64,000 bases of DNA from NCBI GenBank assembly GCA_051294375.1, contig CM119268.1, positions 15,280,172-15,344,171 on the forward strand, read 5' to 3'. This document shows, piece by piece, positions 1-64,000 of the stretch (positions are counted from its first letter, which is position 1; each line of letters begins with the position of its first letter). The stretch comes from Paraspadella gotoi. Lineage: Eukaryota > Animalia > Chaetognatha. The notes beneath the pieces were generated by a model. The model saw only the letters and a program-made list of their open reading frames with translations. It searched no databases and was not told where the DNA came from. The translations under genes were made by a program, and so were the position numbers.

Positions 1-350
1 TTTTTAAACTCATATTTTGTCAACGATGATACTTCATTATATTTACTAATTTTATTCAATCAGATTTTGTCCTTTTTATAAAATTTTAAAGAAAATTAGT
101 GTTTATAGCGTCGATTGACTTAGATTTGAGCTCTTACAGAATGTAGTATCTTATTAGTTATTTCGTCATAGCTTTTCTAAAATCGTAAACTAGCTCGTAA
201 ACACATTTAGTTTTTATAGCCATTATAAACATTCCCTAAAAATGTCAGATTCATCAATGACTTAGCGTCTAAACCTTGAAATCTTTTTTTTTCTTTTGTT
301 TTTTCTTTTCTTTTTTTCTCTTTTTGTATTTTTTCCGTCCGTCCCTGAAG

Positions 351-431
351 ATGGAGTTGCAGTGCTGCTTCCCGAAGCCGGCGATCGTCGACGAGTGCAA
401 CCAAATTCGACGGAATCTCGCCTGCATCGTG
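351..431 (+). CDS. Exon 1 of the Cys/Pro-rich gene (MELQCCFPKPAIVDECNQIRRNLACIV)
   Basis: ATG at 351; donor GTG|GTGCGA at 432 (an in-frame alternative GT exists at 429). Confidence 0.7.
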
Positions 432-2195
432 GTGCGACTCTTAACGCAACAGCTGATGTTGTTGAAGCTGTGTTTTTTTACTGAGGGTTATCCGTTATGA
501 TTTCCCTTCTATTTCCCCGATATCCCCTTTTTAACGCGGTCCCACCCAGGATCCCTGCTGCCAAACTTGTCCGCCTTTCGAAGAGCACATGTTGCCGCCC
601 GCGGGAATTCCCACCGCCGAAGGGGAGACGGTCGCTCAGTGTCTCAATTGGAAGAAACCAAATTGCATCGATCCTTGCAAAAGGTAGAGAGAAATTTATA
701 TATTCACCAACATTGTTTCTTGTCTTTGTTTCTCGCCACTTTGTCACGAGGAAATAATTAGAGCGTATTGAAAGTGGCCGTTGGCTGTTGTGATTGTCTG
801 AACCCGAAATCCCTACACTGCATTCTCCTCCAGTCTACCCCAAGACTGCAACATCAGCTGCAAAAGGATTCCACCGCTTCGCCCAACCTTTCCGACTTGC
901 CCAACGAAGCGAGAGGATGGGATTCTCGGCTACAAGGGAGGAGCGGCGTCTATGGGCGGCGTCATCCTCGTTCCTCTGACGGGTCCAAGGTTAAATCGAG
1001 ATAATTATCAAAGATAAAGGTTTGGTTTGGATTCATTATTGATAGATATATTAGACTTCTTTAGAGATATTATTTGAAAAAATACCCTTTCATCTATGTA
1101 GTTGTACTCTTAAGATATTCAGAATTAATTTCTTGAACACATTTTGAAATAAAATTGGTTTCATGTAAATGGTATTATTTTATCTAGACAAAAGAACTCC
1201 CTTCATCTTTTCTTTTAGTTGCTCCCAACCTTCCAAGCCGGATTGCTGCCGTCCACCGCCTTGCTGCCCTCCTAAACCGTCGTGCTGTCCGCCTCCCAAG
1301 CCTTCATGCTGCCCTCCTCCCAAGCCGCATTGCTGTCCTCCTCCCAAGCCGCCTTGCTGTCCTCCTCCCAAGCCCCATTGCTGTCCCCCGAAGCCGCCTT
1401 GCTGTCCTCAACCCAAACCGCCTTGCTGCCCTCAGCCCAAACCCTGTTGTCCCGAAAAAAAGGCTTCTTGCCAGCCAACGCCCGTGACCATTCTACTTCC
1501 TGTTCCGTCCTCCAGGCACCATGACAATCACGACGACCATCACCATCACGATCACCATGACGATCACAAGCACCGAGACAAATGTGGCCACAAGAAACCG
1601 GAGAGCGACCGCAAGAGATCCAGTTGCTGCGTGGCTGTTCCTTTGCCCGGACCCAAGCCCTGCTCTCTGCCCATCGTCTTGTTGCAGATGGAGAAGGGGA
1701 AGAAAGGTTATCACGACGATTGCATCTCGAAAACCAAACAACAATGCGGCGACGATTGTCCCGAGTGCGCCATCGGTGAGTCGCGCCACATCTATCATTA
1801 TCTCTTTTTTTTTTCTGTTTCTGTTTTTGTCGTTGTTGAAAGTTTTTTTTTCGAGGGAAGTTTAATTGTTTTCTTTTTTGCAGTGTATCTTTTTTTATCT
1901 TAAAAATCACTTATAAAGTAGTCTATTGTTCTAAATCTCATATTTAACAAATCGCCCCTCGCCCGTAAACCCTTCACCCTCCCCCCTCATTTTCCGCACC
2001 TCCCATCCCCTTTCAGAGATCCACCATCGCACCGTCTACCCCAAGTGCGAGGCGATGGTGCCCGGCTACGGCGGTCACGTGCCCGGCATCGTGACGTGCA
2101 AGTTCGGGAAGACGTTCGGGCGAGAGACACGGGAAGTGCTGCAGAAGGTCTTCTCGACGCCATACCTCAGAGGGCAGAAGAAGAAGATGTGCTGA
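351..2195 (+). CDS. Five-exon gene for a 368-aa Cys/Pro-rich protein with a His/Asp tract and a C-terminal FAM166/CIMIP2-like (DUF2475/PYG) motif; probable sperm-tail or ciliary structural protein
   Basis: Manual splicing join(351-431,550-683,834-989,1219-1775,2017-2195) gives 1107 nt with no internal stop. All four introns are GT..AG with matching phases (0,2,2,1) and pyrimidine-rich acceptors (CCCACCCAG, TTCTCCTCCAG, TTTTCTTTTAG, CCCCTTTCAG). The protein starts MELQCCFPKP and ends ...MVPGYGGHVPGIVTCKFGKTFGRETREVLQKVFSTPYLRGQKKKMC*. An acceptor-like AG precedes the ATG, so further 5' exons are possible. Confidence 0.85.
550..683 (+). CDS. Exon 2 (DPCCQTCPPFEEHMLPPAGIPTAEGETVAQCLNWKKPNCIDPCK)
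   Basis: Acceptor CAG at 547-549; donor AAG|GTAGAG at 684; open Cys/Pro-rich frame in phase with neighbouring exons. Confidence 0.8.
834..989 (+). CDS. Exon 3 (SLPQDCNISCKRIPPLRPTFPTCPTKREDGILGYKGGAASMGGVILVPLTGP)
   Basis: Acceptor CAG at 831-833; donor AAG|GTTAAA at 990; 156 nt, symmetric phase 2-2. Confidence 0.8.
1219..1775 (+). CDS. Exon 4: CCP(P/Q)PKP repeat tract, His/Asp tract and Cys-rich linker
   Basis: Lies within ORF 1169..1903. Acceptor TAG at 1216-1218; consensus donor G|GTGAGT at 1776. Repeat units differ at synonymous positions, as expected for coding repeats. Confidence 0.9.
2017..2195 (+). CDS. Exon 5 (terminal) with a FAM166/CIMIP2-like PGYxGHxPG..FGxTFG motif
   Basis: Acceptor TTTCAG at 2011-2016; translation EIHHRTVYPKCEAMVPGYGGHVPGIVTCKFGKTFGRETREVL...; TGA at 2193-2195; third codon positions are strongly GC-biased. 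Confidence 0.88.
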
Positions 2196-3813
2196 AGGAG
2201 GGGGGGGATCGAAGTTAGGGGAAGTTGTTGTAGAGTTGGCGACGACTGACGCGGTTTTGGCTGCTTCGCTCCATTTTCTTTCTTTTATCGAGAAAATTAA
2301 TACAGTTTTCGGTAAACTATTCTAACTGTTTTTTTTTTGGTCATCCCTCTAATCAATATTAATATTTCCACTATATTAGTTTAATCGGTTTAATTTTACT
2401 TTTGCAAAAGAAGAAACTTTGTTCTTTTACTTGAAATGAACCAACGGAGACGGGTGCGGCTGACATCTTTAGTTTAATCTGTAAAACATAAACAAAATAA
2501 CAGTTCAAAGGGAAACCGATGAAATGTTCGTAAAGTGTAGCAGATGTAGCTTGGCTATAATTTATTGTATAATTTATAGTATAAATATGACAATCTTCAA
2601 TTAGCAATGAATATTGAGGTTATGTTATTTGTCTAAGTGTTTGTCAAAGTGCTTTAAATCCTCCTTGACATAGCCGGGATTTTGATCTTTGCCAACACAG
2701 ATTTAATGTGGAAAATAAAAAAGTCAATAACGAATAAACGATCTCGAAAACGACGAGAAAATAAATCAATACTTTTACTTTTTTATATGAAGGAATTTCA
2801 ATCTTATCGTCTGTGTCATCGCAATCGACGTTTCTTCGAAATTTATGCCATTTTGATTCTGCCGGTTTCCCTTTTGGAATCCCTTTCGGCGTCCTGGGAG
2901 CTTTTGCGTGCCCAGAATTTTTTTGAATTCTTTCAAAATTAACTTTACTTTTTTCTATTAATGGGGAAAAAAAGGGGAGGGGGCCAAGACGGATAGAGTT
3001 CCCAAGAAAGATACCATATTTGTCTCCGGGGACCTTAATTATTTTCTAAAAAAATGGAATTATGTTATTAGATTGATCAAGAATTTATTATAATATTCCT
3101 TTATATCAAATTCTGGTGCAGTGGAAAAAAAACTAGTAAAAGTAACACAATAAACTTATGGCAATGCTTAAACACATGTTTTTTAATAAGTTACATTCTC
3201 GTCGTTCTCAACTGATGACCATTCGGGGCAATCGGACCCTACTAACTCTTAGTCGAATTTTTGCGCGTTCAGTGACATTCTCTGTCCCTCTCTCCATCAC
3301 TCGCTTAATACATCTTGGAAGCGGCGAGGACGCAACCCGCGCTTGGCCGGAAATAGGCCGGCGTTGCTGCCGACAACTGGCCGGCGTTGGCGACAAAGTC
3401 TCGGGAAAGGAACGACGCTGACGACGACGACGACGACGACGACGATAACAAAGATGACGGAAAAAAAGTTGTTACTGAGATTGTCTTACCCGTTATAGAT
3501 TGTCAAGCAGAGATGCGATTAGTCGTGAAATCTCTCTCTCCTTCTCTCTCTCTTCATCTCTCTCTCTCTCTCCATATGTTCGATTTATTCCGTTATCTGT
3601 ATCTCCCCTAGATATTGCCGTCGTTAAAATACTTTCCTTTTGTTTGGTTTGCGTTGCCAACGAGCGCGAATCGCGATTACATCCTGGTCCCTTGAGAAAG
3701 TCCCCTACATCCGGGAGTCGAAGCGAAGATCATCGGCCGTGACGCGATAACGACAGCTAATTGGGGTCGTCCCTTCTCCCAGGAGGTACGAGAGAGAGTG
3801 AGCGAGATAGAGC

Positions 3814-3869
<56 letters not shown>

Positions 3870-5225
3870 AAGGGAGAGAGGCAAAGAGAGCGCGACAGAA
3901 CTGACGCGGTATAAAATTATAATATGATTCGACATTAACCTCGGTGAGTCACACCTCCGCGAAACGTGTGACCAATAAAGATGCGACTCCCTAAACACAG
4001 TTTGTTTCAATTACAAACAAACAAAGTCTCCGCCCTTTTTCTCGATTTCTGTCTTGATAGAGCAAAGTCTCTCTGTCTCCCTCTCTCTCCTTCTCCCCCC
4101 CTTCTCTCTCTCTCTAATTGTGCGTCGCATTATCTTTGCATCTACAATCGAGGAAAGAGTGGAGAGAGCGAGAGAGCGAGAGAGCGGAGTAGATCTCCTC
4201 CTCCTTCCTCGTTTCGCGTCTCATTCTTGTAACGCGATTGTCGTTATTTCCTCCGTTACGAGGCCATCTTATCATCATCTTTAGGTTTTTTAGATTTAAA
4301 AGTCGACGACGGTTTTTCATTTTTTTATTTTCTCCGAGAAAAGGAATCTTTCGCGTTTCTTAATTTGTCTCCCTTTAAATTCAAGCCTCCTAATTCGTCT
4401 CTCTCTCTCACTGCTTTCTCCCTTAATTCGTTCTTTGCTAATTTGTCGCCCGATTTTCTTTTTTTTTTTATCTTGAAAAGAAGATCACTTCAGCCAAAAC
4501 TCAAAATAAGATAAGATAAAGGTGGGCGTGTTTTGAGGTCACTGTCTGCAGGGCGCCCCCTAAGTTCTCGTGCTGGCTGCAACTCTCGTCGCTCCGTCTC
4601 GTCGATCGTGCGTGGCATGCTCTCTCTCGCTTCTCTCTCTCTGCTCGTCTGCTCGTCTCGTCTCTCTGCTCTCTCGTCTGCTGCGTCTGGAGTCTCTCTC
4701 TGCCCGCGAATGGGTGGTGCAGAGGAGGCATTTTAGCCGCAGGAAAGTTTAGATAAGTGAAAGGAAAAAAGTGCGCGAGGACGAGTGTAGGACGCCGCAA
4801 GGACCTTTTGAGTCGCGCAACGATTTCAGGGCCGCGAATCGAAGCCTCGAGTCGAGGGCTACGATTTGTGCCTCCGGGGGCTGCGACGGGCAATGAGGCT
4901 CGAGGGCTGCGATGTTGGGGGGGGGAAGCTCTGATTGGCAGCGAGAGTCGAAGGCTAAGATTGGGGCTATGAGCGGCAATTAGGCTTCGGAATGAGGGTT
5001 TTTGTGAGCAGGAACTACAATGGGTGCTACACAAGGCCATTGGCCTTAAGAAAAAACCATTTGAAATTGTTTAACATTATTTTTATATTATTAATTTATA
5101 ATTGTTAATATTGCAAGCTTTTTGACTCAAATCATTATGACTTTTTTCTAAAAAAAAACAACAAAAAAAACCCAAAAAAACACGACGATTTGATTGCGGC
5201 GCGCACTCGTTCCACGTCGCCCACC

Positions 5226-5325
5226 TTTGGCGCCGCGCCAAAAGTCATAGTAGAGGGTGGGGCTTCGAGGCGACCGCGGGTAAAATGAGAGCGACAAATA
5301 TGGCGCCATGGCCGTAATGGCGGGA
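5226..5325. promoter_or_regulatory. Promoter-like CpG island core with a palindromic double E2F site and YY1-like sites
   Basis: TTTGGCGC-C-GCGCCAAA at 5226-5242 (two inverted TTTSSCGC matches); AAATATGGCGCCAT at 5296-5309; TAATGGCGG at ~5315. Motif match only. Confidence 0.4.
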
Positions 5326-5966
5326 GGAGAGGCGTTGGGGTTGCCCTAGCGGCGGAAGGAGGAAAACGATGGGTGCTCGGCTTCGAAGTCTTGGGTTTTA
5401 AGCAGGAGTCAGGAGGAGATAGGAGACAATTCTATTTTTAAGTTAAGCTATAATTAAGTAAAGCAAGGGTTGTTCAGAACAAAAAAATAGATTTTTATGG
5501 GTCAACTAAGCCTTTTTTTATTTTTTATTTAAAATGATTTTTAGTTTAAACTTTAAAGTAGGTCGTATAAAAGAAAAACAATTTGGATCCTCGCCTCGAC
5601 CGCGCGACGTCTCAGCGTTCATTTCCTCTCGACGTGGAATGTGGAGACGAATGTCCTTGCCGTCGGAAGCGAGACAAGACTTGATCCGATGCCAAATGAA
5701 GGAGGTGGGTGGGGAAAGAGTGGAAGCTAAAGGAAGCTGAAAACAAAGAGGGTTTTTTAAAGGTAAATGAAGTTGGGGCGGATTAATGAATAGTCGTATG
5801 AAGGGCGTCGCGAAAACGAGGCGTGGGGGAGAAGAATTTGCAGGACGAGGAGAAAGAGTGGGTATTGGGGTAAGGTAAGGTAAGGTTAGGTCGATCAGAA
5901 ATCGGAAAGGGTGAGCGTCGAGAAAAGAGGCCATAGAGGAAAAAAGCGGAGAGAGAGAGAGAGAGA

Positions 5967-6008
<42 letters not shown>

Positions 6009-6149
6009 GAATTGTATTGAATTGTATTAAAGAAACGGGCTTTGGGCTACATTGTGCCCCTAAAAGCTACATCAATTTACAAAACGATTATTAACAAGTT
6101 GAAAAGTATTTACAAGATATAAATGAAAATTGGGTAGAGTTTTTATCCT

Positions 6150-9100
6150 AAGCATATGTTTCATGAAATCTTTCCAAGAGGCAGTTCAAACAATCTTTCT
6201 TTTTCCAAATGTTGTCCCAACCTATAAAAGCTCCTTATGGTGACATATTAGTGTAGTCGTCGAATTTTTTTCAATACGGATCAACAATGGTATCCAAAAG
6301 AGAATTATTTCGAATCATGTTGTTTTTAAACGTCTTACTGACATAATTCTTACATTATCAGATAGTGGGATCATACTTGCTGCATCTTGCTGCTAAATCA
6401 TTATCAATATGTATCGGTAATCTATGAAAAATTTTAATAGCTTCGCCAGTTTGAAGATATCAAATTTTTGCCAGTGATATCTACCTGCAGATAAAAAGCA
6501 ATCAGGTGCTGAATATAAAAATAAAGAAACAATTAAAGTCGAGAAAAGCTGATGTACGAGTTGGAAATATATCTCCTATGACATATTTAACAATCTGTTA
6601 ATCGCCTTAATATTTTGGACTTGGCCTTAGAACGAATAAGTTATTAATATTGTGAGTACCAGTTATATTATATCCGGATCGAATATGATACATCCATAAA
6701 AAATCTATGTATGAGTATTGCCAAACAGCCGAATTCTGTTCTCAAATAACACAAATTATAGTTTAAAGCGTTCTCTTCGTATTCCAAAAAAGTGAAGGAA
6801 CAACGAGTTATAAAATACAGTTTGATTTTGCCAGACAAAGACCACTAAAAACCATGTGCATCACACCATTCTCAAGACGATGAAGCCGAGTTAGCTTGAC
6901 AGTTGCCTGTTGCTAGATTTAGCATTTCTGAAACGCACCCATTGCGAAGAGTCGTCTGCGTGATTTGCTAGCACTTCAAGAACATCACGTCTTAAATCGA
7001 CGATCTGTGTTGACTTGACCTTGAGTTTGTTTTTGACTTCAATTGGTTCAGTTTGTCAGGATGAGTTTGTTTTGGTTCCAAACTTCGGGTAAATCTTCTA
7101 TATAAAGGCCAACAATTCTGGATCCTTAGCACAGCGCCTTGTGGTGAATCCCTGCATAGATATCACTTAATCTGAATTTTCTCCTTAGCCTATAACACAG
7201 AGAATTTTTATTTTGTCTATAAAAGAGCAGGAATGATTTTTAACATGATTGAGTGAAGATATTATGTTAATTAGTTTGCTCATTTAAACCGTCCAGCCAA
7301 AATATTGCTCAAATGCTTTTAATGCATAATGACTAATGTGACCAATATTGTGGCTCTCTCCTTTGAAGCCCATGTGAGCGTCTTCAACCAGTACACTCAC
7401 TATATTTTCTGGAGCCGCATCCTTCCTTTTTGAAGCCTGATTGAAGTTGTCGTTCTTTCCACTCTTCCGTGCCCTTATTACTCAACATTGCAATAAGACC
7501 AGGAAGAATAATTCGCTTCTACCATAGTTATTACCACCAAGTACGGAAGAAGGCAATAGTGGACCGATAATTTCTCGGTTGGTTGAGTGCTCTTTGCCTG
7601 CTTTGGAATGACTCAGTTTATGTTTGCTTTTTCCAGGTACAAGGAAAAATACCCCGAATTTTTAAACAAAGCCGAAGTAGTTTGTATTAAATATTTTAGA
7701 GATTTTACTAGACAAAGTTGTTTAGCATTTCATGCAGTTATTCCATCTGGTCCCAGGAGCTGAATTCATTGTTTTAAGAGACTTAATAAATTTCATGAAC
7801 TTTTTTTAGTCGAGCTTTCTGTTTAAAAATTAGAAAATGCTCCTTCCCTTCCCTCCTTCTAGCCCAGAGCACAACCTTGCCGTTGGAGACCAAACCTGAT
7901 AACCCTGTTGTCACCTCTCCTCCTTCAACTTTTTGTACACCTCAATCCCATTCATGTCCAGGAAAATCGTACCGGTCGATTTTCCTTGTGTCTAGGTATA
8001 GATTTTAAATTTTTTGATTGTATATCGAGTTTTTGTCAGTATTCATATTATTGCTCAAGCTGCCACCACCGTTCCTGTATCAATTAACATCTTGCATCAT
8101 CGGTTGAACTGTTTAGTTTTATAGTTTATCATCTCGTCTTAATTTAATTTCCATTTTTAGATGTGGTTTTTTTTCTGCATTTCCTTTATGTTTCTGCTTA
8201 TCATTTGTGATAGTGGTGTGCCTCAATCTTATACAATCTTGCTGCGTTGTCCCCATACGTCTGACGTGTTTCTCACAATACAATACTACCTTTTCTCGTA
8301 AGAAACTGGCTAGATGTCATAATTCTCTGTCGATTCCTGCACCCAATTCGGTGATCCGGGCGACAAAACCAGCTGTCACACCTTTTTACTAGCCCCGAGC
8401 TGCACTGATCCTATCTACTCTTTCTTGGTAGTTCCTTCGTCCTTGTCTACATATTCCAACTTGTCCTTGAAATAATTGGAAGGCATCATAGGACGATTGT
8501 TAACGTTCCAAATGTCTTCCTAATATTGCAGTGCCTGTCGTTTCCGTATTGCTTGATTCATGGCTGTATTCCTGTGATAGCGGTGTTTATTGGCGATTGC
8601 GTCAGCTCCAAATATGAGTCTATTTTGAGAGAGACACGATTTATCATTGGTGCTATGTATTTTCCATCAGATTACAGAATTCACTCCAGTTAGTTTTTGA
8701 TATATTATATTCACTGTCTTAAGTGAGGGGCTGCAAAGTTGGTGTCTGGTTCAGCGGAGACTAGGCAGCCGTGGTCCCCACTTGCCCGACGTCATCGCAG
8801 AGGACAGCAAACTGTTCATGAAATGCTTATTTGAAAATTTTCTTGTTTGATGTAGTCTGAGTACCACTATATCGTAAAACATTAGACTTCTCTGTTGCGA
8901 TTTACTGATATAGTAGGCAAGGCGACCCGTTTCTAATAATTAAAGTCGTCGTTATTTAGATGTTTTCTAAAAGGACATCGCCTTGAGGGAGTCAAATCTT
9001 CCGCCCAGCGCTCTGAATGCTGGTCGGTTTAAGTCTCCAATAAAAGGCTTAAAAGGAGCTATTATTCTTTCTGATAAATGTATTAATGTGATAAAGAGAG

Positions 9101-9510
9101 AGAGCTCTTACTACTCATTATTGTATTCTCTGCGGTGATGTTGATATTGTTGAAAACAAAGTAATTTTTTTGTTTATCTCTTAATGTAAAATTTCAATTG
9201 ATTAAGTTCACGTCAGTTTGGTTTAAAAATTTACATCCCTGCTAGTACTGCCGCAAAGTTCAGATGGTGGAACAGCAATATAAGTCTGACCACTCCTGCT
9301 GAAGTCATAAGATGGTACTAGTTACATACATTTATTTCTTGTAAAAGCTATTAAAGGCTTCTCTGTTGACAACGCGTATGTCCATTTGCCATAGCAAAAT
9401 TAAAGCTGTAACCTTTTACTGAGATTTCAGATTCAGGTTTATAAATGTCAATCAGGCGTCGGATAAGAGCTTACCATTTGAGTTAAAAGTTGAGCATAGT
9501 GCGATCACGT
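6150..9510 (-). pseudogene. LINE ORF2 (AP-like endonuclease plus reverse transcriptase), broken by many frameshifts
   Basis: APE and RT motifs listed above fall in changing frames and no long ORF survives. No RNase H domain was recognised. Boundaries are approximate. Confidence 0.8.
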
Positions 9511-9544
9511 GGTAGAGTTTCGCAAGAGATCCTATTTTTTATTC

Positions 9545-11300
9545 TTATGTGGCTCCTGAATCCCTGGTTTTTTACAACTTTTGGATTCGGAGATTAAGCC
9601 TTCTGGTGTTTTCGTGGCCAAGATGATACCAAGTTCGGGTATTCTTCTTGTTCTTCATTGGGCATTTCCCTGAAGACTCGCCCTGTTCGGAGTCAGGACT
9701 CATCTTCGCAACTGCCAATCATGATCACATTTGTTGGGCTAGAGAGCACGGAGAGGAGTTCAAGTACTGGTTATTGTGAATCTGTTTGATTGCAATTGGT
9801 GTTAGTGGAAACAGATTTTGATTCGTTACTGGAGAAGGAGATTTTGTAGTATCGATACTTTGATTCTTATGCAGGTATGCGAATTTTAGAAGGAGTCTTC
9901 GGAGTGGCGGGAATGAAATTTCTGAGAGCTTAGAAGCGTTGTAGGCTGAATTGCTTTATTGAGTTTGATAACGAGTTTCACTGTATCTATTTTACTTCTG
10001 GAAAGGAGTAAATCATCGTGATTTTCCTTCCAACGTCTAACTCTTGAAGTATGAGAAAATAGGGCAATGACAGAATACTCTCTCAAGTCTTCTTTAGTCA
10101 GTTTTTGGAGTGGTGTTTGAGGATGTTTGGAGCTGGCTGGCTCATCGATGATTATGATAAGTTGTTTGTTTGAGATGTTGTGATTTGTTTTTATTTGATA
10201 TATTGTTGACAGGCTGCTTGATAATTGGCAAAGATCTGGAATTTGGCCGGATGGTTTCCGTGGCAATTCGCACATTTGCGTACACGCCAAACTGTGTTTG
10301 TTGCATTACTTTGTGTGAGTGTGCACCAGCACAGCGAAGGCAAATTTGAGTCTGTTTGGGACATGTCGCATTGGAGCCGGTGTCCAAATTCTTGACAATT
10401 AAAGCACTGTAAGAACTTTATCCAGTAAAATATTCAGTAGCCGAATGAATTTTTTCTAAAACATATTAATTTTGTTTGTTAATATGTTTCCCTTTTCCTT
10501 TAAAGAGTTAAGAGTCACTTTGACATTCCAGCTTGGCATTCCTGTTGTGCCAGCCTTAAGTCTTTTAACAAAGCTTGGAGAATAACCACGTTCTATTAAA
10601 GCCAGCATAATTTCTCTTCAGAATATTCAGGATCAACTCCCTTAATTAGAATAAAATGCTGAGACAGTGTGTTCAAGCTTAACTTTGGATTGAAAGTAAA
10701 CTTTTCATGTCGCCAGTTTTCTGTTTAATCAACGAATTGAAGTCTTTATCTGTATTACATAAAATGATTATGTCACCACGTTTAGTGATCTTAACTTCGT
10801 CAAATGGAAGCGGAACCTTTGAATGCCTCATCCAGTATAGCGAGAACGTTTGGTCTGGATTTTCTTACCGTCCTCAGGCATGTTGGAGGACACCACGACA
10901 GTTTTTCTTTGGTCAAAGTTGACGAGCATGTTCTGATGAGGGTGAGACATTTGTGTTAATTGATGTTGGACTAGCCATTTTGTTATAGCCCAGACTTATT
11001 AGACGGCGGCAAAAGCAGACTTACGTTCTGGTTGAGCAGTTCAAAATCTTTGAAAAGGCGTGTTTCAACTTCATTAGGTACGAATCTTCTTCAAAAATCT
11101 CCATTTCTGTATCATTTTCAACAGTATCTTTGGAGTTTTTAGTTTTTCCACGACGTTTTCTGGTTTGATGCCATTCGTGTCTCTTTGTTTTGGACGACAC
11201 ATAACACACTGTCTATTGTCTAGATCGCGCTGCTGCAGAAACAATCAGCTGATCTTTATTTTTATAATTTAGTATTTTCCTTGGATAAAACTTGCATATT
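9545..11300 (-). pseudogene. LINE ORF1 (gag-like, three Cys/His zinc knuckles), frameshifted
   Basis: Fragments read QCFNCQEFGH, ICLRCAGAHSHK and KCANCHGNHP, preceded by an ILIKGVDPEYS-type segment. Overlaps ORF-track entries 10142..10387, 9886..10290 and 11021..11209. Boundaries are approximate. Confidence 0.8.
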
Positions 11301-12211
11301 TTAAAGAATAAGGCATGAATATAATTTAGAGAATTGACGAAAAAAAGTTTTTTTTTTTTAGATTTTACGTTTTTGTTACTGTTAATTCCTAGAAAAAAAT
11401 TCAGAGACTCGGATAATGACGTCCGTTCGGTTCAGAAGCAGCAAGCAGAGAGAGAGAGAGAGAGAGAGAGAGAATTGAGTTATGGAACGGGACGACGATT
11501 ATCACGTTCGACAAAGAAAAAGAAGGAAGGAAATAGGTTTGGACGAAAGAAAAAAAATAATTGTTAATTTCTGGCATCGCTTTATTCATTAAAAATCGTG
11601 TGAAGATAAAAAAATTTTAGCTTATTTTTTCTTTTCATGTTTTTTTCTTTGTTTCTTTGTTTCTTTCTCTTTACAAAGATTTCAACCAAAGATAACAAGG
11701 CGGCGACAATGATACAATTATGTGGCCCCATGACGTTTGAGCGTTGGAAGAGGAGCGAGACCCTACTTTATCAATAAGAGCAGGAAGAGGAAGAGGAAAG
11801 GAGAACGATCAGCGCGGGCTCTCTCTCCCTGTCACACCCTCCCCTCCTCTCATTTTCTCTCTTTCACTTTTTTGTGTGACACCGGCGTCGCGGCTGGCCT
11901 TGACGATTTGCTTAATCGAGCGACTTTTTGCGAGAGTCCTGCGTGCGAGTCTTTGTTCGCGCGACCTTTTGTGCGTAGTCGGCGCACGCCAAATGCGTGC
12001 ACAAATCTCCGCTTGCGTGCGCACAGATCTCTCGTGGGTGCCTCGGACTCGTGGGAGCTTAATCGAAGGCTTCTGATCGTGGAACGTTGGCTGATCCTAA
12101 TGATTCCTTGACAATGTGTCTGTGTGAGTGTCACAGTATATTGTTTATCGATTAGCTGTAACTAAAAAATTTACCCAATGATTAGGACACCAAATTTTGA
12201 ATTGAATATTA

Positions 12212-12809
12212 CAGGGAGGTCCAGCTCTTTTGGGACTAAATTAAAAAATTCTTTTGGATGGGTAAATAATCGATTACTTGATTGGAAAAATTGGTAAGGC
12301 AAGTAAAGAGTTGTAATTGACAACACATCTATTCATTAAAAAAACTCATCTTTGGCAACCATGACTTTCTCTCCAAAGTGTTCAAGAGAAGGCGGCATAT
12401 GCTTTTGCATGTGCGCCAATGGGAATAGTGTGTCAGTTTCTATCAACTATTTGCTGTTGTCAGAAAGTTGTCAGTTTTAGAGAGGAATGCGTGGAGAATT
12501 CTGCTTCGCAACCCTACATTTTCATTAATCAAGGGGATTGCCGTCAGAAAAACTGAGTCGGTCAAAAGTAAGAATTCACCATCCATCACTTTGATTTACG
12601 CCTAATTCTCAAAATTTTGTAAGGAACCGCGCGAAAAAATATAACATGCTATGCAATTCATTAATTATAAGAGTTGCCGGGACATTTTTCACATAATTTT
12701 GAATTCGATTGAAAGAGAAATTTGTCTAGCTCTTCCAAATATAATCTTTTTTCTATATCGTTAACCGTTTACTGTGCTGTAAGCACATTGAAGTAGTCCC
12801 AAAAGAGCT
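12212..12809. mobile_element. Non-autonomous DNA transposon relic, Tc1/mariner-like MITE, with a truncated right end
   Basis: Left end TA|CAGGGAGGTCC resembles Tc1/mariner termini. A perfect 16-bp inverted repeat AGCTCTTTTGGGACTA (12223-12238) / TAGTCCCAAAAGAGCT (12794-12809) bounds ~600 bp with no ORF. Confidence 0.55.
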
Positions 12810-13899
12810 ATATTTGAAAACGCAAAATTTGTTGCTAACTTTATTAATTCGACCTATCGTTTACTTTCTCTTAATCTCATCTTTTTATTACTCCAGAAAA
12901 ACAACACTTTGCAGTCCTCCTGTGTGCCAAGCAAGAGAGAGAAGAGAGGAGTAGAGAGAGAGAGAGAGAGAGAGAGAGCAGAGAGAGAGAGAGAGAACGA
13001 ATCGCTGCAAACAAGGTTTCCCCCAATACCTCAAGCGTAATCACCTGCTTCATGCAAATTGAGATATCCTTGAGACGGGCCATCGGAGTCGGCGACGAGC
13101 GGCGGGGGCGGCGGCGGCGGGTCTGCTTGTTTCGTTTTTGTCAACTCTTGGTTCGCAACTTGTCGGAGTTGAAGGAAGGAGGAGAGAGAAGAGGAGAAGA
13201 GAGAGAGATTGTTCAAAGTAATGGTGAATGAAGTAGCCAGCCAGCCAGACCGCAATGAAATTGTAACATTTTAGAGAAGGATAACAATTTGTGAGAATGC
13301 GACAAAGTATATGTTTGTGGATTGAAATCAACTAACGAAATAAAATTAAAAAAATTTGAACCATCGAGAAAGGATAAGAAATGAATATGAATGAAAAGTG
13401 ACTTAGTCGTTCCTCGCTGCCATCGGCCCCCCCCAGGGCTTTCCCGTCCCTCGCCCCCCCCAACGCCCGACCGCTCATCCCGGAGAAGTGGGAAGGGAGG
13501 AAAGTCGCTAGTAATAAAGGTCGCGCGATGGATTTGACCTCCTCTGATCGAAAAAGGATAATAAATTAAAGGGACGAAAGAGGGAGAAGAGCGAGGAGAG
13601 GAAGAAGAAGAAGTAGAATAAAAGAAGAAGAATAAGAAGAAGAAATAGAAAAGATAAAAAAAAATATCGTCAGCATAAATCATCTACGATTCGCGCCGAT
13701 GATATTTGCCGACGTCTGAAAATTGAGCGGGAGAAATCGCGGGAAATATTATAAGGATATTAAATGATAAAATTAAAATAAATCAAATTTGTAATCTTTG
13801 CGACAGAGTTATATTTAATTCTAATTATTTGTTTGCCGACTTTCATACATTAATGTGATTTTTAATCTTAATTAAAACTAGTTTGTCATGAATATTTTC

Positions 13900-13980
13900 T
13901 ACATACATACATACATATTACATACATACATACATATATACATACACACATTCATACATACATACATACATACATACATT
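13900..13980. repeat. (TACA)n microsatellite
   Basis: Direct reading. Confidence 0.85.
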
Positions 13981-14147
13981 TGATACATTTTATGAATATT
14001 TTTAAACCTATGTTAAATTTTTTTTATTAATCGCTTCCGAGTGTGCTTCTTCAATCATCAGCCAGCTTCTCTGCCAAATTCCTTCTCCAGTCAATATTCT
14101 TGTCTCAGACGTAACGACGCCATCATCATGACGCGAACAGCATCCTC

Positions 14148-14180
<33 letters not shown>

Positions 14181-14690
14181 AGCGGGTTCGAAGTCAACTC
14201 TTCTGTCGGCGTTGAGTTCGTCGTCTGCATTTTCGCTGGTGACAAAATCGATGTACCCGTAACATTACCTTTTTTTTTTCAGATAGTCATTTTTTTTACA
14301 TAATTTTTTATTGTGTTGCTATTGGTGATCATCACAAACATTGTAGTCGTTTTCCTCAATGCCATTCTTGTCCTAAACGTTGTCATCATCGTCATCATCA
14401 TCGTCGTCTACTCTGTCTCAGTGTCTCATCATCGCCATATTTTCTGAACCTCCGCCGCGGGACGGAGACGCGAAACGCGTAATGACGTAATGACCTTAAC
14501 GAGACTTCGTTACTTTGTCGCCTGATTGGCTCATGAGCGGCTTGTCGCAACACTCGCAACTATCGGCGAAGAAAGTATGCAGTATTCAGATTATGTGACT
14601 TAACATCAACTTCCTAATTCTACTAACAATTTTATAGTTTTGACATTTAAAAATAAACAAATCGGTTTTTAGGACAAAATAAGCGAGCTA

Positions 14691-14751
<61 letters not shown>

Positions 14752-17700
14752 CTCTCTCTTCCTCTCCGCATTCGTTACACGAAATACGCGCCATTATGAG
14801 CATTATCCCGTTTTTCGACAGGCGCTCATACTGCTCTTAAACCCACTTAGCCTAGACCTCTCCCCCCAGGCATTACCCCCCAACCCCAACCAATGTATTC
14901 CCCGTTTTTTCCCACCCCTTACCGTCCACTCCCCCCCCGCCCCCTCCCTCCGCCGGAATCGGGGGATGACATTCGAGAGGCTTAACCCAATTTCCTCGTC
15001 GAGTCTTCGATCCTCCCTTCTGCGATTCTTTGTTGACCGACGACTGACCTCATCTCTCGAGACGCAGCGGCGGCGGCGGCGTCGCCAGAGTCATTGACTG
15101 GGGCGGAGGGGAAGGAGGTTAGGGGAGAATTGAGAAGAAGGTTAAAAGGGGGCGGGGAACAGGGGGTCGGGGAAAAAAAAGTCTTGGTAAGAGAAGATAA
15201 AAATTCGGGGAAGTGGTTTGACCCAGTGACGGTGGACAATAAATGTCATGAAGGAATAATTCAGGAGAGCGGGAAGGAAAGAGTTACAATCTCTTGACTT
15301 TCGTTTTATACCGGATTAATATTGTTATTTTCTAATGTTCGATTGAGGGGCTGATTTTAAATTTCAATCAGTCAGTCTTTCTTTCCGTCCGGAAATCCAA
15401 AATAGAATTGGAAAAGCATCAATTGACTTAATAGATAAACTATTTTCATCAGTAAAATAGTTTGGAATGAGCAACGAAATGGACGACAGTCACTACTACT
15501 TAGACCGCAACGAACGATTCATTATCAGCAAAGTCATCTTCGTTTGAACGCAATTATGATCTCTCTCTCTCTCTCTTCTATCTCTCTCTCATCTCTCTCA
15601 CTCTCTGCTCTCTCTCTCTCTCTCTCGTTTTCTCGATCAATGCAGCTGATCCAGTTGAGAGTCATAACACGGGGATGTCATAAAATCGACTCGGGACAAA
15701 CTCTTGATCCGAGTGGGTGAATGAGTGAAAAAAAGAATGGGTATGGGTTGCGGCGAAAAGTATGTGGAGTATATGTTTTGTTAGAGGGAGAATTGGTATC
15801 TTGTTTTGTGACAAAACAAAATAGTAAATAAAACATACAGATTAAAGACCACAGAAAAAAAAATCATTTAACGAAACGTCATTTGCGGTCAAACTTGCGT
15901 TAATACCAAGTCACATGGAAGTAGGCACGCAACTATATCGTTTTAATAAGTAGGCTTTTTACATCTCCCCATATAGCTACGGATCACCCCTCACACAGGC
16001 TCATATATCGCCTCGCATCGTATTGCGTTATTACATCGCTTCTGTGCCCCATAAGCAATCACGCTCGCGACGATGATATGACGATAATAAAAAGGAGAGA
16101 GAAAAAAAGTCGTTTAACGACGAGTTTCGCCGTCGTCGCCTCCGTGTCTTTGTCCGCCCCGACGCTCCGTTCGCTCCCGATGTCAAAAAATTGTTCATCC
16201 AATGGCGAAGATGGTGAAAAACAGTCGGAGTTTGCAATCTTTGCAATCATATTTACAATTAACGGAACAAACAAAAACAAAGTCCCGCCATCTACATAAA
16301 CGATAAACTCGATGACGGCGAAAGAGGACGTAATGGTCGCCTGGTGACCACGTGACCGAGATTCACTCGGCCTCGCCTTTTCCTTGGGCGGTAGTCGCGC
16401 CGGTTGAGGGCGGCATCTCTCCGAAGACCTTCGACGACCGACTTGGCACTCGGCGGCGGCACCCTAGGGGACTTTGAGGCATTTTTTTTTCCGTCGGGTT
16501 GCGGCAGAAAATTTTTCGATTACTCCCGTTCGTAATTTTTTGCCTAAACTTTGTAAAAAAAATTTCGAGACTGAGAACTTTTTTCAAATTTGTTATTTTA
16601 AATTTTTACTTTTTTCAACGTTACGACAGCTCCGTCGAAGAGTCATCGTTATTTTTCCAGCGCAAATCGAAAAATCGGTGGGCCAAGCGATAAAAAGCTA
16701 TAATTTATGCTAATTACTGTTTTCTGTGTTTATGACCACCTCGATCATTGCGGACCGAACGATTGGTCAGAAAAATATTAGCCCTCGAGTGGTCAGAAAT
16801 GATCACTCCTATCCCTCGTCTGTTAAACTAAGCTTTTAATCCCCGATGAACGTTCAAGCTCAACTTTGTTCTCGGAGGCAAAGTAAAAAAAAAGGGAACA
16901 AAGCAAAAAAAAAGAAAAAAAGAAAGAAAAAGGAGGCGAAAGAAAACAACGCATCCCCTCGCGTTTCTTTGTTCAACCAAACGATGTCGACGCCCGAATT
17001 ATTTCGACGTCGCCCTTTTTCTTTTTCTCTTTTTTTCCTTTTTTATTTGTTTCTTTTCTTTTTGCGTCTCCCCCGTTTTCTTTCTTTTTTTTTTCAAATT
17101 TCCTTTTTTTTTCTTAAAACTTTTGTCGCGGCTGGATTCTTTTTACGACCGATAAGGGGCCCGGCCGTCGCCTCGTCCTCCCCCTACGGTCGTATCGGCC
17201 CGCGACCGCGCGACGACCTCCGTGGCCACGCCCACCACCCACTCTTGACGACGAACACCCCTCGTTCCGACCTTGCACGGAATTGCGATCGACACCCTCC
17301 GTTGACGACGGGTCACGCCTACCACTTTTCGTGTCAATCGCGTTTGAATTCGTGGCGTTCAAAGCTTCTTAATCTCGATCGTGAATTCGTCATCACTCAC
17401 TGAAAATGTCGTCCCTTTACCCTTAATTTCACATTAATGTTTCACACTTCATCGCGACTCATTCTTTTTCATTCGTTGCCACATTTCAATTAGTCGACAA
17501 AAAAAAAAGAAGTAATTTTCACTACCAACCAATAACCACTCCACCACGAAGTCCTATTTTCACCCTCCCCCTCCAGCCCCCCCCTCCAACCCCGGCACCC
17601 TCTCCTCCGCCACGCGAAGGTTTCGCGGCGGCGAGACTCGCATTTTGTTGATTCCTGGGAGAGACATTCGATCCGCGAGCAAAGTAGCGACTCGGCGCCG

Positions 17701-20700
17701 CCGCGACACGATGGTCGGATCGGGTGGGGGAGGAAGCGAGGGTGGGAAGGCAGGGGTTGTGGATTGTGTGGAAAAGGATGGGGGGGAAGTGTGGCCAACG
17801 TGGTTGAGTCTCTGTCGGTCGCTTCAAAGAAAGTCGACTGTGAAAGCAGTTGGGACGGGCCAGGGTTTTAACTTTGTGGGCATAATGAAAAGAACTCGGG
17901 TGAGTTTGATTGGAGGACGGTGAAGTTGCCCGCGTTGAAGTCTTACGGTGGTCAAGTGTGGCTTGTGGATGAATTTCCGCATGACTGGACCATAACTCTT
18001 TGAGAGTTGAGACCGAGTGAACAGGAAAAAAAGAGGCAAAGCCTTACTACAACTTTTTTCGGACTGGGGATTCACTCGACTCATTAGCTACGTTATGTTA
18101 CAACATGAAGCCCAATCTTAGCAAGGGTTAGAGTGGGGTTCGTCAGATCCCGAAGAGTGGAGACCTCTATCGCTCCTTCATTATTGTTATGAAAATTTAT
18201 CTCGTCCTTGTTAATCGTTAAATAAATGGAAAAAGACACTTTTCGGCCGAGAACGGAACACTTCCCAAACTGGTAAAATTTTATGTTCTCAGATAAGAAA
18301 AAAAAAGCATAAATCCGTATTCATAAAGGGAAGACTTTGGGGGAGGAACAGGGAGGTGGAGAAGTGGGGGAGGTGGCGAGGCGGTTGAGGCAAGGACTAA
18401 GAAAGAATAAAAAAAAAGAAAGAGGTTTTTTTCTATATTCGGCAGCGACGATAAAACCCCGAAGCGAAGAAAATATGTCAACCATCTCGGGGATGGCCGC
18501 TCGCTTGGCTCAGAACACTGCCCTGCCCGCGGCCTCTCTGGCCCTCCGCCCTCCGCCGGCTGCGCTCGTGACACACCACGCTGCCACCGCTGCCGGCTTT
18601 GCCGCCGCTGACACCGCCGACGCCGCCGACGCCGCCTCTTCGTCCCCCAGGACCTCATATCTTTTTACGACGCCCCTCTCGGCCTCCGCAGCGACGACCA
18701 AGGCGACAACAACGACGACCAACTTTTTTTCGGGGGCGACGTTAATTTCGTCCACGGACGACGGTGACGACGACTTCGACGACGATGACGACGACGAAGG
18801 CGACGACGATGACGCCGATTCAGTAACGAACCCGTAAATAAAAAGGCGAGGGAGTTTATTCTGTAGTTACAGTGTCCAATAGCGTGGAGGCCAATGGGCC
18901 GAGAGACACTTGGCCTAGAAAGGTCATTCCGAAAAAAAAATGAAGGGCCAACACGAGTCGTATTTAGGTTTAGAATTAGAATAAAAAAAAACCACATTTA
19001 TTTCAATCTTTCAACATGTTTAATCGTTTACTAAACAGAGTAAAATTAAAAAAAAACTATTAATCTCATGTTTTTTTTACATAGATTATCAAAGTGTCAA
19101 TGCGTCCTTATGTCCCAATTTTAATTTGCGTAAATAATCTCAAAAAACGGGTCGACGATGACGGCGTGACGACGAAGCCACGGCCCCNNNNNNNNNNNNN
19201 NNNNNNNNNNNNNNNNNNNNNNNNNNNNNNNNNNNNNNNNNNNNNNNNNNNNNNNNNNNNNNNNNNNNNNNNNNNNNNNNNNNNNNNNNNNNNNNNNNNN
19301 NNNNNNNNNNNNNNNNNNNNNNNNNNNNNNNNNNNNNNNNNNNNNNNNNNNNNNNNNNNNNNNNNNNNNNNNNNNNNNNNNNNNNNNNNNNNNNNNNNNN
19401 NNNNNNNNNNNNNNNNNNNNNNNNNNNNNNNNNNNNNNNNNNNNNNNNNNNNNNNNNNNNNNNNNNNNNNNNNNNNNNNNNNNNNNNNNNNNNNNNNNNN
19501 NNNNNNNNNNNNNNNNNNNNNNNNNNNNNNNNNNNNNNNNNNNNNNNNNNNNNNNNNNNNNNNNNNNNNNNNNNNNNNNNNNNNNNNNNNNNNNNNNNNN
19601 NNNNNNNNNNNNNNNNNNNNNNNNNNNNNNNNNNNNNNNNNNNNNNNNNNNNNNNNNNNNNNNNNNNNNNNNNNNNNNNNNNNNNNNNNNNNNNNNNNNN
19701 NNNNNNNNNNNNNNNNNNNNNNNNNNNNNNNNNNNNNNNNNNNNNNNNNNNNNNNNNNNNNNNNNNNNNNNNNNNNNNNNNNNNNNNNNNNNNNNNNNNN
19801 NNNNNNNNNNNNNNNNNNNNNNNNNNNNNNNNNNNNNNNNNNNNNNNNNNNNNNNNNNNNNNNNNNNNNNNNNNNNNNNNNNNNNNNNNNNNNNNNNNNN
19901 NNNNNNNNNNNNNNNNNNNNNNNNNNNNACCAAAAAAAAGAAAGAAAGAAAAAAGAAAGAAAGAAAGAAATGATACGATATGTTCTTTAGCGCTTAACTC
20001 ATGACAACAAATTTGGATTGCCCCTTCTAAAAGAGTGCAATTTGAACGAAAATCTTCACAGAACCAGAAGCACGCGCAATTGCCATTAACCATTCCCGAT
20101 TANNNNNNNNNNNNNNNNNNNNNNNNNNNNNNNNNNNNNNNNNNNNNNNNNNNNNNNNNNNNNNNNNNNNNNNNNNNNNNNNNNNNNNNNNNNNNNNNNN
20201 NNNNNNNNNNNNNNNNNNNNNNNNNNNNNNNNNNNNNNNNNNNNNNNNNNNNNNNNNNNNNNNNNNNNNNNNNNNNNNNNNNNNNNNNNNNNNNNNNNNN
20301 NNNNNNNNNNNNNNNNNNNNNNNNNNNNNNNNNAGAGAGAGAGAGCGTGGGCCGTGTGCGAAAATTAGCGGCTGGGTCCATGGTCAACTAAAAGCCCGTG
20401 ACCAACGGCTCCGAGAGGAATTAGGCCTAAGCTCGATCTTTGCCTCTGAAGACATTAAGGATGAAGTCAATCGTTGTAATGATTGACTGCAAGGGACGAT
20501 CATTATTACACTTAGTTTGTAGATTTATTTTATTGACTTTTCTCATAAAAAAATTTTATTCTTCGGAATCTTTGTTTAGCCCTGAGTACAACAAAATATC
20601 GATACTTAATTTTTCCCTCGACATTTTTCTACAAACAAATAGAGCCGCCATACGACTAAGATTTCTTTATTAGGTTTCTATAGTATTAATCCACCCTAAT

Positions 20701-22351
20701 TCTTAACCTACAATCCAGCCACCCTAACCCCCGCGACAAAGCCGGTCGCCGCCTCGCGGTGTCATCCCATAACCATTTGCCGCGGAAAAGCCAAGGCCGC
20801 ATCGAAGCCTAGGGTTTTTCTTAATGTAAACAGCGTCTCGTCAAATTCGAGGGATAGGACGAGGACGACGATGAGAACGACGACAAAGACGACGAAAAAG
20901 ATGACGACGATAGCGCGACGACGACGAAGTCGACAACAACAATTACGAGCAGGTACCGAAATAGCATCGGGGAATTTATTCTAATTGCATTAAGGTTTTG
21001 GGAAAACTTTAAACTCCCCGTGTACAATGCTCGATATCGCAGGAGTTTATATTTAAAGCAAAGTCGATGACGACAACGACAGCGATGCCAAATATTCTGT
21101 GACGAGAAATCTACTAAGAAGACGAAGAAGATGACAAAACTGACGACAAAGACGATGACGTCTCGCAATCAACGACGAAGGCGAAGATGACAAAACTGAC
21201 AACAAAGACGACGACGTCTCGTAATCAACGACAAAGACGAAGAAGATTACTAAATCTACGGCGAAGACTTCGGCGCCGCTCGAGTTTTGGGTGGCCTTGC
21301 GTAAAACGCCCGACACAAAAGCCCGTTCGTCGCCCGTCGCTCGGTGACACGGGACCCGCTTCGCTATTATGACTTATGTATGAGCCAGAGACGTTGACGA
21401 CGACGACTGCGACGACGACGAAGACGACAAAGACGAGCATTTAAGACCGAATATTTAGTCTCCCAGAAAACCGGGGCGGAGGTGGGAGTCTATTTGCGTT
21501 GAGTGGTGAGAGAGAGAGGTGGAGGCGCAGAGGCATAGCGAAGGTGGGTTTAGGAGACACCCTCGGATTTCATTAGTTAGTTCTTGATTTTGTAACATAA
21601 GCTGCTCAGAGAATCAAAGTGGAGACAAAGGAATTGATTAGAAGGGAGAAATGAATCGAAGACAAAAGATTACAGAAATAAAGTGAGTTAAAGCAAAAGT
21701 GCCAGCCGACCACCCAAGTAGACTAGGTAATAAAAGTCTCCCACCCTAACCAGACTCCCCGAAGAAGGACGTCACCCGCCATCTCGTCAAGTTGAGATAA
21801 AATTACAGGGACGAATGGGCGTCGACGTCACTAGCGCCCCATGTCGGATGGAGAATCAGTGATAAGCAATGTTAAGGAAATGAATGTAGATAATGATAAA
21901 AAGACCGACCGTTCGAAATAGTAAAAATTAGTGAGAGAGAAGCAAGATGAATGATGATAACTAAAACCTTCCGCGGGTGAAAAACCTCGTGAGACAAAAA
22001 AATATTCGTGAAACTGCGCGAGAGTCGGATTTTTTTCCTAATTTTCAACGTAATGATTTTTTTCGCTAATTTTTTCCTCCGTAATGAGCTCCGTGTCAGC
22101 TTTCACGGGCACAGCGAGAATTTCCGTTTTCTAACACTCATAAGTTCAATAAATACTGATAAAAAGAAAAAATAATGATAAACTAAAGTGTTTTAATGCA
22201 AAGTAGTCGTCTGTTGCTAGAGTAACTATTTAAGCAGGGGTTCAACATTTTTATTAGAGAACACCTTGTTTAACGCGTATGAATGACACAGGTTGAGGTA
22301 ATCATTATTGCCCTCTCTCTCTCTCTCCTCTCGTCTCTCTCTTCTCTGCTC

Positions 22352-22412
<61 letters not shown>

Positions 22413-22567
22413 CTTGCTCTCTTCCACGGGGTCACGAGTTGATGTTTCTTTGTAAAAAAGAAAGATGGCCGGCAACTGCAGACCGTTCCTTGATTGAGAC
22501 GGCTCCTCTGTCGACGCACCGCAACGCATCTTTCTCTCTCTCTCTCTCTTCTCTCTCTCTTCTCTCT

Positions 22568-22604
<37 letters not shown>

Positions 22605-23821
22605 CTCTCTCTCTCTCTTATTTTCCTTCTCTCTCTCTCTCTCTCTGAAAACGAAGAAAAGGCTCATTCCATTATTTTTTTTTGGTCCGCGCGCGTCGCA
22701 ATTTCTCCGCAAATGAAGTTTTTATGCATTAGTTTTCTTCTTTCTTTTTTTTCTTTCCTCGTCTGGACTGAGTGTCCAGTCGAGCGACCGAACTGAGGAC
22801 GAGGGTTTTTCTTTTTTTGCCCAGAGTGTAAATTGACCAGTCGATCACTCGAGACGAGAGGTGGTGGGGTTGGGTAGGTATTGCTATTGTGTCGATCTCT
22901 TTGTCCAAAGTATGTATGTATGTATGTATGTATGACTGTATGTCTTTGGATAGAAAACCAGGGTGTCGAGGGCTAACAAAGGTTATTCGATGCCTGTTAA
23001 ATTCGCAAGGTTTTATTAGATGATGTAACATGAAAACTTGTCATTGACAAGGTGAGGGATTAATTTCCCTGAGCCAGATTTAACTTAAACTTCTTCACTA
23101 AAAATTCCGTTGTGAACAGCTGGACGACGTCTTCCCCGATTTGAACTTGATATCGACTATCGTCCACTCATGACGTGGTGACGCCAATTTCAACTTTGGC
23201 ATCGCTGATTTTTCTTTCCAATTTAAATATCCTATGCGCTGAAGAAGGCTAGCGAAACAAGGGCCGAGTTTGAGAAAAAATAAAACTTTGTATACTCCCT
23301 ATATCTCTGTCTAAATCTAAATCATAAAATATGTGATTGAAAAGCTGAATTGCCTAAAAGTATTTATATTACTCACCTACATATATTATATCATCTTCTC
23401 TGACGAGTGACTCAAGGTGTCTGTACTGTTATGAAGTTATTCTTTAGTTCCTGAATTTCTTTTCGAATCGGTTGAACTATTTTGTCGATTGTAGATAATT
23501 AATAATAGAATAAATAACAGTTTTTTTCACTGCTGTCTTATAATAGGCTTCGCCGATGATATCGACGACCGACGACGACGACGACGACGACGACGACTAC
23601 TTCGACGGGAAAAACTGCCGCTGATGGCGCTGTAATCATCGTCGCGGCGTCGAGAGTCGATCGAGGGACGCGAGTGATTTCTCGCGGGTTATGAGCCGAA
23701 CTCTTCGCCTCTCTGTGTCACATTCACGGGGTCAATTGGGGTCAACGAGGTCGGGCCGCTTTCGATCAACTTGCCGAGGAGAGAGATGGGGAATGAAGGG
23801 AAGGGAAGAGAGGAAAGAGAG

Positions 23822-23836
23822 GAAAGAAAGAAAGGA

Positions 23837-23916
<80 letters not shown>

Positions 23917-23928
23917 AAGAAAGAAAGA
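23822..23928. repeat. (GAAA)n microsatellite
   Basis: Direct reading; a (TTTC)n tract also lies at 29092-29183. Confidence 0.9.
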
Positions 23929-25166
23929 ATGATAAATAAATAAAAGTGCTTTAGAAAGAAAGAGAGTAAAAAGACAGAATTAAAAAAGAGAGAAAAAGAG
24001 TAAGAAAGAAAATTAAGACAGAAAGATCGATAAACTGCAGGAAAAAGAGAAAGAGAGATAGACAATAAAAAAAAAGAGAAAAACTTCTAGAGAAGTCGTT
24101 CGATCCGTGCCAGGAAATAGGTGGGTGGAAAATAGAGGGGAAAGAACGAGAAAGTCTGGACATAGAGGGCTGGTCGGGACGACGACAAAGACAGAGAATA
24201 GGACAAGAGAATGAGGAGAGCATAAGGCAAGTGGACGAGCGATAATAATACTGTGACCGGATCGAAAAAGAGAACAGTCAAGAACGTTGCTCATTAGACT
24301 AATAATAAAAAGAAAGAGCAATCGAGAAACTAATTTTTTCAGTTATATTTAGGTTTTACATTCTCGCCAAATTGTGTTCTCTGTGGACATTCTCACCGGT
24401 ATATAAAAATTAAAAATACATGTTATCCTGATTTACTACATAAATCTGAAATCTTAAATAATTTTCGTTTTCATCTCAGCTCTTTATTTTCTATATTGCG
24501 TACTGATAACAGAATTTGGCGAGTAAGTAAAAGTTTATATATCTCTAACCTGATCCTGAACTCCATTCAATGCCATCCAGCATCCACCCACCAATCCACC
24601 ATCGTTTGACCTCCCACGCCTCCCCCCACCCACTCCCGTCCAACCCTTGACCAAATCTCTCTTTCGGTGTCATTCCTCTCTGGGTCATCCAAAACGAGGC
24701 TGAAGGGAGGGGGGGGGGTAGGGAGAGGGTTTTGGGGGGGTGAGGAGAAAAAGGGGACCGGTTGGTGGGCGGAGACTTGAGGGGTATGGCTGGAAAAGGG
24801 TGACTGGGAAAAATAAGAGTGTGCACTAACGAAGGAGATGGCGCGGCGTTGCTCACGAGAGACACATTCCTTCATCTCTTTCGCACCTTCAGCTTCTGCG
24901 CCCTCAGGGTACACGCTTGGCACAGTTTTTTGGTCAAGGCGCCGGCATCTTCTTCCGCCGACATCTCTTTTTTGTCCCCACAGCCCCCTTCTCCCCGCCC
25001 GTGCCCTCTCGGCCCCTTTTTCTCCTCTCGAACCCCCTTCCCCCCCTTGACTCCCAAACATCCGGCGCGGGGTCTGGAAGAGGTCAAAGGTCGCGGTCGA
25101 GGTCGTCGACTTCCTCGACTCGCAACAGGGAACTGAGAGGGGCGAAAGTGAAACGTCACGCGGTCG

Positions 25167-25215
25167 GGTCACGTGACCTCGTGAAACGCGCGTCAATCGT
25201 CACGTGACCTCCAAT
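25167..25215. promoter_or_regulatory. Paired GTCACGTGAC E-boxes (USF/TFEB CLEAR-type) plus CCAAT in a CpG-rich segment
   Basis: GGTCACGTGACC at 25167-25178, GTCACGTGAC at 25199-25208, CCAAT at 25211-25215. Motif match only. Confidence 0.45.
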
Positions 25216-25309
25216 GGAAACCGTCACGCCCCATGAAATCGCCGGTCGGGAGTCTCATGGTTTTTTTTTTTATTCCCTTCTCCTTGTGTCTCTGTCTCAG
25301 TCTGTCTGT

Positions 25310-25455
25310 CTTTCTCTCTCTCTCTCTCTCTCACTCTCTCTCCTCTCTCTGGGTTTTTAATTTCCTTCCTCTCTCTTTCTCCTTTCTTATTTTCCTGGGA
25401 GAACCAAACAACCAAACAAGAAAAACCATAAAAGAGAAAGAGTTAAGAGAGAGAG

Positions 25456-25492
<37 letters not shown>

Positions 25493-25941
25493 TAGAGCGA
25501 GAGAGAGGAGAGAGAGAGAGAGAGAGTGGAGAGAGAGTGAGGGAGAAAGAGTCGGACCGAAATAAGAATAACGCCCCTGTGCATGAACAAAAGCTGCCGC
25601 ACGCGATCTTGCCGGCGCGTGAAATAGGAGACGTTAGCGTCGCGTCTATTTTGCGAATCTCATTTTCGGCAAATTCCTCGAAAGACCGGTAAACAGGCGG
25701 CGGAAGCGGTGGGCGAGCGGTGGTGAGTGGGGGCGAGCGGCGGTAGAGCGGCGGCGAGCGGCAGGTCAGAGGCGGATCGTCGGTGTGGGGTGGTAAGGGG
25801 TGGTAGGGGCGGGCGGAATTTCCAATTCGTGGACCGTCTCTCTCTATTCTCCGCCCCCCGTGTCTCTGTCTTTCTACTTCATAATTTCTCTCTCTCTGCC
25901 ATCTCTCTCTCCTCTCTTCTTCTCTCTCTTCTCTTCTCTCT

Positions 25942-25982
<41 letters not shown>

Positions 25983-26393
25983 TCTCTTTCCTCTCTCTCT
26001 CTGGGAAAAACAATAGGCAAGACAATTCAGCGCAAAAAAAAAAGAAAAAAAAAGCATAGATAGCTTCCAAAGTAATAATTTGAATTTAAATGTTTCCCTG
26101 ACTTTAGTTACAAGATAAAGAAATAATATTTATTTTACTGCGGTTACTCCATTATAACTCTATTATAGAGTGCACTGTTTTTTCTCGAAATATTGTTTCG
26201 ACATAATTGTTTTACAAAGCAAAAAAAGCCTATATACGAANNNNNNNNNNNNNNNNNNNNNNNNNCTCTCTCTCTCTCTCTCTCTCTCTCTGGTTTTTAT
26301 TTCCTTCTCTCTCTTTCTCCCTTTCTTATTTCCTGGGAGAACCAAACAACCAAACAAGAAAAACCATAAAAGAGAAAGAGTTAAGAGAGAGAG

Positions 26394-26430
<37 letters not shown>

Positions 26431-26991
26431 TAGAGCGAGAGAGAGGAGAGAGAGAGAGAGAGAGTGGAGAGAGAGTGAGGGAGAAAGAGTCGGACCGAAA
26501 TAAGAATAACCCCTGTGCATGAAAAAAAAGCTGCCGCCACGCGATCCTTGCGCCGTGAAATAGGAGACCGTTAGCGTCGCGTCTATTTTGCGAATCTCAT
26601 TTTCGGCAAAATCTCGGAGAGGAGACCGGGAAACAGCGGAGAAGAAACAAGCGGCGTCGTAAGCACAACATAACCGGTGGCGGCGGTGAGTTGAAGTGGG
26701 CGGCGAGCGGCTGGGTAAGCGGCGCGGCGAAGCGGCAGCAGATGGCTATCGTCGAAGGTGTGGGTTGACGTGGTCGCCCGTGAGTGGCCAAGCGGCTAAG
26801 GTAGGTATAGCGGTTGGTTTATTTTATTATTGGGGGTAGTAAGGCGGTGCGGCATTTTCCAATTCGTGGACCGTCTCTCTCTCCATTCTCCGCCGTGTCT
26901 CTCTGTCCTTTCTACTTCATATTTCTCTCTCTCTGCTCCCTCATCTCTCTCTCTCTCTCTTCTCTCCTCCTCCTCTCTCTCTCTCTCCTCT

Positions 26992-27039
<48 letters not shown>

Positions 27040-27325
27040 TTCCTTCTCTCTCTGGGAAGAAAAAAAACCAAAGGCAAGAAATTCAGCGCAAACAAAAAAA
27101 AAAAAAAGAAAAAAAAAGCAATTAAGATTTCGCTTCCCCAAAGTAATAATTTGAGATTTTTTTTAAATAATGTTTCCCTGGCTTTAGTTACAAATAAAAG
27201 AAATAATATTTATTTTATGCGGTTACTCCATTATAAAACTCTATTATAAGGCACTGTTTTTTCTCGAATATGTTTCACATTAATTTAATTGTTAAAAGCA
27301 AAAATTAAGACTTATTATTAAAACA
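25310..27325 (+). repeat. ~0.95-kb segment present twice on either side of a 25-N gap (likely assembly overlap)
   Basis: 25310-26240 is re-read at 26266-27325, with N25 at 26241-26265. Copy B has only one copy (~41340-42430). Confidence 0.85.
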
Positions 27326-28788
27326 GAAGGAGGTGCTCAAAAAATGTCCGACTCTAAAAAAAGAAAAAGTCTCGTTTCTCCCTTCCCGCTTCCCTCGATT
27401 CTCCGCTTCTCACAATTTTTTTTCGCTTCTTCCCAAGGGATTTTTCATATTCGTGGTTGTGACGTCGACGTTCTTTAGAGCGCTTCTTCCGAAAAACACG
27501 CGGAGAGAGGAATTTGACCACCAGGGCGGAAAGATTGAGAGAGAGAGAAGGAGGGAGAGGTGAGAGGATGAGATCGGGAGAGACGAGAAGAGAGAGAGAA
27601 GGAGAGTGCAGAGAGTGAGAGAGAGGAGGAGAGAGGAGAGAAAAGAAAGAGGATAGATAGATAGATAGAGAACAGAGAGACCAGAGAGGCAGAGAGAGGA
27701 CAGAGAGAGAGAGCGAGACAGAGAGAGTTAGAAACGTCGAGGAGCGATTTTGTCGCGGAATTTCTCCAGAGAGACATCACACGTTTTCTCTCGTCGCACT
27801 TCGTCGTCGCCGTCGTCGTCGTCGTTGTCTCCGCAAACTTTCGCTGACGTCGCCGAAATATTTGAGGGCGCCGTCAATCGCTTGCATCGTTATAGAAGAA
27901 AAAAAAATCCGATTGAAGTAAAATATATAAAATACATGATATCTAAAAATATATTAAAGGCGTTTCAAATTAAATTAGGTACAAACAACCCACAAATTAA
28001 TCCGTAATGAACTCTCGAGATTTTACAAGGTAAACAAACAGCAACAATAGAATGAGACGCATCATAAAAAAAAAGGGACGTGAAATTGTCGCGAGATAAA
28101 TCACACGAGGCGGCGCTCGTGTCTCCTGGGCTCCGAAAGGAAGGACGCGACGTCTTAAGCGGCGGACTGGGAGCCCTTACCCAAGATCCCTTACCTGAGA
28201 TTCCCTTACCGGGGAAACGCCTCTGCCGGCGTCGAGGGAGGACGCCGCCTCAATTTTTTGCTGATTCTCCAAGAGAGAGAAGAGATTTTATGGTTTTTGC
28301 GGAAAAAAAAAAACGCGGAAAAATCGGGGGAAGATGGCGGGAAAAATTTGAATGAACGAAAGAGCGGAAAATAAAAAAATGAAGAAAAACAAAAGGGATA
28401 AAGTGGAGAAAAGGCGAAGTTTGGTGAGTCTTTGACACATATCACAATAATCACTACGCGAGAAATCACAGGAAGGAATTCACGATTTGATCGCATCAAA
28501 TGTGAGGATCGATATTCGCTTAAGAGTCACGACTGAGTTTCAGACGTCGTTACCCGAATCAAAATCGATTCTCACTTAAGCGTCACGCTCTTTCCATTTG
28601 ACTCTCTCTCTCTCTCTCTCNNNNNNNNNNNNNNNNNNNNNNNNNNNNNNNNNNNNNNNNNNNNNNNNNNNNNNNNNNNNNNNNNNNNNNNNNNNNNNNN
28701 NNNNNNNNNNNNNNNNNNNNNNNNNNNCTCTTTCTTTAATCATCCCAGACATCGTCCATTCAAATCCACATCAGCGTCGCATCTTTTC

Positions 28789-28856
28789 GTCGCTAACCGT
28801 TTGCGTTGCTACGCTAATGGTTGCCTAGCGACTGCTCCGGACTCGTTGCTAACCGT
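28789..28856. promoter_or_regulatory. RFX X-box-like motif cluster
   Basis: GTTGCCTAGCGAC at 28820-28832 (one mismatch from GTTGCCTAGCAAC), flanked by GTCGCTA and two GTTGCTA half-sites. Motif match only. Confidence 0.35.
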
Positions 28857-29090
28857 CAATAAGCTTGAGTCGGGGGCGCGTGCGAGATATACGCTGGGTG
28901 AAAGAAAAAAAAACGGATAAAGAAAACCGGGGATTTTTTTTTTCAATGCGTTTGGTTTTTTGTAAGGAGGAAAAAGTGCGTGGAATTGAATCGGCAAGAT
29001 TCTTTTTTCTTGTTACTTTTCTACTTTCTTTCTTCTTTTCTACTTTTCTTTTTTTCTTGTTTTCTCTCTAGCTTTATATTTTATACTATC

Positions 29091-29182
<92 letters not shown>

Positions 29183-30556
29183 TATTTAGTTTTTTTCTCA
29201 TTTTATTTGTTTTTATTCATGATCTCAATTATTTAATTCAATTCAACACCCATTCTTTTATGAATCTTGACGAATGAATGTCCCAGACGAAGGACGAATA
29301 AATATGCTTACTAACTACTTAATTCAGAAAATTCAGCGAGAGACGNNNNNNNNNNNNNNNNNNNNNNNNNNNNNNNNNNNNNNNNNNNNNNNNNNNNNNN
29401 NNNNNNNNNNNNNNNNNNNNNNNNNNNNNNNNNNNNNNNNNNNNNNNNNNNNNNNNNNNNNNNNNNNNNNNNNNNNNNNNNNNNNNNNNNNNNNNNNNNN
29501 NNAGAGAGAGAGAGAAATCTTTGGCAGAGACGCGAATATGAGAACTTAACGCATTGCCATAGAAACTCCTGGGAATTCAAGGATTCGCAATGACGCAAGA
29601 AGTGGGTGTGGCAGGGAGAGGGAGAGCGAGACGATGGTATGGATTAGGTATGGCGGGGAGAGGGAGAGAGTATTGGTAAAGCCTCGGGATCGAGGTAAGT
29701 GTTGGAGAGAAAGAGCAAGATGGGTTGCTTTGCTGAGACAAAGTGTACACGGACAAGGTTGGTGAAGTAAAATTCGTATAATGAATAAAGATCAAGGTTC
29801 AATTAACGATATCGTCTTGTCCTGACAAGAAATTAAATATCTTTAAAGGACTACAAAAAAGATGAATTTGTTTTGAAAACAAAACTCATCATACAAATTA
29901 ATGATTAAATTGATCGTTATCACAGACGTTATCACAGACGTTATCACAGACGACCTCGTCGTCGTTCTCGTACTTCTCGTCATCGTCGCCAACTTTTCAA
30001 CTTTCGGGATTTTCATGCAAATCGTATTTAAGTTTTAAAGGCTAAAGATCATAATTTCCGGTGATTTCTGTAAAAAATACAGATCTTTCTTTTTTTCTGT
30101 AAAGTGATAGCCGTTCACTATGGATGGGAAAATTATTCTTTAAATTTTTTTGAGTGTTTTTAGATCGTCTTTCTGAGAGTACCATAGACATTAGACAGTC
30201 TACATATTAAGCTACTGTTTATTTAGCTTCGTCAATCATATAATTAGATGTTTGTTTATCATTATCTCAAATATCTTTACCCATAACGGCAGCGCGGCCA
30301 CTGGCTTTCTACGGGATTTTCGAGGTCATAAAGAAAAAAAAACTTGTAAAGTTCTCACTTTGAATTTTGATGAGTCGAGTTGAGAGGTCGGAGTGAAAAG
30401 TCGGGTTTTTTGAAAAGAGGGGGGAGGAGTGTCGCGAGTTATTTTCGGATTGTTGAGGGAAAAGGGTTCTTATAACCGAGGGGTGTAGAAGGGGAATCGG
30501 TAGAGCACTTTGGGGTCTCGCGAGCGTGAGGTGTATGAATATTTAGCGATGACTGA

Positions 30557-30594
<38 letters not shown>

Positions 30595-31023
30595 ATAGAG
30601 AGCGAGCGATTCTCACCTTGCCTCCATCGCATCCCAAGCGATTCGTTTTCGCGGAGGCGACTGTCATTTCTTCGAACCTTTTTTTTTTTCGTTGGATTTT
30701 TTTCTCGGAAATTCTTTTTCGCCCTTGGAGATGATGATGCCCAGGGCGCAGCTTAAGACTTTCCTCCGGATCTCTTAATTATTTCCAGCTTTCTTTCTTC
30801 TCGTATCTTCGCCCCCCCCCTACCAAAAAAAAAGAAGATATCCCCGTTTAAATTTTATTTTGATATTTTTTGTTCAAACGCTCGATTCGAGGGTCAAGAG
30901 GGAATCGCTTCCGTTTGTCCCTCAACCATTCAGTCGATTCCCCTCGTCGTCCCATCTTTCTATTTTCGGCCATTTTTCTTTTCTTTTTCTGGGAAAAAAG
31001 ACTCGATTTTTATGACTGGATCA

Positions 31024-31056
<33 letters not shown>

Positions 31057-31176
31057 TGTTGTCGTCGTCCTTCCCGTCATTCAGGTGTTGCCGCTCCGAG
31101 CCCCCGTTCCCGTTCCCGCTTTCGCATCTCCCCTGAGCTTCCATCCATTTTCGTAGTCATTGTGCTAAAATCTTCC

Positions 31177-31252
<76 letters not shown>

Positions 31253-32090
31253 TTCGTACAAATAGAAGGCGTTATGGTCGTCCCATTCTCGCGGCGTCCT
31301 CGAAGACGACAACGACAACGACAACGAGGAAGACGACGAGTAGGATAACGATAATGACGGTCACGACAATGACGACAATGAAAGTAACTTTGACAAGGGG
31401 AAGACGACGAAGAATACAAAAAAGATGACAAAGAAGAAGAAGACGCTAATGAAAAAAAAATTATACTTTCAATTTTCAGGAAAGACATCGGCGTGTTTCA
31501 AGCGATTTTTTTACATATGCTCCCTTAACCTAATGAGCTTTAGGGATGCGAATCCATGTGAAATCTCTACAACCAATATAACATTTTTTTACGTACTACA
31601 TTCATTCAATAAATATGGCAGAATCTTGGGCGTGAACTTTGAACTTTGAACAATGGACCTTGGACCGGCTATGTTCTCGAGCTCGCTCTCTCGATCGTTT
31701 GTGAATACCCGAAAACGTGGAACCGATCGCCGTCCACAAAAATACTACAGACTCGTCTGCATTTCACAGGTATTCATCAGAGACACTTAAATATCCGCGT
31801 ACATTGGGACTAATCGACGGTTTCGTCGGCATCGGCCTCATTCCCGAATGTTATAGACGTCGTTTTTCGACAGCAAAAGGCGGCGGCGAAAGCAATGTCG
31901 GCAGCATCGGCGGTGTGGACAAGCGGCGTCGGCAAAAAAAGAATTTCCCATCAAATCCTACGGAAACGAGACTTTCTTTTCTGCGCCTCAGCGATCGAGG
32001 GTCCGAATGATGTAGGAATAAAAAAGCCGTCGATATAAAAAGGAGGAGGCGACGGAGGAAGCGATGGAGGAGTTGATGGAGGAGCCCAAG

Positions 32091-35000
32091 CGTCGCCTCT
32101 TCCTCCCCTACGGTCCGTATCGGCCCCGCGACGCGCGACGACCTCCAGTGGCCACGACGCCACCACCCAAACTCTGACGACGAACACCCCTTCGTTCCGA
32201 CCTTGCCACGAATTGCGACTCGACACCCTCCGTTGACCGACGGGGTCACGCCCCTACCACTTTTCGTTCGTGTCAATCGCGTTTGGGAAATTTCTTTGGC
32301 GTTCAAAGCTTCTAATCTCGAATCGTTGAAATTCGTCGTCACTCACTTGAAAATGTCCGTCCCTTTACCCTTAATTTCACATTAATGTTCACACTTCATC
32401 GCGAGCTCATTCTTTTTTAATTCTGTTGCAACATTTCATTATGTCGACAAAAATAAAATATAGTAATTTTCACTTTACCAACAATAACCACTCCACCAAG
32501 AAGGTCCTATTTGCACCCTCCCCCTCCCAGCCCCCCCGCCAACCCCCGCACCCTCTGCCTCCGCCCACGCGAAGGGTCGCTGGCGGCGAGACTCGCATTT
32601 GTTTGATTCCTCGGGGAGAGACATTCGATCCGCGAGCAAAGTAGCGACTCGGCGCCGCCGTGACACGATGGTCTTGATCGTTGTGTGGGAGAAGCTGGAG
32701 GTGGGAAGGCAGGGGTTGAGATTGTGTTGGAAAGGATGGGGTGGAAGTGTGGGCCCAACGTTGCGTTGAGTCCTCTGTCGGTCGCCTTCAAAGAAGTCGA
32801 CTGCGAAAGCAGTTTGGGACGGGCCAGTGCTAAGGTTTTAACTTGTGGGACATAATGAAAAGAACTTCGGGTGAGTTGATTGTTGAGACGTGAAGTTGCC
32901 CCGCTTTGAAGTCTTACCGGCTGTGTCAAGTTGGCTTGTGGTCATGAATTTCCGCAGCACTGGACCATAACTCTTTGAGGAGTTTTGAGCACCGAGTGAA
33001 CAGGAAAAAAAAGACTGCAAAAGCCTACTACAACTTTTTTCGCGATCTGGGATTCACTCGACTCATGCTATATGTTACAACGTTGAAGCCCAGATACTAG
33101 CAAGGCGTTAGAGTGGGGTTCGTTCAGATCCCGAAGAATGGAGGACCTCTGTCGCTCCTTCATTTTTGTTATTTGAAAAATTTTTATCTCTCAGTCTATA
33201 TTCTGCTTAAAATAAATGGAAAAAAATGTTAGACTTTTACGGCGATATATGAAACGGGACACCTTCCAAACTTTGGTCAAAAATTTTATGTTTCTTTCCA
33301 GATAAGAAAAAAAAACAAGCATAAATTCCGTATTCATAAAGGGGAAAGACCCTTTGTGGTGAGGCACAGGGAGGTGGAGAGCTGGGAGGTGGCGAGGCGC
33401 CGTGAGTCAACGGTCTAAGAAGAATATAAAAAAAAAAGCAAAGAGGTTTTTTCTATTATTCGGCAGCGACGAAAACCCCTGAAGCGAAGAAAAAAATTCG
33501 TAATCTCGGGGATGGCCGCTCGCTTGGCTCAGAACACTGCCCATGCCCGCGCCTCTGCTGGCCTCCGCCTCCGCCGGCTGCGCTCGTGACACACCACGCT
33601 GCCACCGCTGCCGGTTTGCCGCCGCTGACACCGCCGACACGCCGCCGCACGCCGCCTCTTCGTCCCCCAGGACCTTCATTATCGTTTTTACGACGCCCCT
33701 CTCGGGCCTCCGCAGCGACGGACCCAGGCGACAACAACGACGACCAACTTTTTTTTCGGGGGCGGCGACGTTTAATTTCGTTCCACGGGACGACAGGTTG
33801 ACGACGACTTCGACGACGATGACGACGACCGAAGGCGACGACGATGACGCTCGATTCAGTAAACGGAACCGTAAATAAACAAGGCGATGGGAGTCCTTAT
33901 TCTTTGTAGTTACAGTGTCCAATAGCGTGGCAGGCCCAATGGGCCGAGAGAGAGACACTTGGTCCTAGAAAGGTCATTCCGAGAAAAAAAAAATGACAGC
34001 GGCAACATGAGCTGCGTATTTAGGTTTAGAATAAATAAAAAAAAAAAAAAAACCACATTTATTCAATCGTTTCAACATGTTTAATCGTTTACTTTAAACA
34101 GAGCTAAATAAAAAAAACTAATTAATCTCATTTTTTTTACATTAGATTTTTCCAAAGGTGTCAATGCGTCCTTATGTCCCAATTTTTAATTTGCGTAAAT
34201 AATTTCGAAAAACCGGGGTCGACGATGACGCGTTGACGGACGAGAGCCACGGCCCCAGAAATGACCGTCATAAATTTACGACGCCACAATGCATACGCCA
34301 GTTAGAAAAGATTGAGCTTTGTTTCACAGGGTTGTGTATGAACTTAGGGAGAGAAAACCTATCGACATGTTTATTTGACGCCATCACGTGTGTCGTCGTG
34401 ATAGAGGAATGTAATATGTAAATTATTAATATATATATAAATCATTATATATAATATGTCCGGTAGAAATGGTGCTGCAGTGGTTAAAAACTGGTTATGA
34501 ATCATCAATATGCAGATTTCACGAGGTTATATTAATTTTGCGCAATTGGTTTGCCACTTTAGAAAAAAAATATTCTCTATTATTGACAAACTAAATGTCA
34601 TGAATAAATAAAATTGATATTTCGACTTGAATTCGAAGCGTGCAAACGTGATTTCACCGACCGCAATTCCCCCGCCAAACCCGAACGCGCGGGGCGGACC
34701 TCTCGCGGCCGCGAGCATTTTTAATTGATGTTCGGTCAGCTGATAAACCTACTTTCGCGACCGCAAACAACAACAACAACGACCGACGACGAGAAGGCTT
34801 CGCGTCGAGAAATATTGACTTAGTCTCGTTATTAATTAACTTTGCTGCACCGTTATAAAGGTCTCAGCGTTCTTGAGAGGCCCCTAGGAAAATTGACCCA
34901 AAATATAGCCGTTAGGGCACTTAAGGCGAAAGTGAAGCGGGAGCGGGCGACTAGCGAAAGGCGGGGAGATGGAGGAGCAGAGAAGGCAGAGAGAGAGAGA

Positions 35001-38000
35001 GAGAGATGAGAGAGAGATGAGAGGGAGAGAGAGATAGAGAGAGAGAGAGCAGAGAGGAAGCAGAGATAGGAGAGAGATAGAGGAGAGAGAAAGGGTATCA
35101 ACCAAATTCCAGTGGCGCGCGCAGTTTAAAAGAGATGCGGCCTGCGAAACAGCGGAAAGTTCGAGCTGTTTACGAAAGGAAAAGAGAAAAGAACAAAAAA
35201 ATTAGGGAAATTAAAGAAAGAAAGAAAGGTAAATACCAAAAAAAAGAAAGAAAGATAAAAAGAAAGAAGAAAGAACATTGATATACCTATTACGATATTT
35301 ATTTCTTTAGCGCTGTAACTTCATGTCGTCGAACCTAGAGAACGATAATGATGACGATATGTTCTTTAGCGCTTCAAAACTCCGACTCGTAGGCCACGGG
35401 TCGCCCCGCACTCCCGCCCCGGATCCGCTCAGCATGACAACAAATTTTGGAATTGCCCTCTAAAAGAGTGGAATTTGAACGAAAAATTCTTCACAGAACC
35501 AAAGGCTACGCGCAATTGCATAACCATTTCCCGTTCCATTCGACGATAACCCGACCTACGCGTTTTGACAACAACTAACTCTCACTCGTCGTCCATTCGG
35601 CTCCACTCGCTTCGTGCCCCAACGCCCGACTTTCGGAGAGATCAGCTCAACGGGCTTAACAGTTCCGGATCGGATGAGAGAGAGAGCAGAAGAGAGAATC
35701 GAGAGAGAGAGAGAGACGAGATAGATGAGAAGAGAGAGAGACCGATGAGATAGAGAGAGAGAGAGAGCAGGAGAGAGCGTTGGGAACGTGTCTGCGAAAA
35801 TATTAGCGGCTGGGTCCATTGGCTCAACTCTATTTAAAAGCCCGTGCGACAACGGCCTCGAGAGGACATAGGCCTAAACTCGATCTTTTTGCCCTTCTTG
35901 GAAGCATTTTAGGATGAAGGTCAATCGTGGATGTAATGAGATTGACCTGCAAGGCGATTACATCATTTATTACTCTTAGTTTTTCCTCCGATTTATTGCC
36001 TACAATGACTTTTAAGAATTTCTTCCTCCAAAAAAAATAAAAATATTTCTTCCGAATCTTTTTAGTCTGTGAGTAACAACAAAATGTCCGGATACTAAAT
36101 TTTTCCCCCTCCGGAAAAAAAAATCTTCTAAACAAAAAAGCGGCAACAACACACCGCAAGAGGGCCAGCAGCCATAACCGGACTTTAATATTCTTCAATT
36201 AAAGGCTTTTCTATCAGTATGAAATCCAACCCCTAAATCTAAGCCGTATAACATCCAGCCCCCCTTAACCCCGCGACAAGCCGAGTCGCCGGCCTCGCGG
36301 TGCCATCCCATTAAACCATTTGGCCGCGGGAAAAGCCAAGGCTCGCATCGGAAGCTAGGGGTTTTCTTAATTTGGGTTAAACAAGCCGGCCGTCTCGTCA
36401 AATCGAGGTAGGGACAGGCACGACGATGAGATACGACGACAAAGACGACGAAAAAAGATTGACGACGATGAGCGCCGGACGACGACGAAGTCCCCCGACA
36501 CAACCAATTTACGAGCAGGTACTGAAATAGCTTCCGGAGGGGGAATTATTCTAATTGGCCCATTAGAAGGTTTTGGGGAAAACCTTTAACCACTCCCCAC
36601 GGTTACCCAATGCTCGATATCGCAGGAAGTTTCATATTTAAAGGCAATGATACGATGACGACAATGACGACCCCAGCGCCGGCATTTTGCCAAATATTTG
36701 TGACGGGAAAATTGCTACTAAGAAGACGAGAAGATGGACAAAACTGACCGACAAAGACGTGACCGATGTTCGCCAATCCAACGACCCCCGAAGGCCCCGA
36801 ACAGTTATGACCAAAAACTGACAGACCATAAGGACGGACTACGGTCCGCCAAATCCCAACCGGACGAAGCACCCGAAGAAGATGATACTTAACCATCCTA
36901 ACGGCGGAAGACTTCGTCGAGCCGCTCGAGGTTTGTGTAGGCTTGGCGTTAAAAACGTCCTCCGACACAAAGCCCTGTTCGTCAGGCCCCGTTTTCCGCT
37001 CCGGGGTTGACACGGGGACCCCGCTTCGCCTATTTATGACCTTATAGGGTTATGGAGCCACGAGACCGTTTGGACGACGGACGGACTGCGACCCGACCCC
37101 AACGGTAAGACGACCAAAGTACCGAGGCCATTTAAGATCCCGAATATTTAGTTCTCACCAGAAACGGGGCGGAAACGTGGCGAGGCTTTATTTTGACCGT
37201 TGAGTGGTGAGAGGAGAGATTGGTGGAGGCGCAGAGGGCATAGCGAAGGTGGCGTTTATGAGACACCCTCGCGATTTTCATTAGTTAGTTCTTGCATTTT
37301 TGTTAACATAAGCTGCCAAGAGGGAAGTGTTCCCAAAAGGTGCGAGATCCAACCTAGGGAATTGATTCTAGAGAGAGAAATTGAATCGAAAGACAAGATG
37401 AAGATTTCATCCCCAGCAATAAAGGGTGGATGGTAGAGCAAAAAGCTGCAGGCCCGCACCACCCACAGTTAGACTAAGCGTAATAAAAGGTCCTCCCACC
37501 CTTAACCAGACCTTTCCCCCCCGAAGAAGGACGTCACCCCCTATTCTCGTCAAGTTGAGATTAAAAATTACCAGGGACGAAATGGGCGTTCCCGCCCCGT
37601 CACGCCTAGCGCGCCCCATGGGTCGGATGGAGAATCAGTGATAAGCAATGGTTAAGGAAATGAATGTAGATAATGATAAAAAAGACCGGACCGTTCCTGA
37701 AATTTAGGTAACACAATTAGTTGAAGAGAATGCAAGTATGAATTGGATTGATAACTAAAACCTTCCCGCGCGGTTGGAAAAAACCTCGTGAGACAAAAAA
37801 AAATTCGTGAAACTTGCGCGGAGAGTCGGATTTTTTTTTCCTAATTTTTCACCGTGAATTGATTTTTTTTTCCGCTAATTTTCCTCCGTAATGAGCCCCG
37901 TGTCAGCTTTCTACTGGCACAGCGAGAATTTCCGTTTTCTAACACATCATAAGTTCCCAATAAATACGATAAAGAAGGAAAAAATTAATGATAAACTAAG

Positions 38001-38356
38001 TGTATTGAATGGCAAAGTTTGAGTCGTCTGTTGCTAGAGTAAACTATTAGCAGGGGTTCAACATTTTTTATTAGAGAACACCTTTGTTTAACGCGTATGA
38101 ATGACACAGCGTCTGAGGTGGTAGATCCCCATTTATTGCCCTCTCCTCCTCCTCTCTCCTCTCTCTCTCTCCCTCTACTTCTCTCTCTCTCTCTCCCTCT
38201 CCTCTCTCTTCTTCTCGCCTTTGCTTCTCTTCCACAGACGCGGTTCACGATGTTGATGTTTCTTTGTTAAAAAGAAAGATGCGCCGCGCAACTGCAGACG
38301 TTCCTTTGATTGAGGACGGTCCTCTGTTCGACGCCACCGCAACGCCATCTTCTCTC

Positions 38357-38398
<42 letters not shown>

Positions 38399-38400
38399 TG

Positions 38401-38445
<45 letters not shown>

Positions 38446-41400
38446 TGGAAAACGAAAGAAAAGGCCTTCACTTCCATTATTTTTTTTGCAGTTCGCGCGT
38501 CGGCGGTCGCCAATTTCTCCGCAAAATGAAGTTTTTATGCATTAAGTTTTCTTCTTTTCTTTTTTTTCTTTCCTCGTCTGGACTGAGTGTTCCAGTCGAG
38601 CGACCGAACTGAGGACGAGGTTTTCTTTTTTTTGCCCAGAGGTGTAAATTGACCAGTCGATCACTCGAGACGAGGAGCGGGTGGGGTTGGGGTAGTACTT
38701 GCTTATTGTGTCGATCTCTTTTGTCCAAAGTATGTATGTATGTATGTGTATGTATGACTGTATCGTCTTTGGATAGGAAAACCAGCGGTTGTCGAGGGCT
38801 AACAAAGGTTATTCGATGCCTTGTTAAATTCGCAAGGTTTTATTAAGATGATGTAACATGAAAAACTTGTCTTGACAAGGTTTGAGGCGATTAATTTCCC
38901 TGAGCCAGATTATAACTTAAATTCTCACTAAAAATTCCGTTGTGACAGCGTGGACGAACAGTACTTCCCCGCATTTGAACTATGATATCGGACTACGTCC
39001 CACTCATGAACCGATGGATGACGCCATTTCACTTTGCATCGCTGAATTTTTCTTCCAATTTAAAATATCCTTTGCGCATGAAGAAGGTCATAGGCGAAAC
39101 AAGGGCCGAGTTTTGAGAAAAATAAAACTTTGTATACTCCCTATATCTCTGTCTAACTAAATCTAAAATATGTGAATTAGAATAAGCTAGAATTTGCCTA
39201 AAGTATTTATATTACTCACCTACATATATATATATCTCTTCTCTGAACGAGCCTGACTCAGGTGTCTGTAACTGGTTTTTTGAGTTATTCTTTTAGTTCC
39301 TGAATTTCTTTTCGAATCGGCTCGTTGAACTATTTATGTCGATTGTAGAAATACATTAATAAATAGAATAAATAAAAGTTTTCTCACTGCTCGTCTTATA
39401 ATAGCTTCGCGCCGATGATATCGGACGACACGACGATGACGAACGACGAATCGAGACGAACGACTACTTCGACGGGAAAAAACTGCCGCTGTGATGGCGC
39501 ATGTAATCATTCGCCGCAGGAAACGTCGAAGTCTGATCGAGGGACGCGGTGATTCTCGCGGAGTATAGAGCCGAACTCTTCGCCTCTCTGTAGTCACATT
39601 CACGCGGGTCAATTGGGGTTCAACGAGGGTCGGGCCGCTTTCGATCAACTTTGGCCCGAGAGAGAGATGGGGAATGAAGCGGAAGGAAAGAGAGGAAAGA
39701 GAGGAAAGTAAGAAAAGGAGAAAAGAGGAAAGAGAAAGAAAAAGACGAAAAGAAAGAAAAGAAAGAATAGAAAGAAAGAAGAAAAGAAAGAAAGAAATGA
39801 AAGAAAAGAAAGATAAAGAAAGAAAGAGAGAAAGATAGGAAGAAAAGATAAGAATGCATAAATAAATAAAAAGTGCTTTATTAAAGAAAGAGAGGTTAAA
39901 AAGACAGAACTTAAAAAGATAGAAAAAAGAGTAAGAAAGAAAATTAAGACTAGAAAGATCGATAAACTGCATGCAAAAGAGGAAAGAGAGTAGACAAATA
40001 AAAAAAAAAGAGCAAAACTTCTGAGAGAAGTCGTTCGGATCCGCTGCCAGGAAATAGGTGGGTGCGAAAATAGAGGGCGAAAGAACGCAGAAAGTCTGAC
40101 ATAGAGCTGGTCGGGACGACGACAAAGACAGAGAATAGGACAAAGAGAATGAGGGAGAGCATAAGGCACATGTGAGAGCGATAATAATACTCGTGGACCG
40201 GATCGAAAAGAGGAACAGTCAAGCAACGCTTTGCCTCATTAGACTAATAATAAAAGACCAAGAGCAATTCGCAGAAACTAATTTTTTCAGTTATCATTAT
40301 TTAGTTTTACATTTCTCGCCACAAATTGTTGTTCTCTGTGGACATTCTCACCGCGCTATATAAAAATTAATAAATACATGTTATCCTGTTTACTACATAA
40401 ATCTGAAATCTTAAATAATTTTCGTTTTCATCTCAGCTCTTTATTTTCTATATTGGCGTTACTGGATAAAACAGAATTGCGCGAGTAAGTAAAAGTTTAT
40501 ATATCTCTAACCTGATCCTGAACTCCATTCAATGCCATCAGCAATTCCACCCACCAATCCCACCATCGTTTGACCACTCCCACGCCTCCCCCCACCCCAC
40601 TCCCGTCCAACCCTTGAACCAATCTCTCTTTCTTGCTGTCATTCCTCTCTGGGTCATCAAAACGAGCTGAAGGTGAGGGGGGGTAGCGGAGCAGGGTTTT
40701 GGCGGGGCGTGAGGCGAGAAAAAGGCGGACGCGTTGGTGGGCGGAGACTTGAGGGGTATGGCTGGAAAGGGTGACTGGGCAAAAATAAGAGTGTGCACTT
40801 TTAAACGGAAATCGAGATGGCGCGGCCGTTGAACTTCCACGAGAGACGCCATTCCCTTCATCTCTTTCGCGACCTTCCAAGCTTCTTGGGCGCCCTCAGT
40901 GGGTACACGCTTGGCACAGTTTTTTTGGTCCCAGGCGCCCCGGCCATCTTCTTCCCCGCCGACATTCCTCTTTTGTCCCCACAGCCCCCCTTCTCCCCCG
41001 CCCTCGTCCTCTCGGCCTCCTTTCTCTCCTCTCGACCTTCCCCCCCTTGACTCCCAAATACATCCGGCGCCGGGGTCGTGGAAGAGGTCAAAGGTCGCGG
41101 TCGAGCGTTCGTACGACTTCTCGACTTCGCAAACAGGAACTGAGAGGGGGCGAAAGTGAATACGCTCAACGCGGTCGGGGCACGTTGACCTCCGTGAAAC
41201 GGGCGGCGTCGATATCGTCACGGACCTCCAATGGAAACCCGTCACGCCCCCCCATGAAATTTCGCCCGGGTCGGCGAGTTCTCATGGTTTTTTTTTTTAT
41301 TCCTTCTCTGTGCTCTGTCTACAGTCTAGTGTGCCTTGTGTTCCCCTCTCTCTACTCTCCTCCCTTCGTCTCTCTCCTCCTCTTGGCGTTTACCTTCTCT

Positions 41401-44400
41401 CTCTTCTCCACTTTCATTTCCTTGGGGAGAACCAAACAAAGCCAAAAACCCAAAGAAGGAAAAAAAAACAACCCAATTAAAAAATGGAAGGGAAAAAAGA
41501 GTTTAGATGAAAGGAGGAGAGGATGACCGATTGAGCGGGAAGATGAGGAGACGAGAGAGAGGACGATCGAGAGGGAGCAGAGAGAGAGAGCGCAGAGAGA
41601 GAGAGAGGAGTAAGAAGCTGAAGAGGGTGATGGGAGAGAGTCGGGACTCGAAATAAGAAATAACCCTGTTGGCAATGAAAAAAAAGCTGCCCGCCACTGC
41701 CCCGATTCCTTGCCGCCCCCATGTTGAAATAGGAGAACCGGTAAGCGTCCGCGTTACTATATTTTGCGGAATCTCATTTTTCGCAAAATTCCTCCTGAGA
41801 GGACCCGCAAACAGCCCGCGCCCCGGTAATGCCGGGTGCGCCGGAGCTGGTGGTGGATGTGTGTGGGACGGAAGCCCCGCCCGGTACAGGCGGCGGCGAG
41901 CGCAAGCAGAGGCGCATCGTCGGGTGTGGGTGTAAGTGGGTAGTAAAGGGGCGGGCGGGCATTTTCCCAAATCTGTTGGACCGTCTTCCCCTCCCTTTCT
42001 CCTTCTCGCGTGGTCTCGTGTCCTTTCTACTTCGATATTCTCTTCCTGCCTCTCTCCAACTTCTCTCTCTCTCTCTCTCTCTCTTCTCTCCTCCTCTTCT
42101 CTTCTCTCCTCTCCTTCTCTCTCTCGTTCTCTCTCTCTCGTCTCTGCTCTCTCTCTTTTCCATCTCTCTCTCCTCGCGGAAAATATGCAAATGGCTAAGA
42201 CGTTTTCATTAGCGCAAAACAAAAACGAAAAAAAAAGAAAAAAAGCATAGATCCGCTTCCAAAGTAATAACATTTTGAATTTAAAATGTTCCCTGGACTT
42301 TAGTTACAAATAAAGAAATCATATATTTTATTTTATTGTACTCATTATAAACTCTATCTATAAGCACTGTTGTTCTCAGATATTGTTTAACATAATTGTT
42401 TAAAACGCCAAAAAACAAAACTATATAAAACGAGCAGAAGAGGAGGCTGCTCAAAATGTCACTAAAAAAAAGAAAAGTGGCATTCGTCCTCCTTTCCGGA
42501 CTTCCCTCGATTCTCCGCTTCTCACCATTTTTTTTTCGCTTCTCCAATAGATTTTCATATTTCGTTGTTTGTAAGACGTCCGACGTTCTTTACCGAGCGC
42601 TCGTTCCCGAAAAAAACAACGCAAGAGAGGATTTGGACCACCAGGGGAGAGAGCGAGAGAGAGATAACCGAGACACTTGATGAGAGAAGACGACCTCCGG
42701 CGTAGAGCGTAGGATAGAGGACTCGGCGGCGGCAATCGAGAGAACGGACAAAAAGGATATAAAGGACGCGAGGCGAGAGGACGTAGAATGAGCGCAGACG
42801 AGAGACGAGAGAGGAGACGATACGCATCAGATAGACTAGATAGATAGGATAGGACAGAAGAGGAGCAAGATGAGCTAGAGAGACAGAAGATATGACGGAG
42901 AGAGAGTGAAGCTCCGAGACAGAGGGAAATGTTCAGAAACGGACGAGGGACGCGAGTTTTGTCGACGAATTCTCACAGGGCAAGGAGACCATCACAGGTT
43001 TTCTCTCGCCCGGACACTTCGGCGTCGTCTCCGGCCTCGTCTGTCCGTCGTTCCCGTTGTCTCCGCAAACTTTCGCCTGGACGTCTCCAGAAAATATTTG
43101 GAGGGCCGCCGGTTCAATCGACTTTGGCATCGTTTATAGGAGTTATAAAAAAATCCCAACTTGGAAGTAAAAATATTATATAAAAATACAGATATTTATA
43201 AACAACTATACCTTACTAGGCCGTCTTCAGAACTTAAATACTTAGGTCAAACAAACCACAAAAATTAACCTCCGTAATGAACTCTCGCAGATTTTACAAG
43301 CGTAAACAAACTTAGCAAACCAAATAGGAAAATGGACGCATCATAAAAAAAAACGGACGTGGGAACTTGCTCGCGGCAGATAAATCACACGAGGCGGCCC
43401 GCTCGTGTCTACCTGGGGCTCCGATCCAAAGGAGGAAGGAACAGCAGTGACCGCGCCTTAAGCCGGCGCGAATACTGGCGAGCCCCTTAAACCAAAGATC
43501 CCCCGTTACCGTGAGATCTTCCCTTACCGGCACTGGAAACAGCGCCTCTAGGCCGGCGTCCTAGAAGGGAGGGACCCGCCCGCCCCTCAATTTTGTCTGA
43601 TTCTCCAAGAGATGAGAAGAGATTTATGGTTTTTGCGGAAGCAAACAAGAAAACGCGGAAAAATCGGCAGGAAGACTGCCTGGAAACAATTTTGTAAATG
43701 CAAGCCCGATAAGGAAAGGAGCGCGAAAATAAAAAAAGTACTACTATGACAGAAAAACAAAAGGGATAAAGTGGAATTAAAAGCGCGAAGTTTGGTAGGT
43801 TTCGACAACACATCACAATAATCCACTACGCCGAGAAATCACAGGAAGCGAATTCACGATTTTTATCGCATCAAATGTGAGGATCGATATTCGCTTAAGC
43901 AGTCACGACTGATGTTTCAGACGTCCGTACCGAATCAAAATCGAGATCTCAACTTCAAGCGTCACCGCCTCTTTCCATTTGACCTCCCTCTTCTCTCCTC
44001 CTCCTCCTCCTCTCTCTCCCTCCTCTCTCTCTTCCTCTCTCTCTCTCCTTTCCTCTCCTCCTGCTCTTCTTTAATCATCCTCAGACATTCGTCCCATTCC
44101 AAATCCACATCAAGCTGTCGCATCCTTTCCGTCCGCCCTACCCTTCTGGCGTGCTACGCCTAAGGTTCGCCTAGCGACTGCTCCGCGACCTCCGTTTTCT
44201 AACGTCCAATAAAGCTGGAGTCGGGGCCCGCCCGTGCCGGAGATATACCGCTGGTGTTGAAAGCAAAAAAAAACCGGAATTTAAAGGAATAAACGTGATT
44301 TATTTTTTTTTTTTCAATTTGCGTTTTGGTTTTTTTAAAGGAGAAAAATGCGTGGAAAATTGAATCGGCCCAAAAGCATTCCTTTTTTCTTGTTTACTTT

Positions 44401-47400
44401 TCTACTGTTCTTGCTTCTTTTCTCACTTTTTTTTTTTTCTCGTTTCTCTGGCTTTATAATTTTATACCTATCCTCCTTTCTTTCTTTCCTTCATTTCCTT
44501 TCTTTCTTTCTTTCTTCTTTCCTTTCTCCTTTTTCTTTCTTTTCTTCTTTCTTTCTCTTTCGTTCTTTCTTTTCTTCTTTCTTACTATTTATTTTATTTA
44601 CTTTATTTATTTATTTTTCTCATTTTATTTTGTTTGTTATCTCATGATCCTCAATTATTTAAATTACAATCCACACACCCATTCTTTTATGAATCTTGGC
44701 ACGAATGAATTGTCCCCAGACGGAAGGACGAATAAACTATGCTAACTAACTACTTAATTCAGAGAATTCAGCGAAGAGAGGCTCAATGACGATATAGAGA
44801 GCGAGAGAGCAGGCAGAGAGCAGAGGACGAAGAGAGAAAGAGAGAGATGAGAGAGAGGGACGAGAGAAGAGGAGAGGAGAAGAGAGAGAGAGAAGAGAGA
44901 CTGCAGAGAAATCCTTTCGGCAGAGACGGCGAATTATGAGCACTTAACGCATTAGCCCATAGAAACTCCTGGGAATTCAAGGATTCGCAAATGGACGCCC
45001 CAAGAAGTGGGTGTGGCAGGAGAGGGAGCAGCGGAGACGGATTGTATGGGACTTACGGTATGGCGGGGAGGGCGGAGGAGAGTAAGGGTAAAGGCCTCGC
45101 GATCCGAAGCGCTAAGTGGTGGATGAGAAAGAGCAAGATGGGGTGCTTTTCTGAGACAAAGTGTACACGTTACAACCGTTGGTGGAAGTAAAAATTCGTT
45201 ATAATGGATATAGAACATCCAAGGTTCAATTAACCGATATCCGTCTTGTCTGAACCAAGAAAATTACCAATAATCTTTTTAAAGGACTTCAAAAAATGAT
45301 GAATTGTTTTTGAAAACAAAAACTCATCATACAAATTAGATGATTAAATGATCCTACTCACAGCACGTCATATATGGTCTATAAGACGTTACTACAGTCG
45401 ACCCTAGTCGGCGTTCCCGCGTACTTTCTCCGTCCATTCGGTTCGCCCAAACTTTTCCCAACTTTCGCGAGTGATTTTCTATGCAAATTTCGTGATTGTA
45501 AGCTTTTTAAAGCGCTGGAAAGCATCATTTAATTTACCCTGCGTTATGACCTTTCTGTAAAAAAATACAGAATCTTCTTTTTTCCTGTAAAAATGGATAG
45601 CCGTTCACTATTTGGTAAGATAAATATAATCTTTAAAATTTTTTGGTGTCTTTGGCAGCTTCAGGTCTTTGATAGCCTACCCATAGCATAGTCTACATAT
45701 TAAGCCTTACTGTTTATAGCCTTCGTCAATGCTATATAATTAGATGTTGTTAATCATTATCTCAAATATCTACCCCATAAACGGCCAGCACGCGGCCACC
45801 TTGGCTTTCTACGCGGATTTTCCGGGCGTCATACCCAAGAAAAAAAAAAACCTTGTAAAGGGTTCCTCACTTGAATTTTGATGCAGTCGCGAGTTGGAGG
45901 AGGTACGGAGTGAAAAGGCGTCGGGGCGTTTTTATGAAAAAGAGCCCAAACAGGGGAGGGGCCACAGTATTTCCTGGATTGTTGAGGAAACAAGGGTTCT
46001 TATAAACCGAAGGAGAAGGAACGGTAGAGCACTTTGGGTCCCCCACGCGAGCGTGAGGTATTGAATATTTAGACGCATTTGACTGAGACAGAAGAGCAGA
46101 GAGAGAGAGAGGAGAAGTAGAGAGCAGAGAGAGAACACCCGGGGCTGACGAGAACGAAGAGAGGGAGATAGGAGAAGAGACGAGCCAGAGAGCGAGAGAA
46201 AAACAAGAGAGCCGATGATCTCACCATGCCTGCCAATGCGCGCATCCCCAAGCCGATCCGTTTTCGCGACCGGCGCCAGGGCGGACTAGTTCATTTGCTT
46301 TCGAACCTTTTTTTTTTCGTTGGATATTTTTTCTCGAAAGTTCTATTTTCGCCCTTGGAGATGATGATTGCCCAGGGCACGCAGCTTAAGCAGACTTCCT
46401 CACGCAGGATTCTCCTTAATATTCCCACGCTTTTCTTTCTTCTCGACCATCTTCGCCCCCCCTATCCAAATCAAAAAATACAGAATTATCCCCGGTTTAA
46501 ATTCATTTTAGATATTTTTCTGTCTCAAACGCTCCGATTCGCAGGTCAAAAAGTTGATCGCTTCCGTTTTATTATTGTCCAACGATTCCCACGTCGATCC
46601 TCCCCGTTCGGTCCATCTTTCTATTTCGGCCATTCTTCTTTTCTTTCTGGGAGGAAAAGACTTGATTTTCAGTGACTGGCGTGATCACGTCGGTTCGCCG
46701 TTCGTCCGTTGTTGTCCCGCTTGTCCGTCGTCCGTTCCGTCGTCGGCCCGTTGTTGTCGTCCGCGTGTCGTCACTTCCCGTCATTCAGTGTCTGCCTCCC
46801 GCCTTCCCGTTTTCCCGCCTTGTCGCATCTCCCTGAGCTGCCATCCCATCTCTTCCGTCAGTCATTGTGCTAAAACTTCCCTCCTCCTCTCTCTCTCTCC
46901 CTCTCTTACTCTCCGCTCTCTCTCTCTCTCTCCTCTTCTCGTCTCCTCCTCGTCTCCTCTCTCCTCTCTCTCTCTCTCTCCTCCTCCTCCTCTCTCGTCT
47001 CTCTCTCTCTCTCTCCTTTCGTACAAATAGAAGCGGTTATTCGTCCCATTTCTCTCGCGCGTTCCTCGAAGACGAACAAACGACAACGACAACGACGAAG
47101 ACGACGGCTAGCGATAACGATAATGACGGTCACCGACAATGTACGACAATTGAAAGCTAACTTGACAAGGGGAAGGACGACGAAGACCCGAAAAAAAAGA
47201 TTTGGAACAAAGAAGAAGGGAAGACCGCTAATTGACAAAAAAAATTATACTTCCCAATTTTCCAGGAAAGGACCATCCGGTTGATTCGTGTTTTCACAAG
47301 CGATTTTTTCCACATAATGCATCCCTTAAACTAGCCGGACCAACTCCAGAGATGAAGTATTAAAATTTCGACTATTAAGCAAAGTATTTTTAGTTGTCTT

Positions 47401-48600
47401 GACTAAATATTTTAAGCCCAATTCATTTTTCCAAAAATAAAAATTTACATATACGTCTTGATAATAACATTATAAAAATTACTTGTCCTGGTCTTTTTTT
47501 TTACCAATTATATAAATTTTTTTTTGAAATCTTAAAATTTTTTGATGGATTCCTGATAGCAGCATAAAAGTTAAACAATGCAAATATAATTACAGGCTTT
47601 TTAAAAATTGTTACGTTCTTCTATGTTGAAAGAATATAAAAAACTTGATTAAAATCATCGAAGATCGATGATGACATGATTTTTTCACGGGTTTTTCTTA
47701 TTTTTTGACTTGCCTTATTCATTTTGAAAATATTTAAAAAAGAATTTATAACATTTGTGTAAACAACTTTTTATGAAGCTGATCTGAATCTGGGGTCTTA
47801 AACTTTAAAAATTATCCAAAAAAAGAATTTTGGCCACTTACCCTATTTATAAATAAATATTTTTAAAAAATAATTATTGGGTATAGCAGCCCACAGAAAA
47901 AATTTTTTTGTCCATTTGAAAGTATACTTCAAAATGATAAATTTTCCGTTTGAGCATGGTAACATTCAAAATTTTGACCTCACCCCATTGAGTGAGGGCT
48001 ATCCCTTAACCTTAACCTAATTAGGTAAATGAGCTTAGGGATGCGGAATCACATTGTGAAAATCTCTACAACCCAAATATAAAATTTTTTTACGTACTAC
48101 ATCATTCAATCTTGCGGCGTGAACTGGAAACTTTGAACAATGACTTGGACCCGGCTTATGTTCTCTTTAAGCTCCCGCTCTCCATCCGATCGTTTGTGAA
48201 TACACCCGAAAACGTGGAACCGATCGCCGTCCACAAAAATACTACAGGACTCGCTCATGGCTTTCACAGGTATTCATCAGAGGACACTAAGATATCCGGC
48301 CGTACATTGCCGACTCATCGACGGTTTTTCGTCGGCCATACGCGCCTCACTTCACCCGAATGTATAGACGTTCTTTTTTCCCCGACAGCAAAAGCCGGCC
48401 GGCGAAAGCAATGTCCTGGCCAGCCATTCCGCGGTGGGTGGGACAAGGCGGCGTCGTCGGGGCCAAAAAAAAAATTTCCATCCAAATCCTACCAGAAACG
48501 CGAGACTTTCTTTTTTTTTGCAGCTTCCCAGCGATTCGAGTCCGAATGATTGAGGAATAAAAAAACCGTCGACTATTAAAAAGGACGAAAGCCGACGGAG
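32091..48600 (+). repeat. Copy B of the ~15-kb block; indel-rich, long-read-like sequence
   Basis: Same order of unique segments as copy A, but with frequent single-base insertions and scrambled microsatellites. It spans the N gaps of copy A (e.g. ~34257-35230 covers gap 19188-19928). Confidence 0.92.
47330..48009. mobile_element. 680-bp AT-rich segment present in copy B only, flanked by a direct repeat (candidate insertion with TSD)
   Basis: ATCCCTTAA at 47321-47329 and 48001-48009. Copy A has a single TCCCTTAA (31521-31528) and lacks the segment. No clear TIR or ORF. Confidence 0.5.
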
Positions 48601-49310
48601 AGCGATGCGAGGAGGCGATGTGCAGGAGGCGATGGAGGAGCGATGCGAGGGAGGCGATGGACTGGAAAGTTAGGGAGCGCAGGCGATAGAGGAGCGATGG
48701 GAGGCAGTTCGATGGATGGAGGGCCGCATGTGAAGCCACGGTGAAGAGGAGACGATTGGAGGGAGGCGATAGAGGAGGTTACGGAGGCAGGCCGTATAGA
48801 GGCAGGCGATGGCAGGCAAGCGACTCTGGAGGATGGCGGATGAGAGGTGATCGAGCGAGGCGATGAGAGGAGCGGTGATGAAAGGAAGCCGATGGAGCGA
48901 GGCGGATGGCATGGCTAGGCGCACTGGAGAGGCGAGGAGGAGGGCGCATGGAGAGTGATGGTAGGAAGGATCGAGGAGGAGGTTATGGAGGGCAAAGTAG
49001 GATGGGGAGGGCAGTGATTGGAAGGAGTGATGGAGCGAGCTTGGATGGAGGGAGGCCGATGGAGGAGGGTAAAGGCGAGCGCAAGTGAATGGGAGGAGGC
49101 GAGCAGGAAGGACGGCGTACGGAGAAGGTACGGAGGAGTTGCATAGCAGGAGGCGGATTGGAGGAAGCGATGGATAGGAGGCGAAGGATGGGCGATTGAG
49201 GAAGCAATGGCAGGAGNNNNNNNNNNNNNNNNNNNNNNNNNTGGAGGAGGCGATGGAGGAGGCGATGATGGAGGCCTTGGAGGAAGCGATGGAGGAAGCG
49301 ATGAAGGCAT
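48590..49310. repeat. Degenerate (GGAGGAGGCGAT)-type purine-rich minisatellite
   Basis: Repeating GGAGG(A)AGCGAT / GGAGGCGAT units, cleaner after the 25-N gap at 49217-49241. A short stub of the same repeat lies at 32042-32083. Confidence 0.75.
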
Positions 49311-51125
49311 TGTGTGACGCGAGAATAAAGAAAGAGAGAAATGGTTTTTTCCTCGGTTAAGGTGAGGACAACCGGCAAGAGGGTGAGGAGCGATAGGGTG
49401 GTACAAATAATTGTCGTATAAAATTAAGATTGATATAGTTTAATATTTTGTAAGTATTATATTTAGAGAAACAAAGTTGTTGATGAATACTTATAATAAC
49501 AAGAGTTGAAACATGTCCTACTTACTCTCACATTAAATTTTTGTAAAAAAACGAAATTTTCGTTAATTTCTTAAAAGAAACCAAGTTTTATTTGTTACAA
49601 ACAACGACTTTTTATAGATTGAAGACTTACAAAAATAAATCGAAACAAGTCCGCCGTGTACAATTCTATAAAAAATTGTTGTTTGTAACAAATAAAACTT
49701 TGTTTTCTCTTAATTTGAAATGCAACAAAAAGAAAGTAGAAATACAATGTATTTATTATATAAAATTAGTAAAATTAAGTCAGAATTGAACTCAGTTTTT
49801 TCCTCATATTTTTCTGCACTAAACTTTTACCCCAAAACTGAATCGACCGAAATCGAGATATCTCACGCTTTTAATTCAGTATGGAGTATTTAAAAATATT
49901 TTGATAATATAATATATAATAATAATATAGTATAATAAAATATATAATAATATAATATAATATATTACCCACCCTAATCCTCGGGGAAGAGGAGAGGAAA
50001 AAGTTTCCCGAAGGTGACGGCCTGTAATGAATCGACGGAAAAATGGCGGNNNNNNNNNNNNNNNNNNNNNNNNNNNNNNNNNNNNNNNNNNNNNNNNNNN
50101 NNNNNNNNNNNNNNNNNNNNNNNNNNNNNNNNNNNNNNNNNNNNNNNNNNNNNNNNNNNNNNNNNNNNNNNNNNNNNNNNNNNNNNNNNNNNNNNNNNNN
50201 NNNNNNNNNNNNNNNNNNNNNNNNNNNNNNNNNNNNNNNNNNNAGGGAGGAATGAGGACGGGGGAGGAGGAGAGAGAAAGGAGAGAAGAGGTAAGTAAAG
50301 AGGAAGAGAGGGAGGAAAGAAATTAAATGAAATGAACTGAGAAATGAGAGAGGCGAAGAGAGAGCGGGAGATGGAGAGAAAAGGGAGAAAAGGGAGATAA
50401 AAGAAGGCAGGGGTGGGAAATGAAAATAAAATGGTGGATATGAAAATGAAAGAATGCAGAGGGACGAGACGAGGAAGAAAAAAGAGGAAAGAGGGAAGAT
50501 GGAGAGTCTGGGAGAGTGGAATCGGTCGTCAAGAACAATCCTTGACAAATGAGCAAAACGAAAAAATATTGGAGGTTGTGGAAAGTGCTGTATTTTTTGA
50601 AAAGAATTGATTAAGGATTAAGATTTATAATTACGAATTTTTAGGAAAATATATTTTTACTATTTTTAACTAATTCATTAAAATTTTTAAAAAAACCTGA
50701 ATAAAATCAAACTGCGTTATTTTCTATAATTATACTAATATGAGAAAATAAAAAAGTCACAATTAACTGACTTTACCTTGATTTTAAATTCGAATTGACA
50801 AAACAGTTTAAAAATATCGAATTCAGTCAACATCCATTCATGAAAGAAAACAGACCTCGGAATTTTTTCTCTTGTATCGAAGAAACGAAATTAGGCGAAG
50901 GAAAAAAATGAGGCCGGGGAAAAAAAGTTAAACAGGAAATTATTAATCCCCGTTGAGAAAATTTGAGTCAGAGTCTCTAAAGGCGAAATGCGGTTTTTTC
51001 TTTCTTTCTTTTTTGACTTTATTTTTTTCCCTTTGATTTTCATACGCTTTTCTCTCTCTCTTTCTCTCTCTTCCCCGTGCGTTAGAAAGAAGCTCATGAA
51101 TAAAAGAAAAACGTTGAGAATAAAC

Positions 51126-51178
<53 letters not shown>

Positions 51179-53929
51179 AGATTGCTTTAGGGTGAGAAGG
51201 GACGGGTCGCGAGAGAGTTAAAAAAGGGACGAAGGCGACGACGACGTCGACAACGAAATTATGACTTCGCGGAAAAAAAATTCCCGAAATATTTAGAATT
51301 CAATTTTTTTCTTTGGCTTTTTCAAAAAAGCAAATTTGAATTTTCAAAACTTTCAAATATGTATATTTGAGCAAACGTAGATTTCTCAATACTTCTCTCA
51401 CTTAATCACTGATAACTCTCGCACTTTCCATGACTCGCTTTTATCTCAAACCCTTCGTTATGATCAGAGGTCTTCCCCCCAATGGAATATGATAGAATAA
51501 CTCGCCTCCCTGCTTAAATCTCATCCCCTCATACCCTTTACCCCCTCCGCCCCCTTCCACACCCCTCCACCCTCCACCCGCCCTACGAATCGACGTACAG
51601 TCGGAACGGCGTCTCCCGAACTTCGAGGGAATTCGTTTCGCCGTCGTTTTGGGACGAATCCTGCCTAATTTACAGTGAAGCCTCCGGGACGCATTCTCGC
51701 CCGCGCGGCCGCTCGCCTCTCGCGCCTCCGTCGAGTTGCGCTCGGATTAGCAGAAGAGGTTTTCGCGTTTCTTAGCAACGGCGACTTTGTGGTGATGCAT
51801 ATTACTTAATATCCATGTGCGTTTGCTTCCGTTTAACTTTAAAAAGTCAGCTGAAACATCACAGGTTTTTGGACGAATCTCTAGTTTGTATATTGCAGTG
51901 CATTGAAAAAATTAATGCAATATACCAAAGTCTTACTTAATATTATTTATTTATTGAACGCATTGATAATTTTGTTGAACTAATTTCGTGTCAAAGAACT
52001 AAGACTGGTTGGAATGACTTTGTTCTGACTTTTAGTTACCTCAGAGAAGCCAATTATCATGAATGACAAAAAACACTTGTTATCTTATCGTCTCTGTACT
52101 TTTTACAAACGAAACGTGACGCCCTTAATCTCGCGATATAAAGTATTAATTTCCCGGCCACCAGAAATTCGCTCGCGTGACGTCGCCAACGAAATCACGT
52201 GACGCTGCGGCCGCATTTAACCGCGCAGCCTGCAGCTGCAGCCGCCGCGCGTCTCCGCATTGGGCGCCGCAATGATTCGGCGATTTGCTCGGTGACTGCC
52301 TCTCAGTCGCAGGTTAATCACGATCCGTGCCAATCCTTCAACGCGAAAGCCAATCGCAAGATTGACTCCTTCGGAGTGAACGGGGCTGATGGTCGCNNNN
52401 NNNNNNNNNNNNNNNNNNNNNNNNNNNNNNNNNNNNNNNNNNNNNNNNNNNNNNNNNNNNNNNNNNNNNNNNNNNNNNNNNNNNNNNNNNNNNNNNNNNN
52501 NNNNNNNNNNNNNNNNNNNNNNNNNNNNNNNNNNNNNNNNNNNNNNNNNNNNNNNNNNNNNNNNNNNNNNNNNNNNNNNNNNNNNNNNNNNNNNNNNNNN
52601 NNNNNNNNNNNNNNNNNNNNNNAAGAAAGAAAGAAAGAAAGAAAGAAAGAAGAAAGAAAAAAAGATAGATTTACCCAAGAGTCCAAACATTTAGAGATTG
52701 GGTTTTTTTGAAAGAGGCAACCGGAACGGTTTCTTTTCTAACCGTTTTTTTATTCTTCAAGAAAAGAAATGTGCCGCGCTTGTTCTCCAGTCAATTCACC
52801 AGCTTTTTAAACTCGAATTTTTCTTTTNNNNNNNNNNNNNNNNNNNNNNNNNNNNNNNNNNNNNNNNNNNNNNNNNNNNNNNNNNNNNNNNNNNNNNNNN
52901 NNNNNNNNNNNNNNNNNNNNNNNNNNNNNNNNNNNNNNNNNNNNNNNNNNNNNNNNNNNNNNNNNNNNNNNNNNNNNNNNNNNNNNNNNNNNNNNNNNNN
53001 NNNNNNNNNNNNNNNNNNNNNNNNNNNNNNNNNNNNNNNNNNNNNNNNNNNNNNNNNNNNNNNNNNNNNNNNNNNNNNNNNNNNNNNNNNNNNNNNNNNN
53101 NNNNNNNNNNNNNNNNNNNNNNNNNNNNNNNNNNNNNNNNNNNNNNNNNNNNNNNNNNNNNNNNNNNNNNNNNNNNNNNNNNNNNNNNNNNNNNNNNNNN
53201 NNNNNNNNNNNNNNNNNNNNNNNNNNNNNNNNNNNNNNNNNNNNNNNNNNNNNNNNNNNNNNNNNNNNNNNNNNNNNNNNNNNNNNNNNNNNNNNNNNNN
53301 NNNNNNNNNNNNNNNNNNNNNNNNNNNNNNNNNNNNNNNNNNNNNNNNNNNNNNNNNNNNNNNNNNNNNNNNNNNNNNNNNNNNNNNNNNNNNNNNNNNN
53401 NNNNNNNNNNNNNNNNNNNNNNNNNNNNNNNNNNNNNNNNNNNNNNNNNNNNNNNNNNNNNNNNNNNNNNNNNNNNNNNNNNNNNNNNNNNNNNNNNNNN
53501 NNNNNNNNNNNNNNNNNNNNNNNNNNNNNNNNNNNNNNNNNNNNNNNNNNNNNNNNNNNNNNNNNNGGGAGGGGGAAGAGGGATCGAATTTGGGCAGAGA
53601 GATTGAAGGAAAATTGTTGAATTGTAAAGAAATCGATTTGTAGTAATATTGATAATGACTACTATTACTATTACTATCAGGAAGATCAATGTAATTTATG
53701 CTTAGTTAATTGAAAAGGAAAAAAAAACTGCAAGGTGGAGAAATAATTATTCCATATGATTATAAAAAAATAATGAAAGGTAAGTAAACATGAAAAACTA
53801 ATATGTTGAAACCATAACATAATTACGATTATGCCCAAAACCCCAATATTAATCGTTTTAAACGAAGCCTATACGCAGGCAAGTTCACCCGGCGTTTCGG
53901 GTAAGTTTTCCCTAAGATTTTTTGGGTGA

Positions 53930-53978
<49 letters not shown>

Positions 53979-55852
53979 CGCTCGCGGGATTCGCGGCTAA
54001 CCAAGGATCGACGCTTGGAAACTTTTCTTGAAGAGGAGGGTTAAACATCCGTGCCCGTCGCTGGGGATAAATGGGGGGAGGGGAAGAGGCCAAGAGAATC
54101 CGCGGCCATCCCGCTTTAAGGTGAGGAAAATGGGTGGGGAAATGAGGGAAAATCCCGCCCTGAAATTCGGGCTGGGATTAGAGGAAAGTAAAGGCAGGGA
54201 TCATGGGGTAGGTAGTTGAAATATGGCTACTCGGAGCGTGGGATGGATGAAATATGTTTGGCAGCAGGGTTAGAATTTGGTGAGTTGACCGGTAAAGAAA
54301 AATGAAATTTAGCAGAAAAGATTAAAAAGAATAGAAAGAATTTATGCAGATTTTTGATGCTGAACAAAAATACGCCGCCTCAGTTGTCTCAACTGTTGAC
54401 GATTCCATTGCAAAGCATCGGCTGCTGTTGCGAGGTCGTCAGTGCTCTTGAGACTGCAGTCGACTGCCTTCGTGCCAGGATGCGATCTCAAAAAGAGAAT
54501 TTTTTGGTACCGAGATCGAGGGTGAGTCAAGTGGTGAATATGAGTAAATTATGAGAGTGAGAGATGAGGACGAACTGAGGAGACGAGTTGGAAAAAAGGG
54601 TTCGAAAGGCTTTTCGCGTTTGGGTGTCGGCCACGCCCATCGACGCCTGGGTCGACGGCGAATCCGTCCTCGTCTGCGGCTTCGGCGGCGTTGTCGGAAT
54701 CGGCGTATTTGTCGGTGTCGTTGTCGGAGTCCTCGAGGTTATCTGCGTTGTCGGTGTTTTTTGGCGGCGTTGGTGTCATCGTTAGCAAAGTCGTCATTGT
54801 TCGTCAAGGCGTCGTCGGCATCTTCGACGTCCCAAAGCCTAAATTGTATCCCTCGATTCCAACGAAAATCGACTTTTTCAAGTTTTTTTTCTCGAAAAAA
54901 AAATGGAAAAAAGTTGCATTGTTAATATTCTAACCATTGTTTAAGTCGATTGTTATTTGACATTAAAAATAATTTAGGAGAAAGCATGATAGAATATATA
55001 TAAATGAATTTGCTAAAAGTTTGAAAAAAAAAGTTGTCTTTCAATTTCAACAGTCGAATATTCATAAATATGCATGACGCCGCTCTTGATGTTTTAACCT
55101 CGACCATTTTTAGTCGGATTTTTTTTTTCAAACGTACACCATTTGCAACGCAACGCNNNNNNNNNNNNNNNNNNNNNNNNNCCTTCCACCCCCCGACCGA
55201 CCTCTATACATCGATTCAATTCTCCCTTTTTCCTTGGCGCCTCTCGCCAGTTCCCAGTTTTAACCTTTTTCCCACATTTTTTTTTTTGTAATTCGCCTTC
55301 TGTTTTTACCGTTTTTTCCTTCTTTTACATTTTTAGTTTGCGCCGCGAGTACTCGCCACAACGCTATGAGTCACTTTTTGTCAGTCGGTCTTCCACTCAC
55401 GTTAAAAATGCCCTCATAACTCGGGTAATGCCTCGGAAATATACGTGATAAGGAAGTCACTGCGGCGAAACGCACGTTGGAATCTCCGTTCTTGTTTTAC
55501 AACACGTGGCTTGACCTTCGCTGAGAAAGTCAAAGATGAGAGCCAATATAAAATATTACGAAAATTAGTAAGTTAGATGTTACGTACAGCCTTTTTTATT
55601 CGAAAAGCTAATGTCAGATTCCATATTTACATTTTTTATCCGATGATTATCACGTAAAAAGAGTAAAAATCTCGCTTTCCCTTCCTCCTTTCCCTTTTTT
55701 TCTTCCTACCTTTCTCCCTTCAACTTCTCATTCTTTTCCTTTCCTTCCTCCTCTCCCTATCTTTCTCCCCCCTCTCCTCTCTAATTCTCTCCTCTCTTTT
55801 CCCACCTCTCTGATTTTGTCCAACCGGGCGTTCCGACGCTCTTACGCGGTCA

Positions 55853-56278
55853 TTTTTGTGCCACTGTGGTCCCCACGGGCCTCCCTACTAACACATTCCC
55901 TGTGTTTCCATGGCCTAATTTTTGTGCCACTGTGGTCCCCACGGCCTCCCTACTAACACATTCCCTGTGTTTCCATGGCCTAATTTTTGTGCCACTGTGG
56001 TTCCCCACGGCCTCCCTACTAACACATTCCCTGTGTTTCCATGGCCTAATTTTTGTGCCACTGTGGTCCCCACGGCCTCCCTACTAACACATTCCCTGTG
56101 TTTCCATGGCCTAATTTTTGTGCCACTGTGGTCCCCACGGCCTCCTACTAACACATTCCCTGTGTTTCCATGGCCTATGCACGTTACGCACTAACATTCC
56201 TGTGTTTCCATGCTATTGTGCCACTGTGGTCCCCCACGGCTCCCTACTAACACATTCCCTGGTGATGTTCCATGGCCT
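55853..56278. repeat. 65-bp tandem minisatellite, about 6 copies
   Basis: Unit TTTTTGTGCCACTGTGGTCCCCACGGCCTCCCTACTAACACATTCCCTGTGTTTCCATGGCCTAA starts at 55853, 55919, 55984, 56050 and 56115, then degenerates. Confidence 0.95.
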
Positions 56279-56584
56279 CTCCTCTATAAAATTTCCCTTG
56301 GAGCTTCTCATGTACGAAAGTCAACCTCAATTAAGACCACGAAACTGGCTTTATTATTATCATTTGGCTTTTGTTACGGAACTTTGCTCGTGTAACGTAA
56401 ACTCTTTCAATTAATAGTCTCACCTCGTCAAACTCATAAACAAAGGCGAACTTACCATCTCAGCTCCTCTTTCCATTCCTATTTCTCACCGAAGAAAAGT
56501 AAACCCTCACCGCGACGACCCTCTGCCTTAATCTCCGGCCCATTACCCCCGGGGGGGGGGCACGAGTAGGCTCAGCATTATTAA

Positions 56585-57951
56585 AGCAGCCACCCTGCAA
56601 AATTCCCTAACTCCTCATTCGCCCTGCCAATCAAGTATGTATACACAGAGGCTCGAATTATAAGCACCACCCTGCAAAATTCCCTAACTCCTCATTCGCC
56701 CTGCCAATCAAGTATGTATACACAGAGGCTCGAATTATTAAGCACCACCCTGCAAAATTCCCTAACTCCTCATTCGCCCTTGCCAATCAAGTATGTATAC
56801 ACAGAGGCTCGAATTATAAGCACCACCCTGCAAAATTCCCTAACTCCTCATTCGCCCTGCCAATCAAGTATGTATACACAGAGGCTCGAATTATAAGCAC
56901 CACCCTGCAAAATTCCTAACTCCTCATTCGCCCTGCCAATCAAGTATGTATACACAGAGGCTCGAATTATAAGCACCACCCTGCAAAATTCCCTAACTCC
57001 TCATGTCGCTCCTGCCAATCAAGTATGTATACACAGAGGCTCGAATTATAAGCACCACCCTGCAAAATTCCCTAACTCCTCATTCGCCCTGCCAATCAAG
57101 TATGTATACACAGAGGCTCGAATTATAAGCACCACCCTGCAAAATTCCCTAACTCCTCATTCGCCTGCCAATCAAGTATGTATACACAGAGGCTCGAATT
57201 ATAAGCACCACCCTGCAAAATTCCCTAACTCCTCATTCGCCCTGCCAATCAAGTATGTATACACAAGAGGCTCGAATTATACAGCACCACCCTGCAAAAT
57301 TCCCTAACTCCTCATTCGCCCTGCCAATCTAAGTATGTATACACAAGAGGCTCGAATTATAAGCACCACCCTGCAAATTCCCTAACTCCTTCATTCGCCC
57401 TGCCAATTCAAGTTATGTATACACAGAGGCTCGAATTTATAAGCACCACCCTGCAAATTCCCTAACTCCTCATTCGCCCTGCCAATCAAGTATGTATACA
57501 CAGAGGCTCGAATTATAAGCACCACCCTGCAAAATCCCTAACTCCTCATTCGCCCTGCCAATCAAGTATGTATACACAGAGGCTCGAATTATAAGCACCA
57601 CCTGCAAAAATTCCCTAACTCCTCATTCGCCCTGCCAATCAAGTATGTATACCACAGAGGCTCGAATTATAAGCACCACCCTGCAAAATTCCCTAACTCC
57701 TCATTCCGCCCTGCCAATCAAGTATTGTATACACAGAGGCTCGAATTATAAGCACCACCCTGCAAAATTCCCTAACTCCTCATTCGCCCTGCCAATCAAG
57801 TATGTTATACACAGAGGGCTCGATATTATAAGCACCACCCTGCAAAATTCCCTAACTCCTCATTCGCCCTGCCAATCAAGTATGTATACACAGAGGCTCG
57901 AATTATAAGCACCACCCTGCAAAATTCCCTAACTCCTCATTCGCCCTGCCA
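56585..57951. repeat. 77-bp tandem satellite array, about 17-18 near-identical copies
   Basis: Unit AGCACCACCCTGCAAAATTCCCTAACTCCTCATTCGCCCTGCCAATCAAGTATGTATACACAGAGGCTCGAATTATA, head-to-tail with no spacers; differences are almost all single-base indels. Confidence 0.97.
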
Positions 57952-58488
57952 TTTTGCTTGAGGCACCATCCACCCACCACCTTTTTTTATCTGGTTTAAT
58001 TTATTAGACAAGAAGATTATGTTACCACAAGCCAATTTTATTTTTCCTTAGAACGAATGATTATAGAATATATTTTCTTGAATGTAATTTGTTTTAAAAA
58101 AAGATATTATACTAAATATTTTCATAGAATGTTTAAAATACCTTTAATAACCAAAATGAAAAAAAAATCCAAATGTACTTTTTATATGGGTTTTTGATTC
58201 TCTGCAATATGCAAATAATTTTATTATCGTAAGTTCATTATTGCTTTTTGTCGTCTTTATCGTCGTCATCTTTCGTCGTGTCTTCGACGTCGTCTTCGTC
58301 GTCATCTATGCCGTCGTTTTTAATCGTTTGTCTTCTTTGTTGTTGTCGTCGGTTTTCTTCTTCCAATCAGTCAATCAAAAACTTACGTAGAAAGCCATTT
58401 GCAGATTTGCAGATTTACACTTTAAAACTGATTCACTGATTCACACAAGAAAAGCGAAAAAAAAGTGAATAAAAAAATTTTAAAGAGA

Positions 58489-58519
<31 letters not shown>

Positions 58520-58671
58520 GTCAAGAGAGAGAGAAGAGAGATAGAGAGAGACAGAGAGAGAAAGAAAAAAGAAGCTGGACAGACGCCTCCAGAGCCGGAA
58601 CTCGTTTACTCGTTTACTAGTGACGGTGGTGAAATCTAGGTCAAGACGATTGAACTTTATTTTATTTTATT

Positions 58672-59068
58672 ATCTCTATAATTCACTTTGTCAGTCCGTC
58701 GGTCCGCCCCATCTATCTTGTTGGGCCATTCACTTACATAATGTCAGAACATCGAATTATGATAAATTATGTGTCTGTCTGTCTGTCAGTCCCACCTTAG
58801 CAAATTACTCGTGATTGGATGGATGGATTGGAATGAAATTTTGTGTGTGGTCGGTAGGGAAGTGTCTGATTGAGCTGGATATGAAGTTTCGATGGAATCG
58901 TCCGAGTGGAAATGGTTTAAATGGAAAAAACTAAAAAATATAATTCACTATTTGAACACCAATTACTCATGAGTGGATGGGCGATTGACTTGAAATTTTT
59001 TATTTGGGTAGAAAGTGTGTGATTGAGCAAGAAATAAAGTTTCGATGGAATCGTTTGAGTGGAAATGA
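58672..59068 (+). mobile_element. Non-autonomous Helitron/Helentron-like (DINE-1/Lep1-type) relic
   Basis: Starts A|TCTCTATA after a T-rich run, then (GTCT)n at ~58773-58790, then a TACTC..TGGATGG..GATTG..TGAAATTTT block repeated twice (58802-58916 and 58960-59068). This layout is typical of that element class. The 3' end was not identified. Confidence 0.4.
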
Positions 59069-59144
59069 GTTCAAATAGAAAAAAAAACAAAGAACCTGTT
59101 TTCACTAATTGATTATGCTTCTTTTTCTTTAAATGTAAATGCAA

Positions 59145-59362
59145 GATGTATTAATTAATCAAATAATTAATCAGTTAATTAATCAATTAGTCAATTAATT
59201 AATCAATAATTAATTAGTCAGTCAATTAATCAATTATAACAAACATTTCGGATCAAATTAATAAATTAATTGTCTAATTGATTAAATAATTAACCTGAAT
59301 AAATTAATTATTAATTAATTAAATAATTAATTAACTTGAATTAATTATTAATTAATTAATTA
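59145..59362. repeat. AT-rich (TTAAT/TTAATCAA) low-complexity tract
   Basis: Direct reading. Confidence 0.75.
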
Positions 59363-60045
59363 CCGATAATGTTTGTTGCAGATCAGACATTGTTTGTTCA
59401 AACTTGTTTTATACTCGTAACGTTTCCGTTGCCATCGAAACGCGTTATTAGGTCATGTTCCTCGACATTGTTTACTCGTTGCCCCGCAATGGCCACGAAA
59501 TCTATGTTATTGTATTTTGGATTTTGTATTGAGAAAAAAGCGCGGAATAAATGGCAATAATAAAAGTTTTTAGAAGGAAAAAAACAATCAGAATTTTTCA
59601 AAAAACGAACGATCACGCCAAGAGATCGTATAGACAGAGACAGGGAGAGAGAGAGAGAGAGACAGAGAGAGAGAGAGAAAGTTTTCCCGCCAACGAGACG
59701 CATTATAAGGTCACTTTCGTTTATATCGTATCAAGTTCTCGACATTGTTTACTCGTTGCCCCGCAACGGCCACGAAATCCAGGTCAAGAGAGAAAAGCGC
59801 GGACTAAATGGCGATAATAAAGTTTTTTATAAGGAAAAAAATATTCAGAGAGAGAGAGAGAGAGAGAGAAAAAAAAGAGAGAGAGAGAGAGAGATAGAGA
59901 GAAGCTGCACAGCCGCTGGACGCCGCGCAGAGCCGAACTCGTTTTATATATATTTGTTCTTTCCAATATCTTTCTCTTTCTCTCACTACTAAGTAATAAC
60001 TCTTTCTTTCTTTCTTTCTTTCTTTCTTTCAATCTCACTCACTCA

Positions 60046-60100
<55 letters not shown>

Positions 60101-60157
60101 GAGCTCTCTCATGCTTTCTATCAGCCACGAGTTCTCTCTTTCTCTCTTTTTCTCTCT

Positions 60158-60217
<60 letters not shown>

Positions 60218-61954
60218 TACTTTGTTTTCTCTTCTCTATTCCCCTTCTTTTCAAATTTTTCGTACAAAAAATAAGAGATTTCAGATTCCCCGTTCTTTCT
60301 TTATATACTTTTTTGAATTAACAACCTGATTGGAAATGCTTATATCTCGATTTAAAATAAAATCGCTAAAAAATCGCTAAGTACCGATGATCTAAGGACA
60401 TTTTCCTAGTGGATAGAAGTACCAAATATGCCCGGTCATTTTAAACCTGGTAAACGAGTAATTGAAAGAATGAGAAAGTTTTCTACTTTTTCTAGTTAAT
60501 TTATATAGAAATAAAAATAATTCCTGCAATAGAGCTCTTCAATGAGAAAATCCACATCTCCCTATAAAAATAATAATAGCTAATTTCGCATTAATACAAG
60601 GTAAAGAGACATAATCCTAAACAATTAAAACTAATTTAAAATCCCCTCCAGTTAAACTGAATTAAAACGAGCACTTTGAATTCAAAAAACCACTTTTTTA
60701 TGAATTTGAGGGAAATTTTTTAGTGGGGTAATGTATAGAAAACCACCATCGTCCAAACCAAACCTTTCTCAAAGTCTCTGACCTTGGTGTAGGTTATAGG
60801 GCAGGAAACCAGCTTTCTATCGCCATATGATAATATAAAAATTATTATTGGTTAAGAGGAACCATATCAAGTTAAAAAAATAATTTACTCGGGTTAAGAC
60901 ATGTAAATAGATAGGTTAGGTTCTAGAAAAGATAGGTTGAGAATCTTACAATTTATTTTTGGATATAACTGTCGGAGACCATCTAGTTCACATCTATCCT
61001 GCAAAATTCGACTTTTAGGAAAGTCAGTCATAGACTTTAAACAGGGTCTTGAACCAGAGTGGGGGGGGCTCCGCCTCGCCCCGACCGTGCCTCACGCCCC
61101 TACTGGCTCCTCACCTAGCCCGCCAAACGCCACCCCGCCCCCTCTTTTCCTCGCCTCCTCGGCTTCGGGACGATTTGTGTGTCAACGATGAGCCCCTGGG
61201 GAAGGCAAAGGCCATAGGAGAGTGAAACGCTATGGCTGGCTGGCGGGGGAGGAAGGGAGGGTTCGGAGTATAGAAGGGAGGGAGTTAAAGGTTTACATTA
61301 TTAGACCTGGGTTAATGTCGAGTTTTATTTACTTTTTTGGCGCGTTAAAGTTTAAATATATGGACATTTCTTTTTGATACGAAAAGATGGATTTAATTAT
61401 TCACAATTTAGATGTACAACACCGTCCATAATTTTTCATTTTAAAGGAGGGTACACGTACGCACAAAGTCCTTCATTGTAACTTACTGTAAGTTTAATAA
61501 CGTTTATAACCACATGATAACTAACTTAACATCTTTTAAAACGTCATAGATAATACATTAGATGGATTGTGCGACGAGTTTTAATATAACTTTTATATAT
61601 ATTCTAATAGCACTTCTATGTAACATATTTTTTTAAAAAAATATTATGGGAATTGAGGTGACGCTGGCCGCGAAAATTTAATTAAATGTTCAATTTGATC
61701 GAAAATTTATTGAAAGTATTCTCTGAAAATGTCTAATCGGAGTTAAAGAATCGCCTATATTTTACCTATTTTGATACAATTTATTTATTTGCTAAATCGG
61801 AGTCTTCACTTAGATATTCTTGTCGTCGTCGTTTTCATCTTTTCATCGTTATCGTCGTTTCACTTCTTCGTTATCGTCATTCGTTGTCGAAAGAGATTCC
61901 CTACCCGGTCCCGAGAGAGAGATGATGAAGCGACGAGGCACAAAGGTGGGATTC

Positions 61955-62023
<69 letters not shown>

Positions 62024-62463
62024 CTCTCTCGTCTCTCTCTGGGATGGTGAACGGGGGAGCGTTGCAGGGACGAGGACCGAGGTAAGGCAAAGGTCAGGTT
62101 CCTTGTCTCGGAGCAGCAGGTGGAAAAGTCAGGACGCGAAAACCGAAAACAAAGTTGAGAAGGAAAGAATTTCCTTTCCCTCGAGACGCGAGTCTTTATT
62201 TACTCTGAGAAGAAGAACCAACGATTTTTTTTCTTATTATTTTTATACCCTTTTTTTTTCGAAGCCTCCTTCACTAGCTCCACGGTCTTTTAAAAACTAT
62301 TAGAAAATTCTCGGAATTATTATTTAACGATTGTTAAAAATACGATTAAAAATAGTGTAATGTAGCGGTAGTATTTCATACCCTGCTACTCGTGGAAACT
62401 TGTGGAAACTTATCTCCACTTTTTACTCACGCGTTTTATCGATTTACGTTTCTTTCACTCATT

Positions 62464-62705
62464 TTTTCCTTTCCTCCCTGTCACTCCTTCCTCCATCTTC
62501 CCTTTCCTTTCCTCCCTCTCACTCCTCCTCCATCTATCCTTTCCTTTCTCCCTCTCACTCCTTCCTCAATCTTCTCTTCCTTTCCTCCCTCTCACTCCTT
62601 CCTCCATCTTCCCTTTCCTTTCCTCCCTCTCACTCCTTCCTCCATCTTCCCTTTCCTTTTCTCCCTCTCACTCCTTCCTCCATGTTCTCTTTCCTTTCCT
62701 CCCTC
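62464..62705. repeat. ~38-bp polypyrimidine minisatellite, about 6 copies
   Basis: Unit approximately TTTCCTTTCCTCCCTCTCACTCCTTCCTCCATCTTCCC. Confidence 0.85.
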
Positions 62706-62855
62706 TTTCCAGCCCTTCTCTAATCCCGCATTCATGATGTCACGACTAAATTTCCCCTTTCAAGGTTTTAAGGATGTACAACAATTTTGCCAGACCTTTT
62801 TATATGAGCCTCTTAAAATGGAAAGTGAAGCGAGAAAAGAAGAGAGGAGAGAGAG

Positions 62856-62905
<50 letters not shown>

Positions 62906-63026
62906 GAGACAACGAGAGAGAGAGAGAGAGGCGAGGAAAGGAGAGGAGCAGAGAGACAGACGGAAATCGACCTCCAAACACAAAAGCATACAAAAATCGA
63001 AACTATAATAATTATAATAACTATAA

Positions 63027-63862
63027 TACTCTGGGAGTGAATAAACGAGACTGTGAGAGAGTCTTGATTGAAAGCTTGCAGGGACCTGCTATGTCATTAT
63101 CTTGTAAGAGTGATGGAGGCCTTAAACCACCAAAGCCTGTCCAGAGTCAGGGGCAAGATAGCTTATTTATTAAATGAATGGATAATTTTTATATTTGGTT
63201 GTACCAATTTCATAAAAATTCAGCTCCTTGTATTTGATGCTAGTGGCGGAGTACAATAAGTATTCCCCGATCTAATACTTAAGGGAGTGGTCTTTTCATA
63301 CAATTGAAACATTCTTTGAATATTATACCACTTCATTGATAGGGAAGCCAGGTACTCTGGGAGTGAATAAACGAGACTGTGAGAGAGTCTTGATTGAAGC
63401 TTGCAGGGACCTTGCTATGTCATTATCTTGTAAGAGTGATGGAGGCCTTAAACCACAAGCCTGTCCAAAGTCAGGGGCAAGATAGCTTATTTATTAAATG
63501 AATGGATAATTTTTATATTGGTTGTACCAATTTCATAAAATTCAGCTCCTTGTATTTTGATGCTAGTGCGGAGTACAATAAGTATTCCCGATCTAATACT
63601 TAAGGGAGTAGTCTTTTTCATACAATTGAAACATTCTTTGAAATATTATACCACTTCATTGATAGGGAAGCCAGGTACTCTGGGAGTGAATAAACGAGAC
63701 TGTGAGAGAGTCTTGATTGAAAGCTTGCAGGGACCTGCTATGTCATTATCTTGTAAGAGTGATGGAGGCCTTAAACCACCAAAGCCTGTCCAAAGGTCAG
63801 GGGCAAGATAGCTTATTATTAAATGAATGGATAATTTCTTATATTGGTTGTACCAATTTCAT
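63027..63862. repeat. ~325-bp tandem repeat, about 2.6 copies
   Basis: TACTCTGGGAGTGAATAAACGAGAC starts at 63027, 63353 and 63676; the third copy stops at TACCAATTTCAT (~63862). Confidence 0.95.
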
Positions 63863-64000
63863 ATATCATTAGAAAATTCATTCCAACGACAAAACTTAAG
63901 ATCAAAAATTAAATTATTTATTATTCTTTCTGTCTCCGTCTCTTTGTCTGTTCTTTATAACTTACCCTGTCTCTATCTATCAAAGAAGTCATCCAACCCC

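What the first reader, a model, noticed from the sequence alone, without database searches (positions are those of the whole stretch)
351..2195. Hidden 5-exon gene joining SMCP-like CCPPKP repeats to a FAM166/CIMIP2-type microtubule-inner-protein motif
Seen: the ORF track shows only exon 4 in the correct frame and misses the last exon. Splicing five exons gives a clean 368-aa protein with ten CC-doublet Pro/Lys repeats and the C-terminal motif MVPGYGGHVPG..KFGKTFG. Known: PGYxGHxPG..(F/Y)GxT(F/Y)G is the signature of the FAM166/CIMIP2 (DUF2475, PYG-repeat) proteins that bind the lumen of axonemal doublet microtubules. CCPPKP repeats resemble mammalian SMCP and SPRR/cornifin cross-linked structural proteins. 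Inference: a lineage-specific protein that couples a tubulin-binding module to a disulfide/zinc-cross-linkable scaffold, plausibly stiffening sperm-tail or ciliary microtubules. I do not know this architecture from described proteins.
Basis: partly seen in the sequence, partly recalled or inferred. Interest (0 to 1): 0.8.

Follow-up and report, generated by a model that had tools for sequence, protein, structure and literature searches.

The report
Cysteine-rich cilium clip with proline repeats
A real, spliced five-exon animal gene (likely from an arrow worm) joins one FAM166-type motif, predicted to grip the inside of cilium or sperm-tail microtubules, to a cysteine/proline repeat that its close relatives lack, and it belongs to an apparently unnamed family that likely uses this motif to anchor cross-linkable scaffolds and, in one branch, an adenylate kinase.

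Summary
Five exons give 368 aa, and all four GT..AG junctions appear in spliced contigs from two studies, including repeats joined to exon 5. Exon 5 passes Pfam PF10629 (CIMIP2/FAM166) and best matches the last repeat of FAM166B.

The reading changes in one respect: this is not an SMCP-FAM166 fusion. The gene is the orthologue of unnamed proteins that share its N-terminal Cys block and its C-terminal motif. None of the 8 aligned carries the CCPPKP array or the His tract. The array arose in this lineage by tandem expansion and shows third-codon-position-biased divergence.

The wider novelty is a family of FAM166B repeat-4 derivatives with two added, co-occurring cysteines (110 of 249 units have both, 137 neither). 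It has at least six branches, one fused to adenylate kinase (3 clusters).

Most likely the protein is a disordered, disulfide/zinc-cross-linkable microtubule inner protein of sperm or cilia. Tissue and tubulin binding are untested. The arrow-worm label comes from earlier scan notes; my look-ups found no earlier scan note on this family. New variant of a known kind; interest 0.5.

The parts
262..350 (+). 5' UTR (at least), with a T-rich tract at 284-335
   Evidence: X2 contig runs 262-430 without a break; tract
351..431 (+). Exon 1 (aa 1-27), start of the conserved N-terminal Cys block
550..683 (+). Exon 2, core of the conserved N-terminal Cys block (no Pfam family)
   Evidence: 74% identical over 43 aa to orthologue P0015; exons 1+2 are 39-44 of 71 identical in 8 orthologues
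834..989 (+). Exon 3, with the conserved REDGILGY-type motif
   Evidence: 11-24 of 52 identical in 8 orthologues
1219..1775 (+). Exon 4: lineage-specific insert plus the start of the C-terminal module
1244..1465 (+). Cys/Pro/Lys tandem array: ten CC doublets, nine 7-8 aa CCP..K units (21/24-bp DNA repeat)
   Evidence: absent from 8 of 8 orthologues aligned
1517..1574 (+). His/Asp-rich tract (12 His in aa 222-250), candidate metal-binding segment
   Evidence: only a below-cut-off, likely composition-driven ZrgA hit; absent from orthologues
1757..1759 (+). Cys304, the upstream 'CP' cysteine of the family-specific Cys pair
2017..2195 (+). Exon 5: single PYG (PF10629) unit, predicted helix, C-terminal Cys, stop
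   Evidence: 47-50 of 58 aligned residues identical in 8 orthologues
2055..2147 (+). PF10629 match (aa 323-353), including the PYG Pro and Tyr and the loop Cys337 (2097-2099)
2196..2400 (+). 3' UTR (continues past 2400; AATAAA at 2714, 2733, 2760)
   Evidence: X1 contig 4 is laid to 2400 and has 543 more letters; signals

Best explanation
The gene encodes a predicted largely disordered 368-aa protein whose single C-terminal PYG unit, likely derived from the last repeat of FAM166B/CIMIP2B, likely docks on the inner wall of axonemal microtubules, while its cysteine-rich remainder, enlarged in this lineage by a CCPPKP array and a His/Asp tract, would cross-link through disulfides or zinc to reinforce the sperm tail or stiff cilia. 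Shown: the gene, its splicing, the PF10629 unit with the tubulin-contacting Pro and Tyr positions kept, orthology to array-less proteins, the added Cys pair, and selection-like divergence of the array. Inferred by homology: docking between two neighbouring tubulins. Inferred by analogy with SMCP and ODF1: cross-linking and stiffening. Inferred, untested: sperm rather than sensory cilia, and arrow worm as the host.
For: PF10629 above cut-off. The best solved relatives are FAM166B chains, with the best stretch on their C-terminal repeat (7ung_H, E 1.3e-10). PMC10973386 (passages): PYG units form a loop plus short helix and touch two adjacent tubulins through the conserved Tyr and Pro, and PYG units also occur beside other domains (FAP252: kinase and EF-hands). 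The AF2 model of the module predicts one helix right after the loop (pLDDT 55, low). The tree puts 20 Cys-PYG units on one side of a branch (92/84) beside FAM166B repeat-4 units (93/82); neither branch is starred. P0105 keeps a repeat-1 unit and P0093 a degenerate repeat-3-like unit, linking the family to FAM166B. Sperm swap FAM166 paralogues in mammals (bioRxiv 2022.09.29.510157, passages). Cys content is 12.5% here, median 6.2% in 95 full-length family proteins, and 1.0-2.3% in 5 named FAM166B-like proteins. Differences among array units fall 32/30/134 on codon positions 1/2/3 (the pairs are not independent). No strongly hydrophobic segment in a simple scan (best 19-mer 1.37). A sister branch carries an AK1-type adenylate kinase, which fits a flagellar setting. 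SMCP-type Cys/Pro proteins form a disulfide-linked sperm capsule (PMC9956255, passage).
Against: There are no tissue or localisation data: the runs are coded and contig depth cannot rank expression. Only one PYG unit is present, against up to four in FAM166B; no second unit was found in this protein or 8 orthologues, and profile-profile scores of the N and middle blocks (9.5, 8.3) lay within the shuffled range (maxima 10.2, 11.3). The unit has a one-residue insertion and an extra Cys in the loop, which could alter binding. The array is missing from 8 of 8 orthologues, so it is dispensable for the family's core role. AF2 models are low-confidence (39.8 and 54.6) and give no information on Cys pairing. 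An 84-residue Pro-rich segment must fit inside or leave a narrow lumen (inference). The taxon was not tested independently.
Confidence: 0.5

Rival explanations
1. An ordinary FAM166-like ciliary inner protein paralogue whose CCPPKP array and His tract are tolerated filler in a disordered linker, with no cross-linking role of their own.
For: The linker differs in every orthologue: poly-Gln, Pro-rich or other Cys/Pro units, or almost nothing in P0015. The array is found in 1 of 176 proteins held.
Against: Array divergence is concentrated at third codon positions, and both Cys and the Lys are invariant in 9 of 9 units. Other members independently amplified Cys/Pro units, for example five copies in P0007 and a duplicated Cys-rich unit in P0011/P0017.
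Confidence: 0.22
2. A peri-axonemal or non-axonemal structural protein: the PYG clip ties a disulfide-hardened fibre or capsule (ODF-like or SMCP-like material, or the stiff cilia of mechanosensory organs) to microtubules from outside or at their ends, rather than sitting in the doublet lumen.
For: Bulky Cys/Pro array; altered PYG loop. Cys/Pro proteins build accessory sperm structures in mammals, and ODF-like genes are expressed in fly testes (PMC9956255 and PMC12584897, passages). Arrow-worm ciliary cell types are rich in young genes (PMC12460157, passages).
Against: The PYG proteins described in PMC10973386 are lumenal. The core motif is very well kept: 42.8 bits against a profile of 100 canonical units.
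Confidence: 0.2
3. A zinc-binding or zinc-storing protein (metallothionein-like CC doublets plus a His/Asp tract) that is merely parked on microtubules; metal buffering rather than mechanics is the function.
For: 21 Cys in 84 residues and 12 His in 29 residues; a weak ZrgA match on the His tract.
Against: The match is below cut-off and likely compositional; no metallothionein family was hit; both tracts are absent from orthologues.
Confidence: 0.08

Closest known systems
FAM166B / CIMIP2B (Pfam PF10629; PDB 7UNG, 7RRO, 9CPC, 8SNB, 8TO0), fourth PYG repeat; insect CIMIP2 CG18335-like proteins
   Same: PYG unit with the repeat-4 flank (..YP...(M/L)(V/I)P.Y.GHVPG...FG.TFG..T...L) at the C-terminus; Pro and Tyr contact positions kept; predicted disorder elsewhere.
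   Different: One unit instead of up to four; a one-residue loop insertion and two added cysteines; an unrelated Cys-rich N-terminal block; Cys content several-fold higher; a tandem Cys/Pro array and His tract.
Chlamydomonas FAP252 and FAP129 (PYG unit beside other modules; PMC10973386, passages)
   Same: PYG used as a portable anchor next to unrelated domains, like this family's adenylate-kinase fusion.
   Different: Partners there are a kinase with EF-hands or Mn repeats; no Cys/Pro scaffold is described in the passages read.
SMCP, SPRR/cornifin, KPLCE (mammalian epidermal differentiation complex)
   Same: Composition: short Cys-Cys/Pro/Lys repeats (Atlas look-alikes at 0.77-0.78); a possible disulfide cross-linking role.
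   Different: No Pfam match; SMCP is placental-specific (PMC10791643); a microtubule-binding module is not known in them (recalled). The resemblance is convergent.
ODF1/HSPB10 and Drosophila Mst87F/Mst98C
   Same: Sperm-tail structural proteins; ODF1 joins a folded small-heat-shock domain to Cys/Pro repeats (the repeat type is recalled; the HSPB10 identity and the fly genes are from passages).
   Different: Different repeat unit and different anchor domain; no sequence relationship tested.

Membership tests
PYG-repeat / CIMIP2 (FAM166, PF10629) | Profile match above the curated cut-off | tested here: met
   30.5 bits against 21.6
PYG-repeat / CIMIP2 (FAM166, PF10629) | Conserved Pro and Tyr of the PYG loop, followed by a short helix | tested here: met
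   P325, Y327 and GKTFG present; helix predicted at low confidence in orthologue fragment P0003
FAM166B orthologue group | Several (up to four) PYG repeats spread along the chain | tested here: not met
   One unit only; N and middle blocks not above shuffled controls. It is a derived paralogue, not a canonical FAM166B.
FAM166B orthologue group | C-terminal unit groups with FAM166B repeat 4 | tested here: inconclusive
   One side of a branch at 93/82, below the tool's starred threshold, on 59 columns
PYG-repeat / CIMIP2 (FAM166, PF10629) | Located in the lumen of axonemal doublets, binding tubulin | not testable with these tools
   No tubulin lattice model or localisation data available
SMCP / SPRR (EDC genes) | Sequence-family match (Cornifin/SPRR profiles) | tested here: not met
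   No such Pfam hit at E<=1 for exon 4; Atlas scores under 0.8
SMCP / SPRR (EDC genes) | Origin within the mammalian/amniote EDC locus | tested here: inconclusive
   SMCP is placental-only (PMC10791643); this array is a local 21/24-bp tandem expansion absent from orthologues. The host taxon and synteny were not tested directly.
Metallothionein / zinc-binding His-rich proteins | Profile match | tested here: not met
   Only below-cut-off ZrgA and Zip hits on the His tract; metal binding itself is not testable here

The most novel reading that the evidence does not exclude
One marine animal lineage (likely arrow worms) turned the last repeat of FAM166B into a portable, cysteine-pair-locked microtubule clip and multiplied it into at least six paralogue branches. 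These hang different cargo on the axoneme: self-cross-linking Cys/Pro scaffolds (this gene, with an independently evolved SMCP-like array) and an adenylate kinase. That would be redox-hardened, enzyme-equipped lumenal armour built from a MIP motif.
Probability: 0.3. Interest if true: 0.72.

Novelty: new variant of a known kind. Interest (0 to 1): 0.5.

Why it matters
If true, it shows a microtubule-inner-protein motif being reused as a modular anchor for cross-linkable scaffolds and for an ATP-regenerating enzyme. It would also show SMCP-like Cys/Pro repeats arising a second time, directly attached to a tubulin clip. That makes an open question testable, one raised in the mammalian sperm MIP paper (bioRxiv 2022.09.29.510157): how sperm MIPs diversify across animals. 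The array itself appears limited to one lineage and may be filler, so the family-level result (Cys pair, expansion, kinase fusion) carries more weight than the single gene.

Tried and rejected
No whole genome is held, so paralogue number and synteny in this genome could not be counted. The search for related loci in metagenome contigs: 20 stretches matched a pattern, 0 confirmed. No listed run is on record as RNA; the spliced contigs carry the evidence. Depth differs about 300-fold between X1 and X2, but contig depth cannot rank expression, so it is not used. Neighbouring transcripts and possible spliced leaders remain unexamined by read mapping. A degenerate PYG repeat in the N-terminal or middle block was rejected. 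AF2 of P0015 (pLDDT 39.8) and of P0003 (54.6) was too poor for a fold search, so none was run. The Atlas gave only lead-level hits, 0.77-0.78, for P0015 (PF15073 and PF10629 clusters) and for exon 4. For a taxon marker in the window: 148 of the 221 filtered ORFs (546 of at least 55 aa in all) were scanned against Pfam with none above a curated cut-off; Rfam found 0 matches; a published chaetognath spliced-leader motif had 0 matches. None of these bears on the taxon. Literature: a search on chaetognath/FAM166/CIMIP2/DUF2475/CG18335 gave 5 papers, none holding 'chaetognath'. No FAM166-type term occurred in 3 supplementary PDFs of PMC12460157; its spreadsheet was too large to read and could list such markers. 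None occurred in the main text of bioRxiv 2025.01.31.635879, whose supplements were not seen. Two searches for chaetognath sperm ultrastructure found no useful text.

Full report
1. Observation. The sequence and a splice check give exons 351-431, 550-683, 834-989, 1219-1775 and 2017-2195. They total 1107 nt and one open frame of 368 aa. The four introns are GT..AG, 118-241 nt long and 25-46% GC, against 55-61% GC in exons. Four runs were laid on 200-2400. In X1 and X2, from two studies, contigs at or near full identity skip exactly these four introns, and bins wholly inside introns have no depth. The runs are only guessed to be RNA, and no single contig spans the CDS. X3 and X4 hold no close copy.

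2. Anatomy. Residues 1-123 are a Cys/Pro-rich block with no Pfam family. Residues 124-207 hold 21 Cys and 37 Pro, with ten CC doublets. Residues 222-250 hold 12 His and 7 acidic residues. Residues 288-368 are the C-terminal module. The pI is 8.65 and there is no strongly hydrophobic stretch. Exon 5 matches PF10629 above its cut-off. Its best solved relatives are FAM166B chains, best on their last repeat. AF2 models of an orthologue and of the module are low-confidence, with one helix after the PYG loop. That fits disorder off the lattice but shows nothing more.

3. Relatives. Exon 5 found 17 clusters among 23 candidates at 77-86% identity, none named; 0 of 67 members of 10 of these clusters carry a name. 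I aligned 8 full-length ones that share the N-terminal block, leaving out fragments and the P0011/P0013/P0017 type. They match exons 1+2 at 39-44 of 71 residues and exon 5 at 47-50 of 58, but none has the CCPPKP array or the His tract. Of 176 proteins held, only the window's has three or more CC..KP units. The linker is a hot spot for independent expansions (five Cys/Pro units in P0007, poly-Gln in P0002/P0004). The array is a 21/24-bp tandem repeat. Its nine units differ 32/30/134 times at codon positions 1/2/3, with both Cys and the Lys invariant. This points to selection on the peptide, though the pairs are not independent.

4. A wider family. A profile search of 1.84 billion representatives gave 62 hits at E<=0.001. 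These include further unnamed single-unit proteins (0 of 44 members of 10 clusters named) and canonical FAM166B/CIMIP2-type proteins of insects, fishes, rays and a sponge (7 of 10 clusters carry a source record with a name). Among 249 PYG units held (many are near-copies), 110 carry both an upstream CP and a loop Cys with a one-residue insertion, 137 carry neither, 2 carry the loop Cys only (P0177 lacks its N-terminus; P0028 is a 52-aa fragment) and none the CP only. Single linkage at 70% gives six groups. A tree of 68 units on 59 columns puts 20 of the 21 units I had labelled Cys-PYG on one side (92/84), next to FAM166B repeat-4 units (93/82); the 21st, P0166, lacks the pair and falls among repeat 4. 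Neither branch reaches the tool's threshold. P0105 retains a repeat-1 unit and P0093 a weak repeat-3-like unit (9.2 bits), so descent from FAM166B by duplication and repeat loss is the simplest account. Loose ends, translated by hand, show a second family member in X1 (..IGNRSI-YPK.., like the P0084 branch) and others in X2 and X3. The branches are therefore likely paralogues, although mixed samples cannot be excluded. One branch is fused to an AK1-type adenylate kinase with an intact P-loop: 3 of 4 candidates (P0090, P0176, P0177, from two sources).

5. Organism. I could not test it: no genome is held, and no marker gene, RNA family or spliced-leader motif was found in the window. Five earlier scan notes on the same genome call it an arrow worm; they are unchecked leads. 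Relatives come only from environmental or transcript-sized contigs (about 0.5-2.3 kb) and the 'merc' set, which I recall as a marine eukaryote metatranscriptome catalogue. That fits a poorly sequenced marine animal but does not prove it. Arrow worms have young, duplicated gene sets in ciliary cell types (PMC12460157, passages) and tail-coelom spermatogenesis (bioRxiv 2025.01.31.635879, passages).

6. Mechanism. Shown: a spliced gene with one intact PYG unit and abundant cysteines. From established work (PMC10973386, passages): PYG loops contact two adjacent tubulins on the lumenal face through Tyr and Pro, and can sit beside unrelated domains. Inferred: the module clips the protein inside the doublet; the Cys304/Cys337 pair locks the loop by a disulfide or a metal; the N-terminal block binds neighbours; and the array and His tract add cross-linking or zinc capacity, as Cys/Pro proteins do in the mammalian sperm mitochondrial capsule (PMC9956255, passage). 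I give this 0.5. Filler in an ordinary paralogue gets 0.22, an extra-lumenal fibre or capsule 0.2, and metal storage 0.08.

7. Comparison and novelty. The protein carries a PF10629/PYG unit and would work like a FAM166. It is not a canonical FAM166B, because the multi-repeat test fails. It is not an SMCP/SPRR: no profile match, lead-level Atlas scores, and SMCP is placental-only (PMC10791643, passages). My searches turned up no description of this family or of a PYG-adenylate-kinase fusion in listings or in the passages read. Subscription papers, the Nature paper's spreadsheet and the preprint's supplements were not seen. Papers were seen as search listings plus keyword passages only: PMC10973386, bioRxiv 2022.09.29.510157, PMC12460157 (plus a term search of 3 PDFs), bioRxiv 2025.01.31.635879, PMC2481426, PMC8812575, PMC10791643, PMC12584897, PMC9956255. 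The scan's own index held no look-alike by sequence and nothing nearby; one note concerns shark FAM166B.

8. Verdict. A real gene with a correct domain call, and a new variant of a known kind. The headline fusion is a recent repeat insert, while the under-appreciated feature is the expanded Cys-pair PYG family with its kinase fusion. Interest 0.5.

Noticed in passing
P0090, P0176, P0177 (fragments P0095, P0100, P0165): Cys-pair PYG unit fused N-terminally to an AK1-type adenylate kinase with an intact P-loop, in three 90%-identity clusters from two sources; a candidate axoneme-anchored ATP-regenerating enzyme.
   Followed up: partly
P0105, P0166, P0093: Unnamed proteins that keep only some FAM166B repeats (1+4, or 3+4) and bridge canonical FAM166B to the single-unit family.
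   Followed up: partly
window 284-350: A long T-rich tract followed by AG just before the start codon looks like a trans-splice acceptor, but an X2 contig reads straight through it, so it is at least partly 5' UTR.
   Followed up: partly
window 2037-2087: Contigs of X1, X2 and X3 match only the PYG core and continue with different flanks, i.e. other family members.
   Followed up: partly
window 17155-32078 versus 32080-48620: A degenerate tandem duplication of about 15 kb (73-85% identity in blocks) with no Pfam or Rfam match in the scans run.
   Followed up: no
window 56568-57954: Tandem satellite with a unit of about 78 bp at about 96% identity; smaller tandem repeats at 55852-56278 and 63027-63863.
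   Followed up: no
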